Shown: in pieces, positions 1 through 32,000 of the stretch | Layout of the letters: every line of letters begins with the position of its first letter | Position numbering within the stretch: the stretch's first letter is position 1 | Source: Nostoc punctiforme PCC 73102 | GTDB lineage: Bacteria; Cyanobacteriota; Cyanobacteriia; Cyanobacteriales; Nostocaceae | Length of the DNA: 32,000 bases | Reading direction: 5' to 3' | NCBI RefSeq assembly: GCF_000020025.1 | Contig: NC_010631.1 | Location: 240,001-272,000 of the forward strand | Made by a program: the position numbers and the translations under genes | The notes under the pieces: generated by a model | Seen by the model: the letters and a program-made list of their open reading frames with translations, nothing else | Told to the model about the DNA's origin: nothing | The model's database searches: none

Positions 1-191
1 CGTTAAGTCTAAAATTTTTCTCCAAAAAGTGTATATGCACTTAATTTCTCTATGTTGGCAGTTGATGATCATTCAAAGAAATCATCGGCACCTCGTGTCA
101 AGGAGTCAGTAACATGAAAACGATTGCGGACGTAGCGCCGATGACATAGTGGCAGAAGTTCAGGGCTTGGATCATCGCGTTTAAGGAAGCG

Positions 192-344
192 ATGGATTTC
201 AGAGAGACGGACATTCTGAGTGATCGCATCGAAAGTCTCGAACTACGAATCGCCGATCTCGAAGCGCAATTTCACGATTCAAACGATTGCATTTCCAGCT
301 CCATCAACCCAATCATTGAAAGTGAGGCACATGAAACTTTATAG
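192..344 (+). CDS. small coiled-coil ORF (50 aa), possibly SlyX-like
   Basis: ATG at 192 lies directly after AAGGAAG (183-189). The product MDFRETDILSDRIESLELRIADLEAQF... has heptad-like L/I spacing. TAG at 342-344 overlaps the next gene's start by 14 nt. The ORF is below the track's 60-aa cutoff. Confidence 0.3.
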   Translation: MDFRETDILSDRIESLELRIADLEAQFHDSNDCISSSINPIIESEAHETL

Positions 345-969
345 TGTTCCTATTTCACCCTTTGCCGCCCGCGTGCGGTTGTCCATCTATCGCAAAGGTC
401 TAAACATTGAAATTGTCCCACCGCCAGAAGGAGGCATTAAAAGTGATGCCTATTTAGCTCTGAACCCTATGGGACAGGTGCCGACTTTGTTATTGGACTC
501 TGGTTTTGCACTCCCAGAATCAGCAACGATCCTTGAATATCTAGAAGATGTCTTCCCAACACCATCTTTGCGACCGACTGATGTTGAGGATTTAGCCCGT
601 GTTCGTTTGTTCTTGCGCCTCCCAGATTTTCATATTCGACCATCCATCTTTGCTTTAAGAGGTATGCGAGATCCAGCTAATCGCAATGAGGACGTGGTTA
701 AAACTCAATTTGAAGTTCTCGATCAGGGCTTGTCATATATCGACCATTACCTGAGCGAAGATGTCTGGGCAGTGGGTAATCGACCGTCAATCGCTGACTG
801 TGCCCTTGTCCCGATATTCAATATAGTCAGTTTCATGGTATTGGTCTATAACCACTCGGATATCATCAGCAAGTATCAAAAGCTTAGTGCTTATTGGCAG
901 GCAGCCAAGACCGATGAAATTAACGCCAAAGTGATTGCCGAACAACTGGCTGCCATACCAAAAGCTTAG
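331..969 (+). CDS. glutathione S-transferase family protein
   Basis: The track ORF 220..969 starts at a GTG. The GST-like sequence begins at ATG 331 (MKLYSVPISPFAARVRLSIYRKGL...) after GTGAGG. It has an N-terminal thioredoxin-like GST fold motif (SPF, VPTL, ESATILEYL) and a helical C-terminal domain. Confidence 0.85.
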   Translation: MKLYSVPISPFAARVRLSIYRKGLNIEIVPPPEGGIKSDAYLALNPMGQVPTLLLDSGFALPESATILEYLEDVFPTPSLRPTDVEDLARVRLFLRLPDFHIRPSIFALRGMRDPANRNEDVVKTQFEVLDQGLSYIDHYLSEDVWAVGNRPSIADCALVPIFNIVSFMVLVYNHSDIISKYQKLSAYWQAAKTDEINAKVIAEQLAAIPKA

Positions 970-1071
970 GAGTTTGCGGAAAGAAGGCAGATGGAACAAA
1001 GATCCTGGACAAATCCACCATCAAGTTCTCATAGCATTATTAGCAAAATCATTACAAAAAGGTAGGTGATC

Positions 1072-1542
1072 ATGGAAGAGGGCATATCGGATAATCCCGG
1101 AGTAATTGCTTTTCCGCCAGCACTCTATGCTGGAACATTATTAATCGGATTAGTACTTAGTTTCATGTTTCCAATCGACTTTTTATCGCGATCTGTAGCA
1201 CTAGCTTTGGGAGTATTAGCAATTATTTGCGCGGGTTTGATAGTAACTTCAGCTTTTCGGACGATGAATCGCGCACAGACAGAGGTTAACCCTTCACGTC
1301 CGACAACAGCGATTGTTTCGGATGGAGTTTTTAGGTTAAGCCGCAACCCAATTTATTTGTCTCTGACGCTGTTTTACATCGGCATCGCGTTGCTATTGGG
1401 TGCGCTCTGGGCATTGCTACTATTATTCCCCCTTTTAGTGATTGTGCAAATCGGGATTGTTCAGCGCGAAGAGAATTACTTGGAGCGTAAATTTGGCGAT
1501 GAATACTTACGCTACAAGGCACGGGTGCGTCGCTGGGTATAA
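1072..1542 (+). CDS. isoprenylcysteine carboxyl / phospholipid methyltransferase-family membrane protein
   Basis: Several TM helices are followed by the family motif ...FRLSRNPIYLSLTLFYIGIALL...REENYLERKFGDEYLRYKARVRRWV. ATG 1072 follows AGGTAGG; the track start is GTG 1066. Confidence 0.8.
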   Translation: MEEGISDNPGVIAFPPALYAGTLLIGLVLSFMFPIDFLSRSVALALGVLAIICAGLIVTSAFRTMNRAQTEVNPSRPTTAIVSDGVFRLSRNPIYLSLTLFYIGIALLLGALWALLLLFPLLVIVQIGIVQREENYLERKFGDEYLRYKARVRRWV

Positions 1543-1712
1543 AAGGAAAAGGGGATTCATGTTAAAGGGGAAAGGGATGATGATTGTCGCGTCACTTGCA
1601 GGCGAGGTTTTTACCTTTCCCCCTTCTCCCTCTTATAAAGTACCTATTAAAACCAATTGAAAATTCCACCAAAATCTATACCGATTTATAACTATCAACG
1701 CTAGAGGCTTCT

Positions 1713-3068
1713 ATGGCTAAATTTGATAACCATCCTACCGTGAGATGGTGGCGTGAGCAGTCTACAAACAACCCAAAAACAAGCACAGTCGCTTTGAATT
1801 CTGATTCACTCCGAACACTTTGTTTGGATGCGGGTGCTGATGATGTAGGATTTGTGGAAATTTACCGACCCGCGATCGCCGACCAACATGCCGAAATTCT
1901 GGCAGTATTTCCACCCACCAAAACATTGATTAGCTTTGTCTGCTGCATGAATCGGGAAAGCGTTCGCACTCCAGCGCGATCAATCGCTAATCTGGAATTT
2001 CATGCCAATTACGACCATGCAGATGAAGTGGCTCGAAACCTCGTCAAAGCATTCGCGCAGATTGGTGTCCGAGCCTTGAATCCGTCAGTGGCATTCCCAA
2101 TGGAAATGGATCGTTATCCAGACAAAAAAGCCTGGATTATATCTCATAAACCTGTGGCTGTTGAAGCAGGATTAGGACACATAGGAATTCATCGAAACGT
2201 GATTCATCCAAAGTTTGGTAATTTCATTGCCCTCGGCACAGTTTTAATCGATACAGAAGTAACGGAGTACGCTCACCCGATCAATTACAATCCCTGCATT
2301 GAGTGTAAATTGTGTGTTGCGGCTTGTCCTGTAGGCGCGATCGGGGCTGATGGTAGTTTTAGTTTTTCAGCTTGTTACACTCATAATTATCGTGAGTTCA
2401 TGGGCGGATTCACAGATTGGACAGAGACGATCGCTGACAGCAAAAGTGCTAGTGATTATCGAAAAAAAGTCAGTGCTTCTGAATCAGCCTCAATGTGGCA
2501 AAGCTTGTCTTTCAAGCCGAACTACAAAGCAGCTTACTGTATTGCGGCATGTCCGGCGGGAGAAGATGTAATTGCTCCATTCTTGAGCGATCGCAAAGCA
2601 TTTATTAAAGATGTGGTCAAGCCATTGCAGGACAAAACCGAAACCATCTATGTGGTGCCGGGATCGGATGCCGAAAACTATGTTGTCAAACATTTTCCCA
2701 ATAAAACGGTGAAGCTTGTGAGCAGTGGCATTCGTCCTCAATCGATTCAAGGATTTCTCTTTGGATTACCATTGTTATTTCAACGCAATCAGTCGGAGGG
2801 ATTGAGTGCAATTTACCATTTCACATTCACTGGCTCTGAGTCTCGTCGTGCAACAGTGACGATTCAAAATAAAATGGTACGAGTTCAAGAAGGACATCTT
2901 GGGAAAGCAAATATTTCTGTCACGGCAGATAGCAAAACTTGGCTGGGTTTTCTTGGCAAGGAACAAAATTTAATTTGGGCACTGCTGCGATGTAAAATTC
3001 GGGTTAGTGGTTCTCTTAAGCTACTTCAGGCATTTGGTAAATGTTTTCCTACCTGCAATATTCATTAA
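1713..3068 (+). CDS. 4Fe-4S cluster protein (QueG / reductive-dehalogenase-like ferredoxin core) with C-terminal SCP2 sterol-carrier-like domain
   Basis: Contains CIECKLCVAACPVGAI and a second cluster motif YCIAACPAG. The C-terminal ~100 aa (IYHFTFTGSE...VTADSKTWLGFLGKEQNLIWALLRCKIRVSGSLKLLQAFGKCF) resembles SCP2. An AGAGG SD lies before ATG 1713. Confidence 0.75.
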   Translation: MAKFDNHPTVRWWREQSTNNPKTSTVALNSDSLRTLCLDAGADDVGFVEIYRPAIADQHAEILAVFPPTKTLISFVCCMNRESVRTPARSIANLEFHANYDHADEVARNLVKAFAQIGVRALNPSVAFPMEMDRYPDKKAWIISHKPVAVEAGLGHIGIHRNVIHPKFGNFIALGTVLIDTEVTEYAHPINYNPCIECKLCVAACPVGAIGADGSFSFSACYTHNYREFMGGFTDWTETIADSKSASDYRKKVSASESASMWQSLSFKPNYKAAYCIAACPAGEDVIAPFLSDRKAFIKDVVKPLQDKTETIYVVPGSDAENYVVKHFPNKTVKLVSSGIRPQSIQGFLFGLPLLFQRNQSEGLSAIYHFTFTGSESRRATVTIQNKMVRVQEGHLGKANISVTADSKTWLGFLGKEQNLIWALLRCKIRVSGSLKLLQAFGKCFPTCNIH

Positions 3069-3075
3069 ATTCTAG

Positions 3076-3205
3076 AAATGCCTAACTAATTACCCCGCAA
3101 GGGGACTGAAACTTTCAAGTGCGGCTAACACTAATAATCAGGGTGTTAAGTTTTAATCAGGATGTTAAGTTTCCAAAACTAATTATCCTGCGAGGGGAGA
3201 CAATA
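3076..3205 (+). CRISPR. vestigial two-repeat CRISPR-like array (no cas genes in window)
   Basis: Repeat 1 (3076-3112) ends ..ACCCCGCAAGGGGACTGAAAC. A degenerate repeat 2 (3169-3205) reads GTTTCCAAAACTAATTATCCTGCGAGGGGAGACAATA, 23/37 identical by hand alignment. The 93-bp period drops to 74 bp (37+37) once an internal 19-bp tandem duplication is discounted. Confidence 0.35.
3135..3172. repeat. 19-bp tandem duplication, two units
   Basis: taatcagggtgttaagttt (3135-3153) is followed by taatcaggatgttaagttt (3154-3172), 18/19 identical. Confidence 0.9.
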
Positions 3206-3271
3206 CCGGAACTAATTGAGGGCTAGTCATTCTTTTGTTGACCCCGCCAAACCCCGCAATTGTCTCCAACT

Positions 3272-4168
3272 TCAGCTATTGGCCATAACACCAACACGGA
3301 GAGCAATCCGCTTATATTTGTTTGGATTGTAGGGCATACCTGTATGCATAACTTGGGAGTTATCCCAAAACACAATATCTCCAGCTTGCCAAATATGGGC
3401 ATAAACTGGTGTACAGGAAAGAATCTCCTGAAACAATTCCTGCCAATACTGTTTAGCAGCTTCTGGTTTGTTTTCTAGCCCTTTGAGAATCGAAGTGTCT
3501 GAACCCAAATATAAACAATAGCGCCCAGTTACTTTGTGAGTTGAGACAATTGGATGTAATTTCCGAGGAATCTCTACCCCTGGCTGTGGGGAGATAGGTG
3601 AGAGGTGATACATCGACAGTAGTTTTAATTGCTGCTGATGTTGGGGAGCGAGATTGTGGTAGGCTTCCACCATATCGAGAAAGAGAGTGGTGTGGGGGTG
3701 TCCATCCGTTCCTTCGTCCGGGATGGACACCCCATAAAGCATCACAACATAGAGGGCATTCATATCCAGTCCCTGTGTTTTAGGGAGATGGTCTTTATCG
3801 TGATGCCATTGCCAAGCAACCTTGCCGACCACCTCACCAGAAAGCCCCTTGGGATTACCTAAAATGGAGACTCCAGGACTTTGTAAGTCTGGAGCGATTT
3901 CGGGATCTAGAGGCTTGGGGCGACGACCAAGGGTTGAGTCACCAAACGTCTGGATGGCAAAGTCTTTCAACTGGGATGCCGTCAGTTTTTGCTTTCTGAC
4001 AACAATAACCCCGTGTTCCCAGAGAGATTGCTTCAATTCCTCAACTTGTTGGTCTGTTATAGATGCAAAATTACAATCTCGTAAAACTTCCTTGCCCAGT
4101 CTTGAATGCTGCCGTACGGTCAACAATTTATTCATCTTAAGTAAATACCGTTTGATAATATTATTCAC
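3272..4168 (-). CDS. TauD/TfdA-family Fe(II)/2-oxoglutarate dioxygenase
   Basis: Has WQWHHDKDH (HxD iron ligands), a distal His in ...VFWDNSQVMHTGMPY, and a 2OG-binding Arg in RIALRVGV. Length and order fit the TauD family. The start is GTG 4168 or ATG 4135. Confidence 0.8.
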   Translation of the reverse strand: MNNIIKRYLLKMNKLLTVRQHSRLGKEVLRDCNFASITDQQVEELKQSLWEHGVIVVRKQKLTASQLKDFAIQTFGDSTLGRRPKPLDPEIAPDLQSPGVSILGNPKGLSGEVVGKVAWQWHHDKDHLPKTQGLDMNALYVVMLYGVSIPDEGTDGHPHTTLFLDMVEAYHNLAPQHQQQLKLLSMYHLSPISPQPGVEIPRKLHPIVSTHKVTGRYCLYLGSDTSILKGLENKPEAAKQYWQELFQEILSCTPVYAHIWQAGDIVFWDNSQVMHTGMPYNPNKYKRIALRVGVMANS

Positions 4169-4392
4169 CTAAAGTTTCGTGCTTTACGCAAAAAACGAAT
4201 CATCTTGAAGTTGGCATTACGAATTTTAAAGGTCAGCATCAGCCATGTTAGAAAAGCTACTGCTGAGGGAAAACTTAAAACAAGACCCTGTTTTGAAGAC
4301 TTTGATTGTAATTCATCAGCCGAACGCTACAAATTACACAACAGAATTGGCAACGCATACATGAGTTTAAAATAGTATTTTTGTACTATTTA

Positions 4393-4420
4393 TTGACAAA
4401 TAAGTACTTGTTGCTAAAAT
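4393..4420 (+). promoter_or_regulatory. near-consensus sigma70-type promoter (TTGACA-16 nt-TAAAAT)
   Basis: TTGACA lies at 4393-4398 and TAAAAT at 4415-4420, with a 16-nt spacer. It points rightward into the IS and, before insertion, toward the 5865 gene. An imperfect inverted repeat (gtactatttattg / caaataagtac) overlaps the -35. Confidence 0.45.
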
Positions 4421-4451
4421 CTTTTAACAAAGCCAGGGTAAGTTGAGTTAG

Positions 4452-5810
4452 CGGGACTTAAACAAAAGTTAAGAGCGAAAAAGAGTATAATACTTAGCTA
4501 GCATAGCTTTCACGTCGAAAAAAGCTCATGAAAGAAACCACCCCCGCAGCCATGCCCCCATGCTTTGAAAGATGGTGTCAACGGTTTGATGATGTATTTA
4601 CTCATAAAGCTCAAAAAAGAGAATTTAGACACTATGTAGGGGGATTATTGGGTGAAAGTGAGAGAAAGAACCTGTTTCAAATGGCAGAGAATGCCGTAGG
4701 GGTGACTTACCACCGATTACACCACTTTTTAACTGAAGCACCTTGGTCGAGTTCTCAGGTCAATGAGCGTCGGTTAGAGATCATGAACAAGTGTAGCCAG
4801 ACGAGAATTAGTAGAGGCTTTAGCCTAATCATTGATGATTCTGGGCATAGGAAAAGTGGAAATTTTACGGATGGAGTGGGAAGGCAATATATCGGAGAAA
4901 TAGGCAAAACAGATAATGGAATAGTAGTGGTAACAACACATCTATATGATGGACGAAAAAGCTTACCATTAGATATAGAGCTATATCAGCACGCTAATTC
5001 TTTAGCCGAAGGGAAACAAGACCCAGAATTTGAAAAGAAACCAGAATTAGCAATTAAATTAGTAGACCTAACTTTAAGCCGTAGGTATCAACCAGCAATA
5101 GTTATTGTAGATGCTGGATACGGCAATAATACATCCTTTTTATTAGAGTTAGAGAAGCGGCAATTAAAGTATTTAGGTGGATTAGCTAAAAATCGCAAAG
5201 TAACAGTTAATGAAAAAGATAATATTCAATCAAAAATTAGGCTAGATGAATTAGCACAATCTTTACCCCAAGAGGCTTTTACAGAAATTAGACTTAACTT
5301 AGATAAGCCCAAAACATTATGGGTAGTAACTAAAGAAGTAGAGATATCAGGTCTAAGTGGAAAGCGAAATATTGCTATCGTCATGAACGCTGAGACTTTC
5401 TCACTCGCCACTGATATTGACTATTTCATTACTAATATTTCTTCATCAATTGTCACACCACAATGGATAGTTGACACCTACTCACAGAGAAATTGGGTGG
5501 AAGTTTTTTATAGAGAAGCGAAGGGTTGGTTAGGGCTAAAAGAATATCAAGTCCGAGATAAAAGAAGTCTACTTCGACATTTTATCTTAGTTTTTTGTGC
5601 CTATACTTTTATTCTTTGGCATCAGATGACAGGTGGTTTGAGACGCCGATGGGCTAACAAACCTTTGAACACGTTTACTGAAGCAATAGATGCTTTTAGA
5701 ACAGCTATGTCTTTTCGATTTTTTGATTGGTTGACCCTGAACCGGGACGTATTTGCTGCTTACAAAGCCAGTTTGGGCTTTATTTGGGCTTAATTTTTGT
5801 TTAAGTCCCG
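4452..5810 (+). mobile_element. IS701-family (IS4-like DDE) insertion sequence, copy 1, intact
   Basis: Terminal inverted repeats are CGGGACTTAAACAAAA (4452-4467) and its reverse complement (5795-5810), extending imperfectly to about 24 nt. They are flanked by the direct repeat TTAG (4448-4451 and 5811-5814). The element carries a single transposase ORF. Confidence 0.85.
4528..5793 (+). CDS. IS701-family DDE transposase
   Basis: Shows the DDE triad context LIIDDSGHRK, IVIVDAGYGNN and the Y-2-R-3-E-6-K signature YSQRNWVEVFYREAK. The N-terminal ...YHRLHHFLTEAPWS... is typical of IS701-like transposases. Confidence 0.9.
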   Translation: MKETTPAAMPPCFERWCQRFDDVFTHKAQKREFRHYVGGLLGESERKNLFQMAENAVGVTYHRLHHFLTEAPWSSSQVNERRLEIMNKCSQTRISRGFSLIIDDSGHRKSGNFTDGVGRQYIGEIGKTDNGIVVVTTHLYDGRKSLPLDIELYQHANSLAEGKQDPEFEKKPELAIKLVDLTLSRRYQPAIVIVDAGYGNNTSFLLELEKRQLKYLGGLAKNRKVTVNEKDNIQSKIRLDELAQSLPQEAFTEIRLNLDKPKTLWVVTKEVEISGLSGKRNIAIVMNAETFSLATDIDYFITNISSSIVTPQWIVDTYSQRNWVEVFYREAKGWLGLKEYQVRDKRSLLRHFILVFCAYTFILWHQMTGGLRRRWANKPLNTFTEAIDAFRTAMSFRFFDWLTLNRDVFAAYKASLGFIWA

Positions 5811-5864
5811 TTAGTAATTTTTTAGAAATGAAATTGCGAAAAAGCAATCTAATCAGGGATTCTC

Positions 5865-8800
5865 ATGCAAGATTTATCCAATATTGACTTATTTTATGCT
5901 TATTTAGACTTAGAAATTAATAGTGAAAATAATATATACCGCATAGGATTGGTATCTCTGAATTTAACAAAAGATTTTTATCAAGAAAATCTAAATCAAG
6001 CTTACGAAGAAATAAGGAAGTTGAAAAATAGTAATTTAGCAGTGTGCGGTCATAACTTCCGCCGCTTTGATTACCCTTATCTGATTGAGCAAGAACAGCA
6101 ATTATCTTCTTGGCACATAATTGACACTTTAGAACTATCAATACTCGCTTTCCCCTTACAGCATTCGCATAAGCTAAATAAATATTATAAGCAAAGTGAA
6201 TATTCAAGTAATAATCCTCTAGAAGACGCACAGGCAACTCGATTATTACTAGGTCAACAATTAGAAGCACTATTTAAAAAGCCTGATGAAGTACAACAGA
6301 TATATATTTGGCTCCTAACTTGTGGTTGCGATGATGCAGACCTTGCATATCAACAATTTTTCAGCGATCACCTTGGTTTGAAGATTGAACAACCCGCCAT
6401 AGAAATGCTGCCAGAAACAATGTTGAAAAGAATAAATCAATCCTATTTGCAGCAGCTATGGTCTAGTCCACAAACTTATGATTTTGAGATAAGATTATGC
6501 GTGGCGGGTTTACTGGCTTGGAACTATGAGTGCAATACCAATGAATCGAAGCAGGTTTTTTGTGATTGGCTCAGACATTTAAATGGTTTTCAAGCTGTAC
6601 TTGAGAATTTGCGTCCTTTAAGTACAGATGAATTCGCTATCAGTTCTTACTTGGAATATTTTGAAATTCCCAGTTTTCGACCTTTGCAGTCAGAAGCTGT
6701 CCAAGCAATTATTAATAATGACCGTCCACTTGTTCTGATGCCTACTGGCGGTGGTAAATCTTTGTGCTATCAATTGCCAGCATTCATGTTCCATGAAAGG
6801 CACAAAGCACTGACTATTGTAATTTCACCGCTACAAGCATTAATGGCAGATCAGGTAGCAGATTTAGAACAAGCTGGGTTTTTCTTTTCCACCTTTATTA
6901 ATGGTAATCTTTCAGCAGCAGAACGCCGCCAACGGCTCGAAGAACTGCGTTTTGGTTCCAAAGGTTTGCTATATATCAGTCCTGAGCAACTGCGGTCAAT
7001 GAGTATTCGGGCATTGCTAGAACAGCGTCCTCCCGTCCTTTGGGTAATTGATGAGGCTCACTGTGTTAGCCAATGGGGTCACGATTTTCGACCAGATTAT
7101 CGCTACATACCAAAATTTATTCAGGAGTTATATCAAGAGCGGCAGCTTGCAATGCCTTTGTTAGCTTTGATGACAGCAACAGCAACAGTCAAAGTTGTTG
7201 AAGATATTAAAAAGCTATTTGCTCAATATCAGTTAAATATTAATCGTACAATTGATGGGGCAATAACCAGAGAAAATCTGACTTTTCAGGTCATTCCAGT
7301 AGCAGGGAATAAAGAGCAAGTCTTACTAGAACAAGTTAAAGAAGCTATTAAACTTGGTGGTAGTACACTAGTTTATACTACTACACGCAAGAATGCCGAA
7401 AAACTGGCAGAACTTCTCAACCAAAGTCATATTAAAGCTAAATACTATCATGGCAAACTTGCAAAAGAAAAGAAACAGGAAGTTTTGCAAGAATTCAAAT
7501 CAGGTAAATTGAACGTAATCACTGCGACTTGTGCATTTGGTATGGGCATTAACCGCAAGGATGTACGAGCAGTTATTCATCATTCCATGAGTGCCAATTT
7601 AGAAGGTTATGTTCAAGAAGCTGGACGGGCAGGGCGTGATGGAGAGCCAGCAGTTTGTACTTTACTATTTGACCCAAAAGATGCTGATACAGTTTTTCGT
7701 TTGCAAAGCTTGAACCAATTGAGCGAACAAGATTTGAAAAATGTCTTGATCTCAACCAGACATATTCGCGATCGCACTTTTGGGAGTGCCAGAGATGATT
7801 GGTTTTGGGTTACAACTAATGAAATCTTTCAAGAGGGCGACTTTGATGAAGAGCTTGGGGAAGATTCAGAACAGCAAAATACTAAAATTAAAGTAGGTTT
7901 GCATTACTTAGAAAACTTCGGTTTATTAGAAAGAGCCGAGAACTTTTCCAGCTTTATCCAATTTGAATTGAGCCATAATACTTTTGCAGAGTCTATGGAG
8001 CAGTTTGAGAAATATAATCAGATTAAGAGTTTATCTCGGTTTGAGGCAGATAACTTTGAGCGGTTGATTCAGGCAATGCACGTTGCTAAAGCTTATTGTA
8101 GTACTAATGATGAACCGTTTCCCCTAGATCGTCTCAGCGATGAAGCTGGCATTAGTTTACATGACCTGACTGCTAGAATTCGAGAACTACAAAGGGCTGA
8201 AGTCTGTTCTTTTGAAATACCAATTACCCTTGTGATTACCAAGGGCGTAAGAGGGGATGCCCGTAAAAACCACGAACGTATTCGTCAGCTAGAAGACCAA
8301 TTGCTCAATGCACTTAATGAGCTATTTGGTAATGAAAATGAAATACAAATAAATCTGCGCGGACTTGCTTCTCGACTCGACCCAGACAATAGTAAAAAAA
8401 TCAGAGCATCCAATATTATAGATATTTTAGAAGGATGGGTTGCTCAAAAATGGGTGAAGTTAAACCGTATAGCTCATGATGTGGTTCGATTGCGCGATAT
8501 AAAAGTTGCAGAGCATTTACCTGAACATAAAATTTTAACAGCTACAGTATTAGAAGTTTTATATCAAGCATTGGCAGATACAACAGGGGCAAGATTACCC
8601 CTGAAGTATGAACTGGGAAGGCTGGCTACTGAAGTTACCCAACAGACTAAACTTGATTGGGATAAGGAAGAGTTGGAGGTTATTCTTCTATGGCTGCACC
8701 AAAGAAAAATAATTCGATTGAGTGACGGACTAAATTTATTCCAACAGTCACTAAAAGTTCGTGTCATAAAAAATGCAAATATTTCCACAGTAACGCGCCG

Positions 8801-10892
8801 TTATCCTAGAGTCGAAGCTCATTATGAAGAGCAGACTCGCCGCACTCATTACATGGTGCAATATGGAAAGCTAAAGTTAACAGAACAGCGTCAGCAATTC
8901 GTAAGTGATTACTTTGGCACAAATCAAAAAGAATTTATTTCAAAGTATCAAATTTCGGCACAAGAGATTACCAGACCAATTCTTCCAGAAGATTATAAGC
9001 AGATTGTAGAACCATTGAACTCTGCTCAAAAAGAAATTGTTATAGCTTCAGACCCAGCAATGGCAGTGATAGCAGGCCCTGGTTCTGGTAAAACAAGAAC
9101 TATTGTTCATCGAATTGCTTATCTTGTGAAGGTTAAGCGAGTTGAGCCAAAGCGTATTTTAGTTTTAGCTTACAACCGTAATGCAGTTAGAGAATTACGG
9201 CTGCGGTTGCGAAATATTCTTGGGGAACAATCATCTCAAATTCGAGTTTTTACATTCCACGGTTTAGCATTAGCACTGTTGGGACGAACCGTAGGTGAAT
9301 ATAGTAGAACTCAGGCAATAAATTTTGATCGGCTTTTAATTGAAGCTTGCGAACTACTTGCAAAAGGCGAAGAATTTGAAGATGTTGATGATGATATTCA
9401 AGCCCGACGAATTCAACTGTTAGGTAAGTTGGAGTATATCTTCGTTGATGAATATCAAGATGTCAGTGAAAAGGAATATCGTTTGATTAAATTAATTTCT
9501 GGTTTAAATGAATCTGAGGATAAAAAGAAGTCAGTACAAATTAATCTCTGCGTTATTGGAGATGATGACCAAAATATTTTTGAATTTAATGGTGCTAATA
9601 CGAAGTATATTCTTCAATTTAAAGATGAATACAACGCAAAAACATTATTGTTGACCGCGAATTACCGTTCTACAGAAAATATTATTGAAGTTGCTAATGA
9701 GTTAATTCAAAAAAATCCAGAAAGATGTAAACAAGCTCCAGAAGAACAAATTCATATTAACTATGAGAGGCAAGGAACCAAAGGGCAGCCTGTTGTAGCT
9801 TTGAAATTCAATAACGCATTCCAACAGGCAGGCTGGATTAAAGATAAAATCCAAACATGGCTTGACTCAGGTACTTCCCCAAATGAGATTGCTATTTTAG
9901 CACGCAACTGGGATGAACTTAATCTTATAAGATTGCTATTAGAAAAAGAAAATATTTCTACTTGTGCCTTGAAAAATAATACTATATCTTTAGTCAAAAA
10001 TCGTTCTACTCATCTGCTGATTAATGCTTTAAAGAAAGACTATAGCCTAGTTTTAAATCCTGAAGAATCAGTTCAGCAAAGATTTGAGGATTTTTTTGAA
10101 CGTACTGGTCGTAGCCTAACAGAGCCTACTGTTAGAACCTTAATCAATATTGCTATAGATTTAGATCGGGAGCGAGGGTATGGGTCTGAAAATCTTGCGC
10201 TGCCCATTAGTGTTGATGAAATATTAACTGCTATCTTTGAATTTAATGAAAATGGTGAATCTTTTTTAGAAAACAAGTCAGTTCTAGTTACTAGTTTTCA
10301 TGGCTCAAAAGGTTTAGAGTTCCGTAAAATCATACTATTAGGTAATGGATTTCTAGTTAATACTGGCACAATCAAATCAGAACGTCGGCTATTTTATGTT
10401 GCTATGACTCGTGCCAAAGAAGAATTAATTGTTTGTTCTACTCAAAGGAACAATTTTGTACAAGATGCTGGTTTAATTCCTCAAGTAACTCTTTATCCTC
10501 AGATTCGACTTCCTCAATTAGTTTATTACTTTGATTTCACTCCAGGTGATGTTAATTTAGGATCTCAGATTACTCAAAATAACCAACAAATTATTAAAAA
10601 CTTAATGGAGGGTAGTCCAATTGAGCTAAAAGCCAATTTTCCTGGAAATGGTTGGAGCATTTTTACACCCAATAATCAAAAAATCGGTTATTTATCTCAC
10701 AATGCAACAGAATTTTTAAGAAACAAAGGAATTCAAGCTGGTCAGTTTGAATTCCAAAGCCATGAGGTGACAGTTAAATATATCTACCATCACATTAAAA
10801 AAGATGAGATAACAGCAGAAGTTTTAGAGGATTGGTTTGTTGTTATTCCTCAAATACGAGTGTGCAGAAGCTTACCGAACCTGATTCTATAA
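5865..10892 (+). CDS. 1675-aa fusion protein: DEDD 3'-5' exonuclease-like module + RecQ-type SF2 helicase + UvrD/PcrA-type SF1 helicase + unassigned C-terminal domain
   Basis: Exonuclease motifs: D15-L-E17 (nt 5907-5915), CGHNFRRFDYPYL, NPLEDAQATRLL. RecQ motifs: FRPLQSEAV, PTGGGKSLCYQLPA (about 6741), DEAHCVSQWGHDFRPDY (7050), MTATAT, ATCAFGMGINRKDVR, QEAGRAGRDG. UvrD motifs: AGPGSGKTRT (9075), VDEYQDVS (9444), IGDDDQNIFEFNGA, LTANYRST, FHGSKGLEF, FYVAMTRAKEEL. It is one uninterrupted ORF. Confidence 0.9.
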   Translation: MQDLSNIDLFYAYLDLEINSENNIYRIGLVSLNLTKDFYQENLNQAYEEIRKLKNSNLAVCGHNFRRFDYPYLIEQEQQLSSWHIIDTLELSILAFPLQHSHKLNKYYKQSEYSSNNPLEDAQATRLLLGQQLEALFKKPDEVQQIYIWLLTCGCDDADLAYQQFFSDHLGLKIEQPAIEMLPETMLKRINQSYLQQLWSSPQTYDFEIRLCVAGLLAWNYECNTNESKQVFCDWLRHLNGFQAVLENLRPLSTDEFAISSYLEYFEIPSFRPLQSEAVQAIINNDRPLVLMPTGGGKSLCYQLPAFMFHERHKALTIVISPLQALMADQVADLEQAGFFFSTFINGNLSAAERRQRLEELRFGSKGLLYISPEQLRSMSIRALLEQRPPVLWVIDEAHCVSQWGHDFRPDYRYIPKFIQELYQERQLAMPLLALMTATATVKVVEDIKKLFAQYQLNINRTIDGAITRENLTFQVIPVAGNKEQVLLEQVKEAIKLGGSTLVYTTTRKNAEKLAELLNQSHIKAKYYHGKLAKEKKQEVLQEFKSGKLNVITATCAFGMGINRKDVRAVIHHSMSANLEGYVQEAGRAGRDGEPAVCTLLFDPKDADTVFRLQSLNQLSEQDLKNVLISTRHIRDRTFGSARDDWFWVTTNEIFQEGDFDEELGEDSEQQNTKIKVGLHYLENFGLLERAENFSSFIQFELSHNTFAESMEQFEKYNQIKSLSRFEADNFERLIQAMHVAKAYCSTNDEPFPLDRLSDEAGISLHDLTARIRELQRAEVCSFEIPITLVITKGVRGDARKNHERIRQLEDQLLNALNELFGNENEIQINLRGLASRLDPDNSKKIRASNIIDILEGWVAQKWVKLNRIAHDVVRLRDIKVAEHLPEHKILTATVLEVLYQALADTTGARLPLKYELGRLATEVTQQTKLDWDKEELEVILLWLHQRKIIRLSDGLNLFQQSLKVRVIKNANISTVTRRYPRVEAHYEEQTRRTHYMVQYGKLKLTEQRQQFVSDYFGTNQKEFISKYQISAQEITRPILPEDYKQIVEPLNSAQKEIVIASDPAMAVIAGPGSGKTRTIVHRIAYLVKVKRVEPKRILVLAYNRNAVRELRLRLRNILGEQSSQIRVFTFHGLALALLGRTVGEYSRTQAINFDRLLIEACELLAKGEEFEDVDDDIQARRIQLLGKLEYIFVDEYQDVSEKEYRLIKLISGLNESEDKKKSVQINLCVIGDDDQNIFEFNGANTKYILQFKDEYNAKTLLLTANYRSTENIIEVANELIQKNPERCKQAPEEQIHINYERQGTKGQPVVALKFNNAFQQAGWIKDKIQTWLDSGTSPNEIAILARNWDELNLIRLLLEKENISTCALKNNTISLVKNRSTHLLINALKKDYSLVLNPEESVQQRFEDFFERTGRSLTEPTVRTLINIAIDLDRERGYGSENLALPISVDEILTAIFEFNENGESFLENKSVLVTSFHGSKGLEFRKIILLGNGFLVNTGTIKSERRLFYVAMTRAKEELIVCSTQRNNFVQDAGLIPQVTLYPQIRLPQLVYYFDFTPGDVNLGSQITQNNQQIIKNLMEGSPIELKANFPGNGWSIFTPNNQKIGYLSHNATEFLRNKGIQAGQFEFQSHEVTVKYIYHHIKKDEITAEVLEDWFVVIPQIRVCRSLPNLIL

Positions 10893-11135
10893 AATTTCAT
10901 CAGGAGATGCAAAGTTTATGGATATATTAACTTTCTGCCTTTTGTCCATGATATTCGGCGGTATGTTCGTATACCTCCTCTGGGAACTGTAAGTCCTTGT
11001 AAACGTTACGTTACAGGCATCTGGATTATTAGGATTTGGGCATATAGGAAATTCTTGCTGAGACTGCCATTGAAGAACACTCTCACGCCAAGGCTGGTTA
11101 TAATCTTTACCTTGCACAAAAAAAGTTACACCCAA
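10887..11135 (-). CDS. hypothetical protein (82 aa, TTG start), possibly a gene fragment
   Basis: Open frame only, with no ATG and no recognisable motif. Its 3' end overlaps the helicase stop by 6 nt. Confidence 0.25.
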   Translation of the reverse strand: MGVTFFVQGKDYNQPWRESVLQWQSQQEFPICPNPNNPDACNVTFTRTYSSQRRYTNIPPNIMDKRQKVNISINFASPDEIL

Positions 11136-11200
11136 AGCAAAGATAACAGAACTATTTCCAGGTTTTTCTGTAGTTTAACCTCTGCAATGACGGGGAGTAA

Positions 11201-11524
11201 TCACAAGGCATCAGTGCGATATATGGATTCAATCAACTCCTCAACTTCTTCTTCATTCAAGCATTGTTTGATTTGAGTATTGAACCACTTTATCTCTTCG
11301 GCTTCTGTGTTTTGGACTTGGTAAACCAGTAATGTTCCTGCAACACGGGCAAAAGTAAGGGGTGATGGGGACAGGTGGCTGAGTAGCTCGGATGCATTCT
11401 GGTATATATGCATGGCTGATGCTTCATCCAGAGGAGATCCTAATTGAGCGGAAAGCTGTTTTAGGCTCTCTTGAATAGACAAATGAAAGTCTGGCTCTTC
11501 CTCATGTGAAATGGGGTTACTCAT
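11201..11524 (-). CDS. acidic hypothetical protein (107 aa)
   Basis: ATG-initiated ORF with helical, acidic composition. Its start overlaps the stop of an upstream 32-codon ORF in an ATGA arrangement. Confidence 0.5.
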   Translation of the reverse strand: MSNPISHEEEPDFHLSIQESLKQLSAQLGSPLDEASAMHIYQNASELLSHLSPSPLTFARVAGTLLVYQVQNTEAEEIKWFNTQIKQCLNEEEVEELIESIYRTDAL

Positions 11525-11619
11525 AAACGCTGACCAATTAATGCAATAACTTGACGGTCTAGCTGGACTATTTCGGCTCGAATGTCTACCATATTCTCAC
11601 ATTCATTGGTTATCTTCAT
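11521..11619 (-). CDS. 32-codon ORF resembling helix 1 of AroQ chorismate mutases
   Basis: The product MKITNECENMVDIRAEIVQLDRQVIALIGQRL* matches the ..IR..I..LD..ll.Ll..R.. pattern of chorismate mutase type II N-termini. No remainder of the fold follows. Confidence 0.2.
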   Translation of the reverse strand: MKITNECENMVDIRAEIVQLDRQVIALIGQRL

Positions 11620-11667
11620 CGGCTAAAAAGCATAACTGACGAGATTAACTTTCAATCTTACAGGTAT

Positions 11668-11813
11668 TGGTTGCCATTTGTTTGGCGGACTGTGATGCTG
11701 TCCCCATCTGCCACTTGAGTAGCTATCCATTCTTCAGTAAGTGCGATGGATGGCTGGTTAGTTCTTTGGAAAATCAAGATAGCGCTGATGATAGTCCAGC
11801 GATCGCAGTTAAC
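11668..11813 (-). pseudogene. duplicated 5' fragment of the adjacent SNase gene (no start codon, frame broken)
   Basis: About 146 bp are nearly identical to 12232-12378 (codons ~11-59 of the nuclease). Small indels occur near 11780-11800 and the first 10 codons are missing. Confidence 0.75.
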
Positions 11814-11877
11814 TCGAAACCACCCTGCTTGAAATCTGCAACAAATTTTAACCGAAGTGCTGATTCTACCTTCAAAG

Positions 11878-12408
11878 CTACTTTCGTTTGTCTTGACTCC
11901 ACACTCCAGTCTTAGAAGCGATCGCTAATCTCTGGGCATTCTCGAAAGCTATTTGATTTGGGCATTCCACCCCACCAAGCCGCGTTTTAGCCAAGCCGCT
12001 TTTAAGCAGTTCTTCTTGAAAGCTAATCTCAGTATCGCTCTCTCCACGAGCCATCACTTCAGCAACAGTGCGCCCATCGCTATCTTTTGCCACTGGAATG
12101 ATCATCAGTTGGTTATTGGCAGCAGCGGCTAGCTTAAGCAACTTCTGTTTTGCTTTATTGCTCAATGCTTGTGCTGGCACTTCACCTTGTTTCATTTCTG
12201 GGGCATCAATTCCACAAAGCTCAACTGACATTTGGCTGCCATCGGTTTGGCGGACTGTGATGCTGTCCCCATCTGCCACTTGAGTAGCTATCCATTCTTC
12301 AGTAAGTGCGATGGATGGCTGGTTAGTTCTTTGGAAAATCGAGATAGCGATGATGGTAGCTCCAGCGATCGCAGTTAAGATTACGAGAGTTTTCCACAAT
12401 GGCTTCAT
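11878..12408 (-). CDS. staphylococcal-nuclease (thermonuclease, SNase) family protein with N-terminal signal/anchor
   Basis: N-terminal MKPLWKTLVILTAIAGATIIAISIF, then SNase landmarks DGDSITV, CGIDAPE, DSDGRTVAEV, ELLKSGLA and FENAQRLA..KTGVW. Confidence 0.85.
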   Translation of the reverse strand: MKPLWKTLVILTAIAGATIIAISIFQRTNQPSIALTEEWIATQVADGDSITVRQTDGSQMSVELCGIDAPEMKQGEVPAQALSNKAKQKLLKLAAAANNQLMIIPVAKDSDGRTVAEVMARGESDTEISFQEELLKSGLAKTRLGGVECPNQIAFENAQRLAIASKTGVWSQDKRK

Positions 12409-12769
12409 GTTGCGACATCTGTTGTTGGAATTTAGGAAACCACAATCCTAACTGCACGGAACATTCATCATTAGCAATTGTTTTCTCAAGTTATCTAAAC
12501 AGAGTCCAATACTGGTTCTCCTTAAGACTAGAGCAGTGCGTAGCTTACCGCCGTAGGCATCGCTGTTATTCAGCCAACTCCAGGGTAACGGTAGTAATGC
12601 AACGAGAGTATTAAATTGCAGATGTTACAGATAGCGATGTCTACTTTTTGGGGCTGTGACGCTCCTGCGTCGCTCTAAGTGAAGCTATGCCGCAGGCTTT
12701 ACGCTACGCTATCCGTGTCGCTGACACTACTAAGAAAGTGCGTTAGCGTAGCTTACCGTGGGTATCACT

Positions 12770-13216
12770 TTAGCGTTTTTGGCAATTTAGAGCGGTAGGG
12801 GCAGAAGCTTTACGCTGGGTATACTTAACTTCCCATCCAGGTAAATTCCACCAGACAACACGCTTTTTTGGCTCTAACCAAAAGTCTAATTGTTTGATTA
12901 AGCCATTCTCAAAAACTAGTTTCGGGAAGGTAGGATAGTCACGATCATCACTCTCGCTATAGTTACGTCCAAGATAGTTAAAACAAGCCTTTAATCCTTG
13001 AGCAACTCCCAACTCTTCAACTCCAATGCCTTTTAAGGTCGAATTATCGTAGCTAAAGCTGCCATTGAACGATTTGCCTGCTAAGGAGCCTTTAGTGACA
13101 TTAATTGTAAAGTCATAGCTAACAGTAGAGTTTTGGGCAAGACTTGTTGCAATTACGCCACTGCTTATAGCAGCAGATGCAATCCCAATTGCAAATTTAG
13201 GCAATAGTTTGAGCAT
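12770..13216 (-). CDS. secreted hypothetical protein sharing the N-terminal module of the PEP-CTERM protein at 20665
   Basis: Signal peptide MLKLLPKFAIGIASAAISSGVIATSLAQ. It shares the YDF..(8)..G.L.G..F.G.FSYDNS...GIG.E motif with ORF 20665..21183 but has no PEP-CTERM tail. Confidence 0.65.
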   Translation of the reverse strand: MLKLLPKFAIGIASAAISSGVIATSLAQNSTVSYDFTINVTKGSLAGKSFNGSFSYDNSTLKGIGVEELGVAQGLKACFNYLGRNYSESDDRDYPTFPKLVFENGLIKQLDFWLEPKKRVVWWNLPGWEVKYTQRKASAPTALNCQKR

Positions 13217-13259
13217 GGTAGTATTGATGTTTGAAGTTTAGTGCTTTCGGATAATTTGT

Positions 13260-13294
13260 GCGTAGACGTGCAACGGCTTGTCGATAGACATCGC
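13260..13294. repeat. 35-bp short dispersed repeat, copy A
   Basis: gcgtagacgtgcaacggcttgtcgatagacatcgc is 33/35 identical to 30826-30860. Related shorter pieces (gcgatgtctac...) occur at about 12643 and 21572. Confidence 0.8.
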
Positions 13295-13695
13295 CTATTG
13301 GAGAGATGGTCATTACCTAACTTATGCTTGGCAATGATAAAAAGCATATCATCTACTTTGATTTTGTCTAAAGGGTAGCGCAGGCAATGTTACGTGAGTC
13401 GATTGAAAGTTTGGAGTTTTTTATTCCAGATTCCGCATCGGCTTCAGTTGGAGCTACTCTGAAGAAACTTTAGGGCATCACCGCTCATCAGCAGTCCCTC
13501 TGTTCTGCGTACTGGCGTGGGTTTCACTTCTGGAAATAAGTTTAGCTGGTTCGGTTCCAAGGGTATTACGGGGAGCCTGCTACTAGCTGATTATCGCCCA
13601 GAACTGACAATTAAGAGCATTTGCCTTTGGTGTCGCCAGAATAAGGAAAATGGTAGAGTATATAGCGATCGCTACGCTAAAAATGTTTTTAAGAT

Positions 13696-14298
13696 ATGGC
13701 TGACCAAAAAGAAACAATAAAACCTTTTAAAAAAATCGCCATATTTGATATTTTCTCAGGAGAGAATTCCGAAATAATTTGTTCTGACAAATCAAAAATT
13801 GCTGCTCAAGTTAATAAATGGGTAAACAGAGCTATCAGCAACGGTGCAGATTCGTGTTATGTAAGATTATATGAGGCAAATAAAGAAAATATAGATACAA
13901 TTATTGAGAATTTATCCTACAAAATATTGCAAATTATTTTACCATTTTCTCTAAATTATAAATCTTCTTTAGTTAGTGCTTTTCATTTTAGAGAAAAAGA
14001 CCAAATTAAAATGCCAGAGGCAAAAAGCAATAATGTACTGTTTGGAAAATCATGTCACTCATTAAAATCTATAGAAGAGGCAGAGTATGAGGGATTAGAC
14101 TATGTATTTTTTTCACCAATTTTTGCAACCCCAACTCATCCAGAAGCAAAAGGTATTGGTCTAGATATGCTCACTCAAGCTTGCAAATCAACACAAATGA
14201 AAGTCTTTGCTCTTGGGGGAATTAACGAAAACAATTATCAAAAATGTCTTGATGCTGGTGCGTCTGGTATTGCAGCGATTAGTATGTTTAAAAAATAA
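13696..14298 (+). CDS. thiamine-phosphate synthase (ThiE/TenI)-family protein, AT-rich
   Basis: The C-terminal half GKSCHSLKSIEEAEYEGLDYVFFSPIFATPTHPEAKGIGLDML...VFALGGINENN...AGASGIAAISMF follows the TMP-TENI TIM-barrel pattern. The N-terminal half is weakly similar. Confidence 0.55.
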   Translation: MADQKETIKPFKKIAIFDIFSGENSEIICSDKSKIAAQVNKWVNRAISNGADSCYVRLYEANKENIDTIIENLSYKILQIILPFSLNYKSSLVSAFHFREKDQIKMPEAKSNNVLFGKSCHSLKSIEEAEYEGLDYVFFSPIFATPTHPEAKGIGLDMLTQACKSTQMKVFALGGINENNYQKCLDAGASGIAAISMFKK

Positions 14299-14494
14299 AA
14301 TATTTTTTCCATCCGAATTTTATTAGGCATACTAATTGCTGAGATTTGGTAATAATCTGTTGTGTTCAGCTTGCCAAGGACACTAACGACAGACTCGACA
14401 ATATTTTAGCTGAGTTAGATGATGAAACTTAATTAAAGAAGAAAACAGATGCACTAGAATTTAGGAGCGGAGCCGGAGACGTTTCCGTTGCTCC

Positions 14495-14526
14495 GGTCAG
14501 AATCCCTCTCGTGAGGGATTCTGACC
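14495..14526. repeat. perfect hairpin (14-bp stem, 4-nt loop) inside an about 105-bp IR-bounded element
   Basis: ggtcagaatccctc-tcgt-gagggattctgacc. It is preceded by a second stem, ccggag(14473)...ctccgg(14491). The whole is bounded by ctagaattt (14454-14462) and aaattctag (14550-14558). Confidence 0.8.
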
Positions 14527-14704
14527 CGTCACTCATTGTAGATCGCCAAAAATTCTAGTTTTGTGGGGGTCTTAAACCCATTTATTCAGACGCTCCAGGA
14601 TGAGCTAACGCTGCGCTATTCCCTATGAAGTTCAGAATACCCAACTGAATTCTGGCTCATGGCTCCTGAATTCTGTTTGATAAAACTTAATTGTGTAGTT
14701 TACT

Positions 14705-15703
14705 TTACCTCTGTCCCAACAATTGGTTTAGCACATCGGCTAGGCGATAGCCTGCCAAGCTCATTCGACGTTGGGCAATTTGTTTAGCTGTAGCAGCATA
14801 ATTTGCTGGTAAGAGTTTCCCATCATTCTTATCACTACTACCAGAAAGTTTTCCATTTAGATATGCGTCTTGTTTTGCTATTCTAAAGCTTTCCAACTTC
14901 GCCCAGTTATTAAATTTAGTTTCTCTTAATTCAGGTAATTTATTACGTTGGTAAGATGATCTAAGGCTAGTAGCAGCGTTACGAACTGCTTGAAACCTTT
15001 CGCTGCCAAGAATTAGGTCATCCCAGAATTTATGCAAACTAATCGTTTGGCTATTTGGTTTAACTCTAATGTAAAAACGTGTACCGCCTCGATCGCCTTC
15101 TGGTTGTGGGTACTGGTTAGTTATTAGTTTGGTAGTATGCAATGGCTGATGTACATCCCCTATTAAATGGAACAGCCAACATATTGCAACTGCTTTGTCA
15201 CTGTTACTGGCATTGCTTTTAACAACATCAAGGTTTTTTTGGAAAGCAAATATAATATTTTCTTCATCAGGGATTTCACGGGGAATCGAGTTTGAAGCTC
15301 TACCGGGTTGATAAGGAAAGTTAATGTAATGCCAAGTTGGATGATTAAATTCTGGGTTATCACGAGCTTCATCTGCCCATTTTGCTGCCCACATAAACAA
15401 GTACAAGTTTTTATCTTCAGGAGATATATTAGATTGATTAAGAGAGTTCCACTGTTGTTCAAACTTGGAATATTCGGGATGTTCTTTTAAAATAGCCACA
15501 ACTTTATCAAGGTTTTGCTGATTACTTTGCTTAAGTTCACTGTAAGCGATCGCTCCTGAAACCATGTGTCCAGACTTATTCCAAGCAAAAGCTGGGTGCT
15601 GCCAAATCAGGATTGTTGAGAATATTGTCAATAAAGAAAACTTAAGGGAATTTTTTGTTATGAAATAGATTTTTTGAATTGAAAGTCTCTTATTCATAAT
15701 CAT
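14705..15703 (-). CDS. S1/P1-family zinc nuclease, secreted
   Basis: The signal peptide ends ..HPAFA, and cleavage would expose W-NKSGH, the N-terminal Trp that ligands Zn in P1/S1. Also WAAKWADEAR, WHYINFPY, HLIGDVHQPLHT, GGTRF and LHKFWDD. Confidence 0.85.
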   Translation of the reverse strand: MIMNKRLSIQKIYFITKNSLKFSLLTIFSTILIWQHPAFAWNKSGHMVSGAIAYSELKQSNQQNLDKVVAILKEHPEYSKFEQQWNSLNQSNISPEDKNLYLFMWAAKWADEARDNPEFNHPTWHYINFPYQPGRASNSIPREIPDEENIIFAFQKNLDVVKSNASNSDKAVAICWLFHLIGDVHQPLHTTKLITNQYPQPEGDRGGTRFYIRVKPNSQTISLHKFWDDLILGSERFQAVRNAATSLRSSYQRNKLPELRETKFNNWAKLESFRIAKQDAYLNGKLSGSSDKNDGKLLPANYAATAKQIAQRRMSLAGYRLADVLNQLLGQR

Positions 15704-15828
15704 CTCGCTAATAATTGAGTATTAACACAAATCTTAACTTTATAATCGCACGAATCACCTGAGTCATTACCAATTCTTAAATATTGGCTTTTATACTGAA
15801 TCTTGTTGATGAGCAAAGGTAAAACTGA

Positions 15829-16941
15829 ATGAGTTTCAAAAAACTTTTTCTTGTGGCTTGTGGACTGCTTGTAGCAATAGTAATTAGTATTTTAAGCGAT
15901 ACAAAAGTAATTGCTCAATCCACCACTGATTTAGCTTTAGCTTTATATCATGCTCCTATTCACTATCAAGACACAGACAGCACCAAGTATAGTGGAGACT
16001 ACATTACACGATTTGATTACGATAACGATTGGCGAGGTACAAATAACTGGGATAACCTCATCCTTTTTCCACTTTCTGCTCATGCTTACTATTCTGTAGC
16101 TGAAACTTGTACTCATTGGTTCATTACATATTCCTTTTACCATCCTCAAGATTGGACTGATATTCCTTTCGATCAAGAACACGAAAATGATTTAGAGGGT
16201 TTACTTACAATTGTCCGTAAGGACGGTTCAGCTTTTGGTAAATTAGAAGGTGTTGTCACTGTATTTCATAACGATTTCTACTCTTACACTCCAACTGGTA
16301 GTCCTTTACGCAATGGTGCAGAAAGTATTGATGGCACACTGACAATGAATAGTTACAGTGGTTCATTGCACCCATTAACAACTCAAGAAGCTAAAGGTCA
16401 TGGATTAAAAGCTTGGCCTTATGCTGGAAACTTTAAGGGTGCAAGTAGCGAGGATGGGATTATTTACTATCCGAATGGTACTACAGCAGAACTTCCTGCT
16501 TCGGGGAATGACCGCGATGTGCAATATCAATTGCTTGATGTGTTTGCTAATAATGAAATGTGGCAACATCAATTAAATGAAGCCTCTTTATCAAGTTCTT
16601 CTGCGTTGACTTTCGCTAGTTGGGGAACTTTCAAGGGAGATTCGAGTGGTGGGTGTGGCGCTGGTACACCTACTTGCAGTACAAATTCTGCTAATACCCC
16701 TTGGGGTTGGGATGATTCAAATGATGGTGCAGTATATAAAGGTGAAATGGCTTTAGACCCTGCTCACCTAACTGATGTTTATTTTGATGGGCTTGGGACT
16801 TTTGATACTGCATACATCCGCAACCAATTTATTCAAGGATTGAAAGATAGAGGATATAATTCTGCTGTAGTTCCTCAAGGTTGGCCCACTCAAATCAATC
16901 TTAATTCTCTGATTGGCAAACTCAAAAACCAATGCTCATAA
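15829..16941 (+). CDS. secreted hypothetical protein, weak Vps62/NPP1-like signature
   Basis: Signal peptide MSFKKLFLVACGLLVAIVISILS. The YHAPIHYQDTD ... WFITYSFYHPQDW ... EHENDLEGLLTIV arrangement recalls the H-x-x-D-W-E core of Vps62/NLP-type proteins, a low-confidence assignment. nuiA starts 15 nt downstream. Confidence 0.65.
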   Translation: MSFKKLFLVACGLLVAIVISILSDTKVIAQSTTDLALALYHAPIHYQDTDSTKYSGDYITRFDYDNDWRGTNNWDNLILFPLSAHAYYSVAETCTHWFITYSFYHPQDWTDIPFDQEHENDLEGLLTIVRKDGSAFGKLEGVVTVFHNDFYSYTPTGSPLRNGAESIDGTLTMNSYSGSLHPLTTQEAKGHGLKAWPYAGNFKGASSEDGIIYYPNGTTAELPASGNDRDVQYQLLDVFANNEMWQHQLNEASLSSSSALTFASWGTFKGDSSGGCGAGTPTCSTNSANTPWGWDDSNDGAVYKGEMALDPAHLTDVYFDGLGTFDTAYIRNQFIQGLKDRGYNSAVVPQGWPTQINLNSLIGKLKNQCS

Positions 16942-16956
16942 CCATAAATAAATTTT

Positions 16957-17358
16957 ATGACTAACGAGATTACGGAAAAACTTAAACAAGCCTCCGATGG
17001 TTTGTTAATGATGAGCGAATCAGAGTATCCTTTTGAAGTTTTTTTATGGACTAATCAAGCTCAAGAACCAATAACCGCTCAAAAACTTCTCCAACTAACA
17101 GGGCATCCTCAAGATTCGCCAATAGAAGAAGTTGAATTAGAGTATTTTTTTAGGAATTGTGCCTTTGAACAAGAGTGGCATAATGAATTGCAGAAATCAG
17201 ATGTTAAGAAATTTAAAACACTTGTTGAATCCTTGAAAGATAATCTAAAGTCAATCAAGGTTTATCGCATAGGCACAAGAAATATTGATGTCTATATTAT
17301 TGGGGAAACTTTAGATGAAGACTTAGCAGGAATCTCAACAAAAGTTATTGAAACTTAG
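16957..17358 (+). CDS. nuiA: nuclease A inhibitor (NuiA) family protein
   Basis: LKQASDGLLMMSESEYPFEVFLW... and the C-terminal ..VYRIG...DVYIIGET...LAGISTKVIET match my recollection of Anabaena PCC 7120 NuiA, which is about 135 aa. The gene is convergent with a NucA-type nuclease gene. Confidence 0.8.
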   Translation: MTNEITEKLKQASDGLLMMSESEYPFEVFLWTNQAQEPITAQKLLQLTGHPQDSPIEEVELEYFFRNCAFEQEWHNELQKSDVKKFKTLVESLKDNLKSIKVYRIGTRNIDVYIIGETLDEDLAGISTKVIET

Positions 17359-17371
17359 CGAGCAAATTGCA

Positions 17372-17401
17372 AGTCTACCCACTTAATTAAGTGGGTAGAC
17401 T
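17372..17401. terminator. bidirectional rho-independent terminator between nuiA and nucA
   Basis: Perfect 30-nt palindrome agtctacccacttaa|ttaagtgggtagact, followed by ttctcgttttt on the + strand. It lies between the convergent stops at 17358 and 17427. Confidence 0.7.
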
Positions 17402-17426
17402 TTCTCGTTTTTGAAATTAGCGAAAC

Positions 17427-18779
17427 TTACAAATTATCAACTTGTGCTTCTATTACAGATTGAATAGATGTTGAAACAAGTGATAAAAAATCGAATCCGG
17501 TTAAAGATTCCAGTGAATCAACACTGACTCGGTAATTTCTCCAGTCAGCAGTCCGAACCCCTTGGGCGTTGGGAATGTTAACTGCAATCACCCTTGTAGA
17601 TGTTGTGACACCAGAGACTCCAGACCCAGGAGTGTCTAAGACAACAAGAATTTTCCAAGTGCGATTGGGAACTGTCACCTTACCACCAGCAATCGTGCTA
17701 AAAGTTCCATTGCTCCCAGTCCCACCTACGCCATATCCACCAGATATAATGTAGAGTTCTTTCCCCTGGCTAACCAGAGTTCTAGCGTAATCTTCTAAAT
17801 TAGCCCAAATCCCCTGATTGTTGTCAGGCGCTTGTGCAATCATGTTACTCATCAAAAAGGTGCTGGAGTTAACCGTAACTGTGCTAGTCCGGTCGCCTGA
17901 AGGGGTCATGTGTCCTCTATCAAATCCACTACCACTAAAATCGGTAGATTGAACTTGATAGCATCCTGCTGGTAAGGTAGTATCCGCACGAAAGTCATCT
18001 TGTCTTGGTGTGCTTCCTAACCAACTACTATTCAACTGCCAAGATACCCAATTGGCTCGTCCTAATGAACAATTGTATCCAACTGCATACTGCGCTTTAT
18101 CCAGCAAATAATTGTTTATATCTGAAGCTCCAGCACCACTGGGATTACCCATTGTTAGGTGTACACTTGTACTACCGCCGCCACCTGAAGTACCATAATC
18201 GGTGATGGTAATATCATCAATGTTAGTTCTGTTGGTAGTACCATCACTCTTGCGGACTTCACAGCGAGATGTGCCAGAGATGTTAGGCGTAAAAGTTGCA
18301 GTCTGTAAAGTTGTTGAACTAGTTGTGACTGTTGAACCTACTTGTAACCATGAAATACCACTATTACTTGAACACCACAACTGCCAATTGGTACTACCAT
18401 CAGAACCAAACTTTGCGTGTTTAATGCTAACTGTACCAGCACCAGTGCTGCGGTCAAATTTCATTGAGACTTTACCACTGTTGCGGATACGTGCAGATTG
18501 TGTACCGCTTTTTGCATCACTGGTAAGATTACCAATCAAGGCATCATCTAAATTCCAAAGACCTGTGCTGAGGGTGACATCAGAGGAAGCATAACTGCCT
18601 TTTGAGCCAGTTTCAAAACCTTCAACAGTCGTTGCACCTTTTGCACTAAATAACGTGTTGAAGGTAATTAGTAAAACTATTACTACTCCTGTCAACCACC
18701 CATTACGATAAACTTTGCGCCAAAAATTAAATAACACTAGGTCTAATTTAACCTCGTAAGTCCAGTAGTCCGTTTGCAT
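17427..18779 (-). CDS. nucA: NucA-type DNA/RNA non-specific endonuclease with N-terminal anchor and about 170-aa beta-sandwich-like extension
   Basis: The catalytic DRGHMTPSGDR (DRGH motif) and downstream ..SNMIAQAPDNNQGIW (metal Asn region) match Serratia/Anabaena NucA. The N-terminal hydrophobic segment is GWLTGVVIVLLITFNTLF. An S/T/G-rich module (aa ~50-195) and a GGGG linker precede the nuclease domain. Confidence 0.85.
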   Translation of the reverse strand: MQTDYWTYEVKLDLVLFNFWRKVYRNGWLTGVVIVLLITFNTLFSAKGATTVEGFETGSKGSYASSDVTLSTGLWNLDDALIGNLTSDAKSGTQSARIRNSGKVSMKFDRSTGAGTVSIKHAKFGSDGSTNWQLWCSSNSGISWLQVGSTVTTSSTTLQTATFTPNISGTSRCEVRKSDGTTNRTNIDDITITDYGTSGGGGSTSVHLTMGNPSGAGASDINNYLLDKAQYAVGYNCSLGRANWVSWQLNSSWLGSTPRQDDFRADTTLPAGCYQVQSTDFSGSGFDRGHMTPSGDRTSTVTVNSSTFLMSNMIAQAPDNNQGIWANLEDYARTLVSQGKELYIISGGYGVGGTGSNGTFSTIAGGKVTVPNRTWKILVVLDTPGSGVSGVTTSTRVIAVNIPNAQGVRTADWRNYRVSVDSLESLTGFDFLSLVSTSIQSVIEAQVDNL

Positions 18780-19511
18780 TCCGAGCTAAAAACACAACAG
18801 GATAATAACTAACTGTGGTATTTACGTAGGTTAAATTCTCATTATTTTTAGATTATGTCTGTTAGTTGTAACACCTGAAGTTGGACTAAAGAACAGACTC
18901 TTAACTTGCACTACAATCTATCTCACGTACATTGGAGACGTTTTTGTAAACTACCCCACACACTTTAATTCCTCCCATGAGTGCGATCGCCACTCATCAA
19001 TCAGCATTTACAAGCGAACAGGAGTGTATCGATAAGAGAGGTAAACAGGTATGACTATGGAAATAGTGGGGGACATGGGTACAAGTGCTAACAAACTTTC
19101 AGCTCTCAAGCAAAATTTTAGCTAAAACAATGAGAAATTAATTTAGCAATAGCTTTTTCTAATAAATACGTAAAAATACTGTGATTACTTGGTAAGTTTG
19201 CTTGGTTAAATTTAATATAGCCTGAGACGAAGCCTATTATGTGTCTCATTTAGTGCAAAATGGTGATCGGTAAAATGTATTACAACTTTGCTCTTTGTAA
19301 TCCAAATTGTGGTATAGAATTAAAAGTGCGCTCCCAGTATATTTTTTAAAGTTTTAAATACATCCTTTACCTTTACCTCTTACCCTTTCCCCAATAGGGC
19401 CAATTTTCTTATAGATGGAGTTAAAAAGGCTCTTGAAGGCGGTGCATCTATGGGCTAGAAGATGCCCTCAGAAGAGCTAATTTTGTTAAAGTTGCTGAAA
19501 CCATTTATTAT

Positions 19512-19536
19512 GAGCAAGTCAAACAGTAACTTGCTC
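19512..19536 (-). terminator. hairpin 12 nt past the stop of ORF 19548..20096
   Basis: gagcaagt-(9 nt)-acttgctc forms an 8-bp stem. No clear U-tract follows on the minus strand. Confidence 0.35.
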
Positions 19537-19547
19537 TAATATTTAAT

Positions 19548-20096
19548 TTAAAGAGGAAGAATAACGCTTTCTGCGGCTCCCTTAAATGGTAGGGTCAAAT
19601 AAGTTAGTTCTGCTCCCGCTCGGTTTACTACAAAGCCTAAGCCTCTGGTCTTAATCGCCACGGTATCAAACTCTTGTTTTTGACCATTTTGGAGATTTAC
19701 AGTTGGTAGCACCAAAGTTAACTGCAACTCACCCTGATCTGCATTTGGTTTTAAGGTGACAGTAATCAGTAAACCTAGAGGGCTATTTTGTTTCCTGATT
19801 GCCTTGCCTCGAAAAGTAAATTCACCTTCTGGACCTTGATAAGTCAGTTGTGAAGCTCCTGGTGGGTCGTCTACTCGCACCGGGCCTGGCGCTTGAGGAA
19901 AGAAAACAATTTGTGTAGTTCTGATTGGATCAGTAAAAGTATATTGATTTGCTTGATTAAATCGAGTTACATCTGCTAGTTTTTGGGCAGGTTTGAAATC
20001 AACTGCTCCAACAGGCGCACAGATGCCTACTCCTAACATGACAACAAATAGAGTTGATACATTAATTGCAACGAGTTGAGAGATATTGGTTTTCAT
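19548..20096 (-). CDS. secreted hypothetical protein (182 aa)
   Basis: ATG start and signal-like LVAINVSTLFVVMLGVGICAPVGA. No recognised domain. Confidence 0.65.
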   Translation of the reverse strand: MKTNISQLVAINVSTLFVVMLGVGICAPVGAVDFKPAQKLADVTRFNQANQYTFTDPIRTTQIVFFPQAPGPVRVDDPPGASQLTYQGPEGEFTFRGKAIRKQNSPLGLLITVTLKPNADQGELQLTLVLPTVNLQNGQKQEFDTVAIKTRGLGFVVNRAGAELTYLTLPFKGAAESVILPL

Positions 20097-20196
20097 AGTG
20101 GTGCGATTGATTATGTAGTAAACAAAGACATCCTTTAATCAAGTTACTAGCTATCTTTAATTTAGCAATCAGCCTACTATACTTTCACCTCAAAAC

Positions 20197-20250
20197 TCAA
20201 ATTTTTTGCAACAAGTCAAAATTATTACAAAACTTTGTATTCTGATTTTT
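20197..20250 (-). promoter_or_regulatory. conserved about 54-nt upstream element, copy 1
   Basis: tcaaattttttgcaacaagtcaaaattattacaaaactttgtatt... is about 90 percent identical to 30411-30464. It lies about 100 nt upstream of the minus-strand start at 20096. The minus strand reads ..TGTAATAATTTTGACTT.. (extended -10-like TGnTAATAAT). Confidence 0.4.
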
Positions 20251-20664
20251 CAAACTGATGCAGTAGAGACGGCGTGGCGTTGGCAGTGGGGACGAGTACT
20301 GCAATATACTCGTAATTGAGATAATGTTAAGTCAAATAGTTGCCAATCTCCCCGCTACTCATTCCTGTATCAGATATCGCCGCATCGTCTTCTCCCTGCC
20401 TCATGTAAAGTGTTTTGCTTGCAAGCATTAGCACTTTCTAAACGGTTACTGAACGAAGGACCTGAAACGATTAAAACCTTTTTGCTCAAACTTTTAGCTA
20501 TTTTGCTTCAGGTATGGGAATATAAGAAGAAATACTAGATTTATTATGGGGGTTTCCATATACCCGCCTCCAACTTTCTTTTACTATTAGCTTTTAAGGC
20601 AATGGTAAATTAATTTTAAATCATAAAAGTAAAAACTTATACTCTTGGAATCTGGTACAATTGT

Positions 20665-21183
20665 ATGGGCATTATTAAAAAAATCTTAGCTATAACAGCT
20701 AGCATTACTTTGAGCTATGTTGTTACCGGAGTCAGACCTACTCAAGCAGCTATAGTGACTTATGATTTTGATGCATCATTAAATACAGGAGCGTTGCAAG
20801 GTACTAAATTCCCTGGCACGTTCAGCTATGATAATTCAGAGCAAACAGGGATAGGACAGGAATTTATCTCTTTAAAAACTTTAGATTTTAGTCTTTTAGG
20901 GACTACTTTTACTAAAGCAGATTTAAGTCAAGGTGGACAAGTGATAATTAATAATGGAAATGTAGAGGATTTTACTGCTGCTTTCTTTTCACCTTTCAAT
21001 ATTGCATTTGGATTTGGTGGGCCAGGAATTATTGGATACAGTGGTTTAGGTACAAGTGGTGAAGGAGTTTACACAATTCGAGCCGAAACTGTTCCAGAAC
21101 CAACAGATATTTATGGCGGTCCAATAGCATTAGGGTTTGGATGGTTAATGAAGCGTAAACTAAAAGCCTTGAAAGCAGATTAG
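20665..21183 (+). CDS. PEP-CTERM sorting-domain protein
   Basis: Signal peptide. The C-terminal VPEPTDIYGGPIALGFGWLMKRKLK gives a PEP motif, TM helix and basic tail. The N-terminal module is paralogous to ORF 12770..13216. Confidence 0.85.
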   Translation: MGIIKKILAITASITLSYVVTGVRPTQAAIVTYDFDASLNTGALQGTKFPGTFSYDNSEQTGIGQEFISLKTLDFSLLGTTFTKADLSQGGQVIINNGNVEDFTAAFFSPFNIAFGFGGPGIIGYSGLGTSGEGVYTIRAETVPEPTDIYGGPIALGFGWLMKRKLKALKAD

Positions 21184-21282
21184 CTCTTTTAAAACACCTT
21201 GGGAAAATACAAATGTGGAACTTCTACAAAAGATTCCCAAAAAAGAAAACATCCTGTAATAAATAATAATTATGATTGCAAA

Positions 21283-21316
21283 GGAGAAAGCAAAGCCATT
21301 GGTTGCAGCTTTCTCC
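21283..21316 (+). terminator. stem-loop about 100 nt downstream of the PEP-CTERM gene
   Basis: ggagaaagc-(16 nt)-gctttctcc forms a 9-bp stem and is followed by ctacttttat. Confidence 0.4.
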
Positions 21317-21785
21317 CTACTTTTATACGTTAAAGAAATATCGGTTTTAGATGGTACTAAGTTTTGGAACTGGTTAAAAGATAAAGGTTACTCTCTAGTT
21401 TAATTTCCTAACATCAGAAAATTCTATTGTTAGCAGCCAACCCCATAGTAGCCAATATCTGCGTCTGGGTGAAAAAGGATTCCGGCTTCCTCCCTTTAAG
21501 GCAAGCAGCAACTTTCCACAGCTTCCGGTGACTTAACGCTTTTCCAAGTCCGCAGTGCTTCCTTCAAGTAAGCGATGTCTACGACAAACCGCTAAAAGTG
21601 TCTATGTACCCAGCACATTTTCCCAGCATTGCCTAACTGTACGTTGAATCTCTGCATTGAGTCGAAACTGTGGGATACAAGAAATCTTTCAACTGCTGCA
21701 ACACCTCTTGAACTTCGTGATGAGTTGGCTGTATTGATTTTTCTACTGTAGGGGCAGAGGAATAATCATCCTCCTCATCATTTCT

Positions 21786-22547
21786 TTAGTTCGGTTCCAC
21801 TCTCAGATAAAATTGTGTAGCCACAAACTTAGTATCTCTCTTGGTTGGATCTACGTTTTCTACTACCTCAGTTTTACCTACAGCAATCAAACCTTGACCA
21901 AAAATTTCGCTTGTTGCTGCGTCAAGTTGTTTTTGTGTTGCACCGATTTGACTCAAATCAATTGATGAAACTTGAGTAGTTTTAGGTTTATTTAGAACCA
22001 GATTATCTGTGGAAAAGCAAGGAGTTGTGATGCAACGAATGCCATTGTCTTTTAGTGCCACAAAAGTACCTTTTGCTGGTGTATTTGTCGTAGCATAGAA
22101 GGCTTCTTTTACTCTCAAATTCCCAAACTCGCCGAATCCAGGAAATGTTACTGGAACAATGTTACCTCTGAGAATTACACGGCTACCATCATCATTTTGA
22201 ATTTTTATTAGTTCGTCAAGCGAGACTTTCAGGGAACTCCAATCAATTGCAGACACATAGCATTCGGAGCGAAAAACACCATCTAAGCAAGGAGTAGCTT
22301 TCAAGTTGACTTGTTTTATAAAATACCCACCGCATACTGGAGAAGCACACTTGCGAAAATCTCTTCGCACCATGTAATATCCCCATTGAGGAAACTCTTG
22401 GTTTTTGACACTGACTGCAACAGAATCAGTAGTCTCTGGAGCAGAAATATTTTGCGCCGATACTTTGGATAGAAATCCGTTGGTGACTATTATTGCACCT
22501 AATAGAGGAATAATTGGGTATTTGTAGTTAAACGATTGTTTGTTCAT
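21786..22547 (-). CDS. secreted cysteine-containing hypothetical protein
   Basis: The likely start is ATG 22547 (MNKQSF...); the track uses TTG 22604. It has a signal peptide ending SKVSAQ and paired Cys motifs RKCASPVCGGYF, TPCLDG..SECY and IRCITTPCF. Confidence 0.65.
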   Translation of the reverse strand: MNKQSFNYKYPIIPLLGAIIVTNGFLSKVSAQNISAPETTDSVAVSVKNQEFPQWGYYMVRRDFRKCASPVCGGYFIKQVNLKATPCLDGVFRSECYVSAIDWSSLKVSLDELIKIQNDDGSRVILRGNIVPVTFPGFGEFGNLRVKEAFYATTNTPAKGTFVALKDNGIRCITTPCFSTDNLVLNKPKTTQVSSIDLSQIGATQKQLDAATSEIFGQGLIAVGKTEVVENVDPTKRDTKFVATQFYLRVEPN

Positions 22548-22905
22548 GGTAACAAGAGATTTTATTTGAGGGTTCAATACCTTTGTTAAGAGCAGAGTTG
22601 ACAAGATTTATCGTAAAAACTGCCAAAATTACCTATACACAAGCTCGGAGTTGATAAGGTAACTTGGAATACTATAACTCTTACACTACTGACAATAGGT
22701 TAAAAAACCTCACAGGAAACCTTAAAAGAATTTTAAGGACTCATTGTTTTTGCCAACTTTGTCCCAGAACCGCCCGACTGTACGCCCAATCTCTGCATTT
22801 AGCCAAAACTGCGATGGCACTAGCGCCCGCCGGAGGCGAGCGCACAAGAACAACAAAAGCCGACTCAAGCAGATCGTTGAGTTTTATTCCAAATGAACTG
22901 AGATG

Positions 22906-23118
22906 TTATCCTTCCCAATTGACTAACACCCCATCCACGATCGCAATCCCCCACTGCGGAAACTTCGCCAATAATTTTTCGATCGCAATCTGCAAAGCAG
23001 GGTCATCATTCCAACACTCCTGCAAGAAATCAAACCCCGGATTATGCGCTGAATTCGCCGCAAAGCGTGAGTTTTTGCATACGTTCCGGTCGCAGACTTG
23101 ACCTTGCTACAAAGTCAT
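22906..23118 (-). pseudogene. 5'-truncated, frameshifted copy of the gene family represented by 30489..30998
   Basis: The minus strand reads ..VARSSLRPERMQKL, then a frameshift, then AANSAHNPGFDFLQECWNDDPALQIAIEKLLAKFPQWGIAIVDGVLVNWEG*. The plus-strand track ORF 22664..23101 is its antisense shadow. Confidence 0.6.
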
Positions 23119-23174
23119 AGTAAAACACTTTTCAAACCACTTCTAAACTCTTTTAGAGGATGTTTATAAATTTT

Positions 23175-24206
23175 TCAGGTAGGCTCATTTGAGACTTTAA
23201 TAACCAGTTTCCCCTTTTTGTTACCGTCGAAAAGTTTTAGGATCGCCTTGGGTGCATTTTCCAAGCCTTCGACAATCTCAAGAGCATATTTAATTTGCCC
23301 CTGGTTTAGCCACTTTCCAATCTCTGCTATCGCTTCATGAAATCGGGGAATATAATCCAAGATAATAAATCCCTGGACGAGAGCGCGTTTCATGAGAATT
23401 TGGCTGTAATTATATGGACCAGGAACAGGCTTTGAAGCATTATAAGTTGAGATTAAACCGCATAAAGGCAGGCGGGCGCGCAGATTAATTTTGGTTAGGA
23501 CGGCATCAAGGATTATTCCGCCAACATTGTCAAAATACACATCGATTCCATTGGGACAAGCTTGAGCTAATGCTTTTTCTAAATCTCCAGTTTTATAGTT
23601 AATTGCTGCATCAAAGCCAAGTTCTTCTGTAAGCCAACGGCACTTTTCATCACTGCCAGTTATACCAACTACCCGACAACCCTTAATCTTGGCAATTTGT
23701 CCAACAATGGAACCAACTGCCCCACCTGCTGCTGAAACGACCACAGTTTCTCCAACTTTTGGCTGTCCTATATCTAATAACCCAAAATAAGCTGTAAAAC
23801 CAGTAGCTCCCAGTGGCCCGGTAAATGCGTTGAGTGGACAAGGCAGAGGATTAGGTAATCGCGTCAGCGAAAAGCCGCTGCTTCCAAGGGCGATCGCGTA
23901 ATCTTGCCACCCTAGCAACCCAGAAACCAAATCTCCCTTTTTAAAATTGGGATTTTTGGACTCTTCAACCACACCTATAATACCGCCACGCATAACTTCC
24001 CCAATTTCAACAGGAGGCATATATTGCTCCATATCGCTCATCCAGATCCGATTGGTAGGATCTAGTGACAGATATATAGTACGTACCAGCACCTCATCAT
24101 CTTTTGGGCTGGGGATTGGCTCTTCTCGGTACTCAAAATCGCTTTCTTTAATGTCACCAACGGGACGAGCAGCTAATAGAAACTGTCGATTTATCGCTCT
24201 AGTCAT
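23175..24206 (-). CDS. NADP-dependent medium-chain oxidoreductase (alkenal/one reductase, YncB/CurA-like)
   Basis: Contains the Rossmann motif VSAAGGAVGSIVGQIAKIKGCRVVGITGS. N-terminal RQFLLAARPVG.. and overall length match the leukotriene B4 dehydrogenase / quinone oxidoreductase-like MDR subgroup. Confidence 0.9.
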   Translation of the reverse strand: MTRAINRQFLLAARPVGDIKESDFEYREEPIPSPKDDEVLVRTIYLSLDPTNRIWMSDMEQYMPPVEIGEVMRGGIIGVVEESKNPNFKKGDLVSGLLGWQDYAIALGSSGFSLTRLPNPLPCPLNAFTGPLGATGFTAYFGLLDIGQPKVGETVVVSAAGGAVGSIVGQIAKIKGCRVVGITGSDEKCRWLTEELGFDAAINYKTGDLEKALAQACPNGIDVYFDNVGGIILDAVLTKINLRARLPLCGLISTYNASKPVPGPYNYSQILMKRALVQGFIILDYIPRFHEAIAEIGKWLNQGQIKYALEIVEGLENAPKAILKLFDGNKKGKLVIKVSNEPT

Positions 24207-24300
24207 AAGTTTTTGTTGGGTGTGACTGAGAGTTGGTCAGAGTCAATACAGACTTCCTTGGCTTTTTTTAGGTCTTCTAGCATCATTTTACTTTAGCATC

Positions 24301-24800
24301 TCACTTCACCAGCACCCCATCCATACAAGCAATTCCCCATTGCGAAAACTTAACCAGCAACTTCTTGATCGCAATTTGCAAAGCCTGATCGTCATTCCAA
24401 CACTCCTGCAAAAAGTCAGAACCCGGATTCTACCCCGAATTCGCCGCGACGCAAGAGTTTCTGCACACGCTCCAGTCGCACATTTGACCGTGCAGCAATC
24501 GCCTCATGCGACCATTTTTCAGCACTGGGGACAGACGCGGCGGAACTTTCACCCTCATGATCCGCTTTCATTTCTACACCCGAAACTGAATTTTCAGTCA
24601 TCAACTCAGCAGAGGGGCGACTCGGTTCTATTTTCTGATCTGCGATCGCTTCAGAAGTTGGCAGAAGTTGGACTACTGCCCAAAATTATCGTCGCAGTTT
24701 CCAAGGCTTGGGTGTTGTTCATGGCAACGCTTAGGTTTTTCAGCGCCATGCACATGAGCCGCAGATATTCCTGAGCATTTTCTTTGGGTGGTTCGACAGC
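24301..24800 (-). pseudogene. near full-length but disrupted copy of the 30489..30998 family
   Basis: The minus strand reads ..ENSVSGVEMKADHEGESSAASVPSAEKWSHEAIAARSNVRLERVQKL, then a +1 shift, then NSG*(TAG, 24430-24432)NPGSDFLQECWNDDQALQIAIKKLLVKFSQWGIACMDGVLVK*. There is a further frame break near 24650. Track ORFs 24340..24774(+) and 24416..24604(-) are pieces or shadows of it. Confidence 0.6.
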
Positions 24801-24866
24801 TAGCGATCGCAACTTTATAAATTGGTAAAGGTATTGATATAGTTAACTTATAAGTTTAGAGATTAT

Positions 24867-27800
24867 ATGGTTCAGGACATCTCACAGAAATTTACCTTAT
24901 GGCTCAAAGTTTCACTTCTCGGTCTCTCCCTACCATTGTTACTTAGCAGTAGTATTCGAGCAGAAGAGTGTACTCCAGCAGATATCAAAGCACAGATTGA
25001 AAAATTTAAAGATGCTAAAACTTTCAAAGCTGCTAATGATACTGTAGTGAAATGTGGTGAAGACGCTATTTCATCTTTAGCAGAAGCCCTAAGTAATAGT
25101 GATGCAGCCACCCGTACTAATGCTGCATCTGCTTTAGGTAAAATGGGTTGGATAGCACAAGATGCTGTTCCTGATATAGTGGAAACACTTGGGGATGGTG
25201 ATGAAAACGTTCGTAGTAGTTCAGTTCGTGCCTTAATTGCTATTGGGAGGTCTGCTCAACAGCAAGCTAATACAATTTCTGAGTTAGATTTAAAAGGAAT
25301 TACTAAATTACAACTTATTAAACGACAAATAGAAAAAGCCCTTGCTCATCTTGATGCAAAACCAAAAGAATGGGCAAATCAAAAACTATTACAGCAAGAA
25401 CTCCGCTTAACTAGGAATGCGCTACAAACCAAGTTAAATCAATTGCAGGATAGAATAATTTCTCGTTTCATTCAGTGGGTAATTAAAAATCCCGGAATAT
25501 TTATATTATTGGCAGTGGCTGCTTATTTGAGTATATTTAGTATTCGTCCATTGTGGTTACTTAGTCTAAATAAAGTATTGCCCCAGACATGGAAAATACC
25601 TATAATCAACCAAGAAATAGCAGTAAAGTGGTTGTTATTTTTAAATTACAAGCCGAGGGTATTAGATACGTGGGTAGAAAAGTATATTGAGCCAGTTAAA
25701 ACAGAATTTTTGCTGAAAGATATAGTCAAGCGTGATAGCGGAAGCCATATTCCGCAACCTGTTGAATTCAAAGACAAAATCAAGTATCCTCAACTTAAGA
25801 ACAACGATAACTCGACAGAAGAAGCACTAGAACACAAAGAACTCCAAAAAGAACTCAAAGCAGAGATGCAGAGAGAGCAACAGTTTTGTGTACTGATTGA
25901 AGGAGAAGGTGGTGCAGGTAAAACCAGCTTGGCCTGTCAAATTGCAAATTGGGGAATAGAAGGTAAGCTTGCTAATCATCGGATATTACCTGTACTCATT
26001 GATCGCGATTTGCAAGACAATGAAGACCTCCTGCAAATGATTCGTAAGCAACTACAAGACCTGACAAATACAGGAAATGACGATATTACTCAAGAATTTC
26101 TCATTCACTTGTTGTATCAGCGACGTGTCTTAGTGATTATTGATCACTTTTCTGAGATGGAAAAGTCAACCCGTAATAAAATCCTTGCTGCAATAACCGA
26201 AAATCCTATTATTAATGCCTTAGTTTTCACATCACGAGTAGTAGGGGAACTTAAAGGTCTGACCAGATCCACTCTCAAACCAATGCGCGTTGAAGGAGAA
26301 CGGATATCAGAATTTCTGGGTGAATATCTTAAGTTATGCAACTACCGTAACCAATTTGATGACGAAGCATTCTATAACGCTTGCTCTCGTCTCAATCGGA
26401 TGGTAGGACAGCGTAAGATTACAATTATGTTAGCAAAGCTCTATGCTGACCAAATGATTGCTACTAAATATAAAGCAGTAGATACAGAACTACCAGAAAA
26501 TATCCCAGACTTAATGCTGAGTTACCTAAATCAGCTTCACCCTAAAGCTGGTTCAGCCCAACAGTTAACAGTTCATCAAGATTTAGAAATCATTGCTTGG
26601 AAGTGTTTAGAAAATACTTACAGTCCTACACCAATTTCTAGGATAACTGCCGAAGAAGCCCTAGTTAGACCCGGTTCAAATGAAATTGATAGCCGTCTCG
26701 ACTACTTACAAACTACTTTGAATATATTACTAAAAATAGAACCAGACAAAGTAAAGATTAATTTAGACCCTTTAGCAGAGTATTTGGCAGGGTTATATCT
26801 AGTTCAACAGTATAAAGATAACGCCGAAGCTTGGCAAAAACTTTTAAACGATATTGATGAAAAATCAGAAAATCTGGAAAAAATTAAAGGCTTTTTGTTA
26901 GCACTGTGGGACTGCTGTGAATTTAAGAAAAATGAGTTTAAAATTCCAGATTTAGTATTTCAGGGATTGCTAAAGAGAGCAAATTTAGATCCAAAAGAAA
27001 TTGAGGCAGAGCAACGGAAACGGCGGATTAAGATATTGATCAATGAGCTTTATACACCAGAGGTAGAATTTCGCATCCGTGCTGTAATTGACTTGCAAAC
27101 AATGGGCAAGGATGCTAATCCGGCTATTCCTCGTCTACGTAAACTTTTGGAAAATAACAGCGAAATAGCAAAAGTTCGCAGAGAAGTTGCTAAAACTTTA
27201 AAGCAGCTTGGGCAACAAAATAGAATGATAATTTTACAAATCGACAATGGAGTAGAGTCGATTCGCCTAGCGGAACATCCACCCACAGAGGAGATATATC
27301 TTGGTGATAAGGTCATATTAGAAATGGTGCGAATTCAAGGCGGTACATTTTTAATGGGCGCTCCAGAAACGGAAGAGTATTCTATGGATTCAGAACGCCC
27401 TCAGCACGAAGTAACTGTTCTCCCCTTCTTTATAGGCAAGTACCCTGTCACCCAAGTACAGTGGCTAGCAGTCACATCTCTGCCTCAAGTTAACCGAGAA
27501 CTTGACCCTGACCCCTCCAGGTTTAAAGGTGCAAATCTACCTATAGAAAAAGTGTCTTGGTACGAAGCAGTTGAGTTTTGCGACCGCCTATCTCAACATA
27601 CAGGAAAAACTTACCGTCTCCCCAGCGAAGCAGAATGGGAATATGCCTGTCGTGCTGGAACTACCACTTCATTCCATTTTGGCGAGACAATCACATCAGA
27701 ATTGGCAAACTATGATACCAGCGAAGTTTCTGGTGTGGGAGTAAAGGGAAGGCATCAAAAAGAAACTACACCTGTGGGTAATTTTGAAGTCGCTAACGCT

Positions 27801-28061
27801 TTTGGGCTATACGATATGCACGGGAACGTATGGGAATGGTGTCTCGACGATTGGCACGATAACTATGAAGGTGCGCCAATAGATGGAAGTGCTTGGTTTA
27901 ATATTTATCACAAACAAGCACATTTTGTACTGCGGGGCGGTTCTTGGTACAACAATCCTAAATTCTGCCGTTCCGCGTATCGTAGCAATAACAACGATCG
28001 CGGCAACCACGGCAACATTACTGGTTTTCGTATTGTCTGCGAGATTAAAAGGATTCTTTAG
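24867..28061 (+). CDS. membrane-anchored STAND/NACHT-like NTPase with HEAT repeats and C-terminal FGE-sulfatase (C-type-lectin fold) domain
   Basis: N-terminal hydrophobic signal LWLKVSLLGLSLPLLLSSSIRA. HEAT/PBS-lyase-like repeats (ATRTNAASALGKMG..AVPDIVETLGDGDENVRSSSVRALIAIG), a coiled coil and the TM helix IFILLAVAAYLSIFSI follow. Walker A is GEGGAGKTSLA (about 25902) and Walker B is RVLVIIDHFSE. A second HEAT pair precedes the FGE domain, from RIQGGTFLMGAP (about 27330) to GFRIV (about 28035). Confidence 0.9.
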   Translation: MVQDISQKFTLWLKVSLLGLSLPLLLSSSIRAEECTPADIKAQIEKFKDAKTFKAANDTVVKCGEDAISSLAEALSNSDAATRTNAASALGKMGWIAQDAVPDIVETLGDGDENVRSSSVRALIAIGRSAQQQANTISELDLKGITKLQLIKRQIEKALAHLDAKPKEWANQKLLQQELRLTRNALQTKLNQLQDRIISRFIQWVIKNPGIFILLAVAAYLSIFSIRPLWLLSLNKVLPQTWKIPIINQEIAVKWLLFLNYKPRVLDTWVEKYIEPVKTEFLLKDIVKRDSGSHIPQPVEFKDKIKYPQLKNNDNSTEEALEHKELQKELKAEMQREQQFCVLIEGEGGAGKTSLACQIANWGIEGKLANHRILPVLIDRDLQDNEDLLQMIRKQLQDLTNTGNDDITQEFLIHLLYQRRVLVIIDHFSEMEKSTRNKILAAITENPIINALVFTSRVVGELKGLTRSTLKPMRVEGERISEFLGEYLKLCNYRNQFDDEAFYNACSRLNRMVGQRKITIMLAKLYADQMIATKYKAVDTELPENIPDLMLSYLNQLHPKAGSAQQLTVHQDLEIIAWKCLENTYSPTPISRITAEEALVRPGSNEIDSRLDYLQTTLNILLKIEPDKVKINLDPLAEYLAGLYLVQQYKDNAEAWQKLLNDIDEKSENLEKIKGFLLALWDCCEFKKNEFKIPDLVFQGLLKRANLDPKEIEAEQRKRRIKILINELYTPEVEFRIRAVIDLQTMGKDANPAIPRLRKLLENNSEIAKVRREVAKTLKQLGQQNRMIILQIDNGVESIRLAEHPPTEEIYLGDKVILEMVRIQGGTFLMGAPETEEYSMDSERPQHEVTVLPFFIGKYPVTQVQWLAVTSLPQVNRELDPDPSRFKGANLPIEKVSWYEAVEFCDRLSQHTGKTYRLPSEAEWEYACRAGTTTSFHFGETITSELANYDTSEVSGVGVKGRHQKETTPVGNFEVANAFGLYDMHGNVWEWCLDDWHDNYEGAPIDGSAWFNIYHKQAHFVLRGGSWYNNPKFCRSAYRSNNNDRGNHGNITGFRIVCEIKRIL

Positions 28062-28099
28062 TAGCTCTTTTTTCATCTTGTACGAAATAACGGATATTC

Positions 28100-29460
28100 T
28101 CGGACTTAGACAAAATAGAGGGGTAAAAAGGGGTATAATTCTTTTTCAGCCTAGCTTTCACGTCAAAGTAAGCTCCCATGAAAGAGACAACTCCCGCCGC
28201 CATGCCTCCATGCTTTGAAAAATGGTGTAAGAGGTTTGATGATGTGTTTACTCATAAAGCTCAAAAAAGAGAGTTCAGGCATTATTTAGGAGGATTATTG
28301 GGTGAAAGCGAGAGAAAAAACCTATTTCAGATAGCAGAAAACGCTATAGGGGTGAATTACTATCAATTACATCACTTTTTAACTGAAGCACCTTGGTCTG
28401 ACTCCAAGATCAATGAACGGCGCTTAGAGATTATGAACAAGTGCAGTCAAACCAGAATTAGTAGAGGATTTAGTTTAATAATTGATGATTCTGGTCATAA
28501 GAAAAGTGGCAATTTTACCGATGGAGTGGGAAGACAATACATTGGAGAAATTGGCAAGACGGATAATGGAATAGTAGTGGTAACAACTCATTTATACGAT
28601 GGGAGAAAAAGCTTACCATTAGATATAGAGTTATATCAGCACGCCAGTTCCTTAAAAGAAGGTAAACAAGACTCAGAGTTTGAGAAAAAACCGGAATTAG
28701 CAATCAAGTTAATAGACAGAACTATCCAGAGGAAATATCAACCAGGGATAGTAATTGTAGATGCGGGATATGGCAACAATACATCTTTCTTAGTAGAGTT
28801 AGAGAAGCGAGAATTAAAGTATTTAGGAGGAGTCGCCAGAAATCGAAAAATAACTATTACTAATGAAGATACTATTCAACAAACAATTAGGCTAGATGAA
28901 TTAGCACAAAGTTTACCCCAAGAGGCTTTTAAAGAAATTCAATTAAACTTAGATAAGCCCAAAACAGTATGGGTATTAACTAGAGAAGTAGAAATATCAC
29001 AATTGAAGGGAAAGCGAAATATTGCCATCGTCATGAATGCAGCGACTTTCTCACAAGCCACCGATATCGACTATTTTATCACCAATGTTTCTTCATCAAT
29101 TGTTACCCCAAAATGGGTAGTTGATACTTATTCTCAACGGAATTGGGTGGAAGTTTTTTATCGAGAAGCCAAAGGGTGGTTAGGATTGAAAGAATACCAA
29201 GTCAGAGAAAAAAGGAGTCTACTGAGGCACTTTATCTTGGTATTCTGTGCCTATACTTTTATTGTTTGGCATCAGATGACAGGCGGCTTGAGACGCAGGT
29301 GGGCAAATAAACCTTTGAATACTTTTACTGAAGCAATAGATGCTTTTAGAACAGCCATGTCTTATCGATTTTTTGATTGGTTGACCCTTAATCGTGACGT
29401 GTTTGCTGCTTATAAAGCCAGTTTAGGCTTTATTTGGGCTTAATTTGCGTTTAAGTCCCA
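28100..29460 (+). mobile_element. IS701-family insertion sequence, copy 2 (diverged; no clear target duplication)
   Basis: The left end (T)CGGACTTAGACAAAAT and the reverse complement of the right end TGGGACTTAAACGCAAAT are a degenerate version of the copy-1 IR. The intact 421-aa transposase is roughly 90 percent identical to copy 1 at protein level and about 85 percent at nt level, by eye. The flanks ttct and ttaa do not match each other. Confidence 0.8.
28178..29443 (+). CDS. IS701-family DDE transposase (copy 2)
   Basis: Collinear with 4528..5793 and the same length (421 aa), with the same DDE/YREK motifs. Confidence 0.9.
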   Translation: MKETTPAAMPPCFEKWCKRFDDVFTHKAQKREFRHYLGGLLGESERKNLFQIAENAIGVNYYQLHHFLTEAPWSDSKINERRLEIMNKCSQTRISRGFSLIIDDSGHKKSGNFTDGVGRQYIGEIGKTDNGIVVVTTHLYDGRKSLPLDIELYQHASSLKEGKQDSEFEKKPELAIKLIDRTIQRKYQPGIVIVDAGYGNNTSFLVELEKRELKYLGGVARNRKITITNEDTIQQTIRLDELAQSLPQEAFKEIQLNLDKPKTVWVLTREVEISQLKGKRNIAIVMNAATFSQATDIDYFITNVSSSIVTPKWVVDTYSQRNWVEVFYREAKGWLGLKEYQVREKRSLLRHFILVFCAYTFIVWHQMTGGLRRRWANKPLNTFTEAIDAFRTAMSYRFFDWLTLNRDVFAAYKASLGFIWA

Positions 29461-29967
29461 TTAATTGCAAGTCGTCACTGAGGTTTTTTTAAAAGCCTCT
29501 AATTTTTCAAAATCCTGCTTTTGGCTACGCGGACGCGGAACTTTGAGCTTGGCTTTGAGCCTGTAACGCGTCAAGTAATGTACAGTTGCGTATTCTGCTT
29601 GCACCCCTAACACAGTATCTAACCAATGTTGAATCTGGGTGTAACGTTGAAATCCACCTTCAGGCTGTTCGAGTTGGTTTTTCAGGCTCGACATTGCCCA
29701 ATTTGGTATTATACGTGTTCGACCTGGACTTGTTCCAAACTCCACAACCGCCTCAATTCCTCTATTTCGATAATCTGCCAACCACCTTTGAACCGTGCCC
29801 CGATGCCTTCCCAAAGTTTTCGCGATCGCACATACATTCAACTGTTAGGCTTTAATCAGATACAGTGCTTATACACGTTCTTTGAGTCGAGCATTTTTCT
29901 GCTGGCGTACTAACGCTTCCAGTTCCTCCACATTTTCTTTGATTTCAATATGTGTTATGCCTGCCAT
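29461..29967 (-). pseudogene. IS630-family transposase N-terminal (HTH) remnant, two in-frame TAA stops, 3'-truncated at the IS701 boundary
   Basis: The minus strand reads MAGITHIEIKENVEELEALVRQQKNARLKERV*ALYLIKA*QLNVCAIAKTLGRHRGTVQRWLADYRNRGIEAVVEFG...KAKLKVPRPRSQKQDFEKLEAFKK. That is the IS630/Tc1-like HTH region. The DDE domain is absent, and the frame runs straight into the IS701 end at 29460. Confidence 0.8.
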
Positions 29968-30032
29968 CACATACCCTAAATTGCTACCTTTCTTACATTT
30001 ACCATCTGTCGCATTCTTTTTTCAAATTGGTA

Positions 30033-30362
30033 TTAGGTAATCCATATCAAATTAACTTTGTCCCCTATCATCCCCATACGTACTATAAATTCATACCCAT
30101 CATCAGCAAAACTCAGCTTCCACAAATAGGTCTGAGTTTCTCCTTGTTTGAGATCACCGAAATAAGTGGTTGTATAACCTTCAGACATACGAGGAATTAG
30201 TGGAGAGCTAACTTGGTCAAAAATTTCTTTGGTAATATCTGTTCTGTAGTTGGAATCACCAACTGTGAGAAAAAGGTCGTAATTTCCCGTAGCCGTAGCA
30301 TCCAAAATAGTTTGCAAACAATTAATCACGTTTTCAGGAGGATTTGTTGAATTCATAATCAT
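30033..30362 (-). CDS. hypothetical protein (109 aa)
   Basis: ATG-initiated ORF with no recognised motif. It is preceded by the conserved upstream element. Confidence 0.55.
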   Translation of the reverse strand: MIMNSTNPPENVINCLQTILDATATGNYDLFLTVGDSNYRTDITKEIFDQVSSPLIPRMSEGYTTTYFGDLKQGETQTYLWKLSFADDGYEFIVRMGMIGDKVNLIWIT

Positions 30363-30410
30363 GCTCTTATGTTTGGTGTGGCCAGGTATACTAAGCTTTC
30401 ATCCAAAGAT

Positions 30411-30464
30411 TCAAATTTTTTGCATAAGTCAAAATTATTACAAAACTTTGCATTATTCGTTTTT
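30411..30464 (-). promoter_or_regulatory. conserved about 54-nt upstream element, copy 2
   Basis: tcaaattttttgcataagtcaaaattattacaaaactttgcatt... lies about 49 nt upstream of the start at 30362. See copy 1 at 20197-20250. Confidence 0.4.
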
Positions 30465-30488
30465 AACGCATCACACTTGTTACTCATT

Positions 30489-30998
30489 TTAGTGAACCAA
30501 CACCCCATCCACAATCGCAATCCCCCACTGCGGGAACTTCACCAGTAGCTTCTTGATCACAATCTGCAACACCGGATCATCCCAAGACTCTTGCAAATAC
30601 TCAAACCCCGGATTCTGCCCCGAATTCGCCGCAACCTTGAGTTTCTGCATCCGCCCTGGCCGCATATTTGATCTCGCTACAATCGCCTCATGCGACCATT
30701 TATCAACGACGGGTGCGGCGGAACAAGCACCTTCATGATCTGCTTTGACTTCTACACCCGAAACTGAGTTTTCAACTAACAACGAAGTGGGATTACACTG
30801 TTCTACCTGCCCCTGAGTTTGATTAGCGTAGACGTGAAACGGCTTGTCGCTAGACATCGCTGCATTCGCTAACGACTGAACCAACCGCGCACTATAGAAC
30901 TCCTGCTGTAAAAGAGACAGAACACTCAGCACACTCAATTCAGACCAATCCCCCAAATCCTCGTTGTGCAGAGATATAAAAGAGGTGTCCAAAAGCAC
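30489..30998 (-). CDS. conserved cyanobacterial hypothetical protein (only intact member of a 3-copy family in this window)
   Basis: 169-aa ORF with a GTG start. The C-terminal ..NPGFEYLQESWDDPVLQIVIKKLLVKFPQWGIAIVDGVLVH is shared with the decayed copies at 22906 and 24301. It carries the 35-bp dispersed repeat in frame. Confidence 0.6.
   Translation of the reverse strand: MLLDTSFISLHNEDLGDWSELSVLSVLSLLQQEFYSARLVQSLANAAMSSDKPFHVYANQTQGQVEQCNPTSLLVENSVSGVEVKADHEGACSAAPVVDKWSHEAIVARSNMRPGRMQKLKVAANSGQNPGFEYLQESWDDPVLQIVIKKLLVKFPQWGIAIVDGVLVH
30826..30860. repeat. 35-bp short dispersed repeat, copy B (inside a CDS)
   Basis: gcgtagacgtgaaacggcttgtcgctagacatcgc is 33/35 identical to 13260-13294. 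On the minus strand it encodes ..AMSSDKPFHVYA.. of ORF 30489..30998. Confidence 0.8.
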
Positions 30999-31181
30999 AA
31001 ACTTTAAAGACGGCTAAAAAATTGGTGTTGCGAGATTCGCATAATGGATGATGATACCATGCTAGAAAGAGCGGTGTCAGCCGCAGTCTTTCTTCAAAGG
31101 AGCAGCTAAATTTCTTTGCCCTAACTTAAAGCGATTGTCCAAGCTTTTTCAGAGCATGGAAAACCATAAAGAGAAATCCAA

Positions 31182-31919
31182 ATGAACTACGACATCAAAG
31201 ACAAAACCATTTTGGTTACGGGCGCAAATCGCGGCATCGGCAAGGCGATAGTTGAGTCATTTATTGAACACGGAGCCACCAAAGTCTATGCGGCTGTTCG
31301 TCAGCTCAACAGTGTCTCCTCATTGGTTGAGCAATACGGCTTACGGGTAGTACCAATTCCGGTTGATTTAGGCGATCCCCAATCTATTGTTGCTGCTGCT
31401 CAAACTGCCCCAGATGTGCAAATAGTTATCAATAATGCAGGAGTCTTTCAAGCTGGAACTCCCTTAGCTGAGAATGCGATCGCCGCTCTCGAATTTCAGA
31501 TGAAGATCAATGTATATGGATTGCTCTACATGGCTCAGGCGTTTTCCCCGATACTCAAAGCCAATGGAGGTGGTGTCTTTGTCCAAATCAATTCTGTTGC
31601 TTCGCTCAAGGGTTTCCCTGACTCTGCCACTTACTGTGCCTCAAAAGCTGCTGCCTATTCAATCACCCAGGCATTACGAGAACTATTGAGTGAGCAGGAC
31701 ACGCTTGTGCTAAGTGTTCACCCTGGCCCGATTGCCACGGATATGGGCGATGCGGCAGGAATGAGCCAGGTTGCACAGCCACCTGCACTTGTGGCAGACG
31801 GGATAATAAAAGCTCTCAAAGCTGGGGATTTTCACGTCTTTCCTGACTCGATAGCGAAACAAATGGGCGATGTTTATAAAAGCTTTGCCCAAAATGTCAT
31901 TGAGGTGTCATCAAGTTAG
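31182..31919 (+). CDS. short-chain dehydrogenase/reductase (SDR) family oxidoreductase
   Basis: Has [10 protein letters not shown] (the TGxxxGxG cofactor motif), NNAG, and the catalytic YCASKAA (YxxxK). The length is 245 aa. Confidence 0.9.
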
Positions 31920-32000
31920 CTACATTGCAGGGGAACGCTCTAGACAAGGGTATCTGGGTATTAAACAGCAAGCCCAAACTCTTCTCGATTGTACAGATTC

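Follow-up and report, generated by a model that had tools for sequence, protein, structure and literature searches.

Several described enzymes join helicase motors to a nuclease. WRN carries a DnaQ-like 3'-5' exonuclease N-terminal to a RecQ-type core in one chain, and its exonuclease and helicase both have 3'-5' polarity. It is a DEDDy enzyme with an RQC region (Zn and winged helix) and an HRDC domain, and has no second motor. DinG of Firmicutes is a bacterial exonuclease-helicase fusion whose motor is XPD-like and runs 5'-3'. The B. subtilis DinG enzyme is a 3'-5' exo(ribo)nuclease (PMC12525004). Two motor modules and a nuclease are combined in one machine in AdnAB, AddAB and RecBCD; the motors of AdnAB are both UvrD-like (PMC3378886). 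These machines are multi-subunit and have RecB-type PD-(D/E)XK nucleases. RecQ-type cores without canonical RQC and HRDC regions occur in DpdF (Dpd) and PsyrT/RqlH (PsyrTA). In GajB of Gabija, Nhi, Hna and Hachiman HamB, a helicase module of SF1 or SF2 cooperates with a nuclease to attack foreign DNA. None of these four defence proteins is known to contain a second motor, an exonuclease of the DnaQ type or a winged-helix array. Few defence systems have been tested in cyanobacteria.

We analyzed a gene in a 32,000-nucleotide stretch of Nostoc punctiforme PCC 73102 DNA (the window) that brings an exonuclease-like module, a RecQ-type core and a UvrD-type core together in a single polypeptide. The gene, like the domains, the insertion sequence and the promoter-like site located below, is on the plus strand (5865..10892), and it appears in a program-made list of open reading frames as 1675 codons with an ATG start. 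The probability of an open frame of 1675 codons arising by chance at 37% G+C is about 1e-50, by a rough estimate. The protein consists, in order, of a DnaQ-like exonuclease fold, a helical subdomain, a RecQ core, about four winged-helix domains, a UvrD/PcrA-type core and a C-terminal domain (Exo-RecQ-4xWH-UvrD-CTD). The five-part single chain of the original prediction was borne out, since the arrangement is intact and conserved across more than 100 full-length homologues, and dN/dS indicates constraint along the whole gene. The architecture is that of a fixed family spanning several phyla and is not peculiar to the source genome.

The combination had not been recognized in any characterized protein. 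In agreement, a literature search found no description of the Exo-RecQ-UvrD architecture; the implied singularity did not hold, as the protein belongs to a multi-phylum family and is not an oddity of one genome. One paper reportedly concerns long Bacteroides RecQ homologues. Family members are labeled in databases as 'RecQ family ATP-dependent DNA helicase', a generic name that conceals the architecture and could distort inventories of repair genes in cyanobacteria and other phyla. If active as predicted, the protein would be the first characterizable polypeptide to unite a RecQ motor (SF2), a UvrD motor (SF1) and an exonuclease of the proofreading type, and it would pose the mechanistic question of how a pair of 3'-5' motors act together on a single substrate. 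The reading that we favor, with somewhat less than an even chance, is that it is a self-contained, horizontally mobile DNA-processing enzyme of a rare but widespread family whose most likely part is in genetic conflict, as a one-gene system against foreign DNA.

Domain organization of the protein

By structural modeling, residues 1-140 (5865..6284) have a DnaQ-like 3'-5' exonuclease fold. The AlphaFold2 (AF2) model of residues 1-265 had a pLDDT of 92.2 and a pTM of 0.89, and the Foldseek matches listed for it in the PDB were all DnaQ-like 3'-5' exonuclease domains or polymerases containing them. S. aureus DinG (9ii8) was the best of these; others were T7 polymerase, Pol II, family-B polymerases, Rrp6, oligoribonuclease, Pan2 and REXO2 (E 3e-3 to 0.2). 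A Pfam search gave no match to the module. The PHROGs profile 'DNA polymerase exonuclease subunit' matched it with E=2.7e-6, and a family profile aligned motif for motif with the DEDDh enzyme 9mrc (E=0.01). The invariant residues of the module are D15, E17, H63, N64, D69, D87, H102, K106, N116, P118 and D121, and D15, E17, D69 and D121, which are invariant across phyla, correspond to the four DEDD acidic residues of motifs Exo I-III. The general base of Exo III (His of H-x4-D or Tyr of Y-x3-D) is missing, which places the module in neither the DEDDh nor the DEDDy subgroup: the invariant N116 aligns with the DEDDh His of 9mrc, and the Tyr position is N117. The original assignment as a DnaQ/DEDD module was right for the fold and the four acidic residues, and needs a qualification at the His/Tyr position. 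We infer 3'-5' exonuclease activity despite the Asn substitution; lacking the canonical His or Tyr, the module may cut slowly or not at all, or may serve only to bind DNA. Two further invariant residues near N116, H102 and K106, are possible stand-ins for the general base.

The description of the N-terminus as WRN-like applies to the order of exonuclease and RecQ core, as an analogy only, because the fifth catalytic residue differs and RQC and HRDC are missing. Where WRN has its Tyr, the Nostoc protein has an Asn, and its RecQ core is followed by about four winged-helix domains, a second motor of the UvrD type and a novel tail. Profile and Foldseek searches of the N-terminus detected no specific sequence relationship to WRN, and the best reading is that the two fusions are independent. 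In DinG there is only one motor, and neither the winged-helix array nor the tail is present. Between the exonuclease and RecQ cores lies an all-helical subdomain (residues 141-265; 6285..6659), most of which AF2 modeled with a pLDDT above 90 and for which there was no Pfam match and no PDB sequence match.

Residues 266-614 (6660..7706) form a RecQ-type SF2 helicase core, as identified with Pfam (DEAD and Helicase_C), NCBIfam and conservation maps. The NCBIfam recQ_fam model (TIGR00614) scored 307.6 bits, above its cut-off of 219.8, with the match confined to profile positions 5-343 of 470. SF2 motifs 0-VI are present, and within the family conservation is complete or almost complete for TGGGKS, DEAHC, the aromatic-rich loop SQWGHDFRPDY and QEAGRAGRDG. 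The equivalog for canonical bacterial RecQ (TIGR01389) stayed below its 640.2-bit cut-off with a score of 341.9 bits, and its match ended at position 336 of 591. Family alignments contain no conserved Cys cluster after motif VI, and Pfam detected no RQC or HRDC domain in the protein. These results agree with the expectation of a complete RecQ core without the Zn-binding cysteines of RQC.

The absence of canonical RQC and HRDC is shared with DpdF and PsyrT/RqlH, which were the best PADLOC matches for residues 258-630. The matches extend over profile positions ~16-357 of 610-689, that is, the helicase core only, and the NCBIfam DpdF model scored 227, under its cut-off of 550. Neither a dpd cluster nor the PsyrA/RqlI partners were found among the open reading frames of the window, and none was conserved in 38 loci of the family. 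More generally, matches in PADLOC-DB v2 (Dpd, PsyrTA, Gabija, DRT helicase) cover helicase cores and fall short of near full length, and the window and the 38 loci likewise yielded no partner genes of these systems.

About 400 residues with a wHTH look had been noted downstream of the RecQ core. This region (residues 615-1050; 7707..9014) is about 430 residues long and is predicted to contain about four tandem winged-helix domains and a helical linker (AF2 pLDDT 87.6). Its Foldseek matches in the PDB were weak and leaned to winged-helix proteins (RPC62, p45C, ESCRT-II). A sequence-profile comparison of this region with the PDB yielded matches, STING and a reductase among them, that were all judged to be noise. 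The region is a family-specific signature, present in 219 clusters of 1.84 billion representatives.

The second motor (residues 1051-1529; 9015..10451) is a UvrD/PcrA-type SF1A helicase core, complete as originally proposed. The Pfam domains UvrD-helicase (141.4 bits, cut-off 23), AAA_19 and UvrD_C (86.5 bits, cut-off 25.6) were detected, and the SF1 motifs AGPGSGKT, VDEYQD, GDDDQN, NYRST and YVAMTRAK are conserved. Matches to the NCBIfam equivalogs for UvrD, PcrA, Rep and helicase IV were partial and below cut-off, the best being pcrA (187 bits, cut-off 911). The core also gave weak matches to addA (73 bits, cut-off 861) and recB (73 bits, cut-off 696). In contrast to AdnAB, AddAB and RecBCD, the Nostoc protein is a single chain with an SF2 and an SF1 motor and a DnaQ-like exonuclease, and Pfam detected no PDDEXK domain in it. 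The UvrD core also matched GajB models, a likeness common to SF1 helicases in general, and a GajA partner is absent.

The C-terminal domain (residues 1530-1675; 10452..10889), defined from the family alignment, is the tail of about 150 residues to which no domain had been assigned, and Pfam and PDB searches again gave no match. Its sequence recurs only in fragments of the Exo-RecQ-UvrD family. From the residue pattern alone we judged the tail to be beta-rich. A HIRAN-like tail, suggested by the same kind of pattern, found no support in Pfam at E<=10 or in a comparison of a cross-phylum tail profile with PDB sequences.

The tail and the distal part of the UvrD core together behave as a diverged allelic cassette (residues ~1261-1675; 9645..10889), recognized by sliding-window identity and by segment-wise heterogeneity of dS. 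Cassette identity was 47-83% to the homologous loci L001 and L038 and 78-95% to L002 and L005, and the N-terminal 420 residues had the opposite affinity. By these comparisons, the C-terminal third of the protein has diverged and recombines as a cassette between closely related members.

Distribution, selection and loss

The more than 100 full-length homologues are cyanobacterial, and collinear relatives with 27-31% identity are present in at least three further phyla. The family occurs in Cyanobacteriota, Alpha-, Beta- and Gammaproteobacteria, Campylobacterota and Bacteroidota, and in metagenome bins labeled Acidobacteriota and Ca. Ozemobacteraceae. Homologues are found on complete chromosomes and plasmids of several phyla and are all collinear. 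The family is nevertheless rare and patchy. A scan of contigs for family members used a single peptide pattern and is no measure of prevalence. No member was found among 50,697 phage genomes. In PLSDB, 17 plasmids had a near full-length match to the middle region; six of the 17 are cyanobacterial, and some are conjugative. Some members have variable N-terminal additions, including a NERD nuclease domain.

Comparison with the closest relatives gave a dN/dS of 0.16-0.19 for the whole gene and 0.09-0.37 in every segment, the tail being the least constrained (0.33-0.37). By this measure all segments are under purifying selection. Identity among the cyanobacterial members drops roughly with taxonomic distance.

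The gene is dispensable. Comparison with the 8.33-Mb chromosome of a sister strain placed a breakpoint at 10428, from which the sister strain is 99.5% identical; it keeps the last 465 nt of the gene, and the first 4.56 kb are missing. The stretch common to the two strains is 10428-14333 only. In addition, the copy on pNsp_a is split by an IS, and the N. punctiforme copy P0030 is truncated. Patchiness, plasmid copies, loss in the sister strain and lack of conserved synteny support the original prediction that the gene is accessory and mobile, moving among distant bacteria on plasmids and in variable parts of chromosomes, and that it is not a housekeeping gene kept in synteny.

Neighbors and possible roles of the family

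No neighboring gene was conserved across 38 loci, in keeping with the proposal of a stand-alone gene without partners. Known defence genes often lie near the gene (GmrSD, type I and type II restriction-modification, viperin with a nucleoside kinase, Cas6/WYL), a raw tally to be read against an average of about 14 defence systems per cyanobacterial genome. Other neighbors at various loci encode a NERD protein, a DEAD-MZB helicase, many TA modules, and EAD1, caspase/CHAT and Uma2 proteins, and IS elements are often nearby. Several copies are found among ordinary metabolic genes. In the window and in Nostoc C052 the surroundings of the gene include nuclease genes with no evident link to immunity (SNase, S1/P1, NucA/NuiA). 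The Aliarcobacter copy is directly beside parAB, rep genes and a gene for a T4SS coupling protein, elements with an integrase and DUF3854 adjoin some copies, and a Bacteroides copy is near SSB and ParA genes.

The one-gene immunity put forward originally is plausible and unproven. The gene is stand-alone and mobile and has defence-gene neighbors, whereas some copies lie among metabolic genes. Diverging, recombining cassettes are typical of immune sensors. A defence role is made plausible by catalytic motifs that are invariant across phyla, by mobility and loss, by the recombining C-terminal cassette and by the N-terminal nuclease additions; against it, the relation of identity to taxonomic distance in cyanobacteria is compatible with long vertical residence. 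As a rare, mobile, often plasmid-borne and repeatedly lost gene with a diversifying C-terminal third, it is a concrete and inexpensive candidate for anti-phage or anti-plasmid activity. In its specific form the proposal is more tentative, a possibility clearly short of even: an uncatalogued single-gene immune system in which a RecQ SF2 motor, a UvrD SF1A motor of the same polarity and a non-canonical DnaQ-like exonuclease would be directed by the winged-helix array and the rapidly diversifying cassette, which would sense foreign DNA or proteins of a phage or plasmid. If true, it would represent a new mechanistic class of helicase-nuclease immunity, spread by plasmids across at least four bacterial phyla.

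In the mechanism that we infer, including its substrate and biological role, target choice would fall to the winged-helix array together with the variable C-terminal third, made up of the distal UvrD domain and the tail. These parts would pick out a particular DNA structure or foreign DNA with its bound protein, for example an end with a 3' tail, a nick, or an intermediate of rolling-circle or fork replication. The RecQ-type and UvrD-type motors, both expected to move 3'-5' from what is known of the RecQ and SF1A families, would load and unwind the DNA, and the DnaQ-like exonuclease would digest the 3'-ended strand behind the RecQ motor. On balance 3' ends and primer termini would be lost, an outcome that would be destructive rather than recombinogenic. 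The targets would be replication or entry intermediates of a phage or plasmid.

A less likely but serious alternative is a horizontally transferable accessory factor for DNA repair, recombination or replication restart that acts at stalled forks, gaps or breaks of the DNA of its own host or plasmid. Its functional parallels would be WRN, DinG of Firmicutes and the pairing of RecQ with a nuclease. Each enzymatic module comes from families best known in repair, and the top structural match of the N-terminus, S. aureus DinG, is an exonuclease-helicase repair protein. The cyanobacterial divergence that roughly tracks taxonomy, the copies among housekeeping genes, the not obviously immune nuclease genes nearby in the window and in Nostoc C052, and the repair accessories that large plasmids often bear would all fit such a role. 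The gene, however, has a very sparse and patchy distribution, is readily lost even between strains that are almost identical, and has no conserved synteny with repair genes at the 38 loci. A hypervariable, recombining C-terminal cassette and variable N-terminal nuclease additions are unusual for repair enzymes, and a 3'-5' exonuclease with 3'-5' motors would be expected to strip the 3' tails needed by RecA-dependent repair.

We consider it improbable that the protein serves mobile elements themselves, in conjugal establishment, processing of transferred ssDNA, replicon exclusion or countering of host defences. Its frequent carriage on plasmids, including conjugative and mobilizable ones, and the Aliarcobacter, integrase/DUF3854 and Bacteroides neighborhoods point to such a service, but many chromosomal copies have no recognizable element around them, linkage to transfer or replication genes is inconsistent, and most of the PLSDB carriers are typed non-mobilizable. 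Finally, an artefactual recQ/uvrD chimera or a universal, syntenic, single-copy core gene of Nostocales is exceedingly improbable: only the generic database label could hint at housekeeping, an assembly chimera is excluded by the more than 100 independent collinear full-length homologues and their relatives in several phyla, and a housekeeping role is refuted by the count of 219 clusters, the lack of conserved synteny and the sister-strain deletion.

Base composition and the upstream IS701 element

The gene had been described as visibly AT-richer than the GST and 4Fe-4S genes. Its G+C content is 36.9% (GC3 27%), compared with a window mean of 40.1% and 44-46% for the upstream genes; the contrast was overstated, as several genes of the window are as AT-rich or richer and the codon usage of the gene is unremarkable. 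Composition is a weak and undistinctive sign of recent transfer.

The IS noted beside the gene belongs to the IS701 family (4452..5810; transposase open reading frame 4528-5793), as determined from Pfam DDE_5, PLSDB annotation and comparison with the empty site, which is represented by L001, L038 and L048. Its ends are 16-bp inverted repeats without a mismatch, TTAG is duplicated at the target site (4448-4451 and 5811-5814), and the insertion lies 54 bp upstream of the ATG of the gene. We considered a composite transposon, as two same-strand IS701-like copies flank 5.8-28.2 kb, but these are ~84% identical over a 300-nt repeat, and the short stretch common to the sister strain also failed to support this arrangement.

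The best sigma-70-like site (TTGACA-16-TAAAAT; 4393..4420), identified by its match to the consensus at 11 of 12 positions, lies on the far side of the IS. Placed against the empty site, it is probably the native promoter of the gene, now parted from it by the element. The IS701 insertion may have silenced the copy in the source strain.

Domain organization of the focal protein

The focal gene (5865..10892, forward strand) is, as originally predicted, an uninterrupted open reading frame with an ATG start that encodes 1675 amino acids. By our own estimate, the chance of an open frame this long in DNA of 37% G+C is ~1e-50. Pfam recognized two helicase cores with scores far above the gathering scores: DEAD plus Helicase_C at aa 272-593, and UvrD-helicase/AAA_19 plus UvrD_C at aa 1051-1526, the latter corresponding to the UvrD core that had been noticed in the sequence. 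The protein passed the NCBIfam model for the RecQ family (307.6 bits; cut-off 219.8) and the UvrD-domain HMMs, and missed all of the equivalog cut-offs (RecQ, PcrA, UvrD, Rep, helicase IV, DpdF, AddA and RecB). Because the RecQ-family profile was matched only at positions 5-343 of 470, we conclude that the RecQ core lacks the usual Zn/RQC extension, in agreement with the original prediction; conservation maps of the full-length homologue alignment showed no conserved cysteine cluster in the middle region. The remaining segments (aa 1-265, 615-1050 and 1530-1675) had no Pfam matches, even at E≤10.

The N-terminal segment had been proposed to be a DnaQ/DEDD-type exonuclease module. In an alignment of 98 full-length homologues, D15, E17, G62-H63-N64, D69, D87-T88, H102, K106, N116, P118 and D121 were invariant or nearly so, and these residues make up the DnaQ-like motifs Exo I (DxE), Exo II (HNxxxFD) and Exo III (xxxxD). 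The AlphaFold2 model of aa 1-265 was confident (pLDDT 92.2, pTM 0.89), with an all-helical subdomain at aa 141-265. The Foldseek matches to the PDB that were listed were all DnaQ-like 3'-5' exonuclease domains or polymerases containing them. The list was led by S. aureus DinG; T7 DNA polymerase, E. coli Pol II and other family-B polymerases came next, and Rrp6, oligoribonuclease, Pan2 and REXO2 after them, at modest E-values (3e-3 to 0.2). The family profile aligned motif for motif with the DEDDh enzyme 9mrc (E=0.01), and the N-terminus matched the PHROGs family 'DNA polymerase exonuclease subunit' (E=2.7e-6). Given the model, the structural matches, the 9mrc alignment and the PHROGs match, the fold assignment is sound. 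In the 9mrc alignment, the invariant N116 occupies the position of the DEDDh catalytic His, and the family has no Tyr at the DEDDy position. With Asn at the His position, the module is a putative exonuclease whose activity should not be taken for granted. Two invariant residues of the preceding loop, H102 and K106, may supply the missing general base. The focal protein contains three enzymatic modules, and the catalytic signatures of all of them are conserved.

The predicted structure of aa 615-1050 was confident (pLDDT 87.6) and contained approximately four repeats of a helix-helix-helix-hairpin unit and, after them, a helical linker, where wHTH-looking segments had been suspected. Foldseek matches to this segment were weak. 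Winged-helix proteins were the most prominent, including RPC62 (with four extended winged-helix domains), telomerase p45C, ESCRT-II, the Roquin ROQ domain and MarR/ArsR/Fur regulators. We read the modeled segment as a probable tandem winged-helix (WH) array with no close solved relative. The tail (aa 1530-1675) had a conserved pattern that looked beta-rich, judged from the residue pattern alone. It had no matches among Pfam families or PDB sequences, and elsewhere it was found only in fragments of the same family.

The focal protein is predicted to act like a helicase-nuclease machine and belongs to none of the named families. PADLOC matches to DpdF, PsyrT, GajB and a DRT-associated helicase covered only its helicase cores, and the partner genes of those systems were absent from the window and from the conserved neighborhood in 38 loci. 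The description 'WRN-like' holds for the order of exonuclease and then RecQ core, but nothing more is shared with WRN. Firmicute DinG embodies the same exonuclease-helicase idea with a different motor. A further parallel is AdnAB, which has RecB nucleases and two subunits but likewise combines two motors, both UvrD-like (PMC3378886). No published description of the Exo-RecQ-4xWH-UvrD architecture was found within an incomplete coverage of the literature, which is absence of evidence only.

Distribution of the family

A homologue search recovered at least 120 clusters, with identities down to 43%; 98 of those listed were at least 1640 aa long. The named homologues among the matches listed were all cyanobacterial (Nostoc, Scytonema, Calothrix, Kamptonema, Oscillatoria, Halothece, Leptolyngbya, Nodosilinea, Dolichospermum and others). 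A tblastn search of PLSDB with the family-specific middle region matched six cyanobacterial plasmids and, at 21-25% identity over 85-99% of the query, plasmids of Thiothrix, Allochromatium, Sulfitobacter, Paracoccus, Croceicoccus, Microvirga, Aliarcobacter, Bacteroides and Phocaeicola. Five of the non-cyanobacterial plasmid genes encode proteins of 1599-1756 aa. Four are collinear with the focal protein from about residue 50-60 to 1529-1664 (27-31% identity), and the Bacteroides protein aligns to residues 11-1292. In all five, both ATPase sites are kept, as are the exonuclease motifs, N-x-P-x-x-D and H-x-L-x-K among them. Additional members were labeled Acidobacteriota, Accumulibacter and Ca. 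Ozemobacteraceae. When 1.84 billion representatives were searched exhaustively with HMMER, only 219 clusters contained the middle region; the long matches were mostly ~1600-1900 aa, with the middle region at approximately residues 620-1110. Some cyanobacterial members have variable N-terminal extensions, among them a NERD nuclease domain.

The family is rare, rigid in architecture and phyletically widespread. Collinear full-length homologues across phyla establish the five-part single chain as real, and the 98 long homologues together with the plasmid relatives exclude an assembly chimera of recQ and uvrD. A housekeeping gene is likewise excluded. The finding is better founded than could be known from the sequence at first reading: mobile Exo-RecQ-4xWH-UvrD-CTD proteins form a rare family that is fixed in architecture and spans several phyla, now hidden under the generic label 'RecQ family helicase'.

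Two Dolichospermum members (P0087 and P0094, 1449-1451 aa) cover ~85% of the query and may lack a part or have a miscalled start. A member with 44% identity in the middle region, on contig CAWEAR010000026.1 of a metagenome-assembled genome labeled 'uncultured delta proteobacterium', represents either transfer from cyanobacteria or a binning error.

Neighborhood, loss and selection

All-against-all clustering of open reading frames from 38 loci found no neighbor common to more than four, and so the focal gene stands alone, as its lack of same-strand partners had indicated. Individual neighbors included GmrSD, PycTM and UvrD+PD-(D/E)XK genes (Nostoc N6); KilA-N, methylase and DUF3854 element genes (Nostoc DedSLP03); a NERD protein and a DEAD-MZB helicase (Nostoc C052 plasmid); WYL and Cas6 (Thiothrix); a type I R-M system and an integrase (Allochromatium); IS66 and VapC (Sulfitobacter); TA modules at three more loci; and GmrSD with a type II R-M system amid NAD-biosynthesis genes on a metagenomic contig. 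Another contig had metabolic genes and a transposase. Among 149 neighboring proteins scanned, the commonest families were EAD1 (4), DEAD/Helicase_C (3), with MZB (2), and SNase (3), followed by Uma2, caspase, CHAT and DUF4351 (2 each); the rest were mostly single matches, many of them metabolic. These raw counts hint at conflict-gene neighborhoods. Cyanobacteria carry a mean of ~14 defence systems per genome. None of 50,697 phage genomes scanned carries the family.

A DEAD/Helicase_C/MZB (DUF1998-type) helicase lies ~100 bp after the focal gene on the same strand in the C052 plasmid (15113-17959 of that locus) and Mojavia pulchra (13262-16120); it is absent from the window and may be an optional partner in that sub-lineage. 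A 107-aa open reading frame without a Pfam match (11201-11524, reverse strand), directly downstream of the focal gene, is kept beside the gene or its remnant in DedSLP03 and the sister strain and not elsewhere.

Over 10428-14333, the window and the 8.33-Mb chromosome of the sister strain share 99.5% identity. The homology begins within the focal gene, at about codon 1522, leaving a called remnant of only 95 aa, with an integrase and DUF3854 element genes upstream. The homologue on pNsp_a, a conjugative plasmid of Nostoc ATCC 53789, is split by an IS1634; a viperin-family gene, which is paired with a nucleoside kinase, is only a few kb away from it. One Nostoc punctiforme homologue entry is truncated (1021 aa). 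The adjacent insertion sequence of the original prediction is an IS701-family element (4452-5810, same strand) with a TTAG target duplication and terminal inverted repeats that are perfect. It has inserted 54 bp before the ATG and parts the gene from the best promoter-like site (4393-4420). Three relatives have the empty site. Since the transposase is on the same strand, read-through into the focal gene is possible. A second IS701-like transposase of identical length (421 aa; 28178-29443, forward strand) lies 23.65 kb away, with ~84% DNA identity to the first (4528-5793) over the 300-nt repeat reported.

Compared with its four closest relatives, the window allele had an overall dN/dS of 0.16-0.19, and in three of the four comparisons no segment reached 0.4. 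Departures from this were the helical subdomain against DedSLP03 (0.55, at a very low dS of 0.04) and the tail against the C052 plasmid, where dS was saturated; otherwise the tail was the least constrained segment (0.33-0.37). Within one pair, dS differed up to ten-fold between segments. Sliding-window identity to the N6 and C052 alleles is 93-97% over aa 1-420 and falls to 47-83% from about aa 1261 to the end, compared with 78-95% there to the DedSLP03 and N. minutum alleles. These shifts indicate diverged cassettes, made up of the distal UvrD domain and the tail, that circulate by recombination between otherwise similar genes. The gene is mobile, stand-alone, rare, repeatedly lost and under purifying selection.

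Composition adds little. The focal gene (36.9% G+C, GC3 27%) is AT-richer than the window (40.1%) and the four left-end genes upstream of the insertion sequence (44-46%), as had been claimed, although the spot-checked 20-37% against 45-50% was too extreme. Several other genes in the window are equally or more AT-rich, and the focal gene showed no deviant codon usage.

Possible functions and other features of the window

Helicases of the RecQ family and of the SF1A UvrD/PcrA/Rep group are 3'-5' translocases, and nucleases of the DnaQ-like type degrade DNA from its 3' end. We tentatively favor, at somewhat less than an even chance, a one-gene enzyme acting against foreign DNA. The winged-helix array and variable C-terminal cassette would select a target structure or foreign protein-DNA complex, the two motors would unwind it, and the exonuclease would strip the 3'-ended strand behind the RecQ motor, so that primer termini and 3' tails would be destroyed rather than recombinogenic ones created. 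We prefer this model because the cassette diversifies, the nuclease add-ons are variable, the gene is lost and gained, and the neighboring genes fit; a defence role is plausible on these genomic grounds. The main rival, in which the protein would serve as an accessory factor for repair or fork processing in the manner of WRN or DinG, is somewhat less likely. It fits the enzymology and the copies that sit among housekeeping genes, such as that in Kamptonema beside purL, purF and accC, together with a PIN toxin. A role in serving plasmids, suggested by the plasmid bias of the family and by the parAB and rep genes and T4SS coupling protein beside the Aliarcobacter copy, has a lower probability still.

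Just downstream of the focal gene is a nuclease cluster (11878-18779), parts of which recur on Nostocales plasmids (C052, ATCC 53789 and Tolypothrix PCC 7910). Its members are an SNase, either membrane-anchored or exported (11878-12408, reverse strand), an S1/P1 nuclease (14705-15703, reverse), a NuiA inhibitor (16957-17358, forward) and a NucA-like non-specific endonuclease (17427-18779, reverse). A 128-nt direct repeat (11667-11794 and 12232-12359; 95% identical, 565 bp apart) has one copy inside the SNase gene, in its 5' part, and a second copy shortly after the 3' end of that gene, with the same layout in the sister strain. The gene at 24867-28061 (forward) encodes a 1064-aa NLR-like STAND protein in which HEAT repeats are combined with a NACHT/NB-ARC NTPase domain and, at the C-terminus, an FGE-sulfatase domain; proteins of this type have been implicated in bacterial immunity. 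Three diverged paralogues of a 145-170-aa open reading frame (22664-23101, 24340-24774 and 30489-30998) share 67-85% nucleotide identity over repeat blocks. Two flank a zinc-dependent dehydrogenase gene (23175-24206), and the copy at 30489-30998, the one scanned, had no Pfam match. Finally, a 63-nt AT-rich intergenic repeat (20191-20253 and 30404-30466, 76% identical) is possibly a shared regulatory element.

What the first reader, a model, noticed from the sequence alone, without database searches (positions are those of the whole stretch)
24867..28061. Membrane-anchored HEAT-STAND NTPase-FGE domain protein: conflict-system-like sensor architecture
The domain order read from the sequence is as follows. 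An N-terminal signal or TM segment comes first. Two or three HEAT/PBS-lyase-type repeats follow, then a long coiled coil and a TM helix (about aa 209-225). Next is a P-loop NTPase with GEGGAGKTSLA and hhhhD Walker B (VLVIIDHFSE) plus a helical STAND-like arm. Two more HEAT repeats and an FGE-sulfatase/C-lectin-fold domain complete the chain. The FGE domain keeps one Cys (..PKFCRSAYR..) rather than the C-x4-C pair of true formylglycine-generating enzymes, as I recall the catalytic motif. It is therefore probably a ligand-binding sensor, not an enzyme. NTPase plus FGE-type sensor proteins are characteristic of the NTP-dependent conflict or immunity systems described for multicellular bacteria. 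Here no enzymatic effector is obvious, so the membrane segments themselves could be the output. The gene is followed directly by IS debris.
Basis: partly seen in the sequence, partly recalled or inferred. Interest (0 to 1): 0.7.

Follow-up and report, generated by a model that had tools for sequence, protein, structure and literature searches.

The report
Membrane-anchored NACHT protein, DGR-type receptor
This is a real, intact Nostoc punctiforme gene for a membrane-anchored NLR-like (NACHT) ATPase whose C-terminal lectin-fold domain ends in a stretch with the signature of retroelement-driven hypervariation. Both the class and this exact protein are already catalogued in the literature, so it is a good example rather than a discovery.

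Summary
The order is signal peptide/TM1, HEAT repeats and long helices, TM2, NACHT NTPase with NCH4, HEAT, then an FGE-sulfatase (C-type-lectin) domain lacking the first catalytic Cys.

The protein is ACC85059.1 / WP_012413076.1 of Nostoc punctiforme.
- Framework residues are invariant across 47 homologs, and the interleaved positions are hypervariable.
- 17 of 18 variable codons are NNY.
- The region, stop codon and 3' flank are homologous to variable regions of complete Nostocales DGR cassettes.
- Mismatches to a Nostoc template repeat fall preferentially on adenines.
- One family member has its own template repeat and Avd gene beside it.

Vallota-Eastman et al. 2020 already list this protein as a remote DGR variable protein, and Kibby et al. 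catalogue NACHT+FGS "antigen-receptor" proteins.

No reverse transcriptase or template repeat lies in the 32 kb. The G-rich element at the 3' end of the variable region is degraded, and I could not retrieve the genome's own template. Whether diversification is still active is therefore open. No partner or effector gene is conserved, so output through the membrane-proximal N-terminal module is inferred, not shown.

The parts
24867..28061 (+). CDS, 1064 aa; identical to ACC85059.1 / WP_012413076.1 / UniProt B2JAV5 (Nostoc punctiforme)
24891..24962 (+). N-terminal signal peptide or TM1 (aa 9-32; ...SSSIRA|EEC, an A-x-A-type site conserved in homologs)
   Evidence: hydropathy; alignment; helix 8-25 in the model
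24975..25268 (+). Predicted extracytoplasmic HEAT repeats (aa 37-134), with a conserved Cys35/Cys63 pair just before and within them
   Evidence: Pfam; Cys conservation 27/28 and 26/28; model
25290..25451 (+).
25479..25562 (+). TM2 membrane anchor (aa 205-232; conserved YLGIF..RPLWLLKL)
   Evidence: A hydrophobic segment upstream of Walker A is present in 133 of 150 clade representatives
25572..25856 (+). Conserved juxtamembrane alpha/beta segment (aa 236-330) with no Pfam family
25869..26291 (+). NACHT nucleotide-binding domain (aa 335-475). Walker A at 25902-25925, Walker B at 26127-26156
26295..26993 (+). Helical and winged-helix arm of the STAND module (aa 477-709), including NCH4 (aa 666-709, nt 26862-26993)
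27030..27221 (+). Cytoplasmic HEAT repeats (aa 722-785)
27225..28037 (+). All-beta extension (aa 787-830) plus FGE-sulfatase / C-type-lectin-fold domain (aa 819-1057). The first catalytic Cys is replaced by N1029; C1034 is kept
27930..28040 (+). DGR-type variable region (aa 1022-1058: LRGGSW YNN P KF CRSA Y R SNNND R GNHGNIT GFRIVC)
28041..28075 (+). 3' end of the variable-region homology, including the stop codon. GAGATTAAAAGGATTCTTTAGTAGCTCTTT corresponds to GGGGTTGGGAGGATTCTTCAGTAGCCCTTT of genuine Nostoc DGR targets. The G-rich (IMH-like) run carries G->A changes
28097..29464 (+). Intact IS701-family insertion sequence 36 bp downstream of the stop codon. It is not part of the system but bounds it

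Best explanation
The gene encodes a single-polypeptide, membrane-anchored bacterial NLR-related (NACHT-clade STAND) protein.

Topology (inferred): a cleavable signal peptide exports a short HEAT/helical ectodomain. One TM helix anchors the protein. The rest lies in the cytoplasm: juxtamembrane segment, NACHT ATPase, NCH4 arm, HEAT repeats and an FGE/C-type-lectin domain.

Receptor (partly shown): the lectin-fold domain is not an enzyme. It is a ligand-binding receptor of the TvpA/DGR-variable-protein type. Its last ~37 codons are a variable region that was written by adenine-specific mutagenic retrohoming from a Nostoc-type DGR template.

Mechanism (inferred from how STAND/NLR proteins work, not shown here): binding of a cytoplasmic ligand to the variable lectin surface releases autoinhibition. 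The ligand is most likely a phage or other invader component. The NACHT module then exchanges nucleotide and oligomerises. Clustering of the N-terminal TM, juxtamembrane and ectodomain parts delivers the output at the membrane, as growth arrest or abortive infection or as a trans-membrane signal. No enzymatic effector domain and no conserved partner gene exist.

Whether the region is still being rewritten by the resident chromosomal DGR (Npun_F4889-F4892) is open. The degraded G-rich 3' element and the absence of a template repeat within 32 kb lean towards a currently frozen specificity.
For: Shown:
- NACHT identity: Pfam NACHT, NB-ARC and NCH4 above their cutoffs. Walker A, Walker B and the extra acidic residue are invariant. 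Foldseek places the NTPase module nearest NOD2 (E 6e-10), NLRC4 and NLRP7.
- Non-enzymatic FGE fold: best solved relatives are PvdO and the DGR variable protein TvpA. The first catalytic Cys is absent in 0 of 46 homologs.
- Variable-region signature: framework positions have entropy <=0.8 bit and interleaved positions 2.6-3.3 bit, inside the otherwise most conserved domain. In the window 17 of 18 variable codons are NNY against 48% elsewhere, p=5e-5, and most variable-region codons in the ten loci are also NNY.
- Homology to genuine DGR targets: the region aligns at 83% to the template repeat of the complete DGR of Nostoc sp. UHCC 0926 (L134), better than to that cassette's own variable regions. 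9 of 33 template adenines are mismatched against 6 of 79 other bases, p=0.008. The stop codon and 3' flank are homologous to the variable-region side, not the template side, of that cassette.
- A family member with its own cassette: P0041 (L006) has a template repeat with 13 of 16 A->N mismatches and a bAvd gene next to it.

From the literature:
- ACC85059.1 is listed as a remote variable protein, 'CLec & P-loop NTP hydrolase', putative non-cytoplasmic (PMC7517822).
- The N. punctiforme DGR is expressed and shows low-level A-mutagenesis at its two local targets (PMC12691664).
- NACHT+FGS is described as an antigen-receptor-type bNACHT.

Topology support: two conserved hydrophobic segments, an A-x-A site, and a Cys pair conserved in the ectodomain.

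No conserved neighbour was found in ten loci. Several loci lie beside defence genes: Gabija-like genes, AIPR, restriction enzymes, and a MoxR plus VMAP ternary system.
Against: - No experiment links any NACHT-FGS protein to defence. PADLOC has no model that matches.
- There is no reverse transcriptase, Avd or template repeat in the 32-kb window.
- The cognate N. punctiforme template could not be retrieved, so adenine specificity was tested only against a heterologous template. 6 of 15 mismatches there are not at adenines.
- The G-rich element at the 3' end of the variable region is altered (GGGGTTGGG -> GAGATTAAA).
- Several orthologs look decayed: the C057 copy is split into two CDS, and the Calothrix copy stops inside the variable region.
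- In 88 of 150 representatives of the same NACHT clade there is no C-terminal sensor at all, but there is a large ectodomain. In the clade as a whole the N-terminal part may therefore be the sensor.
- The charge bias around TM2 is not decisive (1.66 against 1.91 K+R).
Confidence: 0.6

Rival explanations
1. Outside-in transmembrane receptor. The exported HEAT/helical ectodomain senses a periplasmic or envelope cue such as phage adsorption, cell-wall damage or a kin signal. It drives NACHT oligomerisation across the membrane. The cytoplasmic HEAT-FGE part is then an adaptor that binds a variable cytoplasmic target, not the trigger.
For: - The TM-juxtamembrane-NACHT-NCH4 core defines a large clade, with 650 representatives at E<=1e-30.
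- In the 150 closest representatives, 133 keep the membrane anchor, 105 have >=250 aa before the core, and 88 end within 40 aa after NCH4. The ectodomain is then the only candidate sensor.
- The ectodomain Cys pair is conserved.
- Kibby et al. propose periplasmic or intramembrane sensing for TM-bearing bNACHTs.
Against: - In the window protein the ectodomain is short (~170 aa).
- In the short-form relatives (P0028-P0045) it is almost absent while the FGE domain is kept.
- In known STAND proteins the sensor lies C-terminal to the NTPase.
- A hypervariable surface fits a sensor better than an adaptor.
Confidence: 0.15
2. Relic target. The gene is a former DGR target, dispersed by plasmid and IS traffic, that is no longer diversified. 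It works at most as a fixed-specificity receptor, or it is on the way to pseudogenisation.
For: - No template repeat, Avd or reverse transcriptase lies within 32 kb.
- The G-rich 3' element of the variable region is degraded relative to genuine targets, and CAG->TAG shortens the protein by one codon.
- An IS sits 36 bp downstream.
- Only 1 of 10 family loci has an adjacent template repeat.
- The C057 ortholog is split and the Calothrix ortholog is truncated in the variable region.
- The published 'remote variable protein' label rests on a threshold of only >=50% identity.
Against: - The 1064-codon frame is intact with every catalytic and framework residue conserved.
- DGRs of this cyanobacterial lineage do use remote targets more than 100 kb away.
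- The resident DGR is active.
- The cognate template and its 3' element were not seen, so the 'degraded' element may simply match a different template.
Confidence: 0.3
3. Enzyme, as the database name 'SUMF1/EgtB/PvdO family nonheme iron enzyme' implies. This would be a formylglycine-generating, sulfoxide-synthase or PvdO-like catalytic protein regulated by an ATPase.
For: - FGE-sulfatase Pfam hit at 188.8 bits.
- The best NCBIfam hit is PvdO at 160 bits.
- The best solved relative is PvdO, 5hha.
Against: - All NCBIfam equivalog cutoffs are missed by far: PvdO 160 against 500, EgtB 85 against 360.
- The first catalytic Cys of FGE is absent in the whole family.
- There is no DinB-type iron-binding domain as in EgtB or OvoA.
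- No sulfatase or pyoverdine genes occur in any of ten neighbourhoods.
- The would-be active-site loop is the hypervariable region.
Confidence: 0.03

Closest known systems
Bacterial NACHT (bNACHT) proteins of the 'antigen-receptor type' with a C-terminal FGS domain (Kibby et al., bioRxiv 10.1101/2022.07.19.500537; Kaur et al. 2020, PMC7159879)
   Same: - A central NACHT module with an NCH-type helical extension and a C-terminal FGE/FGS domain proposed to be DGR-diversified.
- Enrichment in multicellular cyanobacteria.
- TM-bearing variants are mentioned.
   Different: - The tested antiphage bNACHTs have enzymatic or adaptor N-terminal effectors and no FGS domain.
- Here the N-terminus is a signal peptide, HEAT ectodomain and single TM anchor, with no enzymatic effector.
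- No NACHT-FGS protein has been tested experimentally.
[quoted passage not shown] 2020, PMC7517822), including the N. punctiforme DGR Npun_F4889-F4892 (PMC12691664)
   Same: - This exact protein (ACC85059.1) is listed there as a remote variable protein with CLec + P-loop NTPase/NB-ARC + ARM/HEAT, putative non-cytoplasmic.
- The variable region sits at the 3' end of a CLec/FGE domain.
- It shares its framework with cassette targets of Nostoc sp. UHCC 0926 and Fischerella NIES-4106.
   Different: - It is not inside a cassette, and no template repeat, Avd or reverse transcriptase lies within 32 kb.
- It is the only entry in the 'CLec & P-loop NTPase' column among 21 genomes.
- Adenine mutagenesis has been observed only at the two cassette-internal targets, not at this gene.
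Treponema denticola TvpA (PDB 2Y3C)
   Same: FGE-subtype C-type-lectin fold with an N-terminal beta extension, a variable region at the C-terminus, and no FGE activity. It is the second-best solved match by sequence and by fold.
   Different: TvpA is a stand-alone surface lipoprotein with no NTPase. Identity is only about 26%.
Thiohalocapsa PB-PSB1 DGR-3 targets (NACHT + CLec; Dore et al. 2024, PMC10907252)
   Same: A central NACHT fused to a DGR-diversified CLec domain, uncharacterised N-terminal extensions, predicted TM segments, and a proposed antigen-sensor role.
   Different: Those targets are in a gammaproteobacterium, lie inside the DGR locus, are duplicated, and sit next to an S8 peptidase with WD40 repeats. 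No such neighbour exists here.
Animal NLRs NOD2, NLRC4 and NLRP7
   Same: They are the best structural matches for the NBD, helical and winged-helix module. The predicted logic is the same: an ATP-dependent switch with a C-terminal sensor.
   Different: 13-16% identity. They have LRR sensors and CARD/PYD effectors and are soluble, not membrane-anchored.
True formylglycine-generating enzymes (SUMF1, T. curvata and S. coelicolor FGE)
   Same: Same fold, and the second Cys (C1034) and the RGGSW / CRSA framework are conserved.
   Different: The first Cu-binding Cys is replaced (N1029) at a hypervariable position in all homologs. No sulfatase context.

Membership tests
NACHT-clade STAND NTPase | Walker A GxxxxGK[ST] | tested here: met
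   GEGGAGKT at aa 346-353, invariant in 65 sequences
NACHT-clade STAND NTPase | Walker B hhhhD followed by a second conserved acidic residue (the D-x-x-x-E equivalent of DGxDE) | tested here: met
   VLVIIDHFSE; D426 and E430 invariant
NACHT-clade STAND NTPase | Profile match above the curated threshold, plus a NACHT-specific C-terminal helical domain | tested here: met
   PF05729 31.0 bits (cutoff 26.7); PF22731 NCH4 66.7 bits (cutoff 27)
NACHT-clade STAND NTPase | NBD-helical-winged-helix fold closest to NACHT proteins rather than other AAA+ or STAND clades | tested here: met
   Foldseek: NOD2 at E 6e-10, NLRC4 at 2e-8 and NLRP7 rank ahead of Apaf-1, plant NLRs and ORC. Model pLDDT 83
NACHT-clade STAND NTPase | NTP-dependent oligomerisation switch | not testable with these tools
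   Needs biochemistry
DGR target (variable protein) | Variable region at the 3' end of a C-type-lectin/FGE domain, with an invariant framework and hypervariable AAY-derived codons | tested here: met
   Entropy pattern; 17 of 18 variable codons NNY, p=5e-5; mostly NNY codons across ten loci
DGR target (variable protein) | Cognate template repeat in the same genome differing from the variable region essentially only at adenines | tested here: inconclusive
   - Against the heterologous Nostoc UHCC 0926 template: 83% identity, 9 of 33 A sites against 6 of 79 non-A sites mismatched, p=0.008.
- The N. punctiforme template was not retrievable.
- The literature calls the protein a remote variable protein on a >=50% identity criterion.
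DGR target (variable protein) | Reverse transcriptase, Avd and template repeat nearby | tested here: not met
   None in the 32-kb window. They are present next to one family member only (L006: bAvd + template repeat). Remote targets are known in this DGR lineage
DGR target (variable protein) | Intact 3' homing element (IMH) matching the template's | tested here: inconclusive
   The 3' end is homologous to genuine Nostoc variable regions, but the G-run is altered (GGGGTTGGGAGG -> GAGATTAAAAGG). The cognate element is unknown
Formylglycine-generating enzyme (SUMF1/FGE) | FGE-sulfatase fold | tested here: met
   PF03781 188.8 bits; Foldseek hits to FGEs
Formylglycine-generating enzyme (SUMF1/FGE) | Cu-binding catalytic Cys pair (C-x4-C) | tested here: not met
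   N1029 replaces the first Cys; 0 of 46 homologs have Cys there
PvdO / EgtB / OvoA / SenA equivalogs (the database name) | Score above the NCBIfam equivalog cutoff | tested here: not met
   PvdO 160 against 500; EgtB 85 against 360; SenA 68 against 420; OvoA 58 against 400
vWA-MoxR (VMAP) ternary conflict system | Adjacent MoxR ATPase, vWA protein and VMAP | tested here: not met
   Absent from the window. A VMAP protein, a MoxR ATPase and a 974-aa protein with a KAP-type NTPase hit lie next to the C057 ortholog only, so this is not a conserved linkage
Known anti-phage defence system (PADLOC) | Match to a PADLOC model | tested here: not met
   Only a weak HEAT-repeat hit (PDLC01150, 21 bits)

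The most novel reading that the evidence does not exclude
The gene belongs to a large clade of type-I membrane-anchored NLR-like proteins that has not been discussed as a group in the papers I could read: signal peptide, extracytoplasmic HEAT array, one TM helix, a conserved juxtamembrane segment, then NACHT-NCH4. The clade has 650 50%-identity clusters at E<=1e-30.

On this reading the NACHT switch couples events on the two sides of the cytoplasmic membrane. The window's subfamily would be the special case that adds a cytoplasmic, retroelement-diversifiable lectin receptor. One protein would then carry a germline-type outer sensor and an adaptive-type inner sensor. The membrane-proximal module, not an enzyme, would execute the response.
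Probability: 0.2. Interest if true: 0.6.

Novelty: already known. Interest (0 to 1): 0.3.

Why it matters
NACHT proteins with DGR-diversified lectin domains are the closest bacterial analogue proposed so far to a somatically diversified antigen receptor wired to an NLR switch. None has been tested.

This one sits in a genetically tractable model organism (N. punctiforme) whose DGR has been seen to mutate its local targets at a low level. It is a single-gene system with no partner to reconstitute, and it is membrane-anchored. That makes it a convenient test case for two questions:
- Do remote targets get rewritten?
- What does an effector-less, membrane-tethered NLR do when it fires?

As a genome-scan finding it confirms existing catalogues rather than extending them.

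Tried and rejected
1. Search for the template repeat with an IUPAC pattern (every non-A base of the variable region allowed to be itself or A) in genome contigs. The pattern also matches poly-A and masked runs.
2. The corrected pattern in metagenome contigs gave 0 hits.
3. Fetching the N. punctiforme plasmid or chromosome:
   - P0001 is not in the gene-position index.
   - The plasmid collection lacks this replicon; the best hit is 84.5% identity to Nostoc sp. C057.
   - A search with the UHCC 0926 DGR reverse transcriptase returned 120 relatives at >=74% identity, none from N. punctiforme.
   - The genome's own template repeat therefore could not be compared.
4. Supplements of DGR surveys searched for template sequences: none are held.
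5. A literature search for 'NCH4' returned only unrelated glioma cell lines.
6. A whole-protein profile against PDB sequences was swamped by designed HEAT/Armadillo proteins and did not report NACHT chains. Fold search did.
7. A conserved partner or effector gene was looked for in ten loci and none was found.
8. The enzyme reading (FGE, EgtB, PvdO) was rejected on cutoffs and the missing Cys.
9. The charge bias around TM2 was not decisive.

Full report
**The observation**

Profile searches confirm each named domain:
- HEAT repeats at aa 69-129 and again at about aa 722-785.
- NACHT (31.0 bits, cutoff 26.7) and NB-ARC over aa 326-457.
- The NACHT-specific helical domain NCH4 at aa 666-709 (66.7 bits).
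- FGE-sulfatase at aa 819-1057 (188.8 bits).

Two hydrophobic segments (aa 9-27 and 205-232) are present and recur in most of the homologs. Walker A (GEGGAGKT) and Walker B (VLVIIDHFSE) are invariant at the key residues in a 65-sequence alignment.

An AlphaFold2 model built on that alignment (mean pLDDT 83.1, pTM 0.59) reproduces the order: N-terminal helix, HEAT helices 37-134, two long helices 142-195, TM helix 209-226, a small alpha/beta juxtamembrane segment, a P-loop domain, helical and winged-helix domains, HEAT helices 733-780, a five-stranded beta extension 787-830, and the FGE fold.

Aligned to the true FGE of T. curvata, the first catalytic Cys falls on N1029 and the second is C1034. 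No homolog has Cys at the first site, and 45 of 46 keep the second.

The one inaccurate detail concerns what follows the gene. It is an intact IS701-family element (28097-29464), and only after that comes an IS fragment.

**Identity**

The protein is 100% identical to ACC85059.1 / WP_012413076.1 / UniProt B2JAV5 of Nostoc punctiforme, on a 354,564-bp replicon. From memory that is the size of plasmid pNPUN01 of strain PCC 73102. I could not verify this, because the replicon is absent from the plasmid collection.

**The missed feature: a DGR variable region**

In an alignment of 47 full-architecture homologs the C-terminal ~37 residues show a strict alternation. Framework residues (RGGSW, P, CRSA, R, GFRVVC) are invariant, with entropy at or below 0.8 bit. 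Interleaved positions are hypervariable at 2.6-3.3 bit. This sits inside what is otherwise the most conserved domain of the protein.

At the DNA level the variable codons are NNY: TAC AAC AAT .. TTC .. TAT .. AGC AAT AAC AAC GAT .. GGC AAC CAC GGC AAC. That is 17 of 18, against 48% NNY in the rest of the gene (p=5e-5). Most variable-region codons in the ten family loci I fetched are likewise NNY. This is what adenine-specific mutagenesis of an AAY-rich template produces. Ordinary drift would do the opposite and vary third positions most.

Two complete DGR cassettes on Nostocales plasmids share about 74% nucleotide identity with the window's FGE domain. They are L134 (Nostoc sp. UHCC 0926) and L132 (Fischerella NIES-4106). 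In L134 the annotated order is trypsin-like peptidase, AAA/MoxR ATPase, a ~977-aa FGE-family target, an FGE-only target, Avd, reverse transcriptase, then the template repeat. In L132 only the reverse transcriptase is named.

The L134 template repeat (10230-10360) matches its own two variable regions with 13 of 16 and 13 of 15 mismatches at template adenines. It matches the window's region at 83%, better than the cassette's own variable regions do. Over the 112-nt core, 9 of 33 template adenines are mismatched against 6 of 79 other bases (p=0.008). Four of the six non-adenine differences are C-to-T changes, three of them synonymous third-position changes, as expected if the true template is a close relative rather than this one.

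The homology continues through the stop codon into the 3' flank, and it follows the variable-region version, not the template version: AGGATTCTTYAGTAGCYCTTT.

One family member, P0041 (L006), has its own template repeat 1.4 kb downstream (13 of 16 mismatches A-to-N) and a bAvd gene beside it. The family is therefore a genuine DGR-target family, and the window gene's C-terminus is a product of that process.

**Is it still being diversified?**

This is not settled.

Against:
- There is no reverse transcriptase, Avd or template repeat in the 32 kb.
- Only 1 of 10 family loci has an adjacent template.
- The G-rich run at the 3' end of the variable region, where homing elements lie in characterised DGRs, reads GAGATTAAAAGG instead of GGGGTTGGGAGG.
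- Two orthologs look decayed.

For:
- The reading frame and every motif are intact.
- DGRs of the cyanobacterial lineage use targets more than 100 kb away.
- N. punctiforme has one chromosomal DGR (Npun_F4889-F4892) that is expressed and shows low-level adenine mutagenesis at its two local targets.
- Vallota-Eastman et al. list this protein as a remote variable protein of that element, though on a criterion of only >=50% identity.

I could not obtain the genome's own template. My first collection scan was badly designed and matched poly-A. The cap then blocked a better one, and the other routes failed.

**The NTPase and its clade**

Foldseek puts the NTPase module nearest NOD2, NLRC4 and NLRP7, ahead of Apaf-1, plant NLRs and ORC. 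This agrees with the Pfam NACHT and NCH4 calls.

A full-library search with aa 200-720 (TM2 through NCH4) finds 650 50%-identity clusters at E<=1e-30, most aligned over the whole query. Among the 150 closest representatives:
- 133 have a hydrophobic segment just upstream of the P-loop.
- 104 have an N-terminal hydrophobic segment.
- 105 have at least 250 residues before the core.
- 88 end within 40 residues after NCH4.
- Only 8-9 carry an FGE domain.

In the relatives listed the long region between the two hydrophobic segments is a HEAT array. The common plan of the clade is thus signal peptide, large ectodomain, TM, NACHT-NCH4. The window protein is the minority form, with a short ectodomain and an added cytoplasmic HEAT-FGE module.

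**Topology**

Topology is inferred. The NACHT domain needs cytoplasmic nucleotide. With two membrane-spanning segments (or a cleaved signal peptide plus one anchor), the HEAT/helical part between them must be extracytoplasmic. A conserved A-x-A-type site and a Cys35/Cys63 pair conserved in 27 of 28 and 26 of 28 sequences fit an exported, disulfide-bonded domain. The charge bias at TM2 does not decide it.

**Context**

Neighbours differ in every locus:
- Arginine, glutamyl-tRNA and heme genes with a Gabija-like pair in Cylindrospermum.
- Glycine-cleavage genes in Calothrix.
- An RT-Cas1 CRISPR locus in Fischerella PCC 9605.
- SNF2, AIPR, methylase and toxin-antitoxin genes in L131.
- VMAP and MoxR genes with an adjacent KAP-type NTPase protein, a restriction enzyme and AIPR in Nostoc C057.

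No sulfatase, no conserved effector and no conserved partner appears. PADLOC has no matching model. In the window the gene lies between an oxidoreductase gene with flanking repeat fragments and the IS. A helicase with DpdF/PsyrT- and GajB-like domains lies 14 kb upstream and shows no sign of linkage.

**Mechanism**

Shown:
- It is a NACHT-clade P-loop protein with intact motifs.
- Its C-terminal domain has the FGE/C-type-lectin fold without the catalytic pair.
- That domain ends in a DGR-type variable region.
- It has two conserved hydrophobic segments.
- It stands alone genetically.

Inferred from the behaviour of STAND/NLR proteins and DGR variable proteins (Kaur 2020, Kibby 2022, Dore 2024):
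- The variable lectin surface binds a ligant in the cytoplasm.
- Binding releases the NACHT module to oligomerise.
- The clustered TM, juxtamembrane and ectodomain part is the output.

The main rival is that the ectodomain is the sensor, as it must be in most clade members. The two readings are not exclusive.

**Comparison with what is known, and novelty**

- NACHT+FGS proteins are catalogued as 'antigen-receptor-type' bNACHTs.
- STAND proteins with FGE-sulfatase sensors are modelled in a 2026 survey.
- NACHT-CLec DGR targets with TM segments are described in Thiohalocapsa.
- This exact accession is in a published table as a remote variable protein with P-loop/NB-ARC, ARM/HEAT and CLec domains and a non-cytoplasmic prediction.

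The finding is therefore already known at the level of annotation. What has not been done is any experiment on this architecture. I also found no explicit description of the membrane-anchored HEAT-ectodomain NACHT clade as a group in the papers I could read.

**Verdict**

Novelty is low and interest is 0.3.

Noticed in passing
window 4449-5813 and 28097-29464: Two IS701-family insertion sequences, 84% identical to each other. Each has an intact 421-aa DDE transposase and terminal inverted repeats. The second starts 36 bp after the NACHT-FGE stop codon.
   Followed up: partly
window 22879-23135, 24265-24605, 30453-30783: Three copies (61-85% identical) of a ~250-340-bp element that matches part of ORF 30489-30998(-) (169 aa, no Pfam or PADLOC hit). 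They look like pseudogene fragments of an unknown repeated gene. Two flank the oxidoreductase gene 23175-24206(-), and one lies just upstream of the NACHT-FGE gene.
   Followed up: no
window 11878-12408(-), 14705-15703(-), 16957-17358(+), 17427-18779(-): A cluster of nucleases: SNase-like, S1/P1 nuclease, and a NucA-type non-specific endonuclease with its NuiA inhibitor gene next to it.
   Followed up: partly
window 5865-10892(+): A 1675-aa fusion helicase. A RecQ-like DEAD/Helicase_C module is followed by a UvrD/UvrD_C module. It has strong PADLOC hits to DpdF/PsyrT and GajB helicase models, so it may be defence-related. It lies directly after the first IS copy.
   Followed up: partly
window 11667-11794 and 12232-12359: A 128-nt direct repeat at 95% identity. 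One copy lies inside the SNase-like gene and the other downstream of it.
   Followed up: no
L128 (Nostoc sp. C057 plasmid p057_J) 14777-18094: The closest ortholog (84.5% nucleotide identity) is annotated as two CDS (a HEAT part and an FGE part), so it is probably disrupted. It lies beside a VMAP protein, a MoxR ATPase and a 974-aa protein with a KAP-type NTPase hit, plus an XcyI restriction endonuclease and an AIPR gene.
   Followed up: partly
L129 (Calothrix sp. MO_167.B12) 5989-9132: The ortholog P0003 ends prematurely inside the variable region (...CRSACRINDLR*).
   Followed up: no
L006 13160-14514: A DGR remnant next to family member P0041: a bAvd gene, then a 234-aa ORF on the opposite strand that I did not identify, then the template repeat. 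No reverse transcriptase was called within 10 kb.
   Followed up: partly
L134 10230-10508 (Nostoc sp. UHCC 0926 plasmid pn2): The DGR template repeat is annotated in RefSeq as a 'hypothetical protein' CDS, which is probably an annotation artefact.
   Followed up: no
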